Of a stretch of 64,000 bases of DNA, positions 1 to 64,000 are shown in pieces. Position 1 is the stretch's first letter, and every line of letters starts with the position of its first letter. A program made the position numbers and the translations under genes. This stretch comes from Chloroflexota bacterium (GTDB taxonomy: Bacteria > Chloroflexota > Limnocylindria > Limnocylindrales > CSP1-4). Below the pieces are notes generated by a model. The model was not told where the DNA came from. It ran no database searches and was given only the letters and a program-made list of their open reading frames with translations. The DNA lies in the NCBI GenBank assembly GCA_016191425.1, contig JACPOR010000006.1, positions 9,711 to 73,710 of the forward strand, written 5' to 3'.

Positions 1-513
1 CTTCGGATGGTCACCGTCGCCGGCCTGATCCTGAGCACCTTCGCACTGGTGGGGATGGCGAGGTGGACGCCCACGACCGGAGTGCCCGAGGTTGCCGCCT
101 GGCTGGCCCTCTTCGGGCTCGGCTTCGGGACGACGGTTACGCCACGCTCGACGGCCGCGATCGCAGCCGTTGGTCGAGGAGCCTTCGGGGTTGCGTCGGC
201 CACGGTGACGGTCGCCCGGATGCTCGGCATGGCCCTCGGGCTGGCGGCCCTCACCGCGTTCGGCTCCACGACGATCGATCGGCTCTCCCAACAGGTCTAC
301 GCCTCACCCGACGCGTACCGGCAATTCATTCCAGCGGCATTGCGAGATCGGGAACTTCGTGATGGGCTTGTCGTCCAGGCGCTCGAGCGCTGGGCTGCCG
401 ACGAGGCGGGCCGCATCCTCGTGGGGATCTTCCTCGTCGCTGCGGCCGTGACAGTCGTCGCCCTGATTCCCACGTTCGCACTTCGACCGTCGCGTATCCT
501 CGACCGGCCATGA
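1..513 (+). CDS. MFS-type transporter, C-terminal fragment (5' end lies outside window)
   Basis: Open frame from position 1, hydrophobic multi-TM C-terminal sequence; stop overlaps corA start (ATGA at 510-513). Confidence 0.5.
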   Translation, partial: LRMVTVAGLILSTFALVGMARWTPTTGVPEVAAWLALFGLGFGTTVTPRSTAAIAAVGRGAFGVASATVTVARMLGMALGLAALTAFGSTTIDRLSQQVYASPDAYRQFIPAALRDRELRDGLVVQALERWAADEAGRILVGIFLVAAAVTVVALIPTFALRPSRILDRP

Positions 514-1535
514 CGACAGGATCTGCTGCGCCCCTTGCAGACGGGCCGGAACGCGACGCTGGGATCGGGGTCGCGGTGATGGTTGACGGGATCGTTCGCG
601 AGTATCGTGGCGAGGCCGCCATCGAAGGCCTCGAGGGGCTGCTCAAGGAAGCCCGGCAGGCACACGGCGTCGTCTGGATTGATCTGTCCAGCCCGACGAA
701 AGCGCAGGTCGAACGTGCCTCAAGCCTGCTCGGCCTGCACCCGCTCATCGCCGAGGACATCCTCGAGGGGAAGCAACGCGCGAAACTCGAAGCCACCGAC
801 GACCTCATCCAGATCGTCCTGTTTGCGCTCGACGATACCGCCGACCTTCGGGCCCATGAGATCGACCTGGTCGTCGGCGACGCGTTTCTTCTGTCCAGCC
901 ATCCAACCGAGTGGAACCCGCGTGGCGGGGCCCATTTTCGAGGCGAGCTCGACGGCGTCATGCGGGGCGGTCCGGACCATCTCCTGTGGGCCATCTTCGA
1001 CGAGATTGTCGACGCCTATTTCCCGTTCGCCGACCGTCTCGAGGACACCATCGACGCCCTGCAGGATGCCGTGATGGAACAGACCGACCGAGACACGCTG
1101 GCCCGCGTGTTCGGGCTGAAGCGCCAGCTGATTGCCGTTCGACGAGCAGTCGTCCCGGTCCGTGAGGTGCTCAACCAGCTGACGAATCGCGAGTTGGCCC
1201 TCATCGACCCCGCCGAGCTGCTGTATTTCCGGGACATCTACGACCATGTCATCCGCCTGACCGACGAACTCGACAACGATCGCGAGCTGGTGACGGCCAC
1301 GCTCGATGTGTACCTCTCCCAGGTGAACAACAATCTCTCCGCGATCATGAAGCGTCTGACCGGGGTGACCGTCATCATCGCGGGCGTCGGCGCGATTGCC
1401 GGGATCTTCGGCATGAGTGAGGCTGGCCTCGCCTTCAGCGGCGGTGAGGCGCTGGGCTTCTGGGGGGTCGCCGTCGGGACGATCGCGTTCTCCGCGCTTG
1501 CGGCCCTGGTGCTCCACCGGGTCGACTGGATCTGA
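510..1535 (+). CDS. corA: CorA-family Mg2+/Co2+ transporter
   Basis: 341 aa; cytoplasmic domain then two C-terminal TM helices with a GMN-like signature (IFGMSE variant). Confidence 0.8.
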   Translation: MTTGSAAPLADGPERDAGIGVAVMVDGIVREYRGEAAIEGLEGLLKEARQAHGVVWIDLSSPTKAQVERASSLLGLHPLIAEDILEGKQRAKLEATDDLIQIVLFALDDTADLRAHEIDLVVGDAFLLSSHPTEWNPRGGAHFRGELDGVMRGGPDHLLWAIFDEIVDAYFPFADRLEDTIDALQDAVMEQTDRDTLARVFGLKRQLIAVRRAVVPVREVLNQLTNRELALIDPAELLYFRDIYDHVIRLTDELDNDRELVTATLDVYLSQVNNNLSAIMKRLTGVTVIIAGVGAIAGIFGMSEAGLAFSGGEALGFWGVAVGTIAFSALAALVLHRVDWI

Positions 1536-1601
1536 CGGGCCGAGTCCCGCCCGACCGGCGCCCGGAATCCGGGCCCGCGCGTCAGGGCCTCGGCACCTCC
1601 G

Positions 1602-2309
1602 TCAGCCGCACACCCGTGGCTTGGCGACCGGATGAGCCGCTTCGTGGTCGGCGGGGCCGCTGCTGACGAACTGCGCCACGACCTGGGTCTTGGGTCGGGT
1701 GCCCTTCGGTCCCTCGGAGGTCTGCAACCAGACCTGCTCGGTTGTCGCGGCAACGGCGTCGTCGAGATCGAGTTGATGCCGTCGGACCTCGGTGATCTGG
1801 TACACGAAGCGCTGATCGTCGCTCGTGTAGACCTCGACGGTCAGCCCGAGCATCCTGGCCCCGTTCTCGATCTTCGACGCCGTCAGGATCGGCAGGAACA
1901 TGCCCGTTCGAGCGTGGGCATAGAGATAGGTGGCGCCGCCGAACCCGGGCTGCCCGAGGTCCCTGAGGTACATCGCCACGTCGCAGAGCGGGTAGTCGTA
2001 GGCATCCGGCTGGTCGATCACCGGGAGGTCGATCCCGAGATCCCGGATCACGACCCGGGTGGCCACACGATCCGCAGGCGGGGTCGGCGCGGAGGTGGGT
2101 TCGAGACTCGGTTGCCCTGACCGTGTCGGCGCGGGAGTCGGGGCCTCCGTGGGCGCGAGCGTCACGACCGTCGGGACCTGGGATGGCTCAGGTCCGGCCT
2201 CGACCGGCACCGTGTAGGTCAGGAGGCCCGCCATGAGCAATGCGACCCCGAGGGCCGAGAGCGTTGAGGGCACGAGGCGCGACCTGACCCGGACCCTGAA
2301 CTCGTCCAC
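1602..2309 (-). CDS. membrane-anchored sortase-fold protein lacking the catalytic cysteine
   Basis: N-terminal TM helix, Pro/Thr-rich linker, then sortase-like motifs (RVVIRDLGIDLPVI; LYAHARTG with conserved His; conserved Arg after active-site position), but TLxTC is replaced by LQTSEGP. Family assignment from motif recall only. Confidence 0.4.
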   Translation of the reverse strand: MDEFRVRVRSRLVPSTLSALGVALLMAGLLTYTVPVEAGPEPSQVPTVVTLAPTEAPTPAPTRSGQPSLEPTSAPTPPADRVATRVVIRDLGIDLPVIDQPDAYDYPLCDVAMYLRDLGQPGFGGATYLYAHARTGMFLPILTASKIENGARMLGLTVEVYTSDDQRFVYQITEVRRHQLDLDDAVAATTEQVWLQTSEGPKGTRPKTQVVAQFVSSGPADHEAAHPVAKPRVCG

Positions 2310-2373
2310 GGGCGAAGGCTATCAGCGGATCCCGGGAACCGCCGCCACCCGCAGGTACTGGTACGCTCGCGCC

Positions 2374-3039
2374 ATGGGACCTCGATTCACGCTGGTGGCT
2401 GGTCTCATCGCGGGTGCCGCAACGGCCGTGGCGATCCTCGTCGGGGCCGTCCTGCTCATTCCGGATCCGGGACCCTCGACCGTGATTCCGCCATCACCAG
2501 AGGCGAGCATCCAGTCGCCCGCGCCGTCCGCGCCGTCCGTGCCGTCCGCGAGCCAGGCGAGCCCGACGGAATCGGTCCAGATCACCGTCGGGACGGTGGC
2601 GTTCCACGTCGGCGAGGTCGCCCCGGCCCTGTCCGTCCCGCAACTTGGCGGCGGGCAGATTGATCTGGCCAATCTGCAGGGCCGACCCGTATGGATCTAC
2701 TTCGTGCAGACGACGTGCCCAACCTGCGTTGACGAGTTCCCCCTGATGAACGGGTTCGCCGCCCGGTATGCGGACGCCGGACTCGTCGTCATCGCCATCG
2801 ATGTCCGCGAGGACGAGAGCCTCGTGTTGTCCTTCGTGAACTCATTGAATGCCCTGTTCCCCATCGGCCTGGATGCGGACGGTGCGGCCGCCGGGCGCTG
2901 GGACGCGGGCGTCCTGCCGGTCCATTTCTGGGTCGATCGAGACGGGATCATCCGGGCGGGCGCCCTGGGCGGCATCGGGCCGGATGTCATGGCCAGGAAC
3001 CTCGCGACGATCCTGCCGGGCATTGACGTCACGCCGTAG
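2374..3039 (+). CDS. TlpA/ResA-like thiol:disulfide oxidoreductase (thioredoxin fold)
   Basis: N-terminal TM/signal segment, CPTC redox motif, redoxin-like C-terminal domain; start taken at internal ATG 2374 because the longer ORF overlaps the divergent neighbour. Confidence 0.75.
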   Translation: MGPRFTLVAGLIAGAATAVAILVGAVLLIPDPGPSTVIPPSPEASIQSPAPSAPSVPSASQASPTESVQITVGTVAFHVGEVAPALSVPQLGGGQIDLANLQGRPVWIYFVQTTCPTCVDEFPLMNGFAARYADAGLVVIAIDVREDESLVLSFVNSLNALFPIGLDADGAAAGRWDAGVLPVHFWVDRDGIIRAGALGGIGPDVMARNLATILPGIDVTP

Positions 3040-3409
3040 CGTTGACGCGGGTCGCGGCGAGCGTGGCCAGGCCGGCTGATACGCCGGGCGGGTGCCCGGG
3101 GCGGGCTCGACGCCCTCCCGAAATCTCGGACAACGCTGCACGGGGGAGTATCGGCGAAGAAGGCCGGGCTGCCCGTACCGAGGGGCAGCCGGACGTTGGA
3201 GGCCCGGCCCCAGCGTCTCATGATCCTCTCACACGGCCCCGTTACGTTCCGCGAGAAGCCAGCCGGCCGCCGTTCCACGGGGAGGGTTCGAGACGCACCG
3301 CGAGACGCACCGCGAGGCGCCTATCCGTGGCCGCGGCGGCCGCGGCGGCCGCCGACCGCCGATCAGGGCGATCGCCGGGCTGGTCGTTGCGGCGTCCGCC
3401 CTCGCCGCT

Positions 3410-4381
3410 GTGTGGACCGGAGGCCAACCAGCCGTGCCGGGTGAGCGTGGCAACGATAGCAACGCCGCTGGGAGCGCCGTCGCGACGGGAAGGAACCCGG
3501 TGCCGGTACCATCGTCGTCCGCGCCGTCGCTGGCATCGCCGAGCTCTCCCGAAGGCTCCGGCCAGGCCCGGGTGATCATCACCGCCAAAGGCGTCGTGCT
3601 GCCGGTGATCTCGACGAACGGCAGCTCGTGGATGGTCCGGACCCCGTGCGGACGGTCCACGACACTGGCCGCTGGAGGTGCCATCGACCTCGTGAGTGCC
3701 GCCGACGTGGTGATCGATCCAGGCCATGGCGGAGCCACCGAAGGGGGCGCCGTGGGCGCCAATGGAGTGGTTGAGGCAGACATCAATCTGGCGGTCGCGA
3801 AGCTGGTCGCCGCCAAGCTCGAGTCCGCCGGCTATCGAGCCATCCTCACCCGAGGCGGCGACTATCGGGTCCCGATCGTCAGCCGTGCCGCCATCGCGGA
3901 TGCCCTCGTGGCCCCCCTCGTCTCGATCCATCACAACTCCGGCGATGCCAATGCCGCGGCACAGCCCGGGACCGAGGTCATCTACCGACGGAGCGACATC
4001 GCATCGCGCCGGCTTGCCGGACTCATCTGGGAGGAGTCGATCGCCAATCTGGGCGCCTTCACCGCCGACTGGGTGGCCGGAGGTGATGCCGGTGTGACCT
4101 ATCGGCTCGGCCCCACCGGTGAGGACTTCTTCGGCATCGTCCGCTTGCCCACGTCAGCGGCGGTGCTGGCCGAGATGCTCTATCTCGGAAACCCGAGCGA
4201 GGCGGCGTTGCTCGCCCAGCCGGCTGTCCTCGACGCGGAGGCCCAGGCCATCGCGGACGGAATCCGGCGCTGGCTCGAGACCAGGGATCCTGGTTCGGGG
4301 TTCGTCGAACCCTCCTACCGCCTGACCGCCCCGGGTGGCGGCGGCGGGTCCATCGGGTGCGTGGATCCGCCCCTCGAGTGA
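3410..4381 (+). CDS. N-acetylmuramoyl-L-alanine amidase (Amidase_3 family)
   Basis: VVIDPGHGG...SIHHNSGD...GNP motifs typical of MurNAc-LAA. First in-frame canonical start is GTG 3410, but a signal-peptide-like hydrophobic segment is encoded in-frame just upstream (3360-3409) with no canonical start, so the 5' end is uncertain. Confidence 0.7.
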   Translation: MWTGGQPAVPGERGNDSNAAGSAVATGRNPVPVPSSSAPSLASPSSPEGSGQARVIITAKGVVLPVISTNGSSWMVRTPCGRSTTLAAGGAIDLVSAADVVIDPGHGGATEGGAVGANGVVEADINLAVAKLVAAKLESAGYRAILTRGGDYRVPIVSRAAIADALVAPLVSIHHNSGDANAAAQPGTEVIYRRSDIASRRLAGLIWEESIANLGAFTADWVAGGDAGVTYRLGPTGEDFFGIVRLPTSAAVLAEMLYLGNPSEAALLAQPAVLDAEAQAIADGIRRWLETRDPGSGFVEPSYRLTAPGGGGGSIGCVDPPLE

Positions 4382-4398
4382 TCCGCGCGCCCCGCGGG

Positions 4399-5686
4399 TT
4401 ACCCGATAGCGCGGGCGGCGTTCCCCACGATCTCCAGGAGCGGCCCCGGGATGATGCCCAGGAGGACGGTGAGGATTGTCGTGACCACGAGGCCGGCCCA
4501 CAGCGAAGAAGCCGGCCAGGGGCGGGATCCCGGTGAGGGACAGCAGGAAGATCGTCATCAGGCCACCGAGGATGGGCTCGCGTCGGATGAGGCCCGCGAA
4601 CGTCTCCAGGTTGGACGTGACGCCGGCCCGCTTCTGGAGGGCCGCGATCACGGCGAAGGCACCGAGGTTCATGACGGAGTAGGCCGCGCCGTAGTACAGC
4701 AGGCCCTCGAGACCTTCGATTCGCCCCGCCGCGTAGGCCGCCAATCCGACCAGCATGTACCCCGTGTGCGCGATGGAGCTGTAGGCGAGCATTCGCTTGA
4801 CGTTGGTCTGGGTCAGGGCCACGAGGTTGCCGAGCGTCATCGTCAGGATGGCGAGGACGACCACGACCGGCAACCAGTCGGCCTTGAGCGGCCCGAGGGC
4901 CTCGACGAACAGGCGCAGGATCAGGGCGAAGGCACCGACCTTCGGACCAACACTGAGATAGCCGGTGACGGGCGTCGGGGAGCCCTGGTACGCGTCCGGC
5001 GTCCAGTAGTGAAACGGCACGGCGGCGATCTTGAAGGCGACACCGGTCGTGAGGAAGGCGAGGCCCAGCGCGAGTCCGGCGGACAGGCCGCCCGTCGCCA
5101 CCATCGAGGTGAGCTGGGCGGCGACCTCGGAGACCCGGGTGGTGCCCGTCAGGCCCCAGACGAAGGCAAGCCCGAAGAGAAAGATCGCCGAGCTGAACGA
5201 GCCGAGGAGGAAATACTTGATCGCCCCCTCGGTCGAATAGCCGTCGTTCTTGTGATACCCGGCGAGGAGGTAGCCGGGCAGGACCATGAGCTCGAGGCCG
5301 ATGAACAGCACGAGGAGATCCGCGGAGGCCGAGATCAGCATGGCGCCGGTCATGGCGAAGATCAGCACCGCGGCGAACTCGGCCAGCGGCAGTCGGCGGG
5401 ACTCCAGGTAGTCGGGTGCGAACACGAGCGTCAGGGCCGTGATCCCGACGAAGACGATGTCGAGGAACGTCGTCAGGTCGTCCACCCGGTAGGCGCCTCC
5501 GAAGGCCGTGGCCGACGTGGAGCCCGTGACGATCGTCAACAGGCCCACGATCGCCAGCCCACCGAGCCCCACGACCAGCACCGGCCCGTGCCGGTTGGGA
5601 ACGACGATGTCGGCCGTGATGACGCCCGCCGCGACGACGATCGCAGCGACGAAGGGTGCGACGGTGACGAGGTCCTGGAAGGTCAT
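4399..5686 (-). CDS. nuoN: NADH-quinone oxidoreductase subunit N, with 3' frame discontinuity
   Basis: Antiporter-like subunit with strong hydrophobic NuoN similarity up to GIPPLAGFF (~aa 396). The called frame then turns hydrophilic and overlaps the amidase 3' end. A +1 frame from ~4500 encodes a hydrophobic TM14-like end (SLWAGLVVTTILTVLLGIIPGPLLEIVGNAARAIG*) stopping at 4399. Confidence 0.7.
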
Positions 5687-5696
5687 CGGACGGCGG

Positions 5697-7334
5697 TCAC
5701 GCGTTCGTTTCGGCCGATGCCGAGCCGCGGATCATCGGGAGCGTGGCTATCCGCACAACGACCACCGCCGCGATGACCCCGATGCCGACGGCCGTCACCA
5801 GGGGATCCACGGCGATCGTCGTTCCCGCCGCGACATCGGCCAGGGCCCTGGCAACCGATCCGTCGATGATGTCGAGGAGGATCCCCGGGAAGAGCCCGAA
5901 AGTTACGACGAGCGCACCGAGCGGCGCCAGCGTCAGGATCTCGACCGGGGTGATGTCGGTCAGGTGGTTCCCGAGACCCGTCAGGAAGCCCGACACCTCG
6001 CCGGTCGCCATCCGCTGGAACATCCAGAGCATGTAGGCCGCACCGAGGATCATCACGAACGTGGCGGTCGCCGCGGCGAACGGGTTGAACGCAAATGTCC
6101 CGAGGAGGACGAGGAACTCGCCCACGAAGCCGGACAATCCCGGCAGGCCGGCCGAGGCGAAGACGAAAAAGCCCATGATCGCGATATAGACGGGCGTCCG
6201 GCCGGCGAGCCCACCCATCTTCGCAATCGTCCGGTCGTGAGTGCGCTCGTAGATGACCCCCACGAGCAGGAACAGGGCCCCGGTGATCAGGCCGTGATTG
6301 ACCATCTGGAGGATGGCGCCGTCCATGCCCTGCGGCTGGAAGATGAAGATGCCGAGGGTCACGAAGCCCATGTGACTGACCGAGGAATACGCCACGAGCT
6401 TCTTGAGATCCGGCTGGACGAGGGCCACGATCGCGCCGTAGATGATCGCGATCAGGCTCAGGACGATGATCACCGGGGCAAAGGTCTGGGCCGCGTCCGG
6501 ATAGAACGACAGCCCGTATCGAATGAACCCGTAGCCGCCGAGCTTGAGGAGGACGCCGGCGAGGATGACCGAGCCGGCCGTCGGCGCCTCGACGTGGGCG
6601 TCAGGAAGCCAGGTGTGGAACGGGAACATCGGGACCTTGATCGCGAAGGCCAGGAAGAACGCCCCGAAGGCCAGCAGCTGGAGCGTGGGATCGAAGCCGC
6701 CGCCGCTCGTCGCGAACGCCCGCAGGACCTCGTAGTCGAACGCGCCGGTCCAGTTGCCGCCATTCGCGGCCTGGAAGGCGAACGCCGTGGCCAGGATCGC
6801 CACCAGCATCAGGAGCGATCCGACGAGGGTGTACAGGACGAACTTGATCGTGGCGTAAATGCGATTGGCGCCGCCCCAGATCCCGATGATCAGGTACATC
6901 GGGACCAGGACGATCTCCCAGAAGATGTAGAACAGGAAGGTGTCGAGGGCGAGGAAGACACCGATCATCCCGACCTCGAGGATCAGGAACGAGATCATGT
7001 ACTCCTTGATCCTGGTCTGGATCGGCTTGAAGCTCGCCAGGATGCTGATCCACGAGAGCGTCGTCGTGAGCACCACCATCAGCAGGGACAACCCGTCCAC
7101 GCCGAGCTTGTACTCGATCCCGAAGGCGGGAATCCAGGACAGTTCCTCGGTGAACTGGAAGAGACCGCCGCGCCCGGCCGAGAAGCCGACGGCGAGCAGG
7201 AGCGAAGCGATCCAGGTCAGGAGCGATGCCCCGAGCGCGACCGGGCGTGCCCAGGACGCCGGCAGGAACGCGATCAGCAGCGCTCCGATGAGCGGCAGGA
7301 ACACGATGAGCGACAGGATCGGGAAGCCGTCCAT
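5697..7334 (-). CDS. nuoM: NADH-quinone oxidoreductase subunit M
   Basis: 546 aa from internal ATG (MDGFPILSL...); antiporter-like motifs, e.g. GLPGLSGFVGEF. The longer ORF has an Arg/Pro-rich spurious N-extension. Confidence 0.85.
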   Translation of the reverse strand: MDGFPILSLIVFLPLIGALLIAFLPASWARPVALGASLLTWIASLLLAVGFSAGRGGLFQFTEELSWIPAFGIEYKLGVDGLSLLMVVLTTTLSWISILASFKPIQTRIKEYMISFLILEVGMIGVFLALDTFLFYIFWEIVLVPMYLIIGIWGGANRIYATIKFVLYTLVGSLLMLVAILATAFAFQAANGGNWTGAFDYEVLRAFATSGGGFDPTLQLLAFGAFFLAFAIKVPMFPFHTWLPDAHVEAPTAGSVILAGVLLKLGGYGFIRYGLSFYPDAAQTFAPVIIVLSLIAIIYGAIVALVQPDLKKLVAYSSVSHMGFVTLGIFIFQPQGMDGAILQMVNHGLITGALFLLVGVIYERTHDRTIAKMGGLAGRTPVYIAIMGFFVFASAGLPGLSGFVGEFLVLLGTFAFNPFAAATATFVMILGAAYMLWMFQRMATGEVSGFLTGLGNHLTDITPVEILTLAPLGALVVTFGLFPGILLDIIDGSVARALADVAAGTTIAVDPLVTAVGIGVIAAVVVVRIATLPMIRGSASAETNA

Positions 7335-7423
7335 GCCTACGGCCCCGCCATCAGCGCGTACGAGGCGACCATGACGATCAACCCGATCGCGATGCCCAGG
7401 GCGTAGTTCTGCACCCGTCCGGT

Positions 7424-9349
7424 CTAGACACGGGCCAGTCCACCACCACTCCGTCGGGTGACCGAGCCGATGCCGTTGACGATGCCGTCCACGACGTTCG
7501 CATCGAACCACCACAGGAACGCGGCGACGCGGCCGCCGATCAGGATGAAGAGGACGTGGTTGATCTCGTCGAACCACCACTTGTTCAGCGACGCGCGGTA
7601 CAGGAAGGGGACGCGGGCGGTGAGGGCTCGGACCTCTTCCGGATCCCCGCGCCGCCGCAGGCCGCCGACTTCGACGCCGAACAGCCGCCACGCGGCCAGC
7701 ATGCCGATGACAGCGACGGCCACGCTGATCAGGATCAGGACGCCGTCGATCCCGAAGATCGCAAAGTCGGCCTCACGGCGCCCGAGAATCTCGAGCCCCT
7801 GGGCGTACACGGGTTCCAACCAGCCAGCCAGGAGTCCCGGCCCGGTCTGCCCAAAGAGCGGCCCGAGCGGCGGACCCGGCCAGGACAGCAGCAGGCCGAG
7901 GAGCACCGCCGGGACCGCGAGCAGCCAGAGAGGGAGCGTCATCACGGCCGGCGACTCGTGGATCTTCGGCTCGACGGTCGCGTCCACGCGGCTCTCGCCC
8001 CAGAACGTCATGCCGATGAGCCGGAACATGTAGAACGCGGTCATGACGGCCACCAGCACGCCGATCGCCCATACCCAGTAGAAACCGGCCTTGAACGTCT
8101 CGCCCAGGATCTCGTCCTTGCTGAAGAAGCCCGCCAGCAGCGGGATCCCGGCCATCCCGATCGACCCGATCAACATCGTCCGGTAGGTGTGCGGGATCTT
8201 CTTCGCGAGGCCGCCCATCTTCCGCATGTCCTGCTCATCGTGGACGGCGTGGATGACCGAACCCGAGGCGAGGAAAAGCAGGCCCTTGGTGAATCCCTGG
8301 GCCATCAGGTGGAAGATCGCCGCCGTCCACGCTCCCACGCCGAGCGCGGCAAACATGTAGCCAAGCTGCGACAGCGTTGAGTAGGCGAGGACACGCTTGA
8401 TGTCCGTCTGGGTCAGGGCGATGGATGCCGCGAGCAGCGCGGTGAAGATGCCGATCCCGGCGACGACAACCATCGCCTCGGGGGCGCTGGCGAAGATCGG
8501 GTTGGCTCGGGCGACGAGATAGACGCCTGCGTTGACCATCGTCGCGGCATGGATGAGGGCCGACACCGGGGTCGGACCCTCCATCGCGTCCGGCAACCAG
8601 ACATGAAGCGGGAACTGGGCGCTCTTGCCCATCGCCCCGGCGAAGATCAGGAGGGCGATGACCCAGATCGGGATCGGCAGCGCAGCGGCCAGGGTCCCGG
8701 TCGTGCCCATCGAAGTCGGCCCGGTCAGGGCCCCGATCGAATCCCGGATGTTCAGCGTTCCCGTGTTCACCCAGATCGCCATGATCCCGAGCGCGAACCC
8801 GACGTCGCCGACGCGGTTGACGATGAATGCCTTCTTGCTGGCCAGTGCTGCGGAGTGCTTCCGGTACCAGAACCCGATGAGCAGGTAACTCGACAGGCCC
8901 ACCAGCTCCCAGGCCACGAAGACCGTCAGCCAGCTGTCTCCGAGGACGAGCAGGAGCATCGAGAACATGAACAGGTTCAGGTAGGCGAAGAAACGCCAGT
9001 AGCCCGGGTCGTGGCTCATGTACCCGATGGAGTAGATGTGCACGAGCAGACCGACCGTCATCACCACGATCAGGAGGGCGGCCGTGAGGTTGTCGACGAA
9101 GAAGGCGGCTTCGATATGAAAGGCGCCGGCCGGGATCCAGTCCCAGAGCTTGACCGTGCGACCCTCATCACCGAACCCGCCCGTGACCGCCGTGAAGACG
9201 ACCACCATGGCAACCACCCACGCGATGGCCACCGCCGCGACCGGCACGATGTGGGCGCGCTTGCCCAGCCGCCGCCCGACGGCGGCGGTGAACAGGAAGC
9301 CGGCGATGGGCAGCAGCGCGATCAGCGGGATCAGGATGTCCATGCTCAC
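7424..9349 (-). CDS. nuoL: NADH-quinone oxidoreductase subunit L
   Basis: 641 aa, NuoL motifs (GIPLLAGFFSKDEIL), long C-terminal region with lateral helix and terminal TMs; GTGA overlap with nuoK stop. Confidence 0.9.
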   Translation of the reverse strand: MSMDILIPLIALLPIAGFLFTAAVGRRLGKRAHIVPVAAVAIAWVVAMVVVFTAVTGGFGDEGRTVKLWDWIPAGAFHIEAAFFVDNLTAALLIVVMTVGLLVHIYSIGYMSHDPGYWRFFAYLNLFMFSMLLLVLGDSWLTVFVAWELVGLSSYLLIGFWYRKHSAALASKKAFIVNRVGDVGFALGIMAIWVNTGTLNIRDSIGALTGPTSMGTTGTLAAALPIPIWVIALLIFAGAMGKSAQFPLHVWLPDAMEGPTPVSALIHAATMVNAGVYLVARANPIFASAPEAMVVVAGIGIFTALLAASIALTQTDIKRVLAYSTLSQLGYMFAALGVGAWTAAIFHLMAQGFTKGLLFLASGSVIHAVHDEQDMRKMGGLAKKIPHTYRTMLIGSIGMAGIPLLAGFFSKDEILGETFKAGFYWVWAIGVLVAVMTAFYMFRLIGMTFWGESRVDATVEPKIHESPAVMTLPLWLLAVPAVLLGLLLSWPGPPLGPLFGQTGPGLLAGWLEPVYAQGLEILGRREADFAIFGIDGVLILISVAVAVIGMLAAWRLFGVEVGGLRRRGDPEEVRALTARVPFLYRASLNKWWFDEINHVLFILIGGRVAAFLWWFDANVVDGIVNGIGSVTRRSGGGLARV

Positions 9350-9663
9350 CGGCGCATCGCGTCGTACTCGTCGACGAGTGGGGTCTTCCGGTTGCGATAG
9401 ATCGCGATGATGATGGCGAGGCCCACCGTCGCCTCGGCCGCGGCGACCGCCATGACCATCAGGGCGATGATCGAGCCGTCCGCCTTGAGGCTCGGGATGA
9501 ACGACCCGAACGCCACGATCGCGAGATTGACCGCGTTCAGCATCAGCTCGATCGACATCAGCATGCTGATCGCGTTTCGACGAGCAAGGAAGCCGAACGT
9601 GCCGATCGTGAACAGCGCTCCCGACAGGACGAGGTAGGCGTCCAGGGAGTTGGCGAGGCCCAT
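9346..9663 (-). CDS. nuoK: NADH-quinone oxidoreductase subunit K
   Basis: 105 aa, three TM helices, typical NuoK sequence; ATGA overlap with nuoJ stop. Confidence 0.9.
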   Translation of the reverse strand: MGLANSLDAYLVLSGALFTIGTFGFLARRNAISMLMSIELMLNAVNLAIVAFGSFIPSLKADGSIIALMVMAVAAAEATVGLAIIIAIYRNRKTPLVDEYDAMRR

Positions 9664-10250
9664 CAGGTCGGCTCGTCTTCGCGCTTGGCGATGAAGATGC
9701 CGCCGATCACCGCCGCGAGCAGGAGCACGCTGACGACCTCGAACGGCAGGACATAGTCGCCGAACAGCACTCGGGCGAGGGTGTCGGTGGCCAGGCGGAC
9801 GCGTGACGACGCCTCGCCCCAGTCCGTCGCGCTCACCGCGAGGGCGATCAGGACGACGAGGATGATGGCCGCCACCGCGGCCGAAGCGGCCTGTGTCTGG
9901 AACACGAGCCTGGCCGGTCCGGCCTTCGACTGGGTGAGCATGATCGCGAACAGGATCAGGACGCTGATCGCGCCGATGTAGACGATCACCTGAGCCGCGG
10001 CGACCAGGGGCGCCCCGACCACGACGTAGATCCCGGCCAGGGCAAGGAAGGCCACGATCATCGCGAGGCCGCAGCGAATGATGTCCCGCATCGTCACCAC
10101 CAGCAGGGCCGACGTGAGCATCAGGGTCGCGAGGGCAGCGAACAGCGCATCGTCGACCGAGCCACCACCCAGCACGAACACGATCAGGGCTGGTGTGGTG
10201 ATGATCGCGCCTGCGACCGCTGCGGAGAGGAGGTAGAGCCAGCCTCGCAT
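9663..10250 (-). CDS. nuoJ: NADH-quinone oxidoreductase subunit J
   Basis: NuoJ-like TM protein ending ...FIAKREDEPT; start placed at internal Met (MRGWLYLL...), exact start uncertain by a few codons. Confidence 0.75.
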   Translation of the reverse strand: MRGWLYLLSAAVAGAIITTPALIVFVLGGGSVDDALFAALATLMLTSALLVVTMRDIIRCGLAMIVAFLALAGIYVVVGAPLVAAAQVIVYIGAISVLILFAIMLTQSKAGPARLVFQTQAASAAVAAIILVVLIALAVSATDWGEASSRVRLATDTLARVLFGDYVLPFEVVSVLLLAAVIGGIFIAKREDEPT

Positions 10251-10257
10251 CCGTCGT

Positions 10258-12753
10258 CTACTTCGTGTGGGCGTGGGTGCTGCCCGCACCACCGTGGCCA
10301 TGCCCGTGTCCGTCGGCGACGAGGGCTGAGCCGTTTCCGTTGGCCGAGCTCACGGATGCGGGGAGCATCGGCAGGAGCTTCGCGCGATCGACGAACCGTC
10401 CCTCTTCGACGGCGCGCTGCAGCCAGTCGCGTTCGCGGCGAATGTAGCTGACCTCGGTCTCACGGTCGACGGTGGCGAGGGCCATGAGGTCGATCATCGG
10501 CTCCGACCGACTGGTGTGGGCAGTCTCGAACTCGCCGCCGTCGCGGAGCGCGTCGTACGGACAGGCGTCGACGCAGATGCCGCAGAGGATGCACCGACTC
10601 TCGTCAACCTCGTACTTCTGGAGCACGCGGGGCTTGGGCATCAGCGCCCCGGTCGGGCAGGTCTCGGCGCAGCGGCCGCAGGACACGCAGGGCGTGTCGT
10701 TGAGGCTCATGTCGAGCGGCGTCGTCACCAGCGTGTCGAAGCCGATGCGCATGAAGTCGTAGCACGCCGCGCCGACGACCTCGGCACAGACGTTCGCGCA
10801 ACGGCCGCAGTCGATGCAGCGGGATGGCTCGCGCAGGATGAAGGCGTGGCTGTCATCCCGGATGTAGTCGTGGTTGACGCCCGTGAACCGGTTCTCGGTC
10901 ACGCTCCGGTACCCGGCCCCCTGATGGTGCTGTGGCTCGAGCGTCTTGAGCGTCGTCCCGTATTCGATGCCGAGTCGACGGAGGTCGCAGAACCCGATTG
11001 CCTCGCAGGTGCACTGCAGGCAGCGGGTGGACTCGGCGACCGCCTCGGCGAGCGAGTACGGGATTTCGTACTCGACGTAGCTCGCGTTCCGGTCCTCGGC
11101 CTCGAGCGCCTTCATCCGATAGCGCGGCTCCTTGACCTCCGAGGTGAAGGGCACGATCGAGAGGAACTCGGGCTGCGGCTCGGCCAGCGTCTGGCGAGTC
11201 TTGATCTCGGACAGGTCGTGGCCGCGCAGGTATGCGTCGACCGCGTAGGCGGAGCGTCGGCCCTCCGCCACGGCCTGGACCACCGTCGCCGCGCCGATTC
11301 GGACGTCCCCGGTCGCGAACACGCCTCGACGTGTTGTTTCGAAGGTGACCGCATCCGCCTGCAGGCGCCCCTGCTTCGTGGCCGTGATGCCCTCAAATCC
11401 ATGGCCCACCCAGGACAGGTCAGGCCCCTGGCCGATCGCGAGCAGGACACGGTCACAGGGGATGATGAACTCCGTGCCGGCTGCGGGCTCCGGACGTCTT
11501 CGACCCGACGAGTCCGGCGCACCAAGCTGCATCCGGATGAACTCGACCCCGCTGACCTTGCCCGTCGTCGCGTCGACCACGACCCGGGTCGGGCCGGCCT
11601 GGAAGATCGCCGTGACGCCTTCCTCGATTGCCTCATGGACCTCGCCGGACGCGGGCATGTCCTTCATGTCGCGCCGGTAGACGAGCGTGACCTCGCGAGC
11701 GCCCTGGCGAACCGATGTCCGGCTGCAGTCCATCGATGTGAAGCCACCGCCGATGACGACCACCCGCTTGCCCTCGTGACCGGGATAGGGCAGGCCCAGG
11801 GTGGCCGTGCGCAGGTATTCCAGGCCATCGATGACCCCGTCGGCGTCCTCGTTCGGGATCCCGAGCTTGTTGGTGTGGTAGCAGCCGATCGCGATGAGGA
11901 CCGCATCGAAGCCCTGGTACTGCAGGTCGTCCAGCGTGAAATCGCTCCCGAGGCCCTGGTTGCAGACCACCTTTCCGCCGAGCCGGGTGACGGATTCGTA
12001 CTCGGCCTCGAGGACTTCGACCTTCGGCAGACGGTACTGCGGGATGCCGTAGCGGAGCATGCCGCCCGGCGCCGGGTCGCGCTCGAAGACGGTCACGTCG
12101 TGGCCGCTGATGAGCAGGTAGTACGCGGCCGCCATGCCCGCCGGCCCGGAGCCGATGATGGCGACCTTGCGGCCGGTCTTCGGCTGGAGGTCGAACGGGA
12201 CGGGCGGGTCGATCCCGTCGTCGAGCATCTGGCGGAGCACTTCATCGCCCGCGTATCGGTGGCTGTCCCGGATGGCGATGGCCTCGTCCACCTCGTCCCG
12301 GCGGCAGTGGTCCTCGCACGGAGCGGGACAGACGCGGCCGAGGACGGACGGGAAGGGGATGGTCCGCTTGAAGATCCGCGTCGATTCGCGCCAGTTGCCC
12401 TCGGCGTTCTGCTTCAGGAACCCGGGGATGTCGATGTGGCTGGGGCACTTGTTCTGACAAGGCGGCAGACAGTAGGCGTTATGGTCCGAGAAGATCAGCT
12501 CGAGGTTCGTCCTCCGGAGACGTCGCAGCTCCTCCGTCTGCGTCTGGACCTTCATGCCGTCCTCGGCCGCCCGGGAACAGCTGATTGGTGGGTACTCCTC
12601 GCCCTCCACCTCCACGACGCACATCCGGCATGCGCCGAAGCCGGGGAGTTTCGGCTCGTAGCACAGGGTGGGGATCTCGATCCCGTTGTCCCGGCAGACC
12701 TCGAGGATGGTCTGCCCCTCGAGGCCCTCGACGATCTGCCCATCCACTTCCAT
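10258..12753 (-). CDS. NuoG-position fusion protein: NuoG-like N-terminal [2Fe-2S]+[4Fe-4S] domains, GltD-like NAD(P)H/FAD oxidoreductase domain, C-terminal 4Fe-4S ferredoxin repeats; no molybdopterin-like domain
   Basis: From ATG 12753: MEVDGQIVEG...IPTLCYEPKLPGFGACRMCVVEVEG (NuoG/Fdh 2Fe-2S), HNAYCLPPCQNKCP (His/Cys3 cluster), CPAPCEDHC plus GSGPAGMAAAYYL / VVVIGGGFTSMDC / ATGDVRIG (GltD-like Rossmann motifs), then three C-x2-C-x2-C-x3-C(P) motifs. The longer ORF start 12936 is TTG and overlaps nuoF. Confidence 0.7.
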   Translation of the reverse strand: MEVDGQIVEGLEGQTILEVCRDNGIEIPTLCYEPKLPGFGACRMCVVEVEGEEYPPISCSRAAEDGMKVQTQTEELRRLRRTNLELIFSDHNAYCLPPCQNKCPSHIDIPGFLKQNAEGNWRESTRIFKRTIPFPSVLGRVCPAPCEDHCRRDEVDEAIAIRDSHRYAGDEVLRQMLDDGIDPPVPFDLQPKTGRKVAIIGSGPAGMAAAYYLLISGHDVTVFERDPAPGGMLRYGIPQYRLPKVEVLEAEYESVTRLGGKVVCNQGLGSDFTLDDLQYQGFDAVLIAIGCYHTNKLGIPNEDADGVIDGLEYLRTATLGLPYPGHEGKRVVVIGGGFTSMDCSRTSVRQGAREVTLVYRRDMKDMPASGEVHEAIEEGVTAIFQAGPTRVVVDATTGKVSGVEFIRMQLGAPDSSGRRRPEPAAGTEFIIPCDRVLLAIGQGPDLSWVGHGFEGITATKQGRLQADAVTFETTRRGVFATGDVRIGAATVVQAVAEGRRSAYAVDAYLRGHDLSEIKTRQTLAEPQPEFLSIVPFTSEVKEPRYRMKALEAEDRNASYVEYEIPYSLAEAVAESTRCLQCTCEAIGFCDLRRLGIEYGTTLKTLEPQHHQGAGYRSVTENRFTGVNHDYIRDDSHAFILREPSRCIDCGRCANVCAEVVGAACYDFMRIGFDTLVTTPLDMSLNDTPCVSCGRCAETCPTGALMPKPRVLQKYEVDESRCILCGICVDACPYDALRDGGEFETAHTSRSEPMIDLMALATVDRETEVSYIRRERDWLQRAVEEGRFVDRAKLLPMLPASVSSANGNGSALVADGHGHGHGGAGSTHAHTK

Positions 12754-12907
12754 TCGGATGGCCGGCGTGGACTGCGGGCGCTGCGGCGACTGCGTGGTGA
12801 GCAGGTGCTCGGCCAGTGTGTCCTCGCAGGGCGCGATGGTATCGAGGACGGCCGGCGTATCCGGGCGGGACTCGGCGCGCGTGATCAGGTCAGCCAAGGT
12901 CGGGGCC

Positions 12908-14239
12908 TCAATGCGTTGCGCTCGCCGCCATCGCAATTGGATGACAGACGCCCGCAGGGCAGGAGCCGCGCTCGAGATGCTCGTCGAGCTCCGCTCGGAA
13001 GTATCGCATCCCGCTGACCAGCGGGAGTGTCGTCAGGCGCTCGTGGTCGCACAGGGCCGAACCGACGATGTCTGCCGCGAGATCGGTGAGGAGATCCAGA
13101 TCACCGGCGCGCGACGTTCCGGCGGCGAGGCGATCCCCGATCTCGGACAGGCGGCGCGTTCCGATCCGGCAGGGGATGGTCTTGCCGCACGCCTCATCGG
13201 CACAGTAGCGGGTCAGGACGCGGGCAAGATCCACGATGCACGCCCGATCATCGGCAACGATCACGGACCCGGAGCCGATATGGGCGCCGGCGGCCCGGAG
13301 CGCCGCAAAGGTGTACGGAACATCCAGTGCATCCGGCGGCAGGATCCCGCCCGAGGGTCCGCCGACCAGGACGGCCTTCAGCTTCCGGGCACCCGTCGGG
13401 GTGCCGGCCAGGGCCGCGACGTCGCGGAGGGAGGTGCCCAGCGGGATCTCGGCCACGCCCGACGCCTCCGGCCCGCGAACCTGCACGAGGATCGTGCCGG
13501 GACATTCGGCCGCGCCGATCCTTGCGAACGCTTCTGGGCCGTTGACCACGATCCACGGGATCGTGGCGAGCGTCTGGACATTGTGGACGACGGTCGGCAG
13601 GCCTCGAAGACCGCGGGTGGCCGGGTGCGGCGGCCGCTGCTCGGGCTGGCCGCGCTTGCCTTCGAGGGCCTTGAGGAGGATCGTCTCCTCGCCGAGCAGG
13701 TAGGCGCCCTGGACCGTGCGGACGCTGAGGTCGAGGTGATGGCCGGGCCCGAACGCGTCGAGACCGACGAATCCCGCGTCCTGGGCGGCCCCGACGGCCG
13801 TTTTGAGGATGCGAATCGTGGCTCCGGCATCCGCCCGCACGGCGATGATCGCCTCATCCGCACCGATGGCGAACGCGGCGATGGCCAGCCCCTCGATGAT
13901 CGCGTAGGGGTTCCGCTCCATGAGCACGCGATCGGTGGCCGACGACGGGTCCGCTCCATAGCCGTTCGCCACCACGACCCGACTGCTGGCCGGCGTGGCA
14001 CTCGCCGCTCGCCACTTGTCGGCCGACGAAAAGCCGGCCCCGCCACGGCCGCGCAGTCCGGACGCGCCGATCGCGGCGGTCGTACCCGTCGCTCCAAGGT
14101 CGCGCAACGCGAGACGGAGGCCGGCGAACGCCCCGGCCGCCATCGCCGCCTCGAGGTCCGTGGGATCCGCCGCGTCCTTGCCTGGCAACAGGATCGCCGG
14201 CCAGCTCCTCGGTGTCGGGAGGATCGTGACGTCGGTCAT
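12908..14239 (-). CDS. nuoF: NADH-quinone oxidoreductase subunit F (51 kDa), divergent
   Basis: GLRGRGGAGFSSADKW, YLLGEETILLKALEG, PHPATRGL.GLPT and C-terminal 4Fe-4S cysteines (CGKTIPC...LCDHE) match NuoF. The CNADE(S/M)EPG motif is altered to ANGYGADPS. ATGA overlap with upstream nuoI/E' stop. Confidence 0.8.
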   Translation of the reverse strand: MTDVTILPTPRSWPAILLPGKDAADPTDLEAAMAAGAFAGLRLALRDLGATGTTAAIGASGLRGRGGAGFSSADKWRAASATPASSRVVVANGYGADPSSATDRVLMERNPYAIIEGLAIAAFAIGADEAIIAVRADAGATIRILKTAVGAAQDAGFVGLDAFGPGHHLDLSVRTVQGAYLLGEETILLKALEGKRGQPEQRPPHPATRGLRGLPTVVHNVQTLATIPWIVVNGPEAFARIGAAECPGTILVQVRGPEASGVAEIPLGTSLRDVAALAGTPTGARKLKAVLVGGPSGGILPPDALDVPYTFAALRAAGAHIGSGSVIVADDRACIVDLARVLTRYCADEACGKTIPCRIGTRRLSEIGDRLAAGTSRAGDLDLLTDLAADIVGSALCDHERLTTLPLVSGMRYFRAELDEHLERGSCPAGVCHPIAMAASATH

Positions 14240-14916
14240 GCGTCGTCGCCCCCGCCGCCGCTGAGCGATGCCCCGAGGCCGGCCAGGAATGCCTGCTCGG
14301 CCGGACGACGGGCGGCCATCGCCGCCGCTTGCTCCAGCAGGGCCGGAGGCTCGAAGCGAAGGTGCCCGTAGAAGGACGCGGTTCCGTAGATCTGGGCGTA
14401 CCAGGTGCCGGTCACCTGGCTGATCCGCTTGAGCGCGCCAACCGGCAGGTAGCCGTAGTGAGCCTGCGTCGCCTCGAGGATCGCCAGCAGGTGGGCCGGG
14501 TCGTGATCGAAGCCTTCGAGGATGTCATCCACGGCACCAACGTCCACGCCCTCGAAATGGTCGTAGGCGGGATCCGGGACGGTCCGTCCGGAGCGTCGGA
14601 GCGCCGATTCCTCGCGCCGTTCGCCGTAGGTCTCGGCGGCGCCCCAATGGACGTGGAAGCGGCCCTTGGTGTCCATCCCGCCCATGTCGATGCACTCGAT
14701 CGGGCAGGCCTGGGCGCACTGGAAGCAGGTTTCGCACTTGAGGGTGCCGTACTCGTCGTAGAGCAACTGGAGGCGGCCCCTGAATTTCGGGGGAATGTCC
14801 GCCCGGACCTCCGGGTACCGGATGGTGGCCTTCGGCTCGAAGAACCGCCGGAGGGTCAGGGCCATGCCCCGGACCATGCCGGACCCCGGAACGAGGCGTA
14901 TCGGATTCATGCTCAT
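14236..14916 (-). CDS. NuoI-like (single Fe-S motif) fused to NuoE-like N-terminal helical domain
   Basis: From MSMNPIRL: YPEV...PKFRGRLQL...CETCFQCAQACPIEC matches the NuoI N-half (one CxxCxxCxxxCPxxC motif), and the second ferredoxin motif is absent. The C-half (FEGVDVGAVDDILEGFDHDPAHLLAILEATQAHYGYLPVGALKRISQVTGTWYAQIYGTASFYGHLRFEP) matches the NuoE N-terminal domain, but the thioredoxin-like 2Fe-2S (N1a) domain and its cysteines are absent. ATGA overlaps on both sides. Confidence 0.65.
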   Translation of the reverse strand: MSMNPIRLVPGSGMVRGMALTLRRFFEPKATIRYPEVRADIPPKFRGRLQLLYDEYGTLKCETCFQCAQACPIECIDMGGMDTKGRFHVHWGAAETYGERREESALRRSGRTVPDPAYDHFEGVDVGAVDDILEGFDHDPAHLLAILEATQAHYGYLPVGALKRISQVTGTWYAQIYGTASFYGHLRFEPPALLEQAAAMAARRPAEQAFLAGLGASLSGGGGDDA

Positions 14917-16250
14917 GAGCCGACGATCACGACTGCCGCGGCGGTCACGAACAGGTTGAGCAAGGCGGCCGGCAGGAGCCACTTCCACGCGAACCCCATC
15001 AGCTGGTCGATCCGCACGCGCGGGAGGGTGCCCCGCATCCAGACAAAGACGAAGACGAAGCCGAACGTCTTGGCCATGAACCAGACGAGCCCGGCGACCC
15101 AGTCGAAGCTCACGTATGCCCAGGCGAAGGTCAGGCCGCCGGCGACAACGTTGAACAGGACGAACCCGATGATCAGCGCCACCCACCAGCGCATCGAGCT
15201 GCGCGCGAGGTAGAAGGGCGCCGCCAGCGCGAGGGTTCCGATTATCGGCACGAGGGCGATCAGGAACAGGAGCGGGATCCCGAGCGAGCCCGGGTACAGG
15301 GGGATCGACAGGGCCGGAAACGGGAACGGTGCGTTCCACCCTCCGAGAAACAGCACGGCTGCCAGCGCTGAGAGGATGAACACGTTCACGTATTCGGCGA
15401 AGAAGAAGAACCCGAAACGCATGCCTGAGTACTCGGTGGCAAAACCGGCCACGATCTCCGAATCGGCTTCAGTCAGGTCGAACGGCGTGCGGTTGGCCTC
15501 TGCTGTGGCTGCGATGAAGAAGATCACGAAGCCGAGTGGCTGACGGAACACGAACCAGTCGGTGAACCAGCCGGATTGCTGCTGGACGATCTGATTCAGG
15601 CTCATGGTCCCGGCGAGGATCAGCAGGCCGACGACCGACAGGGTGAGCGGGATCTCATAGCTGACGATCTGTGCCGCCGAGCGGAGGCCACCCAGAAGCG
15701 AATACTTGTTGAAGCTGGACCAGCCACCCATCAGCAGTCCGACGACACCCATCCCGCCGACCGCGAAGAAGTACAGCAGCCCGATGTTGAAGTCCTGGCC
15801 GTACAGGCCGGGGGCGAACGGCAGCACCAGGAGCGTCATGACCGCGGCCGCGTAGGTCACGACCGGCGCCCAGGTGAACACGATCGGGTCTGCGGCAGTC
15901 GGCGTGAAGTCCTCCTTGATCAACACCTTGAGACCGTGGACGACGGACAGCAGAGAGCCCCATGGCCCGACGCGGTCCGGGCCGACCCGCAGGTTCATGA
16001 GGGCGATCACCTTCATCTCGAGGTAGATGTTCAGGAAGGCGATCGGGATCGTGATGACGAGGATGATCGTGGCCGCCGCGAGGAATCGGACGAAGCCGAG
16101 ATTCGCGAGGATGAGGTCCGCCGCGGTGCCGCCGAACAGCACGATCAGCGCCACCAGGCCAGCCCCGAGCACCGCGAGCAGCGGCACGAGCGTGAACACG
16201 ATCCTGCCGGGCAGGGTCAAGCGCCCCCAGGCGCGCGAAACGGCCGTCAT
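14913..16250 (-). CDS. nuoH: NADH-quinone oxidoreductase subunit H
   Basis: 445 aa polytopic membrane protein with NuoH/ND1 sequence features. Confidence 0.9.
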   Translation of the reverse strand: MTAVSRAWGRLTLPGRIVFTLVPLLAVLGAGLVALIVLFGGTAADLILANLGFVRFLAAATIILVITIPIAFLNIYLEMKVIALMNLRVGPDRVGPWGSLLSVVHGLKVLIKEDFTPTAADPIVFTWAPVVTYAAAVMTLLVLPFAPGLYGQDFNIGLLYFFAVGGMGVVGLLMGGWSSFNKYSLLGGLRSAAQIVSYEIPLTLSVVGLLILAGTMSLNQIVQQQSGWFTDWFVFRQPLGFVIFFIAATAEANRTPFDLTEADSEIVAGFATEYSGMRFGFFFFAEYVNVFILSALAAVLFLGGWNAPFPFPALSIPLYPGSLGIPLLFLIALVPIIGTLALAAPFYLARSSMRWWVALIIGFVLFNVVAGGLTFAWAYVSFDWVAGLVWFMAKTFGFVFVFVWMRGTLPRVRIDQLMGFAWKWLLPAALLNLFVTAAAVVIVGS

Positions 16251-16371
16251 CGATGATCACCGGTCGCCGAGGCAAGACCAAAGCGGAGCCGAGCACGCGA
16301 GCGAGCGCACCCACGCGTGCGTGAGCGAGGGAGCGCAGGCGACAACGCAGGGATGGTCCGGCGGACGGCCC

Positions 16372-17601
16372 TCATTTGTCGACTCCTCCCATGACCGGAT
16401 CGAGGGAGGCCATGATCGCCATGCAGTCGGCGATCAGGTCACCGCGCATGAGCAGGCCGACCGACTGGAGGTGGACGAAACTCGGGTCGTGGATCCGCAT
16501 CCGGAACGGCTGGTCCGTGCCGTCGCTGATCGCGTAGGTCGCGTACTGCCCACGCGGGCCCTCGATGGCCGCGTAGGCCCGGCCGGGTCGGGGGCGAAGC
16601 AATCGCGGCAGTTTCGCCATGATCGGGCCATCCGGCATCTGGTGGAGGCACTGGTCGATGATCCGGAGGCTCTGTTTGATCTCCTCCATCCGGAGCAGGT
16701 AGCGGGCCAGGGAGTCACCCTCGGTCCGGGTCGGGATATCGAAATCGAGTTCGGGATAGATCGAGTACGGGTGCGCCCGCCGGACGTCGAAGGGACTGCC
16801 CGTGGCGCGCAGGTTGGGCCCCGTCATGCACATCGCCAGGGCCGTCTCCGTATCCACGACGCCGAGACCGCGGGCGCGCCGGACGAAGATCTCGTTCTGG
16901 TTGAGGAGCGTGAGGTTGGCCTCGATCTGCCCCGTTGCGCGGCTCATCCAGTCGCCAAGGCGACTCATGAAGTCGTGATTCAGGTCCCCGTTGACGCCGC
17001 CGATCCGGAAGTAGTTGAAGAGCATCCGCTGGCCCGTCAGCGCGGCCAGCATCTCGACGATCTCGTCGCGCTCGATGAACGACCAGAGAATCGGGGTGAG
17101 GCCGCCGAGATCGAGGGCGAACCAGCCCATGAACAGGGCGTGGCTCGCGATCCGGTTGAGCTCACCGGACAGCACCCGGATGTACTCGGCACGGCGCGGG
17201 ACGTCGACGTCGAGGAGCTTCTCGAAGGCCATGACGGGTGACCACTCGCAGAACAGCGAGCTGACGTATTCGAGCGGGTCAACCTGGCTGATGACCTGGT
17301 GGTAGTCGGCGTTCTCGCACAGCTTCTCGACCCCGCGATGGAGGTAGCCGAGGACGGGATCCAGATCCACGACCTTCTCGCCGTCGAGTTTCAGGACGAT
17401 GCGCAGGACGCCATGGGTGGACGGATGCTGCGGTCCCATGTTCAGGAACATCTGTCCATCGCCGAGCGTGTAGAACTCGGCCTCCCGCTCAGTCCTCGGC
17501 GGGTACGGTGGAACGGTTCCGAAGACGCCGATCTCGTCGTCCAGGAGGACGCGCGGGTCGTCGGCCGATGCGTGCCGGCCGGGATGTGAGGTCGTCGTCA
17601 T
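16372..17601 (-). CDS. nuoD: NADH-quinone oxidoreductase subunit D (49 kDa)
   Basis: 409 aa; MFLNMGPQHPSTHGVLR..., YLHRGVEKL, C-terminal region typical of NuoD. Confidence 0.9.
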   Translation of the reverse strand: MTTTSHPGRHASADDPRVLLDDEIGVFGTVPPYPPRTEREAEFYTLGDGQMFLNMGPQHPSTHGVLRIVLKLDGEKVVDLDPVLGYLHRGVEKLCENADYHQVISQVDPLEYVSSLFCEWSPVMAFEKLLDVDVPRRAEYIRVLSGELNRIASHALFMGWFALDLGGLTPILWSFIERDEIVEMLAALTGQRMLFNYFRIGGVNGDLNHDFMSRLGDWMSRATGQIEANLTLLNQNEIFVRRARGLGVVDTETALAMCMTGPNLRATGSPFDVRRAHPYSIYPELDFDIPTRTEGDSLARYLLRMEEIKQSLRIIDQCLHQMPDGPIMAKLPRLLRPRPGRAYAAIEGPRGQYATYAISDGTDQPFRMRIHDPSFVHLQSVGLLMRGDLIADCMAIMASLDPVMGGVDK

Positions 17602-17613
17602 CGGGCCGCCCGC

Positions 17614-18159
17614 CTACGCCTTCACGCGGCGGATCGCGCCGGCCGAGGTGCCCTGCGGGGCGTGGCTTCGCTCCATGGGCCGGACCCCGCCGCCGGGGGA
17701 ACGCGCGGCATCGTCGGGGAGGAAGAAGTCCTTCCGGAGCGGAAAGCTTGTGTAGTCAGGCGGCATGTAGATGCGCCGCAGGTCGCGGTTGCCCTCGAAC
17801 ACGATCCAGAACATGTCGTAGGCCTCGCGCTCCATCCACTCCGCGCCCTTCCAGAGGAAGGTGATCGAGGGGGTCCGCGGCTCGTCGCGGGCGATCCCTT
17901 CGGCCACGACCCGCAGCCAGTCCGAGGTCGTTTCACTCCAGAGGTGATAGACGACCTGCATCTGCTCGCCGGTGTCGACGCCGGCCAGGTCGGACAGCAT
18001 CAGGAAGCGGAACTCCGGCTCGTCGTGGAGCGCCCGGAGCACATCGGGGGCCGCCGCCGCCGGGATCCGCAGCTCGGTCTCGTCGTGACGCTGGCGAATC
18101 GGTTCGGTCGCGACATCGCCGAACCTGGATTCCAGGCGTGCCCTGAAGGCTCGATCCAC
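17614..18159 (-). CDS. nuoC: NADH-quinone oxidoreductase subunit C (30 kDa)
   Basis: 181 aa with NuoC-like core (WKGAEWMEREAYDMFWIVFEG); separate from nuoD. Confidence 0.85.
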   Translation of the reverse strand: MDRAFRARLESRFGDVATEPIRQRHDETELRIPAAAAPDVLRALHDEPEFRFLMLSDLAGVDTGEQMQVVYHLWSETTSDWLRVVAEGIARDEPRTPSITFLWKGAEWMEREAYDMFWIVFEGNRDLRRIYMPPDYTSFPLRKDFFLPDDAARSPGGGVRPMERSHAPQGTSAGAIRRVKA

Positions 18160-18160
18160 C

Positions 18161-18901
18161 TCAGACTCCAGGCGGAACGGTGGGGCCGATGGCGCGCTCC
18201 GGCCAGTGGCCGCGGCGATCCTTGACGATCTGCTGGAGCTTCATCATCCCGTAGATGAGGCCCTCCGGGCGGGGCGGGCAGCCGGGGATGTAGACGTCCA
18301 CCGGCATGACCCGGTCGATTCCCTCGATCGTGCTGTAACTGCGCTTGTAGCGCCCCCCGGAACAGGTGCAGTCGCCCATCGCGACACACCACTTGGGCTC
18401 GGGCATCTGCTCCCACAGGCGGACGAGCGGGCCCGCCATCTTCGTGGTCAGGGTGCCGGCGACGATCAGGACGTCCGCCTGGCGCGGCGAGGCGCGGAAC
18501 GGGAACATGCCCCAGCGATCCATGTCGTTCTTCGAGGTCGCGGCGCTCATCATCTCGATCGCGCAGCAGGCAAGGCCCGACAGGAGCGGCCAAAGGCTGT
18601 TGGCCCGCAGGAGATCGAGCACGACGTCGGCCTTGGTCGGGATCACCTCGAGCAGGCCGGACCATCGGGCGTCGTCGCGGCGGGACACGTCGCTGGCCGC
18701 AACCTCGGCAAGGTGCGCGAGGCCGCTGTCCGTTCCGCCGTTGTAGGCGGTCCCGGCGGCGGAAGTCCACAGGTCGTTCTTCACGACGATGGGCGCCGTG
18801 ACACCCGAGGTCCCCGGAACGACGAGGGCCGTCGAGCCGATGCGTGCGCGACCCTCGCGGGCAGCGACGCCGGCGGGCTCCGGGTCGTCGTTCATCGCCA
18901 C
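18161..18901 (-). CDS. nuoB: NADH-quinone oxidoreductase subunit B (N2 cluster subunit), with ~75-aa N-terminal extension if the ORF start is used
   Basis: NSLWPLLSGLACCAIEMM...GDCTCSGG...PGCPP motifs; true start may lie downstream of the ORF start (canonical NuoB core begins around residue 80). Confidence 0.85.
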   Translation of the reverse strand: MAMNDDPEPAGVAAREGRARIGSTALVVPGTSGVTAPIVVKNDLWTSAAGTAYNGGTDSGLAHLAEVAASDVSRRDDARWSGLLEVIPTKADVVLDLLRANSLWPLLSGLACCAIEMMSAATSKNDMDRWGMFPFRASPRQADVLIVAGTLTTKMAGPLVRLWEQMPEPKWCVAMGDCTCSGGRYKRSYSTIEGIDRVMPVDVYIPGCPPRPEGLIYGMMKLQQIVKDRRGHWPERAIGPTVPPGV

Positions 18902-19353
18902 GTGAGAACCCCCTTTCGCCAGGCGTATGCGAGGCCGATCAGGAGGATACCCACGAACAGGAGCATGCTCACGAAACCGGCGAGCAGCAGGTCTCGGAAG
19001 ATCACCGCCCAGAGGTAGATGAAGACGACCTCGATGTCGAAGGCGACGAACAGCAGGGCATAGATGTAGAACGAGAAACCGAAACGACCGTGCGTATCAC
19101 CGAGGGTGTCGATGCCCGACTCGTAGGGCAGGCCTTTGTGGACGTCACCGCGATTGCGATGCGACAGCAGCCACGCCGCGCCGAACGTCAGGAACGTGAA
19201 CGACACGGCCGCGACGGCGAAACCGACGATGTACCAGATCCCGGTCAACCCGATCCTCACTCCGAACGGCGCCAGCAACGGGCGACGCTCGCTTCTGGGC
19301 AGCAACGTCCTGGGCGGGACGAGCCTCGAGGCCAATCGCAGCGGGCCGTGCAC
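18892..19353 (-). CDS. nuoA: NADH-quinone oxidoreductase subunit A
   Basis: C-terminal ...LIGLAYAWRKGVLTWR typical of NuoA. ORF start is GTG 19353; an alternative GTG at 19260 would give a more typical ~123-aa protein. Confidence 0.8.
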   Translation of the reverse strand: MHGPLRLASRLVPPRTLLPRSERRPLLAPFGVRIGLTGIWYIVGFAVAAVSFTFLTFGAAWLLSHRNRGDVHKGLPYESGIDTLGDTHGRFGFSFYIYALLFVAFDIEVVFIYLWAVIFRDLLLAGFVSMLLFVGILLIGLAYAWRKGVLTWR

Positions 19354-19542
19354 GGACGGCCGTCGCCCATCGGCATTCTAGCAGGGGCACTCGCTCCGGC
19401 AGGGCGCCGGAATCCCCCGACCGGCGCCCTGCCCGAGGTCGAAGGACGGCCCGCGCCGAGCGCGCGTGCAAGACCACGGGCCGCCCTCCGTCGGCGAACC
19501 CCGCAGGCGGGGTGCGCGCTGAATGTGGCGGTGCGGCCCTTC

Positions 19543-19578
19543 GCGGCGCAATAGGGAGCGTTCCCTAACGATTGGGAG
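19543..19578. promoter_or_regulatory. two tandem copies (20-bp phase) of a 16-bp inverted repeat TAGGGA-gcgt-TCCCTA / TtGGGA-gcgt-TCCCTA upstream of nuo operon
   Basis: Seen directly: ...aaTAGGGAGCGTTCCCTAacgatTGGGAGCGTTCCCTAcag... between the stop of the upstream methyltransferase gene (19605) and nuoA; looks like an operator for a dimeric regulator. Confidence 0.4.
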
Positions 19579-19604
19579 CGTTCCCTACAGCGGATCAGGC
19601 CATG

Positions 19605-20804
19605 TCACCGCGCCGGCAGTCGAAAGGCGAGACCGCGCAGCGTGGACGAGTCGGGCAGGGAGCGTCCGAACAGCAGGACCGCGAAGCGGCCCGTCACTCG
19701 CGGATCGAGGAGTCGGAAGAGAGCCGCTCGTGCCGTGAGGTACCCACCGATGTCAGTCGCTCCGGGGCCTTCTAGTCCGACGAGCAGTTCGCCCGCCCCG
19801 AGGCCGGTCAGGAACTCCGCCTGCGTCGTGGCCCCGAGGAAATCCAGCCCGGCCGTCCTTGCCGCGACCTCGACGGCGGTGAGGTCCACGTGCGCCGTCA
19901 GATCCTGGCGACCCACGTTCCGGAACGGATCGTCGTGGACGCGGTGGTGGACATAGGCTCGCAGGAGGCTCCCGCGCCCCGGGTGGTACAGGGCCGCGGC
20001 AGGATGCCCATAGTCGATGAGCAGGAGGACGCCACGCTCCAGTCCCCTCGCCGCGTCGGCGACCCAGGCATCCACCGTGAGGCAGATCTCCCCATGCTGG
20101 CCCGGCATCAGCCGGACGCCCTCGCGCGCCAGCCTGCCCGCAAGGTCGGTAGTGGAGGGCGGCAGTTCGAGCGCCGTGAACGCGCCATCCGAGCCAACAG
20201 CCACGAAGAGCTCCGCCAGTCCGCCATCCCGTCGGCCCACGACCCGATGCACAGGCAATGCGTCGATGACCTCGTTGGCCAGGACCACGCCGACGATCGG
20301 GCTGCCATCGTCCGGTTCGAGGACCGTGCCGCCGCCGACGCTCGCGAGCCGGGCGAGCACCTGGCGCTCGCGATCGGGGGCCCGCTCGGCGATCCGGTAC
20401 CGCAACGCACCAAGGAGGTCTGACCCGCTCCGTTGGAGGCCACCAACGATGCCCGCGGCGAGCGCCCCGGTGCCCGCTCCGAATTCCCGCACGGTGAACC
20501 GCCCGGGGCGGCCGAGCCGATCCCACACCTCCTCGAGCTGCCGGGCGATCGCCCAACCGAAGATGGGATGCGATTCCGGCGCCGTGAGGAAGTCGGAGGT
20601 CCGGCCCGGACCCCGGGTGCCGGAGGCGTAGTAGCCACAGGCGGGGTGATAGAGCGCGAGTTCCATGAACCTCGCGAAGGTGATCGGACCATCGGCCCGG
20701 ATCTCAGCGCGGATGAGCTCGGCCAGATCCGGGTCGTCCCCGGGTTCTGGCCGGGGGGCGAGGTCGGCGGGCCGCAGGAGGCTCACCACAGGATCGTCGG
20801 TCAT
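19605..20804 (-). CDS. class I SAM-dependent methyltransferase, MidA/NDUFAF7 (DUF185) family
   Basis: Start at internal ATG (MTDDPVVSLL...); FTVREFGAGTGALAAGI and LANEVIDALPVHRV motifs resemble MidA/NDUFAF7. ATGA overlap with upstream gene stop at 20801-20804. Confidence 0.7.
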   Translation of the reverse strand: MTDDPVVSLLRPADLAPRPEPGDDPDLAELIRAEIRADGPITFARFMELALYHPACGYYASGTRGPGRTSDFLTAPESHPIFGWAIARQLEEVWDRLGRPGRFTVREFGAGTGALAAGIVGGLQRSGSDLLGALRYRIAERAPDRERQVLARLASVGGGTVLEPDDGSPIVGVVLANEVIDALPVHRVVGRRDGGLAELFVAVGSDGAFTALELPPSTTDLAGRLAREGVRLMPGQHGEICLTVDAWVADAARGLERGVLLLIDYGHPAAALYHPGRGSLLRAYVHHRVHDDPFRNVGRQDLTAHVDLTAVEVAARTAGLDFLGATTQAEFLTGLGAGELLVGLEGPGATDIGGYLTARAALFRLLDPRVTGRFAVLLFGRSLPDSSTLRGLAFRLPAR

Positions 20805-21901
20805 CGCCGTCGAGCCCCGAGGACGAGCCGCAGGCCGGGGCCGACCAGCGTGTGACCGCCCAGCAGAATCGGGACCGTTGCGGCATGCGCGGCCGCCGTG
20901 AGGGTTCGGAGCCAAGGATCGACGATTCGCTCGTGCAACAACAAGTCGCTCGCGAACCGGTCTTCGGGGACGGGCCAGCTCGCCTCGTCCCGACCGAATC
21001 GATGCGCCATCAGGACGCGTGTATCCACCACCGCGGCGTCGCCGAGGGTCGCCATGAGATCCCCGAATGCGGCGGGTCCGTCGCGATCGAGCAGGAGGCC
21101 GAGGGATGATCTCGTCGGCCTCTGGGACGGCCCCGCCGTCTTCATGCCGCGCTCCTCGATCAGGGCACGCGTCCGGCTGGCGGTGTGCGCCTCGACCCAG
21201 TGCAGGGAGTCCGATGATGTCCGGCCCGCGACGAGGAGCTCCGCTCGAGGATCGGTGGTGCGGGTCGTGACGCGCATGTGCGCATCGCGCACCCGGAGAA
21301 GGGCCGGATCGTTCGGCTCGGCCAGGCCCGCGAAGAAGGCGTCGATCGGGGAATCGAGGTCCACCTGCAGTCGCCAGCGGCTCAGCAGATCGCGAACCTC
21401 AACGCCTCGATCGGCGAGCCAACGCGGGAGGCCATTGTCGCCGGTGAGCTCGGGGCGCCCGGGGCGCCCGGGGAGCTCGGGGAGCTCGGGGAGCTCGGGG
21501 AGCTCGGGGAGCTCGGGGACCTCGGAAAGCCCGCCGAGGGCGACCTTCGCCGGGATGGCCACGATGTCGCCCGAGTAGCGGTTGTTGGTCAGGGCATGTC
21601 CGGTGCCCCTCGCCGCGGTGACGAACGCTCGCCGGTCCGTCGCCGTCGCGAGCGGGACGCTGCCCGACCCGAGGACGATGATCCCGGCACCAGCGTCGAG
21701 GGCCGCCAGCCGCCGAAGCCGCGCCCCGAATGGAGTACCGCCGGGATGTGTCTCGACGACCCGCGATATCGCGCCTGCTGCCGCAAAGCCGCGCGCCTGC
21801 CGCGCGGCGTTCCGCGCCCTCGCCATCGCGAACACCGACTCCAACGGCCCGGCGCCCGCGCCCGGAACGGCATGGAGGATGATGGCGACGACGCGCGTCA
21901 T
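20801..21901 (-). CDS. hypothetical protein with N-terminal nucleotidyltransferase-like (CofC/MobA/DUF2064-like) fold and internal (ELP)n/(GRP)n tandem repeat
   Basis: 366 aa; N-terminal MTRVVAIILHAVPGAGAGP...IIVLGSGSVP resembles GT-A/NTP-transferase families (weak, by recall); contains SELPELPELPELPELPGRPGRPEL encoded by a perfect 9-nt DNA tandem repeat. Confidence 0.4.
   Translation of the reverse strand: MTRVVAIILHAVPGAGAGPLESVFAMARARNAARQARGFAAAGAISRVVETHPGGTPFGARLRRLAALDAGAGIIVLGSGSVPLATATDRRAFVTAARGTGHALTNNRYSGDIVAIPAKVALGGLSEVPELPELPELPELPELPGRPGRPELTGDNGLPRWLADRGVEVRDLLSRWRLQVDLDSPIDAFFAGLAEPNDPALLRVRDAHMRVTTRTTDPRAELLVAGRTSSDSLHWVEAHTASRTRALIEERGMKTAGPSQRPTRSSLGLLLDRDGPAAFGDLMATLGDAAVVDTRVLMAHRFGRDEASWPVPEDRFASDLLLHERIVDPWLRTLTAAAHAATVPILLGGHTLVGPGLRLVLGARRR
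21452..21523. repeat. in-frame 9-nt tandem repeat (GGGGCGCCC x2, GGGGAGCTC x5, GGGGACCTC x1) inside CDS 20801..21901
   Basis: Seen directly in sequence; encodes (ELP)5(GRP)2 on the minus strand. Confidence 0.85.
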
Positions 21902-21934
21902 CGCGCGAGTCTAGCGAGGGAGGCAGCAGCGCCG

Positions 21935-22534
21935 ATGGGCCGTGTGCGGGCCTACGTTGGCCTCGGGGCGAATCTGGGTGACGCCGCCTCGACGCTCGCA
22001 GCCGGAATCCATGCCCTCGCGGTCCTGCCGGGCGTCCGTCTCCGGGGCGTCTCGCGGCTCTACGCCACGAAGCCGGTTGGTATCGTGGAGCAGCCGGACT
22101 TCCGGAACGCCGTTGTGGCCCTGGACGTGCCGGCCGGCCCGGATTCGGCTACGGGTGCCGTGTCCCTGCTCGTGGCGCTGAAGCAGATTGAGCGGGCATT
22201 CGGACGCAAGGACCGCGAACACTGGGGTCCTCGCGAGCTGGATCTGGACCTGCTCATCTTCGGCCGCGCGCGATTGTCGCTGGACCGCCCGCTCGCAGGT
22301 CTGTCCCTCGATCCCGGCAAGGCCGACCGCCTGCTGGTCGTGCCCCACATCGAGGCCGCCGATCGGCTGTTCGTGCTCGCGCCCCTGAGCGACCTTGTTC
22401 CTGGCCTCGTCCCGCCTGGCTGGGGCGAGACCGTCGCCGCAACTCGTCGCCGCCGCGAGGCGGTCGAAGGCCCGAAGGCGGTCCGTCCGATCGCCGGCTG
22501 GACGGGCGAGGGCTGGGCTGCGTCCCAGATGTAG
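21935..22534 (+). CDS. folK: 2-amino-4-hydroxy-6-hydroxymethyldihydropteridine pyrophosphokinase (HPPK)
   Basis: MGRVRAYVGLGANLGD...WGPRELDLDLLIFG matches HPPK; GAGGGAGG Shine-Dalgarno ~15 nt upstream of ATG 21935; divergent from the gene starting at 21901. Confidence 0.85.
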   Translation: MGRVRAYVGLGANLGDAASTLAAGIHALAVLPGVRLRGVSRLYATKPVGIVEQPDFRNAVVALDVPAGPDSATGAVSLLVALKQIERAFGRKDREHWGPRELDLDLLIFGRARLSLDRPLAGLSLDPGKADRLLVVPHIEAADRLFVLAPLSDLVPGLVPPGWGETVAATRRRREAVEGPKAVRPIAGWTGEGWAASQM

Positions 22535-22650
22535 GCATCGCCTCCCGGGCGGGTCAACGGCCGGATTTCGCCGATACGGTAGGCTGGCGTGGCACGAGGG
22601 CGACGCCCGACCGCGCAGCATCCCAGGCGAACCTGCACGAGAGCGATCCC

Positions 22651-25600
22651 ATGCCGAAGCCGCCGAAGCCGCCGAAGCCGCCGAACGCGCCGAAGCCGCC
22701 CAAGTCGCTCGCCGCCTCGACCTTCGTCCTGGCCCTGGTCGTCGCGTTGGCGCCGTGGGCCCTGGTCGTGCCCGTCCCGGCCTCGGCGGCCGTCGTCAGC
22801 GCGTATGCCTCGGTCGGTCGAGATCCGATCGCGCCCGGCGTCCAGTACGACCAGGGACGGATCGTGACGACCGCGGGCAGCCAGGCCGTCAACATCGTGG
22901 AGGTCGATCTCGCCAACCCGGCCATCTCCTTCGAGGCGGCGCTTTCCAATGGCCGCGTGACCGGGCTCGAGCGGACCAGCACGCTGGCGAAGAATCGCTC
23001 ATCCGAAGGCCACCGCGTCGTCGCGGCGATCAACGGCGATGTGTGGGGCGGTTTCACCAACGACATGTCGTTGGCACCCAACGGCCTGCACGTGGAGGCG
23101 GGCGAGCTGGTGACTGCCGCGCTGGGTCCGAGACCGACGTTCGGCGTCGGGGCGGACGGTCGGCCGATGCTCGGCTCGCCCAGCGTCAGCGTCACGCTGG
23201 GAACAAGTCTCGGCACATCGTTCGTGATCAATCGGGTCAACCAGCTTCGACGGTCCAGCGAAGTCGTCCTCTATACCCCGCGCTTCGCAAGCAGGACGAG
23301 CAGCGCCGCAACCGGGACCGACATCGTCATCGGCGGGCTCACGCTGCCGCTGCGCATATCGGGATCGTGGGCCGGGGTCGTCATGACGGCCAGGCCGGCC
23401 GAGGGCGGCTGGCCGATCGATCCCGGCACGGTGGTCCTCACGGTGCCGGCCACATCGCCGCTCACAGCGCTGGTGCCCGGCGAGCCGGTCACGCTCACGA
23501 CCGCCGTGACCGGGGGCTGGGAGTCAGTCCAGCAGGCCGTCGGGGGGCGCGAGTGGATCGTTCGGGACGGAGCGGTCAACATTTCCCCGCGTCCCACCAG
23601 CGCCGACCAGCTCTACGCCCGCAGTTCGGTGGGCCTCACCGCCGACGGCCGCCTGATCCTCGCCACCGTGGACGGTGGTCAACCGGGGTGGAGCAGGGGC
23701 ATGCGCCTGCCCGAGCTGGCGGACCTGATGCTGTCGCGGGGCGCGGTCAACGCGCTCAATCTCGACGGTGGCGGATCCACCGCGCTCGCCATCCGCCTCG
23801 CGGGAACCAGCGGCCCGGTCCTCGTCAACCGGCCCTCGGATGGCTCGGAGCGGGGTGTCACCAATAGCATCCAGGTCGTCAGCAACGTACCCACCGGACC
23901 GCTCTCGGCGATCAACGTCCAGCCTGGATCGCGGAGCCTCTATCGGAATGGCACGGCGCAGTTCACCTTCACGGGGATGGATTCCGGCTACAACGCCGTC
24001 CCGCTTGTCGCGGGCCAGGTGATCTGGTCGGTGACAGCCCCGATCGGGACCGTCGATACGACAGGCCGGTTCGTGGCCACGGCACCCGGAACCGGCCAGG
24101 TCGTTGCGACCGCCAACGGCGTGACGGGTGCCGCGACGATCACAGTGCTCGACGATTCGACGCCACCGATCGCCGCCCCGCCTCGGGTCAGCTTGCCGGT
24201 CAACACCGCGATCGGCTCGGGTGTGACGGTCACGGTCAACTGGGACGCGGCCACGGAGACCGAATCGGGCGTCGTGTCGTATGAGCTCCAGCGGAGCGTG
24301 AACGGCAAGGCGTGGACGACGATGCCGAAGGCCGCGGCGGCCGCGCGGAGCACCACCCTCACCATCCCGCGCGACCGGACCTACCAGTTCCAGGTCCGTG
24401 CCGTCGACCTGGCCGGCAATGTCGGGGCGTGGACGACCGCGGCCGCGTTCCGTCTGGCCGTCGCCCAGGAGACATCGTCCGCCCTGACGTTCGCCGCAGG
24501 CAGCTGGAGCCGGGCCACCTCCCCGTGGTATGACGGTGGGGCGGCCCGCACGACCCGGTCCGTCGGCGGGATAGCGCGGTTCACCTTCACCGGAAGCTCG
24601 TTCGCCTGGGTCGCGGCAGTCGGCCCGCTCCGGGGTGGCGCGGGCGTCTACGTGGACGGCGTCCTCGCGGGCAACGTCAATACCAACCGCTCGAGCTCGG
24701 CCGCGAGGTTGGTCGTCTTCAGCCGGACCTGGGCGACCTCGGCGAAGCGGACGATCGAGATCCGCACGCTGGGAACGGCGGGAACTCCACGGGTGGACGT
24801 GGACGCCCTGGTCGTGCTCGCGCCGGCCGACGGAGTCACGCCCCCGTCGCCCTCGCCGACCCCTACGCCGACCCCGACCCCGACCCCGACCCCGACACCG
24901 CCGCCCCCAACTGCCGACACCGTGCTCGTGGGGGCCGGCGACATCGCGTCATGCGGCCTCACTGGCGACAGCGCGACGGCGAAGTTGGTGGCGGGCATCG
25001 CCGGGACCGTCTTCACCGCGGGTGACAACGCCTACGAGAACGGGACCGCCGCCGAGTTCCGTGATTGCTACGGCCCGACGTGGGGCGCGTTCCGCGATCG
25101 AACGTACCCGGCTCCGGGCAACCATGACTACGGGACGTCCGGCGCGGCCGGCTACTTCGACTACTTCGGTGAGCGGGCCGGCCCGCGCGGCGCCGGCTGG
25201 TACGCCTATGACCTCGGCGACTGGCGGATCTACGCCCTGAACTCGAATTGCACGAAGGTCGGCTGCGCGGCCGGCTCGGAACAGGAGCAGTGGCTGCGCG
25301 CCGACCTCGCGACCAATCCTCGCTCCTGCGTGCTTGCCTACTGGCACGACCCGCGCTTCACGTCCGGCCCGACCGGCAACAACGCGAGCGTCACGCCCCT
25401 CTGGAACGCGTTGTACGAGGCCGGCGCGGAGGTCATCGTCAACGGCGCCGACCACGACTACGAGCGGTTCGCCCCTCAGACCCCCGCCGGCGCCGCCGAC
25501 CCCGCGAAGGGCATCCGCGAATTCGTGGTTGGCACCGGCGGTGCGAGCCTGCGCAGCTTCTCGACCATTCGCGCCAACAGCGAGATCCGCAACAGCACCA

Positions 25601-25707
25601 CGTACGGGGTCCTCAAGCTGACGCTCTCGGCAAACGGCTACGCGTGGCAGTTCATTCCAACAGGCAGCGGCACCTTCACGGACTCGGGCAGCGGGGCCTG
25701 CCGCTGA
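22651..25707 (+). CDS. large membrane-anchored/secreted multidomain protein: phosphodiester glycosidase-like domain, Ig-like (Big_2)/FN3-like region, Pro-Thr linker, C-terminal calcineurin-like metallophosphoesterase
   Basis: 1018 aa. N-terminal Lys/Pro-rich (PKPPK) tail then hydrophobic anchor. VVAAINGDVWGGF...NALNLDGGGS (NAGPA/DUF2233-like). SPSPTPTPTPTPTPTPPPP linker. GDIASCG...GDNAYENG...GNHDY...VNGADHDYERF (metallophosphatase motifs). Confidence 0.7.
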   Translation: MPKPPKPPKPPNAPKPPKSLAASTFVLALVVALAPWALVVPVPASAAVVSAYASVGRDPIAPGVQYDQGRIVTTAGSQAVNIVEVDLANPAISFEAALSNGRVTGLERTSTLAKNRSSEGHRVVAAINGDVWGGFTNDMSLAPNGLHVEAGELVTAALGPRPTFGVGADGRPMLGSPSVSVTLGTSLGTSFVINRVNQLRRSSEVVLYTPRFASRTSSAATGTDIVIGGLTLPLRISGSWAGVVMTARPAEGGWPIDPGTVVLTVPATSPLTALVPGEPVTLTTAVTGGWESVQQAVGGREWIVRDGAVNISPRPTSADQLYARSSVGLTADGRLILATVDGGQPGWSRGMRLPELADLMLSRGAVNALNLDGGGSTALAIRLAGTSGPVLVNRPSDGSERGVTNSIQVVSNVPTGPLSAINVQPGSRSLYRNGTAQFTFTGMDSGYNAVPLVAGQVIWSVTAPIGTVDTTGRFVATAPGTGQVVATANGVTGAATITVLDDSTPPIAAPPRVSLPVNTAIGSGVTVTVNWDAATETESGVVSYELQRSVNGKAWTTMPKAAAAARSTTLTIPRDRTYQFQVRAVDLAGNVGAWTTAAAFRLAVAQETSSALTFAAGSWSRATSPWYDGGAARTTRSVGGIARFTFTGSSFAWVAAVGPLRGGAGVYVDGVLAGNVNTNRSSSAARLVVFSRTWATSAKRTIEIRTLGTAGTPRVDVDALVVLAPADGVTPPSPSPTPTPTPTPTPTPTPPPPTADTVLVGAGDIASCGLTGDSATAKLVAGIAGTVFTAGDNAYENGTAAEFRDCYGPTWGAFRDRTYPAPGNHDYGTSGAAGYFDYFGERAGPRGAGWYAYDLGDWRIYALNSNCTKVGCAAGSEQEQWLRADLATNPRSCVLAYWHDPRFTSGPTGNNASVTPLWNALYEAGAEVIVNGADHDYERFAPQTPAGAADPAKGIREFVVGTGGASLRSFSTIRANSEIRNSTTYGVLKLTLSANGYAWQFIPTGSGTFTDSGSGACR
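22654..22704. repeat. 9-nt tandem repeat (CCGAAGCCG and variants, ~6 units) encoding the N-terminal (PKP)n tail of CDS 22651..25707
   Basis: Seen directly: ccgaagccgccgaagccgccgaagccgccgaacgcgccgaagccgcccaagtcg. Confidence 0.8.
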
Positions 25708-25976
25708 CGGCCGTCGGGGTCATACTGGGCGTTGGTGGCGTCCGTAAGCTTGTTCGAGTTCGCCGCTCCGGCATTGATCCCGGTCTGCATCCAGGGTTCC
25801 GGCACCCGCGTGGCGTCCCATGAGTGGGTGAGCGCCTGGTCATTGGCAAAGAGCGTGCCGCCGAAGATCGGATCGGGCGAGTTGGCGCTCACCGGGCCCG
25901 CCCACAGGACGGTCGTGAGGGCTGCCAGCGCGACCCAGATCCAGGCCCTGCGGCGCGTGAGAGATGCCCGCTTCAT
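25638..25976 (-). CDS. small secreted protein (hypothetical), 113 aa
   Basis: Internal ATG gives MKRASLTRRRAWIWVALAALTTVLWAGPVSANS... (classical signal peptide). ATGA overlap with the stop of upstream gene 25973..27214. Its 3' end overlaps the 3' end of the convergent gene 22651..25707 by 70 nt, which lowers confidence. Confidence 0.4.
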   Translation of the reverse strand: MKRASLTRRRAWIWVALAALTTVLWAGPVSANSPDPIFGGTLFANDQALTHSWDATRVPEPWMQTGINAGAANSNKLTDATNAQYDPDGRQRQAPLPESVKVPLPVGMNCHA

Positions 25977-27214
25977 TTCGACACCCCGGTGAGCGGGACC
26001 TGTGCATTGTCGTCGAGCCGAAGAGCTATGGGCGCTCCGAGTGCCCCGGGCAAGGGCAGCAGCTCCCCTTGCGGCCCGAGCACCAGCCAATCGGTCGGGA
26101 GATCGACGCTCCGGTATCCGAGGAATCTGACCAGGGTAGGGCCGTCCGTCGGACCCGAGTAGATCTGCTGCGTGATGCCCGTCGTGAGGTTCAACCCCAG
26201 CAGCCGGTAGTCGGAGACGAACGGAGCCTGGTACACGAGCAGCGGTCCGGCCGCAGCCCGAACAAATACGGCATCACCGGCACCGGCCTCGCCGACGAGC
26301 GTCGTGGTCCTTCCCGTGGCCAAGTCGACCCGGAAGAGCGGACATGGAAGCCCGGGGCAGTTCTCGGAAGCGATGTACTCGCTGGCGGTCATGCCGATGA
26401 CGCCCCCGTGAAGTGGGACTTCGTCATAGCTCCGGACTTTCCCGGTCGCAACATCTAGGACCCGCGTGCGGCAGCCAACCCCGAGCCCACACGAGTAGAC
26501 GGCCAGGACATCGCCGGCCGGGCCCCACACGAACTCGGTCCCAGTGGCAGGCTGGATCTCCGCCACCCACGCGGGCGCCGTCATGACCATCTCGGCCTTG
26601 CTCGAGCCATCCAGACGCAGCCGCCAGATCCCGAGATCTGCACGCGTGGTCCGATCCAGCAGGACGTAGTAGAGGTTGGTCGCGTCGCGATCGAGCGTCG
26701 CCCGCCAGACTGGCTGGTCGCTCGTCAGGAGGACGCGCCGGGTCCCGTCGACCAGCGAGAGGGCCGCGACCTCGGAGGTATTGCCGTCGTCGCCACCGTA
26801 GAGGATCCGATCGCCGAACGGGCCGGCGGCAAATGCCGGGTTGGGCAGGTCGACCGTGAACGAGCCCACCCACCCGAGCTTGCCGGCCGTGAGGCGATAG
26901 CCCGTGATGCTGGTCGCTCCGGTCGAGTCGAGCTGGAACCAGCCGCTGCCGTCCAGGCCGTACCCAAGGGGCGAGATGGCCGGCCGCAGTGGGAGCACCG
27001 GCACGGAGAGGGCCACCGACGGCTCGACGGACGGCACCGCCGACGGCACGACCGGATCGGTGGCGGCCGCTGCCGACGGAACCGCGCTGGCCGAGGCACC
27101 GGCTGGCTGACCACCCGTCAGCGCGACGGCGGCGATGATCGCCACTGCCGCGATCAGGACGCCGCCGAGCGCCCCACCCCGCCACGCTGGACCCCCACGC
27201 AGTTTCGCGTCCAT
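25973..27214 (-). CDS. membrane-anchored exported protein, possibly beta-propeller-like (hypothetical)
   Basis: 413 aa, N-terminal TM anchor, Ala/Ser/Pro/Val-rich linker, repetitive beta-rich body; no confident family assignment. Confidence 0.55.
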   Translation of the reverse strand: MDAKLRGGPAWRGGALGGVLIAAVAIIAAVALTGGQPAGASASAVPSAAAATDPVVPSAVPSVEPSVALSVPVLPLRPAISPLGYGLDGSGWFQLDSTGATSITGYRLTAGKLGWVGSFTVDLPNPAFAAGPFGDRILYGGDDGNTSEVAALSLVDGTRRVLLTSDQPVWRATLDRDATNLYYVLLDRTTRADLGIWRLRLDGSSKAEMVMTAPAWVAEIQPATGTEFVWGPAGDVLAVYSCGLGVGCRTRVLDVATGKVRSYDEVPLHGGVIGMTASEYIASENCPGLPCPLFRVDLATGRTTTLVGEAGAGDAVFVRAAAGPLLVYQAPFVSDYRLLGLNLTTGITQQIYSGPTDGPTLVRFLGYRSVDLPTDWLVLGPQGELLPLPGALGAPIALRLDDNAQVPLTGVSK

Positions 27215-27316
27215 ATCCCCTCGTTTCCTGGCCGTGGACCCCTGGATCAGGGTCGGCGCAGTCTAGGCGTTCGCGGGGGCGGGGGGGGGTCAAGTACTAG
27301 TTTCCATCTGTGTCGA

Positions 27317-27602
27317 CTACGTATCGCCATCCCGTGCCAGATGTCGGCGGCCGTCCGTGTCCCGGGCCGGTCGGGCGTTTTCCTCGCGCCCGCCGCATGC
27401 CGCCACGAGGTAATCGAGGACCCGAAGGCCGTTCGATAGCTTGTACGCTCGCACGGCGAAGGCCGGACGGCGGGTCAGGCCACGCTGGGCGCGCGCGCGA
27501 GCGAGCCCGAGGACGCACTGACCAAGGAGCGGGTTGTCCGGCTCCATGCTGAACCCGCCGCCTATCGCGACGATCGTGCGGATCTCGTCCGCCTCAGGCA
27601 TC
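27317..27602 (-). CDS. small hypothetical protein (95 aa) with strong Shine-Dalgarno
   Basis: ATG preceded by GGGAGG at -10 (cttGGGAGGcaaggcgcggATG); MPEADEIRTIVAIGGGFSMEPDNPLL...; no family recognised; lies in an otherwise gene-poor 720-bp region. Confidence 0.35.
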
Positions 27603-27936
27603 CGCGCCTTGCCTCCCAAGCGGGTCGTTGCATCCCGTGCAAACAACTTCGGGACTGCGGCGTACCGAAGCTCGCATGACGTCGATTCTTTGCGTTGGCT
27701 GCGACGATTCCACCGTCGGCCGCCCGGGAGGCCCGCTGCTGCAACGGCCACGTCGAAACATTGCATCGGATGCGACGGATCAGTGCCACGGGGCGTCGAT
27801 TCGCGAGTTGTTTGCGTATGCCGCAACGCGGCGCCGCCGATTTGCGTGGGGCGCAACGAACGTGGCCAACGGGGTCGAGCCGGCCGGACCCGCCCCCGAA
27901 GAACGCCGAGCGAAGGGCACGCCGGCCTGCGGCGTC

Positions 27937-28917
27937 CTACAGCCGCACGCTCGGCGGGCGGTCCCGATCGAACATGTGGACCGTGTCCACGAAGCGGACC
28001 GTCTTGGTCTGGTAGGCCATCACCAGGGAATGGGTCCGCGCCCCGCCACCGAAGAACCGGACCCCTTCGAGAAGGTCGCCGCTCGTCACGCCGGTCGCGG
28101 CGAAGACGAGGTTGTCGCCGGAGGCGAGGTCCTCCGTGTGATAGACACGGGTCTCGTCGCCGTGACCCATCTGCCTGCCCCGCTCGCGCTCCTCCTCGTT
28201 GCGGTAGCGGAAGCGGGCCTGGATTTCGCCGCCGAGGCAGCGCAGGGCGGCCGCGGTGATGACGCCCTCGGGGGCCCCGCCGAGACCCATGACCGCGTGG
28301 ACCCCTGTTCCCTGAACGGCGCAGCTGATGGCGCCCGACAGGTCTCCGTCGCCGATGAGCTTGATCCGGGCACCGGTCGCCCGGACCTCGGCGATCAGGG
28401 CGTCGTGCCGCGGCCGTTCGAGGATGATGATCGTGATGTCGCCCGGTTTGCGGCGGAGGGCCTCGGCGATCCGGTGCACGTTCTCGGTCGCGGACACCGT
28501 GATGTCCACGTGGCCGGCCGCCAGCGGGCCGACGCACAGCTTTTCGAGGTAGGTGTCGGGAGCGTGGACAAGCCCGCCCTTCTCCGAGGCCGCCAGGACG
28601 GTGATCGCGCCGGCGGATCCGGTCGCGACAAGGTTGGTGCCCTCGAGGGGGTCAACGGCGATGTCGATCTCGGGTGCGGATCCGTCGGCGCTCGCCGCAC
28701 CAACCCGCTCGCCGATGTAGAGCATCGGCGCCTCGTCGCGCTCACCCTCGCCGATGACGATCGTGCCCGCCATCTGGATCTCGTCCATCGCGGCGCGCAT
28801 GGCCTCGGTGGCGAGGCGATCGGCCTCGGTGCGGTCCCCTCGACCCATGAGCCGGGCGGACGCGATCGCCGCCGCCTCGGTGACCCGAACCATCTCAAGC
28901 GCGAGCAGTTGTTCCAC
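27937..28917 (-). CDS. glpX: fructose-1,6-bisphosphatase class II (GlpX)
   Basis: 326 aa; [16 protein letters not shown]...[11 protein letters not shown]... characteristic of GlpX. Confidence 0.85.
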
Positions 28918-28956
28918 GGTGCACTCCGGATAGCGGGCCGGTCTGCCGGCGGTCGA

Positions 28957-30504
28957 TCAGTGGCGGAAGTGACGGCGACCTGTGAAGACCATGGCGAGGT
29001 GGTGGCGGTCGGCGACCTCGATGGCCATCTCGTCACGGATCGAGCCGCCGGGCTGGATGATCGCCGACACGCCGGCCTGCGCCGCGATCTGGATCCCGTC
29101 CGGGAAGGGGAAGTAGGCATCGCTGGCCATCACGCTGAGACGGGCGCGATCCCCGGCCCGGCGGAGTGCGATCTCAACGGAGACCTGGCGGCTTGCCTGG
29201 GCCGCCCCGATTCCCACCGATGCGCCGTTCCTGGCGAGGACGATGGCGTTGGATCGGACATGGCGGACGGCCCGCCAGGCGAACAGGAGATCGGTCAGCT
29301 CCTCGAGGGTCGGGCGCCGCTTCGTGACCACCTGGAGCTGGCTGCGGTCCAGGCCGAGCGTGTCCAGCGTCTCGACCAGGAGGCCCCCGCCGATGCGCTT
29401 GAAGTCGAGGTTCGCGATCCCGTAGTCGCGCATCCCGTCGGTGGGATCGGGCGGCACCGCGACGATCTCCAGGCCGGCCTTCTGGCGGAGGATCCCGAGC
29501 GCCGCCCGGTCGAATCCGGGCGCCACGACGGCCTCGTAGGAATTCTGGGAAATCGCCCGGGCAGTCGCGCCGTCAAGCTCGCGATTGACACCGACGATCC
29601 CACCGAACGATGCGACGGGGTCGGTCTCGAGGGCCTTCCGATAGGCGTCGACGAGCTCGTCCGACGAGGCGATCCCAACCGGATCCGTGTGCTTCGTGAT
29701 CACGACGGTCGGGCCCGTGTAGTCGCTGGCCGTTCGATAGGCCGCATCGATGTCGAGGAGGTTGTTGAACGACGGCCTCTCGCCGTGGAGCTGGGTGCTG
29801 TCGGCAAGCGTTCCAGACCGGTGGGTGGTCTCCCGATAGAACGCGGCCGACTGATGGGGGTTCTCCCCGTGGCGGAGGTCGGCGACCTTCTCGAGGACCA
29901 TGGCGAGGTGCTTCGGAAAGGTGGTCCCCGAGATCTGGTTGAGGTACGCCGCGATCTCGGCGTGGTAGGCGGCCACGATCCCGAACGCTTCGGCGGCGAG
30001 CTGGGCCCGGAACTCCGCGCTGACGAGTCCCCGCTCCCGGAGCTCGACGATGACCCGCGAGTAGTGCTCCGGGTTGGCAACCGCGGTCACGCCGGCGCCG
30101 TTGCGAGCGGCGGCCCCGAGCAGTGCGGCACCGCCGACGTCGATCATCTCGCTCGCTCGCTCGATGCCCACGAGACTGCGCCCGATCTCGGCCCCGAATG
30201 ACCTGACGTTGACGACCACGAGATCGATGGTCGCGATGCCCTGGTCGGCGAGCTCGGCGAGCTGCTCCGGCTTGTCCCGTCGGGCCAGAATGCCCGCGTA
30301 GACGGCCGGGTGGAAGGTTTTGACCTGACCGTCGAGCATGGCCGGGATGCCCGTGAGGTCGGCGATCGGGGACACCTCGACGCCGTCCGCGGCAAGATGC
30401 TCACGAGTCCCGTCGGTCGCGTACAGCTCGACCCCGAGGGCCTGCAACTCGCGCGCAAAGGTGGTGATTCCGTCGCGCGTGGCGACCGAAAGCAGGGCTC
30501 GCAA
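28957..30504 (-). CDS. purH: bifunctional AICAR formyltransferase / IMP cyclohydrolase
   Basis: 515 aa, MGS-like N-domain and AICARFT C-domain sequence features throughout. Confidence 0.9.
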   Translation of the reverse strand: MRALLSVATRDGITTFARELQALGVELYATDGTREHLAADGVEVSPIADLTGIPAMLDGQVKTFHPAVYAGILARRDKPEQLAELADQGIATIDLVVVNVRSFGAEIGRSLVGIERASEMIDVGGAALLGAAARNGAGVTAVANPEHYSRVIVELRERGLVSAEFRAQLAAEAFGIVAAYHAEIAAYLNQISGTTFPKHLAMVLEKVADLRHGENPHQSAAFYRETTHRSGTLADSTQLHGERPSFNNLLDIDAAYRTASDYTGPTVVITKHTDPVGIASSDELVDAYRKALETDPVASFGGIVGVNRELDGATARAISQNSYEAVVAPGFDRAALGILRQKAGLEIVAVPPDPTDGMRDYGIANLDFKRIGGGLLVETLDTLGLDRSQLQVVTKRRPTLEELTDLLFAWRAVRHVRSNAIVLARNGASVGIGAAQASRQVSVEIALRRAGDRARLSVMASDAYFPFPDGIQIAAQAGVSAIIQPGGSIRDEMAIEVADRHHLAMVFTGRRHFRH

Positions 30505-30630
30505 GCGTCCTCCTCAATCTGCCGTCGGCGGGGTGCGGGTCTCGGGTCGAGTATAGCCGCGGCCCGTGGCATACTCCATGCTCGGCGACCTCGACCGCGG
30601 CAGCGCGGTGGCCACGCACTTGGAGACACG

Positions 30631-31059
30631 GTGACGCTGCTTCCCTGGGAATACCTCTGGCTTCCCTTCACGGCACGAAACTTTCCGGATCTGTTCAACG
30701 AAATCTGGATCAGTTCGGTGGTCCTGCTCGTCGTACTGGTCGTGCTCTACAACCTCCGCACGCGCGCCCTGCATCGACACCGGGTCTACACCGACATGTG
30801 GGAGTGGCTCCTGTGGACCGGGCTGATCACGTTCATGCTGGCGGTGACGGGGGCCATCTTCGTGTTCGATTTCGCGGTCGTCCTCGTGACCCTCGTGGCA
30901 GGCCTGGCGACGATGGTCTGGGTCCGGTTCCGTCGCTATCCGCCGCTCTTCGAGGCCTATGAGCAGCAGCTCGCGCGACAGCGCTACGTGAGCCGCCAGA
31001 AGGCATCGCGGCCGGAAGCCACCATCCGATCCCGGGGCTCGCGGCGCCGGCGGCGCTGA
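30631..31059 (+). CDS. small integral membrane protein (hypothetical), ~142 aa
   Basis: GTG start preceded by GGAGA; three predicted TM helices; basic C-terminal tail. Confidence 0.5.
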   Translation: MTLLPWEYLWLPFTARNFPDLFNEIWISSVVLLVVLVVLYNLRTRALHRHRVYTDMWEWLLWTGLITFMLAVTGAIFVFDFAVVLVTLVAGLATMVWVRFRRYPPLFEAYEQQLARQRYVSRQKASRPEATIRSRGSRRRRR

Positions 31060-31106
31060 ACCGCGCCGGCGTAGCGGCATCGAGCGAACGGATCCGGGCA
31101 CGCGAC

Positions 31107-31640
31107 GTGCCGATCGAGGTTCGACGGTTCGGGGTCGGCTACCGTCGTCCAGAGGGGCCACCGGGAACGCGCGGTCTGGCCGGGCAGGTCATTCATTCCG
31201 ACGGCCGCGGCCTGATCTCCGAACTGGCCTTTTCCCGCGGCGGCACGATCGTTCCGCATGACAACCCGAACACCTCGTGGTTCTGTGTCATCGAGGGCGG
31301 CGGCTGGGTCCTCGTCGGCGAGGAGCGGCGACGCGTGGCGGCCGGGGAGGCCGTCCTCTGGCCCGCCAACGTGACCCACGCGGCCTGGACCGAGCAGGGC
31401 GAAATGCGGGCGATCGTCGTGGAATTTGCGGGCCCCGACGACGCCCACCCGCTCCTCGAAGAGGCCGCCTCCACCCGACGGATCGCGCGGGCCACCCGAC
31501 GGATCGGTGCCGGGGAATCGTCGGCCACGCCAGATTCGCGCGCCGATTCGAGCGATTCGGTGGCGCGTGGAGAGGGTCAGCTGGCCGATCGGCCCGTCAA
31601 TCCGGCGATGGTGGATCGCTCATCGGGTGAGCCGGTCTAG
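31107..31640 (+). CDS. cupin domain protein
   Basis: Cupin_2-like motifs (GTIVPHDNPN...VIEGGGWV; GEAVLWPANVTHAAW); low-complexity C-terminal tail. Confidence 0.6.
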   Translation: MPIEVRRFGVGYRRPEGPPGTRGLAGQVIHSDGRGLISELAFSRGGTIVPHDNPNTSWFCVIEGGGWVLVGEERRRVAAGEAVLWPANVTHAAWTEQGEMRAIVVEFAGPDDAHPLLEEAASTRRIARATRRIGAGESSATPDSRADSSDSVARGEGQLADRPVNPAMVDRSSGEPV

Positions 31641-31701
31641 CGATCGAACCGTCTCGACACCGAACCCTGACGTCACGTCGACCGGACGTACCGCCGACGT
31701 G

Positions 31702-32304
31702 TCAGGCGTCTCCGAGGATCGCCCCGAGCTGGCCGAGGATTCGGGCGGTGGCGCCCCATACGCGGAGACCCATGGTCGGGTAGGCCCCGAAGCGCACTGG
31801 GAACCCACGGATCTCCGTTTCGACGAGTTCGATCCGTGCGCCGGCGACGAAGGCGGCGAGGGGCGCCCGAACGATGGCTTCGACTTCGTCGGGCGAGGCC
31901 ATGAGCACGGGCCGACGCGCCGCCAGGGCGACGACGGGTGTGACCCGGTAGTCCGAGATCGGGATCCAGAACGTCTCGAGCTGTCCGACCACCCGGACGC
32001 CCGACAGGATCGGATCGAGCCCCACCTCCTCAGCCGCCTCTCGAATCGCGGTCGCCGCTGCGTCCGAATCGCCGGGCTCGGACCGGCCGCCCGGCAGGGC
32101 GACGTCACCGCCGTGGTGGCCGCCCCGGTCAACACGACGGATCAGGATGACTTCGGCCTCCGCGTCAGGATCATTCGACGCTGGCGCGATCAGCACGAGG
32201 ACGGCCGCGTCACGCGCGGAGTCGGGCCCGGTCAGGACGGCCGCCGTCCGCCGCTCACCGGTGTCGAGACGCTCGGGCACCAGGGCGGCCGGCGGCGCCG
32301 GCAA
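31702..32304 (-). CDS. NUDIX hydrolase
   Basis: Nudix box GGRSEPGDSDAAATAIREAAEEVGL present. Confidence 0.7.
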   Translation of the reverse strand: MPAPPAALVPERLDTGERRTAAVLTGPDSARDAAVLVLIAPASNDPDAEAEVILIRRVDRGGHHGGDVALPGGRSEPGDSDAAATAIREAAEEVGLDPILSGVRVVGQLETFWIPISDYRVTPVVALAARRPVLMASPDEVEAIVRAPLAAFVAGARIELVETEIRGFPVRFGAYPTMGLRVWGATARILGQLGAILGDA

Positions 32305-32348
32305 CTCCTCCGGGAGGATCGCGAGCCGCGCCGCGGCTGCCGCGTACT

Positions 32349-35111
<2,763 letters not shown>

Positions 35112-35154
35112 GGTGGATCTCGGTTCTCTTTCCCTGCGCCGCGGATCGTTGTGG

Positions 35155-36156
35155 TCAGATGCGTGGATCTGGCTGCTCCACAAGGTCGAGGAACGTCGTC
35201 GCAGCCGCGCGGGCCTCGTCGGAGATCCGGCTCGGCAGGACGACGCGAACCCGGACGTAGAGGTCGCCCGAGCCCTCGCGCTTGAGTCGAGGCATGCCCT
35301 GTCCGGTCAAACGGAACGTCCGCCCGGTCTGGGTGCCCGGCGGGAGGGTGAGGAGGACCCGGCCCTTGAGCGTCCTGACAGAAACCTCGCCGCCAAGGAG
35401 GGCCTCACGGAGCGACACGGGAATCTCCCGCTCGAGATCGGCGCCACGGCGGGTGAAGTCGCCATGCGGCACGACCTTGATGACCACGATGAGGTCGCGG
35501 CCGTCGGGGCCCTTCCCGGAGAGTCGCACCCGGCTGCTCGTGTCGACACCGCGCGGGATCGCGACCTCGAGACGCCGGCCGGCGACCTCCACGATGCGCG
35601 AGGCTCCGTGGAAGGCCTCTTCGAGGGTCACATCGGCGATCGCCTCGGCCGGCGCGAGGACCGCGTTCGTCCCGCCAGCGGTCCCGGCGGCCCGAGCTCG
35701 GCCGCCATTGCCGAAGAGGACCTCGAAGAAGTCACTGAAACCGGCACCGGCGGCTCCGGCACCGGGGGCTCCGCCACCGGCAGCGCCGCCGCCGGTTGTC
35801 CGGAACTCGTAGTGGACGTTCTGGCCACCGGCGCCGGCGTAGCTCGCGAATGGCCCGCCCGGTCCGAATGGATCACCCTGGGCGCCCGACGATCGACCAC
35901 CACTCGGATTCGCCTTGGCGGCTCGCTCGTAGGCCTCCCAGTCCGTGCCGAACCGGTCGTACTTCTGCCGCTTGTCCGGATCGGACAGGACCTCGTTGGC
36001 CTCGTTCACGTCCTTGAAACGCTGCTCGGCAACCTTGTTGCCGGGCTTCTTGTCAGGGTGATTCTCTCGGGCGAGCTTGCGGAAGGCCTTCTTGATCTCG
36101 GCGGCCGTCGCGGTGCGGGGCACGCCGAGAGTCTGGTAGTAGTCGCGGACGTCCAT
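35155..36156 (-). CDS. J-domain co-chaperone, DnaJ/CbpA-like (no zinc-finger CxxCxGxG repeats)
   Basis: N-terminal J domain (DYYQTLGV...HPDK), Gly-rich region, C-terminal DnaJ_C-like domains; lacks the Cys-rich Zn-finger of type I DnaJ. Confidence 0.8.
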
Positions 36157-36312
36157 TACGTCACATGTCCGAAACGAACGTCGCCGTTTGGGCGCGCCAC
36201 TCCGTCGTTAAAACGCGCGCGCACGCTCACGCACGTTCCGGTGCGCTCGCTCATGCACTCGGTTCCGCCTTGGCTTGGCATCGCTCCAACAGCGAACACT
36301 GGTTCCGTCTCC

Positions 36313-38784
36313 TCAGACGACGACCGCAGGCTGATCCGGCGGGAAGGTCGGGCGGGGGAGGGACCGGGATGATCCGCGCTCGCCACCGGAGTTCGGCGTG
36401 GAGCTCGCCGGGGCCGCCAACGCCTTCGGGCGCCGACGAAGCGCTGCCTCGAGTACCTGATCCATGGAATCCGCGAGCACGAGCTTGATCGACTTGCGGA
36501 TCTCGTCCGGGATCTCGCGGAGATCCTTCTCGTTCTTCCTCGGCAGGATCACCGTTCGTGCGCCCGAGAGGTGCGCTGCAAGGATCTTGCTCTTGAGTCC
36601 GCCGATCGGGAGGACGCGCCCGCGGAGGGTGATCTCGCCGGTCATCGCGACGTCCTTGCGGACGGGGATGCCGGTGAGGGCAGACACGATGGCGGTGGCC
36701 ATCGTCACACCCGCTGACGGCCCGTCCTTGGGGATGGCCCCGGCCGGGACGTGGATGTGGAGGGTATTCTTCTCGAAGACCTCTCGCGAGATGCCCAGCT
36801 CGGACGCGTGGGCGCGTGTCCACGACAGGCCAGCACGGGCAGACTCGCGCATGACCTCACCGAGCTGGCCGGTGAGGATGAAGTCTTCCTTACCCTCCAT
36901 CTTGGTGACCTCGACCGCGACGATGTCGCCGCCGACTTCCGTTACGCCGAGGCCGGTGGCCGCGCCGGTCTGGTCCTCGGCCTCGAGTTCACCGTACTCG
37001 AACCGCGGCGGCCCGAGATACTCGACGAGCTTCTTCTTGTCGACGACGGTCCGGCGCTTGCGGCCCTCCGCGACCGTTCGGGCGACCTTGCGCATCACGT
37101 TGGCGATCTCGCGCTCGAGGTTCCGGACGCCGGCCTCGTGCGTGTAGGAGAGGACCAGCTCGACCATCGCCTCTTCCGTGATCTCGATGTGCTTCGGCCG
37201 GAGGCCGTGATTGGTCATCTGCTTCGGGACCAGGAATCGCTTTCCGATCTCGATCTTCTCTCGCTGGGTGTAGCCGGGAAGTTGGACGACCTCCATCCGG
37301 TCGCGCAGGGCGGCCGGTATCGGATCCATCAGGTTGCCGGTGGCGATGAACATCACCTTCGAGAGGTCGAACGGCACCTCGAGGTAATTGTCCTGGAAGG
37401 TGTTGTTCTGCTCCGGATCGAGGACCTCGAGCAGGGCGGACGACGGGTCGCCCCGGAAGTCCATCCCGATCTTGTCGATCTCGTCGAGCATGAAGACGGG
37501 GTTGTTGGTGCCAGCCGTCTTGATGTTCTGGATGATCCGGCCGGGCAGGGCGCCGATGTAGGTTCGGCGATGGCCCCTGATCTCGGCCTCGTCGTGGATT
37601 CCGCCCAGGCTCATCCGGACGAACTTGCGGCCCATCGCTCGGGCCACGCTCTTGCCGAGCGAGGTCTTACCCACGCCGGGTGGTCCGATCAGGGCAAGGA
37701 TGGGGCTGCGGATCGTATCGGCAAGCGACCGAACGGCCAGATACTCGAGGATTCGCTCCTTGATCTTGTCAAGGCCGTAGTGGTCCTCTTCAAGGATCCG
37801 GGCCGCCTCCTTGATATCCAGGAGGTCGTCCGTCGAGGTGTTCCATGGCAGGCCGGCGAGCCAATCAACGTACGTGCGGATCACGCCGACCTCGGGCGAG
37901 GCGGACGGAATCCGGCTCATCCGGTCCACCTCCTTGAGCGCGCGCGCCTTGATCTCCTCGGGCATGCCGGCGGACTCGACCTTGTCGCGAAGTTCGTTGA
38001 CCTCGGCCTGCTGGGGGTCGTCCTCGCCGAGCTCCCGCTGGATCGCCTTGAGCTGTTCGCGGAGGATGTACTCGCGCTGGGTCTTGTCCATCTCGGACTT
38101 GACCTCGGACTGGATTCTGCCCTTGAGCTCGAGGATCTCGATCTGATGGGCGAGGAAGCTCGAGACGAGCTTGAGCCGCTCCGCGATGTCGACGGTCTCG
38201 AGCAATTCCTGGCGCTGTTCGGTGGTCATGTCGGGGCTGTACGCCGTCATGTCGGCCAGCAGCCCGGGTTCGGAGATGTTCTTGGCTGCGACCGCCGCCT
38301 CGGGCGGTACGGGCGCACCGGCCTGGACGTACTGCTCGACCTGCGCCTGGACCGAGCGCATCAGCGCCTGGATCTCGACGTTCGGCGGTGTGGTGTCGTG
38401 AAGCTCCTCCACGCGCGCTCGCAGGTACGGATCGACCCGGGAGAAGCCGTCGAGGCGGATGCGCCCCTGGCCCTGGACGATGGCCCGCACGGTGCCGTCC
38501 TGGAGCTGGACCACCTGGGCGATCTTCGCGATCGTGCCCACGGTGTACAGCTCGGAGGCGTCGGTGATGTCCTCCTGATCGGCCTGGCGTTGCGTCACGA
38601 GCGCGATCGGCGAGCCTGCCTCAACGGCGGCGTTGAGAGCCGCGACGCTCTTGTCACGGCCTACCTGCAGGGGCACGATCATCTCCGGAAAGATGACCGT
38701 CTCCCGTAGCGCAACGAGCGGCAAGTCCTGGATATGCGGTTCGGTCCGCTCGGCGTCCCGGGTGGATGGTCGCTTTGCCATCAA
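36313..38784 (-). CDS. lon: ATP-dependent protease Lon
   Basis: 823 aa; LON N-domain, AAA+ (GPPGVGKTS), and S16 protease domain with DGPSAG catalytic Ser motif. Confidence 0.9.
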
Positions 38785-38853
38785 AGTCTCCTGCGTGGTG
38801 CTGCGGTTGGTGATTGGCCGTGAGTGGCGGGCCGAGCGCTCCGGCCCGCGCGA

Positions 38854-39228
38854 TCAGGCGGTGGAAGCCGAGGGTTCGGACGTCGCCGCTGTCGCGTCCT
38901 GCGCGGCCCTGGCGGCGTCCGCCCCCTCGTCATAAAGGCGCTCGAGGATCCTGGTCCCGAGGCGTTCCTCGAGTTCGAACAGGATCCGCACCCCGGCGAG
39001 ATTGACGCCGAGGTTCTGGGTGAGATGGCGGATCCACAACACCCGTCGAATGTCCGTCTCCGAATAGAGGCGGATGTTGGTTGGCGTGCGCGCCGGGCAG
39101 ACGAGACCGGCATCCTCGTAGATCCGTAGCGTGCGCGGGTGCACGCTGACGATGCTCGCCGCCACGCTGATGACGTAGACGGGTCGCTCAGGATCCGGGG
39201 TATCGGCTCGGCGAATGCTCACGCGCAC
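38854..39228 (-). CDS. hspR: MerR-family heat-shock repressor, HspR-like
   Basis: YVISVAASIVSVHPRTLRIYEDAGLV...RLYS..DI.R matches HspR N-terminal HTH; located between hsp20 and lon. Confidence 0.75.
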   Translation of the reverse strand: MRVSIRRADTPDPERPVYVISVAASIVSVHPRTLRIYEDAGLVCPARTPTNIRLYSETDIRRVLWIRHLTQNLGVNLAGVRILFELEERLGTRILERLYDEGADAARAAQDATAATSEPSASTA

Positions 39229-39247
39229 GAAGGACTCGCGATTTCCG

Positions 39248-39751
39248 TCAGGTCCGGGACGCCTCGGCGGGGACCCTGGCCGTCCCGTTGGACGACATCT
39301 CGGTCACCGGCGAGATCCGGATCTGGCGCGGCTTCATCTGCTCGGCCTTCGGGATCCGCAGGGACAGGATCCCGTGTTCGAAGGTCGCCTCGGCCTTGTC
39401 GGGCTCGAGCCCGTTCGGCAGGGTCACCGATCGGCTGAAGCTGCCGCGGCGGATCTCCTGGATCAGGTAGCTTCCCTCGCCAACCTGGCGCTCGTCGGCG
39501 GTCCGGCCGGTGATGGTGAGCGTGCCGTCTTCTACGGTGATCTCCACGTCCTCGGGCTTGATCCCGGGGAGGGATGCCTCGACAACGATGGACTCGGGCG
39601 TGGCGACCACGTCGAGCGGAAGGGCAGGGCCCTCGAGGGTTCCTGCGGTCCATGTGAATGGGCGGAAGACGTCGTCGTCGAAGAGTCGATCCATCGCCTG
39701 GCGGAGTGTCAAGAACTCGCCTCGAGGCGAGGGTCGGCGCACGATCGTCAT
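39248..39751 (-). CDS. Hsp20/alpha-crystallin family small heat-shock protein
   Basis: Start at MTIVRRPSPRGE... with GGAGG SD; alpha-crystallin domain (VVATPESIVVEASLPGIKPEDVEITVEDGTLTITG...GSFSRSVTLP). Confidence 0.8.
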   Translation of the reverse strand: MTIVRRPSPRGEFLTLRQAMDRLFDDDVFRPFTWTAGTLEGPALPLDVVATPESIVVEASLPGIKPEDVEITVEDGTLTITGRTADERQVGEGSYLIQEIRRGSFSRSVTLPNGLEPDKAEATFEHGILSLRIPKAEQMKPRQIRISPVTEMSSNGTARVPAEASRT

Positions 39752-39994
39752 TTCGTGGCACCTCCTGTGCTGCTGTAGTGTCCCCTGCCCGGGTCCGAAT
39801 CGATCGTCCCTTGCGGGCATCCGGCCCACCTCGGACCGGACGTATAGCATCGTAGAAACCTGCCAACGTCATTGTCAAGAGTCCGTATGGTTGCGTTTTC
39901 TTGATTCTTCACTGGGGCGCGACCGTCGGGAGGTCGTCATACGGTGCCTCGCCGGTGGCTCTCGCGGAGCGCGGTGGCTCTCGAGGGAACGTGG

Positions 39995-40300
39995 TGCCGA
40001 ACCTCCGGCGATCCCGTGCCGGAACCTCCGGCAATCCCGTGCCGGAACCGCGGCGCGTCCCGTGCCGCCCCCCGGTCACTGCGCGTGCCGAGCCCCGGCA
40101 ATCCTCGCTTGTGCTCGCCCCCCGGTCATTGCGAGTGCCGAGCCCCGGGCAATCCTCGCTTGTGCTCTCCGCCCGGTCACTGCGAGTGCCGAGCCCCGGG
40201 CAATCCTCGCTTGTGCTCTCCGCCCGGTCACTGCGCGTGCCGAGCCCCGGGCAATCCTCGCTTGTGACCACCCCCGGAGCACTGTGCGGATAGCCGACCA
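39995..40300. repeat. degenerate tandem array: ~13 units of ~25 bp with higher-order 51-bp period (4 near-identical 51-bp copies at 40070-40273); nested short inverted repeats (CCGGCA-n6-TGCCGG, GCGAG...CTCGC); not CRISPR-like (no unique spacers)
   Basis: Seen directly, e.g. ccggtcactgcgagtgccgagccccgggcaatcctcgcttgtgctctccgc repeated; intergenic between trkA 3' end and hsp20 promoter. Confidence 0.85.
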
Positions 40301-40574
40301 CGGCTGACCGCCAGCCGACCCGGCGATCCCGCCGATTCCCCGCCTCCGGTCCGGGTGTCGTGCGTGGCCGGGGGCAGGGCGAGCCGACCCGTCGCTGCTC
40401 GGGCCGGTTCGGGCGGGCGGTCCACCCTTGCTACCTCGATAGTGCTCCCCGGCGGCGCATTGGCCAGGAAACCGGGCAGGGCCCAGGCCGAACGGGCCGC
40501 GCGGCGCCGAACGGTGTGCCGGGCGGGGATGGGAGGGACCGAGCAGGGAGGAACCGAGCCAGGCAGTCGGGTGG

Positions 40575-40725
40575 GCGAATACCGGCGATCTTCGCTTGTG
40601 ACCGCCCCCCGGTCACCGCACGCAAACTGTTCGTTGCGATCGTTCCCGCCGTCATCCCGGGTGCGCGGTCAGCTCGTCGGGCGTTGTCAGCTCGTCGGGC
40701 GTTGTCAGCTCGTCGCGCCGGGTGG
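40575..40725. repeat. partial copy of the 51-bp repeat unit (tcgcttgtgaccgccccccggtcaccgcacg) followed by 18-bp tandem repeat GTCAGCTCGTCGGGCGTT x3 immediately 3' of trkA
   Basis: Seen directly; flanks a ~300-bp segment (40300-40575) that is homologous to 62850-63110. Confidence 0.8.
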
Positions 40726-40727
40726 AG

Positions 40728-41414
40728 TCAGCCCGTCGGGGTAGCCTCGAGGTCGACGGCACCGATGAGCTGTTCGTGGAGCCGCGATGAGCACTCGTTC
40801 GGGCCGATTGCGATCACCTTATCGCCGACCCGAAGCGCCATGTCCGGGAGGAGTGGCTTGGCGATCCCGTCGCGCACGACGGCGAACAGCGAGCAGCCCT
40901 CCGGCATCGTGAGCTCACCGGCCGTTCGACCGATCGCGGGGGACCCATCCTGGAGGTGAGCCTCGATGATCTCGAGTTCTCCTTCTCCGAGGGCCGCCAG
41001 GTGGAGCAGTTCGTGGACGGGGATGTCCTGCTCGATCGAGCCGAGGATCATCCGGGTCGGGCTGATGATCTCGTCCACGCCGAGGTGCCGGAACAACTCC
41101 TCGTTCTTCGGGTTGTTCACGCGAGCGATCGTGCGAGGCACGTCGAAATGGTGCTTGGCCATCTGGCAGATCACCAGGTTGTCCTCGTCGTCGCCGGTCA
41201 CGGCGGCCACGATGTCCGCCCGGGCACATCCCGCTTCGCCGAGGTACTTGCCCTCGCAGCCATCGTGGGCGACCACGATCGAACCGATTTCGTCGGCGAT
41301 CTGGTCGGCACGAGCGCGGTCCTTCTCCATGAGGACCACTTCATGGCTGCTCTCGATGAGCTCCTTCGCGAGGTAATACCCCACCTTCCCGCCACCGACG
41401 ACGAGTACGAACAT
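40728..41414 (-). CDS. trkA: TrkA/KtrA-type K+ transport regulatory protein (TrkA-N + TrkA-C domains)
   Basis: 228 aa; N-terminal Rossmann VVGGGKVG, C-terminal TrkA-C domain. Confidence 0.8.
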   Translation of the reverse strand: MFVLVVGGGKVGYYLAKELIESSHEVVLMEKDRARADQIADEIGSIVVAHDGCEGKYLGEAGCARADIVAAVTGDDEDNLVICQMAKHHFDVPRTIARVNNPKNEELFRHLGVDEIISPTRMILGSIEQDIPVHELLHLAALGEGELEIIEAHLQDGSPAIGRTAGELTMPEGCSLFAVVRDGIAKPLLPDMALRVGDKVIAIGPNECSSRLHEQLIGAVDLEATPTG

Positions 41415-41417
41415 GGA

Positions 41418-41936
41418 TCAGGCCTCCTGTCGGGGCGCGTCGCCGGTGACAACCGCGGCGAGCGGAGCGTGGGTCGCGCCACCGTGGTGGGTTCCCGTCG
41501 GGGCGATGATGCTCGGCAACCCAAGGCTTCCGAGTCCCAGATACCCGCTGATTGCGTCCGCCTGCATGGTGGTCCGGCACAGCGCGGCGATGCCGAGATC
41601 GGCATAGGCGGCGGCGCGCACCGGATCGTTGATCTTGGCGATGACCCTGCCGATGCCGAGCTTCTCCGTCGCCACCTGCGCCGCCATGACGTTGCGGTTG
41701 TCCCCCTCCGTCAAGGCCAGGAAGATGTCCGCACCGGACGCTCCCGCGCGCCGCAGCGTGTCCTCATCGGTACCATCGCCGCGTACGGCGCTGCCTCGAA
41801 ACTCGGAGGGCAGTCGATCGAAGGCACGAGTGGAGAGGTCGAGCACCAGGACCTCGTGGCCGGCGGCGTCGTACGCCTCCGCAAGAACAGACCCGACACG
41901 ACCGGCCCCGACGATGACGATCTTCACGATGATTCC
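41418..41936 (-). CDS. TrkA-N (RCK N-terminal) domain protein
   Basis: Start at GTG (MKIVIVGAGRVG) with GAGGA SD; 172 aa Rossmann-type RCK domain only. Confidence 0.7.
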   Translation of the reverse strand, partial: GIIVKIVIVGAGRVGSVLAEAYDAAGHEVLVLDLSTRAFDRLPSEFRGSAVRGDGTDEDTLRRAGASGADIFLALTEGDNRNVMAAQVATEKLGIGRVIAKINDPVRAAAYADLGIAALCRTTMQADAISGYLGLGSLGLPSIIAPTGTHHGGATHAPLAAVVTGDAPRQEA

Positions 41937-42382
41937 TCGGTGATCGGCTCGCGCACCACCCAGACGGCGCACGGCGCATTCTTGAGAACATAGGGAATCG
42001 TTCGCCCGATGGCGAAATCGCCCCCGAAGCGCTTGCGGTACGGAAGGCTCAGGACCAGCAGGTCGGCAGCTCGCTCGATCGCCTCGTCGACCAGGGCTGC
42101 GCCGACTTCGCGGGCCTGGAGGAGGACCGGATCCAGGCGAACCTTCGACTGCTCGGCGGTAGCCTCCGCCTCGTCGAGGATCTGCTGCACTTGCTCGGAA
42201 CGTCCCGCGATGTCGGCGTCGAGTGGTTGGGACCAGGCTACCTCCACGACGTGGACCGCGACGATCTCGGCCCTGATCGGCCGGGCAAGCTCGGCGACGA
42301 GGTGGACGATTCGGGTATCGCTGGCGTTGCCGGCGAGTGCGATGACTGCACGGTTGAAGACTGGGTGTTGGTTCTCGGACAC
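41924..42382 (-). CDS. universal stress protein (UspA family)
   Basis: 152 aa, Usp fold features including C-terminal ATP-binding-like G-x2-G-x9-G(S/T) region (GRTIPYVLKNAPCAVWVV). Confidence 0.75.
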   Translation of the reverse strand: MSENQHPVFNRAVIALAGNASDTRIVHLVAELARPIRAEIVAVHVVEVAWSQPLDADIAGRSEQVQQILDEAEATAEQSKVRLDPVLLQAREVGAALVDEAIERAADLLVLSLPYRKRFGGDFAIGRTIPYVLKNAPCAVWVVREPITEESS

Positions 42383-42477
42383 CGGCCTGGTCGACCGCCT
42401 TGGCTGGTGCGGGGCTACGGGCCCGCTGGATCCGGGCCCACGGTCGGGCCTTGGCGGCCGTCACGATACACCGAGCG

Positions 42478-42575
42478 TCGCCGGGTCGCCCGCTCGCCGC
42501 GTCGGGCGGAACGCCGGGTCGCCCGCTCGCCGGGTCGCCGGGTCGCCGGGTCGCCGGGTCGCCGAACCCCGCTCT
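42478..42575. repeat. GC-rich tandem repeat (CGCCGGGTCGCCCGCTCGCCG x2 then CCGGGTCGC x4-5) in intergenic region upstream of uspA
   Basis: Seen directly. Confidence 0.8.
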
Positions 42576-42599
42576 CCGATTATCACGGATCGCCGAACG

Positions 42600-44672
42600 C
42601 TATCTGGCCGCCGCGTCGGGTGGACCGTCGGGTCGGCTGTGCTTGTCCCGGAAAGGCGAATCGAAGGCCTCCGGATCATCGCGTCGATACGGCACGTTCA
42701 CCACCACGGTGTGCGGTCGGCCGAGCAGGAGCCGTCGAAGGTGACGGGCGGACTGGTTGTACAGGAGCCGCTCCCACCAGCTCTTGGCGACGTACTCGGG
42801 GATGACCACGAACGTGACCGGTGAGGGGTGGTCCGGCGGCCAGGCCTGATCCAGAACGTCGAGATAGGCGATGAGCGGACCGGCAAGGGCGCGATAGGGA
42901 GACTCGATCACCACGAGCGGGATACCAGGGATCTGGCGCTCCCAATCGGCCCGGACCGCGTCGACTCGCGCGGGGTCGTCGAAGATGAAGACCGCTCGGA
43001 CATCACTGGCGACCGTCCGCGCAACATTGATGGCCTGGATCACGGCCCGGTCGATGCCCGGTACGGGCACGATGACCCGTTCCTCGCGGACCGGCGGTCC
43101 GGCCACGTAATCCGGACGAATGGCCAGCTCGCGCGCGCTCCGGGCGTACTGGCGATGGATGAACAGCATCATCGCCACGAGGGTCGGAATGAGAATGACC
43201 ACGAGCCAGGCGCCGTCGAGAAACTTCACGCTCGTGACGACGACGAGGACCACGAAGGTCAGGACCGCGCCGACGGCGTTGATCGACGCTCGCCAGACCC
43301 AACCCGCGGATCGCTCAGCCAGCCAATGGCGGACCATGCCGCCCTGCGAAAGCGTGAAGACCACGAAGACACCGACCGAATAGAGCGGGATGAGAGCATG
43401 CGTGTCGCCCTCGAACAGGGCGAGCAGAAGCGCCGCGATCGTCGCCAGCAGCACGATCCCCCACGAGAAGGCCAGCCGATCTCCACGGAAGCTGAACTGG
43501 CGAGGCATGTAGCCATCTTCCGCCAGGAGTGCGGCGAGGCGAGGAAAGGCATTGAAGCTGGTGTTCGCCGCCAGGAACAGGATCAGCGCGGTGGCGGACT
43601 GGAAGGCATAGAAGAGCGGTGAGCCGGCCCCGAAGATCACCGTCGCGACGAGAGCGACGACGGTCGGCCCGCCCTCTTCGCTCGGCAGGATCCCGAAGCC
43701 ATCCGCCACGACCGTCATCCCGAGGAACAGGACGCCGAGGAGGATGGCCATCGCGACCAAAGTGTTCGATGCGTTCCTTGACTCGGGCGGCTTGAAGGCC
43801 GGAACGCCGTTGGCGATCGCCTCCGTTCCCGTCAGCGCCACGGAACCGGAGGCAAAGGCCTTCAGGAGCAGGAAGAGACCGATATCGTGGGTGCCAAAGG
43901 CCACCGCGTCCCGCTGGACAACGTCGACGGCCGTGCCCGTGACGATCCGGAAGACTCCCATCGCCACCATGAGCAGGGCGAGCGCGAGGAACAGGTAGGT
44001 TGGGACGGCGAAGATATTGCCCGACTCGCGGAGGCCGCGGAGATTGGCCACGGTGATCAGGGCGATGGCGACGACCGCGATCTCGACCCGGATGTCGTAG
44101 AGGCCCGGAACCACCGAATAGGTCTGGGCGATTGCCGAAGCGGTCGAGACGGCCACGGTCATGACGTAGTCGATCAGGAGCGCAGCCGCGGCCACGAGCG
44201 AGGCCACGGCTCCGATGTTCTCCTTGGCCACAGCGTAGGCGCCGCCGCCATTGGGATACGCACGGCAGACCTGTCGATAGGAAAGCGCCACGACCGCAAG
44301 CAGGACGCTGATCCCGATGGCAATCGGGATCGACACGAGGATGGCCCCGGAGCCGGCCACGATAAGGACCCGCAGGATCTCTTCCGTTGCGTAGGCCGAC
44401 GATGAGATGGCGTCCGAGCTGAAGATCGCGAGCGCCTGCTTCTTCGGCAGGCGCTCGCCGGCCTCCTCCTCGAACGCCAGGGGCCGCCCGAACAGCAGGC
44501 TGCGAACGCGTGCGAAGAACCTCCCGCCGGGGGTCGTCGGGCCGCTTGCCGCGGCCTTGGCCACGAGCTGGCCCGGACCCGTGTAGCGGAAGTAGGGGGA
44601 GTGGGGGCGATTCACGCGAACACGCCGATCCGCGAGCTTGCGGCCGCGTACGGGCCGCTGACCTCCGGTCAT
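42600..44672 (-). CDS. APC-superfamily transporter with ~230-aa cytoplasmic C-terminal domain (amino-acid permease-like / possibly KimA-like)
   Basis: 690 aa; 12-TM APC-type core then soluble alpha/beta-looking C-domain; paralogous to the next gene. Confidence 0.75.
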   Translation of the reverse strand: MTGGQRPVRGRKLADRRVRVNRPHSPYFRYTGPGQLVAKAAASGPTTPGGRFFARVRSLLFGRPLAFEEEAGERLPKKQALAIFSSDAISSSAYATEEILRVLIVAGSGAILVSIPIAIGISVLLAVVALSYRQVCRAYPNGGGAYAVAKENIGAVASLVAAAALLIDYVMTVAVSTASAIAQTYSVVPGLYDIRVEIAVVAIALITVANLRGLRESGNIFAVPTYLFLALALLMVAMGVFRIVTGTAVDVVQRDAVAFGTHDIGLFLLLKAFASGSVALTGTEAIANGVPAFKPPESRNASNTLVAMAILLGVLFLGMTVVADGFGILPSEEGGPTVVALVATVIFGAGSPLFYAFQSATALILFLAANTSFNAFPRLAALLAEDGYMPRQFSFRGDRLAFSWGIVLLATIAALLLALFEGDTHALIPLYSVGVFVVFTLSQGGMVRHWLAERSAGWVWRASINAVGAVLTFVVLVVVTSVKFLDGAWLVVILIPTLVAMMLFIHRQYARSARELAIRPDYVAGPPVREERVIVPVPGIDRAVIQAINVARTVASDVRAVFIFDDPARVDAVRADWERQIPGIPLVVIESPYRALAGPLIAYLDVLDQAWPPDHPSPVTFVVIPEYVAKSWWERLLYNQSARHLRRLLLGRPHTVVVNVPYRRDDPEAFDSPFRDKHSRPDGPPDAAAR

Positions 44673-44714
44673 CCTGCTCCCTGCTCTGGCGCCGTCTCAG
44701 GCCGTCTCCGCCGG

Positions 44715-46724
44715 TCAGTGATCGCGGCGGTACGGGACGTCGGCGATGACGGTGTGTTCGCGGCCGACGATGGCGGCCTTCACGCTTCGTGCGGTCTGGT
44801 TATACAGCAGTCGGTCCCACCAGTGTTTCGCGACATACTCCGGAAGCACCACGATCGTCACCGGTACCTCGCGATCCGGCGGCCATGACTCCGCGAGCAC
44901 GTCGAGGTAGGCAACGAACGGCTCGGCGATCGCTCGGTAGGGTGACTCGACGATGACGAGCGGAACGCCGGGCAATTGTCGCTCCCAACGCCGCGCCATG
45001 GCCTCGGCTTCGCCGGGATCAACGGTCACATAGACCGCGCGAACATCGGTGGCGATCGTCCTCGCGAAGGTGACGGCCTGGACGACCGCACGATTGATGC
45101 CATTCACGGGGACGACGGCCCGCTGTTCGCGAAGCGGTCCGGCAAAGACCGTGTCCTCGCTCACGGACAGCTCTTCGGCCTGGCCTTCGTACTGGTGTCG
45201 AATCGACAGCATGAGCAGGACCAGCATCGGGATCAGGAACAGGACGATGAGCGAAGCCGGCGCCTTCGCTGCCGCGACGACAACGGCGACGATCCCGGTG
45301 AGGATGCAGCCAAAGGCATTGATGGCCAGTCGGCGCTGCCAGCCCGGTGGCCGTTCGCGGAGCCAGTGTCGGATCATGCCCGCCTGGCTGATCGTGAAGT
45401 CGATGAAGACTCCCACCGCGTAGAGCGGGATCAGCAGGTGCGTCTGGCCGTTGAAGACGACGATGAGGGCGGAGGCCACCAGGCCCAGGACGACGATCCC
45501 GTAGGAGAAGGCGAGACGATCGCCGCGAAGGGCGAACTGGCGGGGCATGTGGGAGTCGCCGGCAAGAATGGCGAGCAGTCGTGGGAACGCGTTTAAACTG
45601 GTGTTCGCGGCCAGGAACAGCAGCAGCGCGGTGAACGACTGGAACAGGAAGAACGGGATGGTTCCATCGCCATAGACGCGTCGCGCGACCTGGCTGATGA
45701 CAGTCTGCTGTTCCGGCATGGTCAGCTGGGTGATTCCGAATCTGACTGCCAGAAACGTGATCCCGATGAACAGGATTCCGAGCAGCACGGCCATGGCGCC
45801 GAGCGTCGTGGCTGCGTTCCGTGCCTCTGGCGGCTGGAACGCCGGGACTCCCGTGGCGATCGCCTCGGTCCCGGTCAACGCGACGGCCCCCGCCGCAAAG
45901 GCACGAAGGAGCAGCAGGATGCCGACCTGCTCCGGTAGCCGGCCGGCCTGTTCCGCGATGCCGGCCGAAAAGTCGCCGTGCTCGCCGCCGATGACGATTC
46001 GGAACGCCCCGATCGCGATCATGAGGAAGGCCGAGCCGATGAACAGGTACGTCGGGATCGCGAAGATGTTGCCGGCCTCCCGCAGCCCCCGGAGGTTGCC
46101 GATGGTGATCAGCGAGACGGCCACGATGCCGATGAGCACTCGCTGATCGATGAGCTCGGGCAGCGCCGAGGTGATCTGTTCGACGGCCGATGTTGTCGAG
46201 ACCGCCACGGTCATGACGTAGTCGATGAGGAGCGCCGAGGCCGCGATCAGCGAGGCATTTCGTCCGAAGTTCCGCTTGGACACCGAGTACGACCCACCAC
46301 CCGTCGGGTAGGCGATGCACACCTGGCGGTAACTGATCGCCACGGCGATGAGGAGCACCGAGATGGCAATCGCGACCTCGAGCCCCAGGGCGAGCGCGGC
46401 AACCCCGCCGAGGATCAGGACACGAAGGATCTCTTCCGTCGCGTACGCGGAGGATGAGATCGCGTCCGAGCTGAAGATCGCAAGGGCCTTCTTCTTGGAC
46501 AGGCGCTCGCCGATCTCCTCGTCGGATGCGAGTGGGCGGCCGAGCAGGATCCGTCGGACCGTCGCCATCGCTCGCCCGAAGCCCGTCGTCGGCGTGCTGG
46601 CCGCCGCCTTGGCGGTCATCATGCCCTTCCCGCTCCAGCGGAAATAGGCCGCGTGGGGGCGCTCGACGCGGATCCGTCGATCGCCGAGCTTGCGACCGCG
46701 AAGCGGCTGTCGTCCGCCGATCAT
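44715..46724 (-). CDS. APC-superfamily transporter paralog with cytoplasmic C-terminal domain
   Basis: 669 aa; clear collinear similarity to 42600..44672 (tandem duplicate). Confidence 0.75.
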   Translation of the reverse strand: MIGGRQPLRGRKLGDRRIRVERPHAAYFRWSGKGMMTAKAAASTPTTGFGRAMATVRRILLGRPLASDEEIGERLSKKKALAIFSSDAISSSAYATEEILRVLILGGVAALALGLEVAIAISVLLIAVAISYRQVCIAYPTGGGSYSVSKRNFGRNASLIAASALLIDYVMTVAVSTTSAVEQITSALPELIDQRVLIGIVAVSLITIGNLRGLREAGNIFAIPTYLFIGSAFLMIAIGAFRIVIGGEHGDFSAGIAEQAGRLPEQVGILLLLRAFAAGAVALTGTEAIATGVPAFQPPEARNAATTLGAMAVLLGILFIGITFLAVRFGITQLTMPEQQTVISQVARRVYGDGTIPFFLFQSFTALLLFLAANTSLNAFPRLLAILAGDSHMPRQFALRGDRLAFSYGIVVLGLVASALIVVFNGQTHLLIPLYAVGVFIDFTISQAGMIRHWLRERPPGWQRRLAINAFGCILTGIVAVVVAAAKAPASLIVLFLIPMLVLLMLSIRHQYEGQAEELSVSEDTVFAGPLREQRAVVPVNGINRAVVQAVTFARTIATDVRAVYVTVDPGEAEAMARRWERQLPGVPLVIVESPYRAIAEPFVAYLDVLAESWPPDREVPVTIVVLPEYVAKHWWDRLLYNQTARSVKAAIVGREHTVIADVPYRRDH

Positions 46725-46735
46725 CTCGCCGGGCG

Positions 46736-47458
46736 CTAGGAGCCGGAGTCCAGCCGTGCGACGAGAGTCGCCGGCAGGCCTGCCGATCGCATCGCCTCCT
46801 GGACCGCCTGGATGTCGTAGGAGACGCGGTGCCAGGAGATCGAATCCTTCTCTGTATCCAGTATCAGGAAGGCCGCCCGTGGATCGCCGTCACGCGGCTG
46901 ACCGACGCTCCCGGGGTTCACCAGCGCGCGACGCCCGCGCAGTTCCAGGATTGAACCGTCACCCGGGCCGACGACGTCAACGGAACCGTCCTCCTCGATC
47001 CAGGCCATGGGCACATGGGTGTGGCCGTGAAGGCCGATCCGGGTCCCGAGCGCGGCGAGGTTCGCCCGCGCCACAGGTACCGACGTGATGTACTCCCACA
47101 TCGGGTCGCGCGGGCTGCCGTGAACAAGCGAGCACTCGTCAAGGATCGCGGTCGGGGGCAACCCCGTGAGCCAGGCCCGGGTCGAGGGGGAAATCGAGTT
47201 TCGCGTCCACTCCATGGCTCGCCGTGCATCCGGATTGAACCAGTCAATCTCGGGGCCGCCGATGGCAGCCGCGTCGTGGTTACCTCGGACGCCCGTTACG
47301 CCGAGCTCCTGAAGGCGCGCGACCACCTGATCCGGGGCCGGTCCGTAGCCGACCACATCGCCAAGATGCCAGATGCCGTCAACCCCGCCCGCAGCCCGAA
47401 CGGACGCCTCGAGGGCGGGCATGTTCGCATGGATGTCTGAAAGCACCGCGACTCGCAT
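46736..47458 (-). CDS. metallophosphoesterase (YfcE/MJ0936-like)
   Basis: MRVAVLSDIHAN...GDVVGYGP...GNHD motifs. Confidence 0.75.
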   Translation of the reverse strand: MRVAVLSDIHANMPALEASVRAAGGVDGIWHLGDVVGYGPAPDQVVARLQELGVTGVRGNHDAAAIGGPEIDWFNPDARRAMEWTRNSISPSTRAWLTGLPPTAILDECSLVHGSPRDPMWEYITSVPVARANLAALGTRIGLHGHTHVPMAWIEEDGSVDVVGPGDGSILELRGRRALVNPGSVGQPRDGDPRAAFLILDTEKDSISWHRVSYDIQAVQEAMRSAGLPATLVARLDSGS

Positions 47459-47509
47459 GGTCTGCCAGCGTAGCAGGGGCGTTCCTCACCAGGGCCGTCG
47501 TGTGCGTGC

Positions 47510-48250
47510 TCACCATGGCCGTCGCTTTCGCCGGGCGGGATCACGCGGGTAGCCCTCCGGGGTCGGCGACCGCTTCTCGATCACCGCGACGCCATGGCCG
47601 GCGAGGTGGGCCGCGTCCTGGACGGCATCGGGGTGGGGCCTCCACCATGGCGGCGAACCGCCCATCGCCTGCGCGGCGCGGCCGGCCGCCGCCAGCTCGA
47701 CCGCGAGGTCACCCCGCTTCCACGCGATCAGCCGGCCGCCCCGGCGAAGGAGCGGGAGCCCAAGTTCGACGAGGTCGGCGAGGGCGCCGACCGCCCTCGC
47801 GGTGACCACGTCCCAGTCGCCCGGAGCGATGGCCTCGGCCCGCTCCGCCCGCACGTCGACGCGCCGAGCCAGGCCCGGTTCGGCCGCGACCACGCGCAGG
47901 AATGCCGCCTTCTTGCCAGTCGACTCGACGAGCGTCAGGCGCAAGCCGGGCATTGCCGCGCCGATCGGGATGCCGGGGAACCCGGCCCCGGACCCGATAT
48001 CGATGAGCGTGCGGTGAGGGCCATCGAGGATCACGGGAATCGCGGCGAGACTATCGGCCACGTGCCGTTCAGCGAGCCCCACCGGGTCCATGATCGCGGT
48101 GAGGTTCACGGCCGGATTCCAGGCGGCCAGGAGCCGAAGGTGTCCGTCGATCACCTGGCGTCCGCGGGGGTCGAGACGCACGCCGATGGTGGCGAGTCCG
48201 TCAAGCGCGACACCGAGGGCGGCGTGATACGCGAACGGGAGGTCGGGCAA
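47510..48250 (-). CDS. rsmG: 16S rRNA (guanine527-N7)-methyltransferase RsmG (GidB)
   Basis: SAM-MTase motif IGSGAGFPGIPIG and overall GidB-like sequence. Confidence 0.85.
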   Translation of the reverse strand: MPDLPFAYHAALGVALDGLATIGVRLDPRGRQVIDGHLRLLAAWNPAVNLTAIMDPVGLAERHVADSLAAIPVILDGPHRTLIDIGSGAGFPGIPIGAAMPGLRLTLVESTGKKAAFLRVVAAEPGLARRVDVRAERAEAIAPGDWDVVTARAVGALADLVELGLPLLRRGGRLIAWKRGDLAVELAAAGRAAQAMGGSPPWWRPHPDAVQDAAHLAGHGVAVIEKRSPTPEGYPRDPARRKRRPW

Positions 48251-48496
48251 TCCGTCGACGTTTGTCGGGAGCGGATCTCGATGGTCGTTCAGGCCTGTAT
48301 CCCCGGATCGGGGGTGACAGCCACCACGAGAGCCGCCCCCGGCGACGTCGTTCGTCTCGCAGCCTCGGCGCCGGTCTCGCGCCCTGCCGTCGGTTTCGTG
48401 GCCGGGTTTCCCCGGACCCCTGGTGCAGTGCGCTCCCCGTAGCCGAATTGGTGCGGATGCAGGACGCTACGAGTGCCGATGCGTGTCGTCAATCGG

Positions 48497-48542
48497 GTTA
48501 TCCACGAGGACGTACCGAATCCGCCGGGATCCGGTGGATAAC
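48497..48542. promoter_or_regulatory. pair of inverted DnaA-box-like 9-mers (GTTATCCAC ... GTGGATAAC, 28-nt spacer)
   Basis: Seen directly; each matches TTATCCACA at 8/9; lies in the 380-bp rsmG-csoR intergenic region. Confidence 0.3.
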
Positions 48543-48632
48543 TCGCGTCGTGGCTCGGCCCGGGGCCGCTTCGCCGTGAACCAGCCCCTCGAGGCCCCGT
48601 CATCCAGGTTGCCCGTGCGCGCGGCCCGAACC

Positions 48633-48986
48633 TCAGGCCTTCACGCCTCCGCGAACGGGACGACCGAGCGTCCGCCGGACGACATCGACGACCTCATCGA
48701 CGTAGCGATCCGCGTCACCCTGCTGTGCCGCGGTTCGAACGCATCCCTGTACATGGTCCTCCAGCACGAGGATGGCCAGGGAGTCCACGGCAGCCCGGAG
48801 CGCCGCCGTCTGCTGCAGGATGTCGACGCAGTATTCCTCGCGCTCGATCATGCGGGCGATCCCGCGGACCTGGCCCTCGATCCGGGCGAGCCGCCGCACG
48901 AGCTGGCTCTTGTCTTTCGAATAACTGTGGCGGAAGGTGTCACCGAGCGTCACGTGCCCGCCTGCCGCTTCCTTCGTGGGGGACAT
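48633..48986 (-). CDS. csoR: CsoR/RcnR-family metal-sensing transcriptional repressor
   Basis: 117 aa; LVRRLARIEGQVRGIARMIEREEYCVDILQQ...H..C matches the CsoR (DUF156) signature including Cys/His ligands. Confidence 0.8.
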   Translation of the reverse strand: MSPTKEAAGGHVTLGDTFRHSYSKDKSQLVRRLARIEGQVRGIARMIEREEYCVDILQQTAALRAAVDSLAILVLEDHVQGCVRTAAQQGDADRYVDEVVDVVRRTLGRPVRGGVKA

Positions 48987-49043
48987 CCGTCTCTCGTTCG
49001 CTCCATCTGGCCATGGTGCCGGGGGCAGGGCCGCGATCGCATG

Positions 49044-49060
49044 ATACCCCCTGGGGGTAT
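49044..49060. promoter_or_regulatory. perfect inverted repeat ATACCCCC-T-GGGGGTAT, CsoR-type operator ~57 bp upstream of csoR
   Basis: Seen directly; GC-tract palindromes of the form TACCC...GGGTA are the established recognition pattern for CsoR-family repressors. Confidence 0.6.
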
Positions 49061-49146
49061 CGTCGGCAAGGGAGTGTACTCATTCAGACGTCCATCAACG
49101 ATCCCGACAGAGGGCCCGAGCCCCGTCTACGCGCCGGGCTGGCCTA

Positions 49147-49210
49147 CGCACGCCGGGTCGGCTAAGCACGCCGGGTCGGCTAAGCACGCCGGGTCGGCTA
49201 AGCACGCCGC
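49147..49210. repeat. 18-bp tandem repeat GCTAAGCACGCCGGGTCG x3.3 in csoR divergent intergenic region
   Basis: Seen directly. Confidence 0.8.
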
Positions 49211-49489
49211 GTCGCGTATGCGACCGGGTCGTGAGCCCGACGATCGAGCCACCTCCGGTCTCGGGTCGCAGACTGGCGGGGCATGGAGGGTGTCGTTCTC
49301 TGCTCGGACGACGCCACTGGGAAGCAGCGGTGCTCCACCGCATGGTCTCGTGCACCGGGGCATATCCTCGTCCGCCCGCTGCCCAGCCCGCTGCCCAGCC
49401 CGCCGTCGGCCCGCCGTCCAGCCTCAGCCTCGGTGTCATGGACGTAGCGCGACCGGATCCCCGAGCCAGCGCGAGGTCGTCGTTGACGA

Positions 49490-49843
49490 GTGTGTCGGCT
49501 ACACTCCGGGTGGATGGATCCTCGCGACCACCTGCGCGCGCTCCCAGACGGGCTGGCCTGCACCGTCTGCAACGAGCCCGTCCCCGTCGACCGGATCCGC
49601 CTCCTGGCTCGTCGGGATGACCTTGTCTTCATCCAGGTCGAGTGCGAACGGTGCGGCAGCACCGCGCTCGAATTCCTTGCCGAAGCGGCTCCGGAAGGCG
49701 TGTCCGCCCCAGATCGCCCGGCGATCTCCACGGATGACGTCCTCGCCATGCACGAGTTTCTCGATACCTGGACGGGCGGCGTGGGAGCGTTGCTGGCCGC
49801 GCCCAGCGGCAAGTCTCGGGCGGATGAGAGTCGGAGCTCATGA
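49490..49843 (+). CDS. small Cys4 zinc-ribbon-like protein (hypothetical)
   Basis: CTVCNEP...CERCG arrangement; stop overlaps next gene start (ATGA at 49840). Confidence 0.4.
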   Translation: MCRLHSGWMDPRDHLRALPDGLACTVCNEPVPVDRIRLLARRDDLVFIQVECERCGSTALEFLAEAAPEGVSAPDRPAISTDDVLAMHEFLDTWTGGVGALLAAPSGKSRADESRSS

Positions 49844-50544
49844 CCGTGTCGCCGCCCGCCGGACGACCCAAGGCGCCCCTCGCTGTTGATGTTGCCCAAG
49901 GCTCCACGCTCGTCGATGCCCTTGACCGCACGCCCGTCGATGCGACCGGCCGACCCTGGCCCGCCTTCGCCCACGCCAGCGAAGCCGAGATGGCTCGGAT
50001 CCTCGACTTCTACGCCGTCCGCTGGGACTACGAGCCGCGGACCTTCCCGATCCTCTGGAACCTGGATGGGGACGTCGTGGAGAGCTTCTCGCCCGACTTC
50101 TACCTACCGGAACTCGACCTCTATCTCGAGATGACGACGCTGAAGCAGCGTCTCGTCCGGAAGAAGAATCGCAAGCTGCGCCGGCTTCGGGAGTTGTATC
50201 CCGCCATCAACATCAAGCTGTTCTACGCCAGGGATTTCCGGGCGATGATGCTCAAGTACGGGCGCATTGCGCTGGCTGACTCCCTGTCCGGCACGCTCGG
50301 GCAGATCTCGCCGGATCGAAGCCCCGGGGAGCTCGTGCATGTGCTCGCGGACGTCCTGGTGACCCCTTCGACGGCGGCAATCCCATCACGGCCTCGCCGC
50401 CGCGACCGTCGGGCCGAACCGCCCCCGCCCGACGTGCTCGTGACGACGGCTCCGGCAATGTCGGGCCGGGGCGCACTGCAGTTGCAACCAGCCCGCGCTT
50501 CAGCCCGCGCTTCGACCCGCATTGAGGAGGCATCCGGCAGGTGA
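49840..50544 (+). CDS. hypothetical protein (234 aa), translationally coupled to hpt
   Basis: Well-structured N-terminal half (ILDFYAVRWDYEPRTFPILWNLDGDVVESFSPDFYLPELDLYLEMTTLKQRLVRKK...), low-complexity C-tail; TGATG overlap with hpt. Confidence 0.5.
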   Translation: MTVSPPAGRPKAPLAVDVAQGSTLVDALDRTPVDATGRPWPAFAHASEAEMARILDFYAVRWDYEPRTFPILWNLDGDVVESFSPDFYLPELDLYLEMTTLKQRLVRKKNRKLRRLRELYPAINIKLFYARDFRAMMLKYGRIALADSLSGTLGQISPDRSPGELVHVLADVLVTPSTAAIPSRPRRRDRRAEPPPPDVLVTTAPAMSGRGALQLQPARASARASTRIEEASGR

Positions 50545-51110
50545 TGGGAACGCTCACGGACCTCGAGGCCGATATCGGCGAGATCCTGCTCGACGAGCAA
50601 CTGATCCAGGCTCGAATCCTCGAGCTTGGGGCCCAGATCAGCGCCGACTACGCGGGCCGTCCCCTGACGCTCGTCAGCGTGCTCAAGGGGTCGCTGCCCT
50701 TCATGGCCGACCTCATGCGCGCGATCTCGTTGCCGGTCCGGATCGACCTCATGGAAGTGAGCTCGTATGGTGGCGCCACGACCGAATCTTCGGGGCTCGT
50801 GCGCATCCTCAAGGACCTCTCCACGACCATCGAGGGCGAAGAGGTCCTCATCTGCGAGGACATCATCGATACCGGCCTGACGCTGAACTACCTGATCCGC
50901 TATCTCGGCGGCAAGAAGCCCGCGTCCCTGCGCATCTGCACCCTCCTGGACAAGCCCGCTCGCCGTCTCGTGGACATTCCCGTCGACTACACCGGATTCA
51001 CCATCCCGGACCAGTTCGTGGTCGGTTACGGGCTCGACTACAACGAGCTGTACCGGAACCTCCGGTTCGTCGGGGTCCTCCGGCCGGAGGTCTACGCGAC
51101 ACCCGAATGA
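50544..51110 (+). CDS. hpt: hypoxanthine-guanine phosphoribosyltransferase
   Basis: PRT-type motif VLICEDIIDTGLTL and full-length Hpt similarity; GAGGAGG SD upstream. Confidence 0.85.
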   Translation: MGTLTDLEADIGEILLDEQLIQARILELGAQISADYAGRPLTLVSVLKGSLPFMADLMRAISLPVRIDLMEVSSYGGATTESSGLVRILKDLSTTIEGEEVLICEDIIDTGLTLNYLIRYLGGKKPASLRICTLLDKPARRLVDIPVDYTGFTIPDQFVVGYGLDYNELYRNLRFVGVLRPEVYATPE

Positions 51111-51547
51111 ACATCCATCGACGGCCCGTCGGGCGGGCGCGGATTCTGGCCGCTCTCGGCGCCGTCGTGGTGCTGGTCGGTTGTGTGCTGCGCTGGTGGA
51201 CGGTCGGCGGCGAAAACGGGCTGCCCCAGATCGGCGGCAACGCATTCGACGGACTCGGTATCGTGGTGTTCGTGGTCGCACTCGTGACGATCGCGGTCGT
51301 CACGCTCCCCTATGCCACGGACCGCCCGGTGAGTGCCGACCGATGGCCCGCGTACGCCCTGCTCGCGACAGTTGGCTGGGTGGCCTTCGTCCTCCGTATT
51401 GTGGACCTGGCCTCAATCGGGGCGCTGGCGTTCCCGGAACCAATCGCGGTCTTCACGAATGGTCCGGGCCTCTGGGTCACGGGCGTGGGTCTGGCGATGC
51501 TTGCGCGCGCCGCCTACGATATCCACCGGGAGCCGGGAATCCGCTGA
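51107..51547 (+). CDS. small integral membrane protein (hypothetical), 4 TM
   Basis: ATGA overlap with hpt stop; hydrophobic 146-aa product. Confidence 0.55.
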   Translation: MNIHRRPVGRARILAALGAVVVLVGCVLRWWTVGGENGLPQIGGNAFDGLGIVVFVVALVTIAVVTLPYATDRPVSADRWPAYALLATVGWVAFVLRIVDLASIGALAFPEPIAVFTNGPGLWVTGVGLAMLARAAYDIHREPGIR

Positions 51548-51648
51548 TCCCGAGCGCGCCTCGGCGGCGAACTCGTTCGTCACTGCCAGCGCTTCCGACT
51601 CCGCGAGGGTGGTGGGCCCCGGCCTTGGGTCAGTCCTCGCCCTGTGGG

Positions 51649-52392
51649 TCAGTCCTCGCCCAGGTACGCCTTGCGGACACTCTCGTCACTCATGACCTCT
51701 CGGGCCGGGCCGGTCAGAACGACACGGCCGGTCTGCAGGACGTACGCCCGGTGGGCGATGGAGAGCGCCTGGAGCGCGTTCTGCTCGACGAGGAGGATCG
51801 TGGTGCCCTGCTCGTTGATCTCCCGAACGATCGAGAAGATCTGCTGAACCAGGATGGGCGACAGGCCGAGAGATGGTTCGTCGAGGAGCAGCAGGCGGGG
51901 GTGGGACATCAGCGCGCGAGCGATGGCGAGCATCTGCTGCTCGCCGCCCGACAGGGTTCCCCCGAGCTGGTGGGTGCGCTCGCGGAGCCGCGGAAAGAGG
52001 GTCATGACGCGATCGAGATCCGGGGGGATCGTCGGCTGGTCCCGGGTGAAGGCGCCCATCATGAGGTTCTCGAGGACGGACATCCGGCCGAAGATCCGGC
52101 GGCCTTCCGGGGCGTGACCGATGCCTCGCCGGACCAGCGTGTGGGCCGCCGTCTTGGAAACGTCCGCACCTTCAAAGCGGACGGTTCCGCGGCGGGGATG
52201 GAGGAGGCCGCTGATCGTCTTGAGCGTCGTCGTCTTGCCGGCGCCGTTGGCCCCGATCAGGGTCACGATCTCACCCTCCGCGACGGTCAGGTTGACCCCC
52301 TGGAGGGCGTGGATCTGACCATAGAAGGTGTTGACCTCGTCGAGGACGAGCATCGGCTCCGCGGCCTGAGGACGCTGATCGGCTGCGGTCAT
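51649..52392 (-). CDS. livF: branched-chain amino acid ABC transporter ATP-binding protein (LivF-like)
   Basis: Walker A GANGAGKTT, signature LSGGEQQ, Walker B LLLLDEPS. Confidence 0.85.
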   Translation of the reverse strand: MTAADQRPQAAEPMLVLDEVNTFYGQIHALQGVNLTVAEGEIVTLIGANGAGKTTTLKTISGLLHPRRGTVRFEGADVSKTAAHTLVRRGIGHAPEGRRIFGRMSVLENLMMGAFTRDQPTIPPDLDRVMTLFPRLRERTHQLGGTLSGGEQQMLAIARALMSHPRLLLLDEPSLGLSPILVQQIFSIVREINEQGTTILLVEQNALQALSIAHRAYVLQTGRVVLTGPAREVMSDESVRKAYLGED

Positions 52393-53387
52393 GCGGCTGG
52401 TGCTCCGAGGTAGGCTTCGATCACCTTCGGGTCCCGGCGAATCTCATCGGGCGTGCCCTCGGCGATCTTCTCCCCATGGTCGAGGACGGTCACCCGGTCG
52501 CTGATCCCCATGACGACCTTCATGTCGTGCTCGATGAGCAGGATCGTCAGGCCGAGGTCCCGGCGAAGCCGGCTGATCAGGCTGGTGAGGCCAGCCGTCT
52601 CGTTCGGATTCATGCCGGCGGTCGGTTCGTCGAGGAGCAGGAGCACGGGATTCGACGCGACGGCGCGGGCGATCTCCAACCGGCGCTGGTCGCCGTACGG
52701 GAGGTTCTTGGCCAGTCCGTCGCCCGTTCCCTGGAGGCCTACGAGCGCGAGCAGTTCCTCAGCCCGGATCCGCGAGGACAGTTCCTCCGCCCTGTTCCGG
52801 GGAGTGGAGAGGAGGGCGTCGACCCAGCCCGCGTGGAGCCGCGAGTGCATCCCGACCTGCACGTTTTCGAGCACCGTCATGTTCTGGAAGAGGCGGATGT
52901 TCTGGAATGTGCGGCCGAGGCCGGCCACGACCATGTCGTTCGGCCGCGCACTGCGGAAGATCCCGAACCGACCGAGGAAGCGCTGATAGGCCGGACCACG
53001 CGCGACCCCCGTCACGAGCGACGCGAGCAGGACGAGGATGGTCGCGAAGATCCCGAGGATGACCGTTCCCTGGGCCAGCCCGGCGAGGCTCGCGAGGATG
53101 GTCGCCATGGCGACGACCCCCGGCATCACCAGCCACAGGATCGGCTCGAGCCAGGCCCGTCTGGGGTGGGCGATCACCGTCTCACCCCGGAACTCGATCC
53201 GGCCATCGGTCGGGTCGTAGATCCCGGCGATGACGTTGAAGAACGTGGTCTTGCCCGCGCCATTGGGGCCGATGAGGCTCACGATGCTGCCCCTGGGGAT
53301 CGCGAAGTCGATGGTGTTGACAGCGATCAGGCCGCCGAACCGCTTCGTGACCTTCTCGGCGCGCAGGACCTCGGTCGTCTCGGTCAC
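52389..53387 (-). CDS. livG: branched-chain amino acid ABC transporter ATP-binding protein (LivG-like) with ~80-aa hydrophobic insertion
   Basis: Walker A GPNGAGKTT, LPYGDQRRLE signature, LLLLDEPTAGMN; insertion after the first 70 aa contains a TM-like segment. Confidence 0.85.
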   Translation of the reverse strand: MTETTEVLRAEKVTKRFGGLIAVNTIDFAIPRGSIVSLIGPNGAGKTTFFNVIAGIYDPTDGRIEFRGETVIAHPRRAWLEPILWLVMPGVVAMATILASLAGLAQGTVILGIFATILVLLASLVTGVARGPAYQRFLGRFGIFRSARPNDMVVAGLGRTFQNIRLFQNMTVLENVQVGMHSRLHAGWVDALLSTPRNRAEELSSRIRAEELLALVGLQGTGDGLAKNLPYGDQRRLEIARAVASNPVLLLLDEPTAGMNPNETAGLTSLISRLRRDLGLTILLIEHDMKVVMGISDRVTVLDHGEKIAEGTPDEIRRDPKVIEAYLGAPAA

Positions 53388-54607
53388 CGGTCGTGCCCCC
53401 GAAGGTCCTGGCCGGAGGTATCACCCAACTCGTCCGCGCCCGGCGCCGCACCGAGCGAGCCGATCACGGCCGGTTCGTCGATGGGACCAGCGAGTTCATC
53501 GGCGATGTGGAGTTCCCGCCGTCGTCGCTGGCTCGGGAACAGGCCCTCCGGCCGGAACAGCATCATCAACACGAGGGCGACTCCGAAGAGGAGGTACTGG
53601 TAGTCGAGGAAGTTGATCTCCGTGAGGAACGGAATCCCGAGTCCCTCCACCATCCCGTTGAGCTGCTTGAGGAGGACCACCTGGATGAGGTAGACCAGGA
53701 GCGCCCCGGCCGCCACACCCCAGATGTTGCCCATCCCGCCGAGGATGACCATGGCCAGGACGGAGAACGAAACTGCGAACAGGAACTGCTCGGGAGAGAC
53801 GATGGTCAGCTTGGAGGCGTTGAAGACGCCCGCAAAGCCCGCGGTTGTGGCGCCGATGGCGAAGGCGAGCAGCTTCGTGGTCACCGTGTTGATGCCGTTC
53901 GCGGCGGCCGCCAGTTCGTCCTCCCGGATGGCGTTCCAGGCGCGACCGATCCGCGAATCCTGCATGCGGTACAGGAGGATCATGGCGACTGTCACGATCC
54001 CGACCATGAGGATGTAGTAGGGGAACGGCGACAGGGCCGAGAACTCGCCGAGCACGGGCAGCGGTTCGGGCCTGAAGATCCCCCCGATGCCGTTGGTGCC
54101 TTCGGTCCATTTGTCCAGGTTGAGGAAGACGATCGGCACGATCTCGCCGAATCCCAGGGTCATGATCGCCAGGTAATCGCCGCGAAGACGGAGCGTCGGG
54201 GCGCCGAGCGCGATCCCGAAGACCGCCGCCACGGCCGCTCCGACCACGAGCATCGGCAGGAACGGCAGGTCGGTCTGCGAGAACGGCGAGTTCGAGTAGG
54301 CGTAGGTGTAGGACCCGATCGCGAAGAACGCGGCGTAGCCCAGATCGAGGAGACCGGCCAGTCCGACCACGACGTTGAGGCCCATGGCCAGCAGGACGAA
54401 GGTCCCGGCATTGGCGAAGGCATCGAACCATGCATTCTGGCGCTGGATCAGGGACAGCGGCGGTACCTGCGCCAGGACGATCATGGCGGCCGTGATGAGC
54501 ACCATCGAGACCACGATCGTCGCCGAACGGTGGCCGTGCGCGTACGCCCGCAATCGGGCGCGTGGCGACGGCGACCCCGCCGAACGTACCTCCATCGTGG
54601 CGGTCAT
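53384..54607 (-). CDS. livM: branched-chain amino acid ABC transporter permease (LivM-like)
   Basis: 407 aa polytopic permease, LivM-type. Confidence 0.85.
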   Translation of the reverse strand: MTATMEVRSAGSPSPRARLRAYAHGHRSATIVVSMVLITAAMIVLAQVPPLSLIQRQNAWFDAFANAGTFVLLAMGLNVVVGLAGLLDLGYAAFFAIGSYTYAYSNSPFSQTDLPFLPMLVVGAAVAAVFGIALGAPTLRLRGDYLAIMTLGFGEIVPIVFLNLDKWTEGTNGIGGIFRPEPLPVLGEFSALSPFPYYILMVGIVTVAMILLYRMQDSRIGRAWNAIREDELAAAANGINTVTTKLLAFAIGATTAGFAGVFNASKLTIVSPEQFLFAVSFSVLAMVILGGMGNIWGVAAGALLVYLIQVVLLKQLNGMVEGLGIPFLTEINFLDYQYLLFGVALVLMMLFRPEGLFPSQRRRRELHIADELAGPIDEPAVIGSLGAAPGADELGDTSGQDLRGHDR

Positions 54608-55674
54608 GCGCGATCTCCCGAGTGCTGGCCGAGGATGCCGGTCGGTCTGAAGATCAGGACCAGGGTCAGGATGACGAAGATGAGAAACTCCTGCCAGCGC
54701 GCGTACCCGAGCGCCGCCGCGAAGTTCTCGATGAAGCCGATGATGAAGCCCCCGATGACCGCGCCGGTGATGTTCCCAATCCCGCCGAGGACCGCTGCGG
54801 TGAAGGCTTTGAGGCCCGAATTGAAGCCGAGGTCGAAGCGGACATAGCCGAAGCGAAGTCCCCAGACAAGACCGGCGGCGGCGGCGAGCATGCCCCCGAT
54901 CAGGAAGGTCAGGGAAATCGTCTGGTTGGCGTCGACGCCCATCAGGGCGGCCGCCTCCTGGTCCTGCGCCGTCGCCCGCATCGCGCGTCCGAGGCGAGTC
55001 CGTGTGACGAACGCCTGAAGACCCAGCATGAGGACCATCGCGAGCACGAAGATGAAGATCGAGAGGATCGAGATCTCCGCCCCACCGACTGAAATCTGCC
55101 AGTCCAGCGGGAAGATCTGCGGCGCCCGCCGGTCACCCGACCCCGCGATCGTCAGGGCGACGTTCTGCAGGATGAACGAGACGCCGACGGCGGTGATCAA
55201 TGGCGCGAGCCGGGGTGCCTTCCGAAGCGGGCGGTAGACGGCCCGCTCGATCCCGGCGTTGAGCAGCCCGATGATCGGCATCGTGAGGATCAGGGCACCG
55301 AGGATCAGGATGATGAGGAGCGGGATGTTCGTGACCGCCTCGTTGTTGCCGGTGATGCCACCGATGAAGACAACAGACAGGAACGCCCCGAGCATGAAGA
55401 TGTCGCCATGGGCGAAGTTGATCAGCTCGATGATCCCGTAGACCATCGTGTAACCCAGCGCGATGAGGGCGTAGATCGCGCCGATCGAGAGCGCGTTGAC
55501 GGTCTGTTGGAGGGCTTCGGGGAACGCCGCGTCGATCGTTCTGCCACCGAACAGAGAGAGCGCCATCCACAACACGACCAGGTAGGCGATGACCGCGGCG
55601 ACGGCGATCGCGGTCATCCGCAGGCCCCTGGCCAATGGGTTCGGATGCGCGGCTGGCGAGGCGATCGCGGTCAC
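54604..55674 (-). CDS. livH: branched-chain amino acid ABC transporter permease (LivH-like)
   Basis: 356 aa polytopic permease, LivH-type. Confidence 0.85.
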   Translation of the reverse strand: MTAIASPAAHPNPLARGLRMTAIAVAAVIAYLVVLWMALSLFGGRTIDAAFPEALQQTVNALSIGAIYALIALGYTMVYGIIELINFAHGDIFMLGAFLSVVFIGGITGNNEAVTNIPLLIILILGALILTMPIIGLLNAGIERAVYRPLRKAPRLAPLITAVGVSFILQNVALTIAGSGDRRAPQIFPLDWQISVGGAEISILSIFIFVLAMVLMLGLQAFVTRTRLGRAMRATAQDQEAAALMGVDANQTISLTFLIGGMLAAAAGLVWGLRFGYVRFDLGFNSGLKAFTAAVLGGIGNITGAVIGGFIIGFIENFAAALGYARWQEFLIFVILTLVLIFRPTGILGQHSGDRA

Positions 55675-55770
55675 GATGTGAACCTCAGGGCGGAGGGGGG
55701 TGGAACCCTGCGGGGATGGAGGGAGGCCGGGAACCCGATGGATGCCCGGCCTCCAGGGCGCGAAACGCTC

Positions 55771-57024
55771 CTACTTGACGGCCGCGTCGATCTGGGTCTC
55801 GTACTTCCAGTCGCCCTTGCCGTTGGCGCCGGCGGGGTCGACCGAGTAGATCGAAACGATCAGCTGGCTCGTGTCCCCGTTCTTGTCGAACGTGACGCTG
55901 CCGACATTGAGGGAGTAGGTGTAGGTGCTGTCGGTTCCCGCGACGCGAACCGCTTCGCGGAGCTCGGCGTCGGTCTTGGGATTCGTGGCGATGGCGCGCT
56001 TGAGCGCGTCGAGGACCACCTGGGTGCAGGCGAAGCCCTGACCCGCGTACCCGGTGGAGTCGATGCCGTATTCGGCCTTGTAGTCGGCGTCGAACTTGTC
56101 CTTGCCCTCGAACGTGCCGGGGCCCGCAAGGGTGCTGTACGCGTTCTTGGCCGCCGCGGCGGCGAGGTTGAGGAACGAGTCCTTCGTTTCGCCGGAGCCG
56201 TCGTTGATGCCGTCGGGGCCGACGAACGGAATGTCGCCGAGACCGACCTGGGCCGCGGCCAGAAGGATCCGGGCCCCGCCGGTCGCGGTCACGCCGCCGA
56301 AGTAGATCGACTCAGGGTTGAGCGCCTTTGCGGCGGTCATGATCGAGACGTAGTCCTGGGTGGTCTTCGGTGCGGCGTCGCGCTTGACGACGGTTCCACC
56401 GCGCGCCTTGAACTCTGCCTCGAACGAGTCGGCGACGCCCTTCCCGAAGGTCTCGGTGTCGTCGATGATGTAGACGCTCTTCTTTCCGAGCTCCTTGATG
56501 ATGTACGCAGCCCCCGCCGGACCCTGGACCGCGTCGGTGGTGACCACCCGGATGTAGTTGTTCGGCTTGGTGCGCAGCGCCGCTGCAGCAGCACCGGCGG
56601 TCAAATCGGGGTTCGTGTTGGCCGGCGAGCACTGCAGCAGCCCGGCCGCGTTCGAGACCGGGATCTCGGCCTTGGCAACGCTCGAGTTGAGCGGACCGAC
56701 GACGGCCACGTAGTTCGGATCGCCGACGATCTTGGTCATGTTGTTGGCGCCGGTCTGTGCGTCGTGCACGCCGTTCAGCGCGTCGTCGAAGACGGCCGAA
56801 TTCGGAACGGTGACGGTGAAGTCACCGACCTTCCCGCCGGCCTGCTTCACGGCGAGGCGGATGCCATTGAGGATCGGGTCCGAGGCCGCCTTCTCACTGC
56901 CCTGGAAGGGGAGTTCGACCGCGATCTGGATGTTCTTGTTCAGGCTGGCCGAGCCACCGCCACCACAAGCGCCGAACACGATGGCTGCGCTTGCCGCGAT
57001 GACCGAGTATTTCGTGAGCTTCAT
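55771..57024 (-). CDS. ABC transporter substrate-binding lipoprotein (LivK/LivJ-like, periplasmic-binding-protein type I)
   Basis: Start at MKLTKYSVIAASAAIVFGAC (lipobox) with GAGGAGGA SD; PBP1-type sequence. Confidence 0.85.
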   Translation of the reverse strand: MKLTKYSVIAASAAIVFGACGGGGSASLNKNIQIAVELPFQGSEKAASDPILNGIRLAVKQAGGKVGDFTVTVPNSAVFDDALNGVHDAQTGANNMTKIVGDPNYVAVVGPLNSSVAKAEIPVSNAAGLLQCSPANTNPDLTAGAAAAALRTKPNNYIRVVTTDAVQGPAGAAYIIKELGKKSVYIIDDTETFGKGVADSFEAEFKARGGTVVKRDAAPKTTQDYVSIMTAAKALNPESIYFGGVTATGGARILLAAAQVGLGDIPFVGPDGINDGSGETKDSFLNLAAAAAKNAYSTLAGPGTFEGKDKFDADYKAEYGIDSTGYAGQGFACTQVVLDALKRAIATNPKTDAELREAVRVAGTDSTYTYSLNVGSVTFDKNGDTSQLIVSIYSVDPAGANGKGDWKYETQIDAAVK

Positions 57025-57044
57025 GCATTCTCCTCCTCGAATGA

Positions 57045-57071
57045 GATCGCCCAGCATGTTCCTGGGCGATC
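57045..57071. promoter_or_regulatory. perfect 10-bp inverted repeat GATCGCCCAG-n7-CTGGGCGATC in livK leader, 12 nt upstream of SD
   Basis: Seen directly. Confidence 0.3.
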
Positions 57072-57375
57072 ACCTGGTCGGCTGACCCGCGAACCCGACC
57101 CGTTGGCAGGCCGCGGTGCCGGCGTTGGCGCCCGTCCCGTGCACCAGACGCTGCGCCCAGGGAGGGCGGAGGTCGGCGCTGGAGTGGTGCGCGGCGGCTG
57201 GGACCGTGACCTGTTCGGGCGGCGCGCAGGTTGCCGCCGAAGCGATGTCGTATGATAGTGCCCGGCGCACCGATTGCAACACCGGTTGGCGCGATCCAGA
57301 TGATTTCGCGAGCGGACGACGTTCGCGCTTCCTGCGATCAGCGGCACCTGTCGACCTCGGTCGACCCCGATCGGG

Positions 57376-57897
57376 GTGGTCTGCATCGAGGTGGCGCCAT
57401 CCGATCGAGGTACCAGCGACGGCGTGGAATACACGGTCCGAGCAGCCCGAATCACCGACATCGACCGGTTCGTCGCGCTCAGCGGCGACCAGATCGGTGG
57501 CCGTGGGTCGGGAACTGCCCTGGATGCCGCGGACATGCTCCGACAGCTGGTCTACCTTCCCCACGCGAGCATCCTCGTCGCCGAGCGGCGCCGGGAGTTT
57601 GCGGGCGGCGCGGTCCTCGCGATCCGTCCTTCGGTTCGAGCCGGCGGCTATGTCGGAACGATCGATCTCCTGGCCATCGCTCCCGGAGCTGATGCAGACG
57701 CGGTGACGGAGGTCCTCCTCGCGGAGGCCCTGCGGTCGGCCGCCAACAAGGGTTGCGCGTCCATCGAGGCAGCGCGACCAGACGATCCCAACGAGCGGGC
57801 GCGGTGGGAGGAGCGCGGATTCATCGATCTCGGCCCGCACATGGGACGCACGCTCGCGCCGGCAGGCGCGGGCTCCAGACGATCCCGATCATCGTGA
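57376..57897 (+). CDS. GNAT-family N-acetyltransferase (putative)
   Basis: 173 aa, GTG start; acetyl-CoA-binding-like region; TATGAT -10-like hexamer ~120 nt upstream. Confidence 0.5.
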   Translation: MVCIEVAPSDRGTSDGVEYTVRAARITDIDRFVALSGDQIGGRGSGTALDAADMLRQLVYLPHASILVAERRREFAGGAVLAIRPSVRAGGYVGTIDLLAIAPGADADAVTEVLLAEALRSAANKGCASIEAARPDDPNERARWEERGFIDLGPHMGRTLAPAGAGSRRSRSS

Positions 57898-57946
57898 CGG
57901 CCCACCCGGTTCGCGGGTCGCTCCGTCACCAGTACTAGGAGACCCC

Positions 57947-59911
57947 GTGGGCAAGAATGTCGCCGTCTTCGTGGACGTGGCGAACGTGTTTTATGCGGCC
58001 AAGGCGGCCGGAGTGGATATCGATTACGTCACGCTGCTGAAGTCGGTCACAGCGGGCCGCGACCTCGTGCGGGCGTACGCGTACACCGGCCTGGACCCGG
58101 ACAATGACAACCAGCGGAACTTTCATGACTTCCTGCGTCGCAGCGGCTACAAGGTCGTCAGCAAGGACATTCGCAAGTACGGCGACGGCAAGGTCAAGGC
58201 GAATCTCGATATCGAGCTGGTCGTCGACATGATGAAGACGGCCCGCAACCTGGACATCGCGATCGTGGTGTCCGGCGACGGTGACTTTGCCCCGGCCATC
58301 CGCGCCGTCCAGGAACAGGGCGTTCGCGTCGAGGTCCTGAGTTTTCGCGGCAACACGTCGTCGGACCTCATGGATGTTGCCGACCTCTTCACCGATATCG
58401 CCCAGATCGCCAAGGTCGAAAAGGGATCTTCCCGCTCCGGGCGCCGGGTCGCGAGTGACGAAGGGGACCTGTCGATGACCGAGGTCCCGGACAAGATGAG
58501 CGAGGGTGCGGGACGTGGCCGCGGCCGCAGTCGGACCCGGACCCGCGTCGACGAGGCGGAAGGGGTCGCCGCGCCCCGGCCCCGAAGTCGAGCCCGGGTC
58601 AAGATCGTCGACCCAGCGGAGGTCGTGGCGCCGGCCGCCGGGATCCCGATCGTCGCCCTCCCGGGCGAGAAGCTGTCCAGGGCCGCGATCGCCCTCCCGG
58701 GCGAGAGGCTGGCGAAGGTCGCAGCCGTCGCCGCCGACAACTCGATCGATGTCGATGTCGATGACGAGGCGGACGATCTCTTCGGATCGGCGCGTGCCGT
58801 TGATGGCGAGGAAGAGCCCCGCCGTCGTCGTCGCCGCCGAGGCGGACGGGGCCGCGGCCGGGGACGGGGCCACGAGGAAGGCATGGCCTCGGGCGAAGCG
58901 CCGGCCGACGCTTCGGCAACATCCGATGAGTCCGACACGGATGAAGATGACGCCGAGATCATGGTGGCCGCACCGCAGGCCCCGGCCAAGCGTGCCGCCC
59001 ACGCCTTCGGTTCGGTCTGGGACTCCCAGATCGGGATGCCGTCCGGTTCCCGGGGTTCCGGCCAGATCATCGACGAGGACGACCTCGACGAGCCACCGAT
59101 TCCCGAGTACCTCATCGCCGAGCGGCGGCAGCGTGACGGTCGGGGTGTCGGTCCGGGCGCTCGCTCCGGCGGCAGAGGCGTTCGGAGTGGCTATGCCGCT
59201 GCCGTGGAGCGGGAGCGCTACGGTGGCGGGAGGTCCGCTTCGGGCGGACGAGCCGGTGGGTCGTCGCGCTTCGGGGAGGCCGCGCCACGCGGAGGCAACC
59301 GCGAGCCTGAACGATTCCGTGCAGAACGGGCTGCACCGCGCCCCGCGCCGCGTGCCATGAACCCCGACGAGCCGTGGACCGAGGTGTCGCCGGAAATCGA
59401 GGCGATGCTGCGCGCCCAGATCGGGAGCCGACCCGCCCCAAAGCCCGGATCCGGAGTCACGGCCCCGGCCCCGACTCCGGCCCCAACTCCGGCCCATGAA
59501 GACGGCGGTGCCGCTTCGGCACGGGCGTCGATCGCTCCGGCGGCATCGGATGCGCCGACGCCGAGGCGGCGGTCGGTCCGCAAGCCCCCAGCCGGAGCTC
59601 AACCCCTGACTGTGGAGCCGGCCGTCGAAAGTCCGGCTCCCAAGCGCCGATCCACGCGCAAGGCGCCCACGGCCACGGCCGATGCGGTGACTGCCGTCAC
59701 CGAGGCGCCGGCAGCGACTGCTGTGCCGAAGCGGCCCTCCTCGCGCAAGGTTGCGACGAAGGCCGCACCGACCCCGCTGGTGGAGAAGGCCGCGCCGACC
59801 GAGAAGGCCGCGCCCACCGAAAAGGCCGTGCCGACCGCACCGACCGCGCGGGTGGAGAAGGCCGCGCCGAAGCGACGCACCGCCCGCAAGGCGGCCGAGC
59901 CCACAGCCTGA
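57947..59911 (+). CDS. NYN-domain (LabA-like PIN-fold) protein with ~450-aa intrinsically disordered C-terminal tail (Arg/Gly-rich, then Ala/Pro/Lys-rich H1-like repeats)
   Basis: GTG start after AGGAGA; VAVFVDVANVFY...IAIVVSGDGDFAPAIRAVQEQGVRVEVLSF (NYN); tail contains PKRRSTRKAP / AAPTEKAAPTEKA repeats. Confidence 0.65.
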   Translation: MGKNVAVFVDVANVFYAAKAAGVDIDYVTLLKSVTAGRDLVRAYAYTGLDPDNDNQRNFHDFLRRSGYKVVSKDIRKYGDGKVKANLDIELVVDMMKTARNLDIAIVVSGDGDFAPAIRAVQEQGVRVEVLSFRGNTSSDLMDVADLFTDIAQIAKVEKGSSRSGRRVASDEGDLSMTEVPDKMSEGAGRGRGRSRTRTRVDEAEGVAAPRPRSRARVKIVDPAEVVAPAAGIPIVALPGEKLSRAAIALPGERLAKVAAVAADNSIDVDVDDEADDLFGSARAVDGEEEPRRRRRRRGGRGRGRGRGHEEGMASGEAPADASATSDESDTDEDDAEIMVAAPQAPAKRAAHAFGSVWDSQIGMPSGSRGSGQIIDEDDLDEPPIPEYLIAERRQRDGRGVGPGARSGGRGVRSGYAAAVERERYGGGRSASGGRAGGSSRFGEAAPRGGNREPERFRAERAAPRPAPRAMNPDEPWTEVSPEIEAMLRAQIGSRPAPKPGSGVTAPAPTPAPTPAHEDGGAASARASIAPAASDAPTPRRRSVRKPPAGAQPLTVEPAVESPAPKRRSTRKAPTATADAVTAVTEAPAATAVPKRPSSRKVATKAAPTPLVEKAAPTEKAAPTEKAVPTAPTARVEKAAPKRRTARKAAEPTA

Positions 59912-59919
59912 TCCGGGCC

Positions 59920-61140
59920 GTGGAGGGACTGCGGACTCGGGGCCAGCCGGTCGCCGCGGCCGCAGTCCGGGCGATGCTCGCGTCCGGGTTCCCGCATGCC
60001 CTGCTGCTCGTTGGTCCCGCAGGGGTTGGCAAGACAACGCTCGCGCTCGACATCGCTGCGGCCCTTCTGTGCCAGGGCGCCCCCGGCTCGGCTCGACCGT
60101 GCCGGGCTTGTCGCGGGTGCCGAACGGTGGAGCATGGTAACCACCCGGACCTCCATCGACTGGCCCCGGCCGGGTCCGGGGCGCTCATCTCGATCGGCGG
60201 CCGCGAGGAGCGCGGTGTCCGGGAACTCGTCCACGACCTGGCCTTTCTGCCCGTCGAGGGTGGTGCACGCGTGGCGATCATCGAGGCTGCGCACAGGATG
60301 ACGGAGGACGCCCAGTCAGCCTTCCTCAAGACGCTCGAGGAGCCGCCCCCCGGGACAACGATCGTCCTCTGCGCCGATGACGAGGAGCGCCTCCTGCCCA
60401 CGATCCGCTCGCGTGTCGTGCGGGTCCGACTCGGTCCCATGGGCTCCCGCGACGTGGAAGCCGTCCTGGTCGAGCAGGGGATCGCCGACCCTCCGACCGC
60501 CGCCCGCCTGTCGCGGATCACGGATGGGCGCCCTGGCCACGCCATCGCCCTCGCTCGGGCGCCCCAGGCGGTCATCCTCCGCGGCGAGATCGCTCGAACC
60601 CTCCTGGACCTGCTCGACGCCAGCGTGACGGCACGGCTGACCGGTCTGCGCGACCTGGCCGCGAGGTCTGGCGAAATGCTGCGCGCCATCGAGACGGGTG
60701 CAACCCAGGCAGCGGGGTCGGGCCGAGCGGCCCGCCCGTCGCACGGAAGGGGCCGCGCGGCCCAGGCCGACCCGCCACGGGCCATGCCGAGTCCCCCGGA
60801 AGCCGCCGATGTCTCCGGAGATGAACTTGACCTCGCGGTCGAGGAGCGGTCCACGCGCGCGCCTGCCGCCGAGCGTCGCCGGGCGGCTCTCGCCCTCCTC
60901 GAGGTCTGGCGGGCAGTGGTCCGTGACATGGGCCTCGTGGTCGTTGGGGAAGCCGGCACGGTCCGGGATCAGGACCTGCTCGACGATCTCAATGGGCCGG
61001 CGCGACGTCTTGACGTGGCCGCCATCGGATCGACACTCAGACGGCTCGACGTGGCCGCGGAGCAGCTGGAGGGCAACGTCAGTCCCGAGCTGGTCCTCGA
61101 CGTGCTTGCGATCCGCTGGGCAGCCTCGCACGCCGCGTGA
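59920..61140 (+). CDS. holB: DNA polymerase III subunit delta'
   Basis: HALLLVGPAGVGKT Walker A, zinc-module-like CRACRGCRTVEHGNHPD, SRV motif (TIRSRVVRVRL). Confidence 0.75.
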   Translation: MEGLRTRGQPVAAAAVRAMLASGFPHALLLVGPAGVGKTTLALDIAAALLCQGAPGSARPCRACRGCRTVEHGNHPDLHRLAPAGSGALISIGGREERGVRELVHDLAFLPVEGGARVAIIEAAHRMTEDAQSAFLKTLEEPPPGTTIVLCADDEERLLPTIRSRVVRVRLGPMGSRDVEAVLVEQGIADPPTAARLSRITDGRPGHAIALARAPQAVILRGEIARTLLDLLDASVTARLTGLRDLAARSGEMLRAIETGATQAAGSGRAARPSHGRGRAAQADPPRAMPSPPEAADVSGDELDLAVEERSTRAPAAERRRAALALLEVWRAVVRDMGLVVVGEAGTVRDQDLLDDLNGPARRLDVAAIGSTLRRLDVAAEQLEGNVSPELVLDVLAIRWAASHAA

Positions 61141-61433
61141 TGTCGGTCCGACTCGAGGTCACCGTGCGCGGCGTGGTCCAGGGCGTCGGGTATCGCTATT
61201 TCGTGATCCAGCAGGTCCTCGGCACGGGGATCACCGGCTGGGTCGCGAATGGTTCTCGCGGCGAAGTGATCTGCAGAATGGAGGGTGATCGGGCGGCCCT
61301 GGAACGCGTGCTCGCCGACCTCGAGCGAGGTCCAGCGGGCGCCGTCGTCGAGCAGGTCCAGGCTGTCTGGATGCCGGCCACCGGCAAGTTCAACGGGTTC
61401 TCGATCCGCTCCGGCGGGCACCCAGGCGATTGA
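61137..61433 (+). CDS. acyP: acylphosphatase
   Basis: VRGVVQGVGYR...GWVAN motifs; GTGATG start overlapping holB stop. Confidence 0.85.
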   Translation: MMSVRLEVTVRGVVQGVGYRYFVIQQVLGTGITGWVANGSRGEVICRMEGDRAALERVLADLERGPAGAVVEQVQAVWMPATGKFNGFSIRSGGHPGD

Positions 61434-61531
61434 TCCGGAGAACCCGGCAGGTAGGCACTCCCGCGATTGATCCGGGGAACCCGGCAGGCAGGCACTCCCG
61501 CGATTGATCAGGGGAACCCGGTCAACAGACC
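61426..61531. repeat. 37-bp tandem repeat x~2.9 (GCGATTGATCCGGrGAACCCGGCAGGyAGGCACTCCC) spanning the convergent stop codons of acyP and the SDR gene
   Basis: Seen directly; copy 1 contains the acyP stop, copy 3 contains the SDR stop. Confidence 0.85.
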
Positions 61532-62299
61532 ACCGTCGATCGTCGTGAACGTGCCTGTCTGGTACGAGGCGCGGTCCGAGCACAGGTAGGCGACGTAGCC
61601 GGCGAACTCCGCGGGTTCCCCATATCGACGCATCGGAATCGCTGCGAGGTGGTCGGCCCGCACGGCGTCGACCGCTCGGCCCGTGCGTTCCGCTGTCAGG
61701 CGATCGAGATGCTCGATCCGAGCCGTGGCATGCCGGCCGGGAAACGCGCCGTTGAGGGTGACCCCGTCCGCCGCGACGGCGCGCGACGCTGTCTTCATCC
61801 ACGCCATCAGCGCACTCCGTCCGCCGTTCGAGTAGGCGAGGTCGTCGACCGGTTGTCGGATGCTGTAGGAGCCGACGGCGACGATCCGTCCCCAGCCCCG
61901 TTCGCGCATGCCCGGCAGGAGGCGCGTGGCCAGATCGATGGGCGTCAGGGCGAGCATCTGGAAGGCCCTTCTCCACCCGGCGGCGTTGGTCGCGGACGGA
62001 TCGACCGGCGGCGGGCCTCCGGCGTTGAGAACGAGAATGTCCACGCCACCGAAGGCGTCCAGAGCGTGCGCGGCGATCTGGGCGGCCGCGTGGCGATCAA
62101 GGAAGTCGGCGGCGACCGCGCTGGCGCGGACCCCGTGCTCGGAGGACAGCCCGGATGCCATATCGGCGAGGACGTCGCCGCGCCGAGCGGTCAGGACGAG
62201 GTCACAGCCTTCGGCCGCCAGGGCCGCGGCAATGGCTGCGCCGAGTCCGGCCGTCGCGCCACCGACCACGGCCCGACGTCCTCGAATGCCCAGGTCCAC
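61508..62299 (-). CDS. SDR-family oxidoreductase (3-oxoacyl-ACP reductase-like)
   Basis: GGATAGLG cofactor motif and NAG motif (VLNAGGPP); 263 aa. Confidence 0.8.
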   Translation of the reverse strand: MDLGIRGRRAVVGGATAGLGAAIAAALAAEGCDLVLTARRGDVLADMASGLSSEHGVRASAVAADFLDRHAAAQIAAHALDAFGGVDILVLNAGGPPPVDPSATNAAGWRRAFQMLALTPIDLATRLLPGMRERGWGRIVAVGSYSIRQPVDDLAYSNGGRSALMAWMKTASRAVAADGVTLNGAFPGRHATARIEHLDRLTAERTGRAVDAVRADHLAAIPMRRYGEPAEFAGYVAYLCSDRASYQTGTFTTIDGGLLTGFP

Positions 62300-62759
62300 G
62301 GCTCGCTCCTCGACAGGCTCTTGCGACGCCGAGCCTAGCGCACCAGCCGATTGCCGACCGCCGCTGGGACCCTCGGGCTATTCCATTCGGTGACCACCGG
62401 GTCAAGGATTCGGGATGTGGAAGCCTCGTCAGTCGCCCAGGCACTCCCGGAGCTGTACCGGACCGTGCTCGAGCGCGTCGGATCGCTGGAGCACACGGGT
62501 CATCGCCACGAGGCGTTCCTGATCCGCCGGGCCGCCACGACGGCCTACTCGAAGGCCTGGGACGACGGCGCCCATCGGCGACTGTCCGTCTTGCAGCTCC
62601 GCGCCGAGCGCGTCCTCGGAGGGATGGATCGCCCGCGAGCCTCGCTTGCGCCTCGACTGGCGCCGCGGTGGTCGCGAAGCGCCTGATCCTGAGCATCCCG
62701 ACCCATGCCGCCAGCCGCGACTTGCGGTCCGCGGCCACTGCCCGGCCCGACCCCGCAAT

Positions 62760-63110
62760 CTTTGCCCCGACGGGCGGCCCCGACCCGTGGTCACTGCCTG
62801 GGTGCCGAGCCCCGGTAACTGCCTGCGTGCCGACCCCCCGCCGGGCAATCCTGGCCTATGACCGCCCCCGGAGCACTATGCGGGTAGCCGGCCCCGAACG
62901 GCCGCCGGGCCAGCCCGAGAGCAGACCGATCCGCCCTATGTGGTCCGAACGTCGTGCGTGGCCGGGCCCGGGTCAGGCAGCCGCCGGCCCGGCACGCGGG
63001 TTCGAGCGGGCGCGACATCCTCCGCTATCTGCATAGTGCTCCCCCCACGAGCATCAGCCAGGAAAGCCGGGGCCGGGACGGGGCCGGACGGGGCCAAGTC
63101 GCTCTGATCC
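62760..63110. repeat. dispersed copy of the repeat family seen at 39995-40575: ~1.5 units of the 51-bp repeat then a ~260-bp body (~70% identical to 40300-40560)
   Basis: Seen directly, e.g. gaccgcccccggagcactatgcgggtagccggcc vs gaccacccccggagcactgtgcggatagccgacc; cgtcgtgcgtggccgggcccgg vs gtgtcgtgcgtggccgggggcagg; atagtgctcccc in both. Confidence 0.7.
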
Positions 63111-63239
63111 GCGCCGAGGCGCGACCAGCCGCGCCGCCCCATGCCGCGCCGCCCCGCGCCGCGCCGAGCTGCCGTTCGATGACTGGATCGGGGGCAGCGA
63201 GGCAGACCCGGCGCCGGTCGACGAGGTCGTCTACGGGTC

Positions 63240-63638
63240 GTGAGATTCGTCGACACGTCCTTCTGGGTGGCCCTTCGATTCCGCCGGGACGCCAACCATG
63301 ACGCCGCCGTCCGATTGTGGGCACCCGGTCGCGCCATGCTGACCACCAACGAGGTCGTCGGTGAAACATGGACGTTCCTCCGTCGCCGTGACGGGCACGC
63401 CTCGGCCGTCGCGTACATCGACGCCGTGCAGGCCGCCACCTGGCTGACCGTCGTGCGCATCGATGAGTCGATGGAGCAAGAGGCCTGGGCCTGGCTTCGG
63501 CGGCACGATGAGCGCGCCTACTCCTTCGTCGATGCCACGAGCTTCGCCGTCATGCGCCGAGAGCGGATCCGGGAGGCGCTCGCATTCGACGGTGACTTCA
63601 GCGCGGTCGGGTTCGTTGAGGTCCGACCCGACGGGTGA
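63240..63638 (+). CDS. vapC: PIN-domain ribonuclease toxin VapC
   Basis: GTG start; FVDTSFWVAL...TNEVVGE...FVDATSFAVM...LAFDGDF with conserved acidic residues. Confidence 0.75.
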   Translation: MRFVDTSFWVALRFRRDANHDAAVRLWAPGRAMLTTNEVVGETWTFLRRRDGHASAVAYIDAVQAATWLTVVRIDESMEQEAWAWLRRHDERAYSFVDATSFAVMRRERIREALAFDGDFSAVGFVEVRPDG

Positions 63639-63721
63639 CGCGGCCCCGCCGGAGGCTTCCGTGCTCTGCAGGGATTACGCTTGGGCTCTCCGCCATCGGT
63701 GGAGACGACCTGGAGATGACG

Positions 63722-64000
63722 ATGCCTGCACGGTTCACCCTGTACGACGCCGTTGACCGCCGGATCACGAGCTTCCTCGCCCGCCACGGTCTCACGTTTC
63801 TGCGCGTCGGCCTCGGGTTCATGTACGTCTGGTTCGGCGCTCTCAAGTTCTTCCCCGGCCTGAGCCCGGCACAGGAGATCGCGACGCGGACGATGGACCG
63901 CCTGACGCTGGGCCTGATCCCTGACCCGGCGATGATGCCCATCCTCGCGACCTGGGAGACGCTGATCGGCCTGGGCCTCATCTTCGGCGTCTACCTCCGC
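63722..64000 (+). CDS. DoxX-family membrane protein, N-terminal fragment (3' end outside window)
   Basis: ATG 63722 then MPARFTLYDAVDRRITSFLARHGLTFLRVGLGFMYVWFGALKFFPG...; open to the window end. Confidence 0.5.
   Translation, partial: MPARFTLYDAVDRRITSFLARHGLTFLRVGLGFMYVWFGALKFFPGLSPAQEIATRTMDRLTLGLIPDPAMMPILATWETLIGLGLIFGVYLR

Follow-up and report, generated by a model that had tools for sequence, protein, structure and literature searches.

How can a respiratory complex I build both of its N6 clusters when the apparent NuoI encoded in its operon carries one ferredoxin motif instead of two? NuoI family members are characterised by two CxxCxxCxxxCP motifs in one polypeptide, which ligate N6a and N6b, and to our knowledge every complex I characterised has NuoI (TYKY) as one undivided, highly conserved subunit with two clusters. 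In the 64-kb stretch of Chloroflexota DNA analysed here (the window), an ORF at 14236..14916—on the minus strand, like all features described below—encodes a 226-aa protein (MSMNPIRL...GGGDDA) that an earlier note on this DNA had described as a NuoI with one ferredoxin motif fused to a NuoE N-terminal domain. Profile matches and the Cys inventory agree with that description. The protein has five Cys in total (residues 61, 64, 67, 71 and 75), comprising a single CxxCxxCxxxCP motif (CETCFQCAQACP, at 14701..14736 in a six-frame motif scan and invariant in a 43-sequence alignment) plus C75, and, as the note had stated, no Cys C-terminal to C75. The additional Cys to which the note drew attention is present, but it is not unusual: CPxxC is ordinary in canonical two-motif NuoI proteins (CPAHCI in P0244, CPAECI in P0248, CPADCI in P0267), and we dismissed a special role for C75.

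The N-terminal half of the fusion (I_N; residues 1-91, 14644..14916) begins with a helix, followed by motif 1 and then the strand FHVHW. NuoI models align to residues 13-88 through their N-terminal half only (TIGR01971 positions 1-65 of 121, E 1.3e-13), and residues 13-79 align to TYKY/NuoI chains in a PDB search (E 4e-12). The full ORF scores 50.6 bits against TIGR01971, below the curated cut-off of 113. Besides, I_N keeps a nearly invariant, NuoI-specific N-terminal segment ahead of motif 1 (GMVRGMALTLRRFFEPKATIRYPE). A likewise nearly invariant inter-domain segment (GAAETYGERREESALRRSGRTVPD...; residues 92-125, 14542..14643), in which columns W91-D115 are invariant in alignment A1, leads into a Cys-free helical domain (E_N; residues 126-192, 14341..14541) that is homologous to the N-terminal domain of NuoE and NfnC. 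Here, residues 130-191 match PF01257 at positions 2-63 of 145 (35 bits vs a cut-off of 24.8), i.e. the helical portion without the 2Fe-2S domain; a profile search returned no match of the fusion to positions 64-145, and its score for the NuoE model TIGR01958 (21 bits vs 142) was below the cut-off. The profile alignment that the note had proposed as a check thus recovered the N-half of NuoI and the helical part of NuoE. AF2 modelled the fusion with confidence for E_N only (pLDDT 76-92), and this model structurally matches the N-terminal domains of NfnC and NuoE in Foldseek, with the N-terminal domain of NfnC (9bov_C) as the best match (rmsd 1.3 Å, 39% identity). For I_N alone, the predicted pLDDT stayed under 50, which is what half a domain should give.

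A frameshift or a chimeric join, introduced during sequencing or assembly, could in principle have produced both the fusion and the truncated NuoI. Some support for this comes from MFD-series MAGs in which other parts of the operon contain broken or fused ORFs (L048, L067) and from one locus (L025) that breaks off after nuoF. Yet the fusion is encoded in at least 155 species-level genome loci, mostly labelled Limnocylindria, from soil and freshwater Chloroflexota, and proteins of like length (221-226 aa; 76-89% identity) form more than 120 clusters drawn from NCBI, JGI, ENA and Logan assemblies. Its ends also speak against an artefact: ATGA overlaps join its start to the nuoH stop and its stop to the nuoF start. 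The comparison with orthologues found the one-motif fusion retained throughout, with exactly one motif per I_N in 80 of 80 loci examined. Given the conservation across hundreds of assemblies, and since the other frames of the window hold neither an additional motif nor a thioredoxin-like domain, we reject an artefact as having a negligible chance of being correct. A frameshift correction restoring a second motif, which the note had named as a refutation, was not found; a second motif does exist, but in trans.

This second motif resides two genes downstream. When canonical NuoI (P0240) was used as a tblastn query, it matched the window at exactly two complementary places, with residues 14-78 aligning to 14877-14683 (49% identity) and residues 61-150 to 10689-10441, and an alignment of the fragments places the break directly before motif 2, where RCIFCG should start. 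The downstream match falls into the tail of a large NuoG-like subunit, residues 770-816 of which correspond to TIGR01971 positions 71-117 of 121 (45.4-49.1 bits, below the cut-off of 113). We refer to this NuoI C-terminal half as I_C (residues about 770-830, 10447..10629); it contains the second NuoI motif, CILCGICVDACP, at 10558-10593. When only the tail was searched, NuoI/NdhI models made up nine of the 11 highest NCBIfam matches, each hit in its C-half, and the best single-stretch PDB matches were NuoI/TYKY chains, whose alignments ran 30-45 residues beyond the motif. Both halves are located between nuoH and nuoJ, and about 4 kb of coding sequence, from nuoF and the main body of the large-subunit gene, lies between them. 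No canonical NuoI beyond these two halves was detected in the window by tblastn with two canonical NuoI queries. Moreover, the six-frame scan of the window yielded only four ferredoxin motifs; since two of them form the A2/A4 pair by homology to NfnA and [FeFe]-hydrogenase, two orphan motifs are left, one in each protein.

On this evidence, NuoI is probably split across two polypeptides of an unusual complex I and interrupted by an input module derived from NfnABC/Bfu enzymes. The alternative closest to the note's claim, that one of the two N6 clusters cannot form, holds that N6a or N6b is missing or unconventionally ligated, leaving the wire from N5 to N2 gapped or of a new geometry. The fusion polypeptide does hold only one motif and no further Cys, but the complementary motif lies in sequence specifically homologous to the NuoI C-half and shows no variation in 53 of 53 sequences, and three further gene architectures have halves that complement each other in this way. 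We therefore regard a one-cluster NuoI as very improbable. These independent architectures are L081, L082 and L084, each of which combines an I_N fusion bearing one motif with a NuoG-like protein whose C-terminus is a NuoI C-half. Complementary halves thus also occur in distant Chloroflexota variants, Ktedonobacteraceae among them.

The large subunit is encoded by an 892-aa ORF (10258..12936; 879 aa as annotated in P0294), and its domain and family profile matches follow the order NuoG-type N-terminus, inserted GltD/NfnL-like FAD domain, 2x[4Fe-4S] domain and NuoI C-half. The NuoG-type N-terminus provides a 2Fe-2S cluster and a His-ligated 4Fe-4S cluster, the former in a Fer2_4 domain equivalent to N1b/A1 (residues 59-134, 12535..12762; PF13510, E 1.1e-19). 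The GltD/NfnL-like domain (11221..12471), recognised by PF14691, PF07992 and alignment to Csac NfnA (9bov_A), comprises two [4Fe-4S] clusters (A6, A7), FAD and an NAD(P)H site (GGGFTSMD...VYRR); its FAD GxGxxG and nucleotide-site GGGxxxxD...YRR signatures are conserved. It is followed by the 2x[4Fe-4S] ferredoxin domain (A2/A4 or FS4B/FS4A; 10642..10839) with the motifs CIDCGRCANVCA and CVSCGRCAETCP, assigned by motif scan and by alignment to 9bov_A and to residues 131-210 of [FeFe]-hydrogenase. Homology to NfnA stops exactly at the A5 motif, and there I_C begins, in place of the Fdh/NuoG-like C-terminal domain. All 31 functional Cys of the subunit, including the four of I_C, are invariant in 53 of 53 sequences. 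AF2 of the 879-aa protein, run on a 37-sequence alignment, gave a mean pLDDT of 39.7. GltD and I_C share one ORF in 54 of 60 loci, the other six being MFD-series MAG assemblies. The above-mentioned L025 is the sole locus without a large subunit; its break falls about 20 codons into the gene and is followed by unrelated genes, and we treat it as a rearrangement or misassembly.

With three motifs in one chain, the last two (C750-760 and C782-792) might pair in cis into a two-cluster domain of their own, in which case the I_N motif would be an orphan holding one cluster or none. In its favour, residues 750-796 are covered by the Pfam domains Fer4_7 and Fer4_9, and clostridial-type ferredoxins typically show a spacing of 21 residues, as found here. 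Against this, homology to NfnA and StnC (9bov_A, 8oh5_C) pairs 750-760 with 707-717, and residues 690-770 align to CpI 131-210, the F-domain of [FeFe]-hydrogenase, with which they share a 32-residue spacing. Pairing in cis would in turn orphan the motif at 707-717, although the three motifs of the large subunit and that of I_N are all invariant, and the sequence past C792 resembles NuoI rather than a generic ferredoxin. We thus deem this arrangement quite improbable and favour a pairing of the I_C motif with that of I_N.

Between the two NuoI halves, a 443-aa flavoprotein (12908..14239; Pfam Complex1_51K and NADH_4Fe-4S) resembles NuoF and the BfuB core, with an FMN/NADH site. Its best PDB matches are NfnB, HydB and StnB, and it aligns to residues about 100-526 only of the 584-aa NfnB; in line with this, neither the N-terminal thioredoxin-like nor the C-terminal ferredoxin/Zn domain of BfuB was detected in it by Pfam or alignment. 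The B1/N3 site retains three Cys, one N3 Cys being missing, and conservation across 68 orthologues defines a modified N3 cluster motif, CGK[T/S/A]IPC...LCDHE. The FMN/NADH site carries non-canonical residues (ANGYGADP vs CNADEGDP in NfnB), and the protein is the least conserved of the operon (59-87%). We considered a decaying NuoF pseudo-subunit and rejected it, as the FMN loop, GEET and the three N3 Cys are invariant; the altered positions are themselves fixed across 68 species. Judged from these residues, the activity of the NuoF-like subunit is uncertain.

That cluster N1a cannot be formed here, as the note had anticipated, was confirmed, because a thioredoxin-like NuoE domain is absent from every frame of the 64-kb window (tblastn with full NuoE and two thioredoxin-domain queries). 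Nor did a separate downstream nuoE, which the note had named as a possible refutation, appear in the window: neither nuoE nor a second nuoI was found among 20 further window proteins, in which Pfam identified the remaining nuo subunits and unrelated housekeeping genes only. Relatives of this locus form a series in which N1a is intact (L081 type), degenerate (a deep Limnocylindria subclade that kept the thioredoxin-like domain and lost the ligands) or, as in this window, deleted. The function of N1a is a long-standing question in complex I research, and this natural series makes it directly testable by comparison.

The rest of the operon is that of a complex I. The gene order is nuoA-B-C-D-H-[I_N·E_N]-F-[G_N·GltD·Fer4·I_C]-J-K-L-M-N, and the Q and P modules are canonical. 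They comprise nuoA (18892..19353; PF00507), nuoB with the N2 ligands CC...C...GCPP (18161..18901; PF01058 and motifs), nuoC (17614..18159; PF00329), nuoD with the quinone-site His (HPSTHGV) and Tyr (GYLHRG) in its sequence (16372..17601; PF00346), nuoH (445 aa, 14913..16250; PF00146, E 2e-104), nuoJ (9663..10301; PF00499), nuoK (9346..9663; PF00420), nuoL (7424..9349; PF00361, PF00662), nuoM (5697..7406, start approximate; PF00361) and nuoN (4154..5686; PF00361). The order nuoD-H-[I_N·E_N]-F-[G'·I_C]-J-K is kept in 60 of 61 sampled loci that reach past nuoF.

This setting bears on whether the module might instead be a soluble, stand-alone Nfn-like NAD(P)H oxidoreductase that happens to be encoded in a nuo operon, with complex I using a canonical NuoI from elsewhere, or none. 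Its closest solved relatives, NfnABC and StnABC, are treated as stand-alone complexes in the structure papers. Besides, one relative (L082) lacks nuoJ-N after the module, and in Ktedonobacteraceae-type loci a nuoB-like gene is the only nuo gene that accompanies the module within 10 kb, so that its function may extend beyond a full complex I. Even this minimal cassette, however, includes NuoB, the carrier that follows in the electron chain of complex I. In Limnocylindria, the module fills the exact nuoI slot from nuoH to nuoJ with overlapping, translationally coupled genes, 60 loci contain no additional nuoI within the operon, and the NuoI-specific segment of I_N is absent from ordinary ferredoxins. 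A purely soluble role thus seems unlikely to us, and the split NuoI of a complex I is the reading we pursue below.

Beyond gene order, domain identities, the complementarity of the halves, ligand conservation and distribution, which are established directly, we infer how such an assembly may work. The two NuoI halves would co-fold into one two-chain 2x[4Fe-4S] domain in which each N6 cluster would be ligated by three Cys of one chain plus a single Cys of its partner; N6a and N6b could then both form. The N-module would thereby be tied covalently to the Q-module on both sides, with the I_N helix contacting the membrane arm and E_N anchoring the flavoprotein as the N-domain of NfnC does in NfnABC. 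Electrons would enter at FMN (from NADH) and at FAD (from NADPH, or NADH), a preference for NADPH being suggested by the YRR motif and homology, and pass via the A-type clusters and N6a/N6b to N2 on NuoB and on to quinone in NuoD/H, whose reduction would drive a normal proton-pumping membrane arm. Bifurcation is not expected, as both the N1a/C1 2Fe-2S cluster and the extra BfuB domains are absent. The encoded complex I thus likely does not bifurcate and has both an FMN/NADH site and an FAD/NAD(P)H site, as far as its sequence allows us to infer. The note's expectation of an altered electron wire is probably right, though on other grounds than those it gave: the N-module as a whole belongs to the Nfn/Bfu type, carries an additional FAD/NAD(P)H domain and lacks the C-terminal domain of NuoG.

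More tentatively, the locus may represent a class of respiratory complex I that has so far gone unrecognised and is abundant in Chloroflexota of soil and freshwater. Its input arm would stem from the bifurcating transhydrogenase NfnABC and be joined via a split NuoI, and the resulting proton pump, with NADH used at FMN and NADPH at FAD, would oxidise NADPH directly into the quinone pool and do without N1a; in the same tentative vein, L081-type relatives, in which the B1-FMN-C1 site is still complete, could confurcate or bifurcate. A two-chain NuoI would be a new way to build the N6a/N6b bridge and a natural two-cluster ferredoxin fold assembled in trans. A GltD/NfnL-type FAD/NAD(P)H domain wired into complex I connects the evolution of its N-module with that of the Bfu bifurcating enzymes and suggests that NADPH is oxidised directly in respiration. 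In databases, the pieces go by names such as "ferredoxin", "hypothetical", "FAD-dependent oxidoreductase" or "formate dehydrogenase major subunit", so that automated metabolic reconstructions probably overlook nuoE, nuoG and nuoI in Limnocylindria and Ktedonobacteria and misjudge their respiratory chain. Neither a split NuoI nor an operon of this type was found described in the searchable full-text literature, a corpus that omits most subscription-journal papers; the coverage included term searches within PMC5736913, PMC3144371, PMC3971608, PMC4758237 and PMC9304861.

Compared with canonical NuoI/Nqo9/TYKY (NDUFS8), the N-terminal segment, both motifs, the strand preceding motif 2, the post-motif region and the nuoH-nuoJ position are all shared; the difference is that the domain is distributed over two polypeptides, each fused to an N-module protein. 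The canonical NuoE/NuoF/NuoG N-module likewise takes in electrons at a flavin and has counterparts of the N3-, N1b-, N4- and N5-like clusters, whereas the module described here lacks N1a and the molybdopterin-like C-terminal domain of NuoG and adds an FAD/NAD(P)H domain. Its genes are located between nuoH and nuoJ, in contrast to the canonical position between nuoD and nuoH.

The best PDB relatives of the module are NfnABC and StnABC (9bov/9bp5, 9n5u, 8oh5; PMC11829005, PMC12018979). The large subunit aligns to NfnA over about 730 residues (9bov_A residues 4-699, E 5e-166) and keeps A1, the His-ligated A3, the inserted NfnL/GltD FAD domain with A6/A7, and A2/A4, but the Lys ligand of A7 is a His here. 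Unlike NfnB, the flavoprotein lacks the N-terminal thioredoxin-like and C-terminal ferredoxin/Zn domains and one B1/N3 Cys, and E_N superimposes on the N-terminal domain of NfnC, whose thioredoxin domain and C1 cluster are absent. According to PMC11829005, the minimal bifurcation site is the flavobicluster B1-FMN-C1, which requires the [2Fe-2S] cluster C1 of BfuC; here it is incomplete, as the C1-bearing domain is absent and B1/N3 has three Cys. A further difference from NfnABC/StnABC is that a complete nuo operon surrounds the genes.

In this last respect, the locus recalls the 'Nuo-Bfu' clusters that Schut et al. (2022; PMC9304861) proposed for Geobacter, Deferribacteres, Planctomycetes and Nitrospirae and in which, by their prediction, an intact BfuBC core confurcates NADH and ferredoxin. 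Both have a Bfu-related E/F/G module in the middle of a nuo cluster, proposed to feed a proton-pumping quinone reductase, but the present locus lacks C1, includes an NfnL/GltD domain and has a split NuoI; a term search of that paper returned no occurrence of 'NuoI' or 'GltD'. In mbx-like operons, as described by Degli Esposti (2015; PMC4758237), a GltD-related flavoprotein substitutes for NuoI and reduces NAD(P)+. The two systems thus share a GltD-type NAD(P)-interacting flavoprotein that accompanies a complex-I-like membrane complex at the NuoI position, whereas in the Chloroflexota operon NuoI is retained, though split, and the quinone-site residues are canonical.

The minus strand of the window holds an operon whose genes, protein halves and domains lend good support to a complex I variant, apparently undescribed, with a split NuoI carrying an Nfn-type, two-flavin N-module. 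Profile matches identify nuoA (18892-19353), nuoB (18161-18901), nuoC (17614-18159), nuoD (16372-17601), nuoH (14913-16250), the target ORF (14236-14916, the same coordinates as in the earlier note), a NuoF-like gene (12908-14239), a gene for an 892-aa large subunit (10258-12936), nuoJ (9663-10301), nuoK (9346-9663), nuoL (7424-9349), nuoM (5697-7406) and nuoN (4154-5686), all on this strand. The Q-module is of the canonical kind: NuoB keeps the N2 ligands, and NuoD its His and Tyr. NuoH has 445 aa, of which the Pfam NADHdh model (298 positions) covers residues 61-437, and would thus contain ~80 residues of insertions relative to a typical NuoH. ATGA overlaps at both ends of the target ORF (its start with the nuoH stop, its stop with the ATG of the next gene) suggest translational coupling with these neighbours.

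The 226-aa target protein was previously read as a NuoI-type part with a single ferredoxin motif joined to a Cys-free NuoE N-domain, and Cys positions, profile matches and PDB matches all bear this out. Its cysteines (61, 64, 67, 71 and 75) make up one CxxCxxCxxxCP motif and one more, with none further downstream. Residues 13-88 match only the N-terminal half of NuoI models (TIGR01971 positions 1-65 of 121, E 1.3e-13; NF004536 positions 12-88 of 180), while residues 130-191 match positions 2-63 of 145 in PF01257, the NuoE family. Likewise, a PDB sequence search aligned residues 13-79 with TYKY/NuoI chains and residues about 122-191 with NuoE/NfnC/HydC-type chains. We refer to these parts as I_N (the NuoI N-half) and E_N (the helical NuoE/NfnC-type N-domain). 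The fifth Cys, earlier noted as an extra one, is not unusual: the CPIEC of the target has counterparts in the CPAHCI, CPAECI and CPADCI of canonical two-motif NuoI proteins.

A sequencing or assembly artefact, which might have produced such a truncated arrangement, is ruled out, as proteins of 221-226 aa with 76-89 % identity to the target head more than 120 protein clusters (NCBI, JGI, ENA and Logan assemblies) and at least 155 loci encode the fusion protein in a scan with a single genome for each species, nearly all of them labelled Limnocylindria, Limnocylindrales or Chloroflexota. The comparison with orthologues in related genomes that the earlier note had proposed gave the same picture, exactly one ferredoxin motif being kept in 80 of 80 loci. 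An alignment of 43 sequences showed little or no variation in the motif, in the NuoI N-terminal segment or in a 25-residue inter-domain stretch (W91-D115). Because the segment between the two domains (residues 92-125; 14542-14643, minus strand; GAAETYGERREESALRRSGRxVPD) is almost invariant, it is not a passive linker. When the fusion protein was modelled alone with AF2, pLDDT fell below 50 at residues 44-106 and reached 76-92 in the E_N helices; the low values are consistent with an incomplete half-domain.

The remainder of NuoI lies on the large subunit: the profile comparison upheld the N-half of NuoI and the N-domain of NuoE in the target and traced the rest of NuoI to another polypeptide. 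From its N-terminus onwards, the 892-aa protein carries a [2Fe-2S] domain (Fer2_4), a GltD-type flavoprotein domain (Fer4_20 plus Pyr_redox_2), several Fer4 motifs and a NuoI match (residues 770-816 against TIGR01971 positions 71-117 of 121). When its last 126 residues were searched alone, 9 of the 11 top NCBIfam matches were NuoI/NdhI models, always through their C-terminal half, and the best single-stretch PDB matches were NuoI/TYKY chains (8qby_I 93-144, 7ar7_I 99-159), with alignments extending 30-45 residues past the Cys motif; polyferredoxins rank above these chains only because their score sums many motif repeats. In the reverse search, a canonical NuoI (P0240) matched the window in exactly two places, with its residues 14-78 at 14877-14683 (49 % identity, E 2e-18) and its residues 61-150 at 10689-10441 (E 4e-10). 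Five canonical NuoI proteins also served as references for a separate fragment alignment of each half. The N-half tracks NuoI through both motif 1 and FHVHW, the strand that corresponds to FEINM/FDIDM, and diverges exactly at the expected RCIFCG start; the C-half (I_C) opens at KYEVDESRCILCGICVDACP and reaches the conserved D-x-x-x-L region. Together, the fragment alignments and the two matching places put the break in NuoI immediately before the second motif.

Scanned in six frames, the window as a whole contains no more than four ferredoxin-type motifs, of which the target ORF has one and the large subunit three. The first two of those in the large subunit probably represent the A2/A4 (FS4B/FS4A) cluster pair, judged by homology to NfnA and StnC (9bov_A, 8oh5_C) and to [FeFe]-hydrogenase, large-subunit residues 690-770 aligning with residues 131-210 of the CpI F-domain at the same 32-residue spacing. 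With this pairing, both polypeptides have one motif left over as an orphan. In clostridial-type ferredoxins and Nqo9, a cluster is held by three Cys of one motif and the CP-cysteine of the other, and given such cross-motif ligation, two orphan motifs are exactly what N6a and N6b need across two chains. I_N and I_C therefore probably co-fold, with N6a and N6b built between them. The earlier expectation that one of the N6 clusters could not form is thereby answered by a C-half with the second motif encoded in trans. The functional part of the large subunit has 31 Cys, every one of them invariant in 53 aligned sequences, C782, C785, C788 and C792 of I_C among them.

Gene order is equally constant. 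Across 80 loci examined by tblastn, nuoD-nuoH-[I_N·E_N]-nuoF-[Fer2_4·GltD·Fer4·I_C]-nuoJ-nuoK recurs in 60 of the 61 that reach past nuoF; GltD and I_C share a single ORF in 54 of these 60, the remaining six being MFD-series MAG assemblies. The sole locus whose operon ends after nuoF (JBCLDE010000001.1, 12000-14000) loses the large-subunit gene after ~20 codons, where genes of no relation to it take over (a ferredoxin, thyX and 2-oxoglutarate dehydrogenase); the locus is either rearranged or chimerically assembled. Directly upstream of nuoA, a Methyltransf_28 (PF02636) protein is encoded at 19605-20915 (minus strand). NDUFAF7/MidA, which helps to assemble eukaryotic complex I and methylates the homologue of NuoD, belongs to this family, and the placement of the gene beside a bacterial nuo operon is suggestive. 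Besides, an ORF at 20801-21901 (minus strand) contains, around 21400, a short peptide repeated in tandem, PELPELPELPELPGRPGRPEL, with GSSGSSGSSGSSG as its mirror on the opposite strand, and two adjacent paralogous genes for amino-acid permeases (AA_permease_2; 690 and 669 aa) lie at 42600-46724 (minus strand). PurH (28957-30504), ClpB (32349-35183), Lon (36313-38784) and a Liv-type ABC transporter (about 51649-57057) provide an ordinary housekeeping context.

With regard to cofactors, the large subunit has conserved sites for the A1 [2Fe-2S] cluster, the His-ligated A3, A6, A7, A2 and A4, as well as the FAD GxGxxG motif and a nucleotide site, GGGFTSMD...VYRR. The Arg pair of such YRR-type sites is typical of NADPH-binding GltD-type domains, and we infer that this enzyme uses NADPH. 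The unusual Lys ligand of A7 in NfnA (Csac K170) is conserved in all Bfu members according to PMC11829005, whereas the large subunit has an invariant His at this position (H226; H213 in the 879-aa numbering). In the NuoF-like protein, the FMN loop GLRGRGGAGF and GEET are conserved, and ANGYGADP occurs where NfnB has CNADEGDP. Its N3/B1 motif reads C-G-K-[T/S/A]-I-P-C ... L-C-D-H-E (residues 351-357 and 397-400) in 68 of 68 Limnocylindria orthologues, with T, S or A for the second canonical Cys and an invariant Asp-His-Glu after the fourth, which implies that the cluster is of the 3Fe type or has a fourth ligand other than Cys. We found neither the cluster/Zn domains that BfuB has at its N- and C-termini in the NuoF-like protein nor the C-terminal NuoG/NfnA domain in the large subunit. 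The latter ends in a His/Gly-rich tail (10258-10330, minus strand; GHGHGHGGAGSTHAHTK) that is partly conserved among orthologues (consensus GHGH..GGAGG.HAH) and possibly binds metal. A NuoE/NfnC thioredoxin domain with N1a/C1 was not found in the window, and the previously noted loss of N1a is thus real. Since C1 is absent and the minimal bifurcation site is B1-FMN-C1 as published (PMC11829005), bifurcation is not expected and the enzyme should be non-bifurcating.

More distant relatives place this loss in a series. Among 50 %-identity representatives, full-length I_N·E fusions were found down to 28 % identity. One locus (L081, Logan SRR22388304, genes 1321-6023) encodes nuoH, I_N with a complete four-Cys NuoE, a 1048-aa protein (thioredoxin-like 2Fe-2S domain, NuoF and C-terminal GltD), a 265-aa NuoG-N/Fer4 protein terminating in the NuoI C-half, and nuoJKLMN. 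Because of its complete NuoE and its thioredoxin-like/NuoF/GltD protein, it keeps all B1-FMN-C1 parts and is a candidate confurcating complex I. A Chloroflexi MAG (L082) has nuoA-D, nuoH, I_N·E_N, a NuoF whose N3 motif is canonical and a 793-aa G'·GltD protein with I_C at its end. A further locus (L084, JGI 3300086682, genes 9392-14515) has a nuoB-like gene, a 246-aa I_N·E_N, NuoF and an 805-aa G'·GltD·I_C protein; no other nuo genes were found within 10 kb, which may reflect separate use of the module or scattered nuo genes. Both L082 and L084 retain CGxCxxC in NuoF. The 246-aa type is widespread, with 1682 profile matches at E<=1e-5 and as many as 520 members in a single 90 % cluster; the named carriers are Ktedonobacteraceae. 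In a deep Limnocylindria subclade (L069, L071, L072, L074 and L078-L080), the thioredoxin-like domain is kept with VCRCTAC, and the second Cys pair is lost. What stays constant across these forms is the split NuoI, with N1a passing from intact through ligand-less to deleted.

All NCBIfam NuoI and NuoE models score far below cut-off for these proteins, and they are annotated at source as "ferredoxin", "hypothetical protein", "NAD(P)H-dependent oxidoreductase subunit E", "FAD-dependent oxidoreductase" or "formate dehydrogenase major subunit". Neither a split NuoI nor this operon type was found in the searched literature, which largely excluded subscription journals, so that this absence is no proof. 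Schut 2022 (PMC9304861) describes "Nuo-Bfu" clusters in Geobacter and others and Degli Esposti 2015 (PMC4758237) a replacement of NuoI by GltD in mbx-like operons, both without a split NuoI; term searches of Moparthi & Hagerhall 2011, Hug 2013 and Sewell 2017 returned neither.

Among solved structures, the large subunit is closest to bifurcating-transhydrogenase large subunits rather than to complex I NuoG, namely Caldicellulosiruptor NfnA (9bov_A, E 5e-166, residues 60-792), Thermococcus NfnA (9n5u_A) and Sporomusa StnC (8oh5_C). The NuoF-like protein is nearest to NfnB, HydB and StnB (about 320 bits), compared with 266 bits for the best complex I NuoF (8e9g_F) and 220-224 bits for those of E. 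coli and Thermus. E_N is nearest to NfnC by sequence (9bov_C), and its model superimposes on NfnC with an rmsd of 1.3 Å (66 columns, 39 % identity) versus 2.9 Å and 22 % for E. coli NuoE. According to PMC11829005, electrons in Csac NfnABC follow FAD-A7-A6-A3-A2-A1-[B1-FMN-C1]; the branch A2-A4-A5, which enters the Fdh-like domain, is described there as a dead-end remnant, and the N-terminal domain of NfnC is anchored in the cleft between the Fdh-like domain and NfnB. In a residue-level alignment, homology to NfnA ends at its A5 motif (vCtfCgmgC), precisely where I_C (sRCILCGICVDAC) begins, and the NuoI C-half therefore stands in place of the Fdh-like domain. This suggests that electrons would leave through the A2-A4 branch towards N6a/N6b in this complex I, although a canonical hand-over from N5 (A3) to N6a could serve instead. 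With the NuoI N-half joined to E_N, the domain that normally docks beside the Fdh-like domain, the arrangement is geometrically coherent.

Follow-up and report, generated by a model that had tools for sequence, protein, structure and literature searches.

The gene pair upstream of the nuo operon

The window (the whole stretch of 64,000 nucleotides of Chloroflexota DNA that was analysed) carries two overlapping genes directly upstream of its complex I (nuo) operon, all on the minus strand; the second gene of the pair encodes a MidA-like methyltransferase, and the first a protein called here the partner.

20801..21901 (-), partner gene, an open reading frame of 366 aa, GC3 0.84
19605..20804 (-), MidA/NDUFAF7-family SAM-dependent methyltransferase gene, 399 aa from the ATG at 20804, GC3 0.81
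20801..20804 (-), ATGA stop/start overlap of partner and MidA genes, junction sequence cggcgATGAccgac
19354..19604 (-), MidA-nuoA spacer, about 250 bp
18892..19353 (-), nuoA, first gene of the complex I operon (PF00507, E 2.4e-31)

In both reading frames, the GC bias at third positions is that expected of real genes. At their junction, the partner stop TGA (20803-20801) overlaps the MidA start ATG (20804-20802), as the sequence cggcgATGAccgac reads, in agreement with the ATGA coupling claimed by the original prediction; the same 4-nt overlap is also called in three related loci (L001, L002 and L084), and in the remaining related places the two genes are adjacent without overlapping. The prediction had likewise placed the end of the MidA-like gene some 250 bp before nuoA on the same strand, which is where it lies: the gene ends at 19605 and the nuoA open reading frame starts at 19353, this being the start of the longest frame, so that the true one may be further downstream. 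nuoA is followed by nuoB, nuoC and nuoD, on the same strand as MidA.

Regarding its family, the 399-aa protein is 100% identical to P0121, an NCBI protein from a metagenome-assembled genome named "SAM-dependent methyltransferase [Chloroflexi bacterium]". In Pfam it scores 167.9 bits with PF02636 (Methyltransf_28, COG1565; E 3.6e-49), for which the gathering threshold is 23.3, and it covers positions 1-248 of the 249 of the profile; the DUF185/MidA-like assignment made earlier thus holds at the level of the HMM. Its sequence matches in the PDB are 4f3n (6.5e-47), 1zkd (6.5e-28) and 5ztz (3e-9), the last being the Dictyostelium MidA, to which the window protein as a single sequence aligns over ~90 N-terminal residues only; a family profile of 123 relatives, the window protein among them, aligns with 5ztz at full length (residues 22-396, E 5.8e-61). 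The class I SAM-binding motif I (E/D-x-G-x-G-x-G) corresponds to REFGAGTG, residues 105-112, and aligns with MEFGAGTG of 4f3n and VEMGPGRG of 5ztz; in the MidA alignment (A2), its E, G and G columns reach 90% conservation or more. On these sequence grounds, the protein is clearly a member of the MidA/NDUFAF7 family.

Three short sequence elements are found around the two genes, two of them putative expression signals.

21908..21913 (-), -10-like hexamer TAGACT, ending 7 nt before the partner ATG
19375..19383 (-), extended -10-like element TGCTAGAAT, candidate promoter of the nuo operon
19554..19587 (-), two direct copies, both exact, of the inverted-repeat unit TAGGGAACGCTCCC, directly after the MidA stop

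The hexamer TAGACT is a candidate promoter for a leaderless or near-leaderless partner-MidA transcript; around it, CTAGACTC does not vary between the window, L001, L002, L035 and L084. When the MidA-nuoA spacers were compared, TGnTAGAATG proved invariant in the window, L001, L002, L007, L027 and L035. A simple scan of the spacer for terminator-like or canonical sigma-70 sites found none, and an Rfam search over 19000-22700, which includes the spacer, gave 0 matches. The spacer inverted repeat is found in a looser form, TAGG-N12-CCTATTGC, in L002 and L027; the palindrome GGGAACGCTCCC was considered as an operator and rejected, because its exact form is not kept in the other spacers. Taken together, the conserved -10-like elements suggest two transcription units, partner-MidA and then nuo. 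Given the element between MidA and nuoA, the partner and MidA genes seem to be something other than just the opening cistrons of the nuo operon, and co-transcription of partner-MidA with nuo is uncertain for the Limnocylindria-like clade.

The partner protein

The AlphaFold model of the partner (AF2, pLDDT 89.9) has two domains, an N-terminal one (~1-195) and an alpha/beta C-terminal one (~196-366). Neither the partner nor its 32 homologues match any model in Pfam or NCBIfam, and no nucleotidyltransferase model appears even at E values up to 10; the PDB sequences gave no match by phmmer or by profile search, and none of the profiles of described complex I assembly-factor families in Pfam and NCBIfam matches the partner.

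The original prediction had proposed a CofC/MobA-like nucleotidyltransferase-like N-domain. The structural comparison goes in this direction: the best Foldseek matches of the N-domain, with a weak likeness (E about 3e-3, probability 1.0), are Rv2983/FbiD, 7p97 and 3cgx, and comprise FbiD (Rv2983), a 3-phosphoglycerate guanylyltransferase and a DUF2064-type transferase. With FbiD/CofC (Rv2983, PDB 6bwg) and the MobA-like enzymes, the TM score normalised on the target is 0.54-0.59, with only 15-16% identity. The partner also has an acidic motif, VDLDSPID, at the place where the CofC/FbiD/MobA-like families carry DxDxPxD. What does not carry over is the sequence-level assignment, as no sequence model recognises the domain and its Gly-rich loop is devoid of the usual basic residue. 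The NTP-binding signature of nucleotidyltransferases includes a conserved basic residue, in the form GxGxR/K or PxK...KSRL, and the FbiD/CofC and MobA-like enzymes use this Lys/Arg for NTP binding; by inspection of the alignment, the corresponding conserved stretch of the partner, VVAIILHAVPxxGAGPLE, has an invariant His10 and no conserved Lys or Arg in the loop HAVPxxGAGPLE. The N-domain is therefore only weakly described as GT-A/CofC/MobA-like, at the level of the modelled fold.

Unlike those enzymes, the partner has an extra C-domain of 170 residues without a structural match: modelled alone it reaches a pLDDT of 92, and Foldseek against the PDB returned only noise (best E 0.14, TM below 0.4). 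Within the domain, 45 positions are invariant and many of these are charged, a pattern typical of a functional site. An internal duplication was discarded, since hhalign of the N-half against the C-half was negative (probability 0.2%). Candidate Rosetta-stone fusions of the partner with MidA were discarded as well: P0277 and P0279 join fragments of both proteins, with parts of each missing, and look frameshifted or fragmentary, and P0059 and P0094 are merely partners over-extended at the N-terminus.

The window copy has one peculiarity of its own.

21442..21525 (-), in-frame 9-bp tandem repeat of 9.3 copies (TRF), encoding PELPELPEL...PGRPGRP

This insertion occurs in this genome only, being missing from the 32 homologues of the alignment (A1), and in the AF2 model it forms a disordered surface loop (residues 129-148, pLDDT below 50).

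Among the loci scanned, the partner occurs only in the Limnocylindria-like ones; Nitrospirota, cyanobacteria and other Chloroflexota lack it. Its one detectable link to complex I is its adjacency to MidA, and its nucleotide-binding signature is not conserved. It represents a conserved unannotated family and a candidate new accessory factor.

Gene order around MidA and the proposed target arginine of NuoD

The linkage of MidA with complex I was scanned in 80 GTDB species, by recording the nuo/ndh genes within 10 kb of MidA. The order partner-MidA-nuoA is found in 9 of the 9 Limnocylindria-like places examined; the flanking synteny of purH, glpX and folK is largely kept within Limnocylindria too, so that conservation within the clade, taken alone, could be inertia. 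Outside the clade, MidA is directly upstream of nuoA in 17 of the 20 assessable loci of Nitrospirota, with 16 bp from the MidA stop to the nuoA start in L021, and these 17 are all the loci labelled or clustering as Nitrospira-type; the culturable Nitrospira moscoviensis and N. defluvii have MidA directly before nuoA. Of the 35 cyanobacterial-type loci, 10 have MidA beside ndhH or ndhCKJ: in eight of them ndhH lies 0.2-6.6 kb upstream of MidA, and one locus each has the order ndhCKJ-MidA (L047) and MidA-ndhCKJ (L064); Anabaena/Nostoc and Microcoleus are among the genera with ndhH beside MidA. Most MidA loci of the 80-species sample are not beside nuo; Thermomicrobiales, Dehalococcoidia, Desulfuromonadota, Thermodesulfobacteriota and most cyanobacteria have MidA with no nuo gene within 10 kb. 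The neighbour-joining tree of MidA tracks taxonomy and the sister group Thermomicrobiales is unlinked, hence the linkage arose, or was kept, more than once; in the unlinked taxa the neighbours of MidA are heterogeneous, so no conserved context competes with complex I.

The absence of conserved linkage to nuo in related genomes had been named beforehand as the finding that would speak against a dedicated role; the linkage is instead conserved in them, and it extends with differing arrangements to Nitrospirota and cyanobacteria. The 80-species scan supports, at the level of gene order, a functional link between MidA and complex I. As to the further proposal that the pair is a dedicated complex I module, the recurrence of the MidA-nuo linkage sustains its MidA half, and the partner is tied to complex I only through its coupling to MidA.

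The nuo operon of the Limnocylindria-like clade is atypical, in that it encodes a NuoI/E-like protein and an 892-aa Fer2/GltD-like/4Fe-4S fusion; in the window, the operon has NuoF. The residue of interest for a methyltransferase of this family is found in NuoD.

16372..17601 (-), nuoD, proposed substrate of the methyltransferase (PF00346, NF004739)
17335..17337 (-), codon of NuoD Arg89 (GYLHRGVEKL), equivalent of the dimethylated Arg85 of NDUFS2

Residues 84-94 of the translated NuoD are LGYLHRGVEKL, and GYLHRG[VM]EK is present in the NuoD or NdhH of all the linked loci. The target arginine belongs to an HRGXE motif (Hameedi 2021); this arginine of the HRG motif is dimethylated in mitochondrial NDUFS2 and in Nqo4 of Paracoccus denitrificans, and the symmetric dimethyl-arginine (sDMA) was found at the equivalent position in bovine, human, Pichia pastoris and P. 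denitrificans complex I, and not in that of Escherichia coli, where the arginine of NuoCD is present and unmodified (Carroll 2013, PMC3750175). In Carroll 2013, sDMA is indicated by neutral losses of 31 and 70 Da. In human cells, NDUFAF7 is the enzyme responsible for the dimethylation of NDUFS2; E. coli is not known to have a MidA. The context YLHRGVEKL reported by the original prediction is therefore present, with Arg89 in place, although it counts as weak and non-discriminating evidence, because this arginine is nearly universal and E. coli leaves it unmodified.

Proposed function and comparison with known systems

The reading preferred here, to which a probability of about 60% is given, is that the partner and MidA form a module for the arginine methylation of NuoD, in which the partner is a new accessory protein. 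The MidA-like protein is predicted to be a SAM-dependent protein arginine methyltransferase, and its most likely substrate would be NuoD Arg89 (HRGVEK), located beside the iron-sulfur cluster N2; methylation would precede or accompany the assembly of the NuoB/C/D quinone module, in the manner of NDUFAF7 and NDUFS2 in mitochondria. The Limnocylindria-specific partner, which would combine a degenerate nucleotidyltransferase-like N-domain with a novel and highly conserved C-domain, may be made in step with MidA by means of the gene overlap, and its probable role with respect to this target is that of a cofactor, an adaptor or a second maturation activity. A conserved promoter of their own would drive transcription of the two genes, and a second promoter, located in the spacer, that of nuo.

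One alternative accepts NuoD as the MidA substrate and takes the partner as unrelated to complex I, such as a nucleotidyltransferase-like protein whose substrate is a pterin or another small molecule, as the divergent folK might suggest, with a transcript shared for historical reasons only. In its favour, MidA is linked to nuo/ndh in Nitrospirota and cyanobacteria without any partner, which is absent from other Chloroflexota also; the best structural matches of the N-domain are nucleotidyltransferases of cofactor biosynthesis (FbiD/CofC, MobA-like); and a divergent folK is 27-36 bp away in the window, L001, L002, L035, L084 and the place of P0240 (in the window, 36 bp separate the folK and partner starts). 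However, the overlap or tight adjacency with MidA is kept in 9 of 9 places, down to about 49-55% partner identity; in L083 folK is not beside the partner, and MidA and nuo are still there; and a standard biosynthetic nucleotidyltransferase would be expected to keep the usual NTP-binding residues, which the partner does not. This alternative is regarded as rather unlikely. A folate or pterin role for the pair as a whole was judged less likely too, because the folK adjacency is lost in L083, where MidA-nuo stays, and is absent in the other phyla. The opposite emphasis, by which the unusual complex I of the clade would undergo a second modification or cofactor insertion with the partner as the active part, and MidA would be secondary, has on its side the confinement of the partner to a clade with an atypical nuo operon and the many charged residues among the 45 invariant positions of the C-domain; these are correlations only, no catalytic motif can be recognised in the partner, and its C-domain lacks a structural homologue. 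The idea is given very little credence.

Another idea is that the MidA-like enzyme has a different substrate, protein or nucleic acid, and that its position near nuo reflects co-regulation with energy metabolism or chance kept by synteny. In prokaryotes, the function of MidA is known from in silico inference only, and according to one study a Wolbachia MidA methylates DNA when present in E. coli, which makes other substrates conceivable; the preponderance of MidA loci that are not beside nuo is compatible with this idea, and the window protein is nearer to an uncharacterised Burkholderia COG1565 protein than to characterised MidA or to the alphaproteobacterial/mitochondrial sequences. Against it, different complex I genes (nuoA, ndhH, or ndhC-K-J on either side) adjoin MidA in three phyla, which is hard to obtain by chance when a random gene has a probability of ~1%, by a rough estimate, of falling within 10 kb of a nuo operon; the scan found no alternative recurrent neighbour; and the gene linked to MidA in cyanobacteria is ndhH in particular, the homologue of the substrate. 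Another substrate is thus considered improbable, and methylation of NuoD is kept as the preferred reading for MidA.

A broader proposition is that methylation of NuoD/NdhH by MidA is ancient and extends beyond Proteobacteria, and that the Limnocylindria partner is in addition a previously unrecognised complex I maturation factor; the modification would then exist in the complex I of Chloroflexota and Nitrospira and in the photosynthetic NDH-1 of cyanobacteria, and the partner would be a cofactor of MidA or a second modifying enzyme, of a new family. This reading, taken as a whole, is tentative and still somewhat doubtful.

To our knowledge, little has been learned about factors dedicated to the assembly or maturation of bacterial complex I, and dimethyl-arginine near cluster N2 has been demonstrated only in mitochondria and one alphaproteobacterium. 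The linkage of MidA with nuo/ndh in three non-proteobacterial phyla predicts sDMA in the NuoD of Nitrospira and Limnocylindria, and in the NdhH of cyanobacterial NDH-1; Nitrospira includes culturable nitrite oxidisers. The outcome in these phyla would be relevant to the proposal that the modification originated in Proteobacteria. The dimethyl-arginine beside N2 has been discussed in relation to complex I assembly and to the redox potential of N2 (Hameedi 2021); one paper on a cyanobacterial NDH-1 structure does not mention methylation.

Among known systems, NDUFAF7/MidA of human and Dictyostelium discoideum (5ztz) share with the window protein the PF02636 family, the class I methyltransferase core and the full-length profile alignment, and the proposed substrate residue is the same, the HRGxE arginine of the 49-kDa/NuoD subunit; the window protein differs in being bacterial (Chloroflexota), its gene adjoins the complex I operon and overlaps that of an extra partner, and its activity is a prediction from sequence. 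The closest solved structures are those of the COG1565 protein of Burkholderia thailandensis (4f3n/4g67, E 6.5e-47) and of the DUF185 protein of Rhodopseudomonas palustris (1zkd, E 6.5e-28), both proteobacterial structural-genomics entries without an assigned substrate. Nqo4 of P. denitrificans, with sDMA on the equivalent Arg65, is a case of the modification in a bacterial complex I, that is, outside mitochondria (Carroll 2013, PMC3750175); this species is alphaproteobacterial, of the lineage of the mitochondrial ancestor, its enzyme is presumed to be a MidA homologue, and the literature compared mentions neither operon linkage nor a partner protein. Finally, Ca. Actinomarina has heliorhodopsin, an 11-subunit nuo cluster and NDUFAF7 in one predicted transcriptional unit; its NDUFAF7 gene follows nuoN, whereas that of the window precedes nuoA, no partner gene is mentioned, and its complex I has 11 subunits, compared with the presence of NuoF in the window operon (Bulzu et al., bioRxiv 10.1101/2021.02.01.429150). 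This cluster is an independent case, from the literature, of NDUFAF7-nuo linkage in a non-proteobacterial bacterium.

The methyltransferase gene and its neighbours

The 399-aa protein almost certainly is a MidA-family enzyme: it matches Pfam PF02636 (Methyltransf_28, formerly DUF185, MidA family) over the whole model with an E-value of 3.6e-49, and its SAM-binding motif I reads REFGAGTG; no NCBIfam model matches it. The nearest PDB sequences are an uncharacterised COG1565 protein of Burkholderia thailandensis (4f3n, E 6.5e-47) and a DUF185 protein of Rhodopseudomonas palustris (1zkd, E 6.5e-28), followed by Dictyostelium MidA (5ztz, E 3e-9, N-terminal ~90 residues only). A profile of 123 MidA relatives aligns to residues 22-396 of 5ztz (E 5.8e-61); therefore, homology to the characterised enzyme covers the whole protein. 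The family is large and widespread: at a cut-off of E ≤ 1e-3, an exhaustive HMMER search gives about 11,000 representative relatives. One of them, P0324, is a giant protein of 3371 aa in which a MidA-family domain occurs twice, at residues about 882-1211 and again at about 2544-2849. An NCBI MAG protein (P0121) whose sole annotation is 'SAM-dependent methyltransferase [Chloroflexi bacterium]' is 100% identical to the 399-aa product. The gene lies directly downstream of the one for its partner protein, and the features concerned are as follows.

Features of the window
21902-21937: folK-partner intergenic gap, 36 bp between divergent start codons
21908-21913, minus strand: TAGACT hexamer of CTAGACTC, its end 7 nt before the partner ATG
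20801-21901, minus strand: partner ORF, 366 aa
21442-21525: in-frame 9-bp tandem repeat (PEL/PGR) within the partner gene, in a disordered loop
19605-20915, minus strand: MidA-like ORF, with the in-frame ATG at 20804 that starts the 399-aa product
19375-19383, minus strand: extended −10-like element TGCTAGAAT in the MidA–nuoA spacer
18892-19353, minus strand: nuoA, downstream of MidA
16372-17601, minus strand: nuoD
17335-17337, minus strand: codon of NuoD Arg89

In GC content by codon position, both ORFs look like real genes (GC3 of 0.84 for the partner and 0.81 for the MidA-like ORF, in sequence of ~69% GC), and the partner stop overlaps the MidA start by 4 nt, because the junction reads cggcgATGAccgac. 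For both proteins, the closest relatives are in Chloroflexota MAGs that bear the label Candidatus Limnocylindrales/Limnocylindria. On the upstream side, folK (HPPK) is oriented divergently, across a gap of 27-32 bp in the related loci L001 and L002; downstream of MidA, the same strand carries nuoA, nuoB, nuoC, nuoD, nuoH, a NuoI/E-like gene, nuoF, a gene for an 892-aa fusion, and nuoJ-N. This nuo operon (4154-19353, minus strand) is atypical, and its layout, nuoA-B-C-D-H, NuoI/E-like gene, nuoF, fusion and nuoJ-K-L-M-N, is conserved in the relatives L001, L002, L083 and L084. Its 221-aa NuoI/E-like protein has a NuoI-like beginning with one Cys cluster and continues as NuoE (PF01257); the fusion joins 2Fe-2S (Fer2_4), GltD-like FAD/NAD(P)H (Pyr_redox_2, Fer4_20) and NuoI-like 2x[4Fe-4S] domains.

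Regarding transcription, CTAGACTC is invariant in five loci, and the placement of its TAGACT points to a partner–MidA transcript with little or no leader; together with the 36-bp gap, it suggests leaderless transcripts and a lineage −10 consensus of TAGAMT. TGnTAGAATG, invariant in the MidA–nuoA spacer of six loci, is consistent with a separate nuo promoter. Judged solely from the conservation of these motifs, the two Limnocylindria genes seem to form a small operon of their own ahead of nuo; no terminator-like site was found in the window between MidA and nuoA, so that read-through is possible.

The same spacer holds other elements. Right after the MidA stop, TAGGGAACGCTCCC occurs twice in direct orientation without a mismatch (19554-19567 and 19574-19587, minus strand); each copy is itself an inverted repeat, TAGGGA-N-TCCCTA, and an operator or an RNA hairpin is conceivable. 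L002 and L027 have a looser version, TAGG-N12-CCTATTGC; the exact motif is absent from every other spacer, and the one match to it among 82 loci is inside the L001 partner gene. The GC-rich CTTGCACGCGCGCTCGGCGCGGGCCG (19447-19472, minus strand), some 65 nt ahead of the nuo −10-like element, contains a short hairpin; the window, L002, L027 and L035 share it in nearly identical form, and a regulator of nuo expression may bind there.

The coupled partner protein

As for the partner, it has thousands of relatives, the best 120 all at least 54% identical and from Chloroflexota/Limnocylindria sources, a few of these carrying the JGI name 'MocA'; a family HMM finds it only in Limnocylindria-like loci, always directly upstream of MidA. 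PDB sequence searches with it were negative. Neither the partner nor 32 homologues match a Pfam or NCBIfam model, even with E allowed up to 10. The AlphaFold2 model, from a 33-sequence alignment, is confident and has two domains (pLDDT 89.9, pTM 0.87), and Foldseek against the PDB places M. tuberculosis FbiD/Rv2983 on top; the next matches are GlmU, 3-phosphoglycerate guanylyltransferase, a DUF2064-type transferase, KdsB and MobA-like proteins, with E-values of 3e-3 to 5e-2, probabilities of at most 1.0 and TM of 0.54-0.59 normalised to target. At the level of fold, these matches weakly agree with the original prediction of a CofC/MobA-like N-domain.

In CofC/MobA-like nucleotidyltransferases, a basic Lys/Arg belongs to the NTP-binding signature; inspection of the alignment revealed no conserved Lys/Arg in the partner N-terminal strand-loop, which reads VVAIILHAVPxxGAGPLE with an invariant His. 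An acidic VDLDSPID motif at residues 180-187 resembles the DxDxPxD motif of FbiD/CofC/MobA-like enzymes. The C-terminal ~170 residues contain 45 invariant positions, including GRTS, EERG, QRP, DTRVL, DRFASDLL and GGHTLVGPG; modelled alone, this domain reached a pLDDT of 92, and its structure search gave no significant match (best E 0.14). Comparison of the two domains ruled out the C-domain as a duplicate of the N-domain. That the partner is an active nucleotidyltransferase is unlikely, and a role in the same process as MidA is a tentative proposal, somewhat short of even odds.

The PEL/PGR repeat is absent from the homologues in the alignment. A second 9-bp tandem repeat (22653-22700), within 1.3 kb of it and likewise in frame, gives a 1018-aa protein (ORF 22651-25707, plus strand) the N-terminal sequence PKPPKPPKP; this protein has phosphodiester glycosidase (NAGPA) and calcineurin-like phosphoesterase domains. 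In L083 (4931-6368), a long-read contig, the partner gene is split across three frames, probably by assembly error rather than as a pseudogene, and the gene calls there (two no-Pfam genes, 320 and 321 aa) are misleading.

Linkage of MidA to nuo and ndh genes

The order partner–MidA–nuoA-B-C-D-H… occurs in every Limnocylindria-like place examined (the window, L001, L002, L007, L027, L035, L083, L084 and the JGI place of protein P0240), down to about 52-55% MidA identity; purH, glpX and folK synteny is likewise kept, and conservation within the clade, taken by itself, could be inertia. One genome per GTDB species was scanned with A2, an alignment of diverse MidA proteins with a consensus sequence at its head, giving 80 loci from at least eight phyla, where nuo/ndh neighbours were located by tblastn with the Nuo proteins of the window.

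Linked arrangements outside Limnocylindria
Nitrospirota, same strand: MidA immediately upstream of nuoA-B-C-D-…F…H, 17/20 assessable loci
Cyanobacteria, same strand: ndhH (NuoD homologue) 0.2-6.6 kb upstream of MidA, eight loci
Filamentous cyanobacteria, ndhH just upstream: ndhH–MidA regions L018 7494-9965, L036 7529-11152, L008 8604-11182
Synechococcus sp. H65.1 (L047): ndhC-K-J directly upstream of MidA
L064, whose MidA clusters with cyanobacteria: ndhC-K-J 0.8 kb downstream of MidA

All assessable loci with a Nitrospira, Nitrospiraceae or Nitrospirales label are among the linked Nitrospirota; L021, of this phylum, has 16 bp between the MidA stop and the nuoA start, with secA upstream. In Nitrospira, the nuo operon appears to begin with MidA. 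Among cyanobacteria, ndhH directly adjoins MidA in Microcoleus (L008) and Chroococcidiopsidaceae (L018), and a small GAF-like gene intervenes in Anabaena (L036); L018 has two tandem ndhH copies ahead of MidA. By tblastn, no nuo gene lies within 10 kb of MidA in Thermomicrobiales, Dehalococcoidia, Desulfuromonadota, Thermodesulfobacteriota, Bacillota and Acidiferrales; the immediate neighbours in unlinked taxa are heterogeneous (rubrerythrin, LPG synthase, FMN reductase, PnrA, cytidylate-kinase-like and HD proteins). By a rough estimate, a random gene has a chance of ~1% of falling within 10 kb of a nuo operon. A neighbour-joining tree of MidA (no bootstrap) tracks taxonomy and clusters Limnocylindria with the unlinked Thermomicrobiales; therefore, the linkage was gained or retained separately per lineage, in differing arrangements.

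NuoD as the proposed substrate

The target residue was correctly mapped in the original prediction: NuoD residues 84-94 translate as LGYLHRGVEKL, which fits the published motif, and GYLHRG[V/M]EK is present in all linked NuoD/NdhH proteins. Carroll et al. 2013 (PMC3750175) showed symmetric dimethylation of the Arg after His in HRG to be complete in bovine, human and Pichia pastoris complex I and, at Nqo4 Arg65, in that of Paracoccus denitrificans; in their data E. coli NuoCD carries this Arg without the modification, and Thermus thermophilus has Thr in its place. NDUFAF7 is the enzyme credited with this modification (Rhein et al. 2013 and later work), and the modified Arg sits 3.7 Å from cluster N2 (Hameedi et al. 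2021). By itself, the NuoD arginine is weak evidence, because E. coli has the same Arg unmodified. We put the probability that NuoD is the substrate of the window MidA at roughly 0.6-0.65.

MidA would then methylate NuoD Arg89 in a SAM-dependent reaction, probably by symmetric dimethylation, before NuoD joins NuoB and cluster N2, by analogy with NDUFAF7 acting on NDUFS2 in Q-module assembly. The overlapping stop and start codons would let partner and MidA be made in a fixed ratio, with the partner serving as adaptor, cofactor or second maturation activity.

In the searchable literature, the sole mention of an NDUFAF7 homologue in a nuo cluster is that following the 11-subunit operon of Ca. Actinomarina (Bulzu et al.); methylation goes unmentioned in the one structure paper on cyanobacterial NDH-1 that was checked. 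The breadth of the MidA–nuo/ndh linkage (Nitrospirota, Cyanobacteria, Limnocylindria), the clade-specific, unannotated partner coupled to MidA, and the putative two-promoter layout (partner–MidA, nuo) are apparently undescribed there, and part of the MidA phylogenomic picture may already be in print. The methyltransferase itself adds one more member to a known family, and its proposed target is of a known type.
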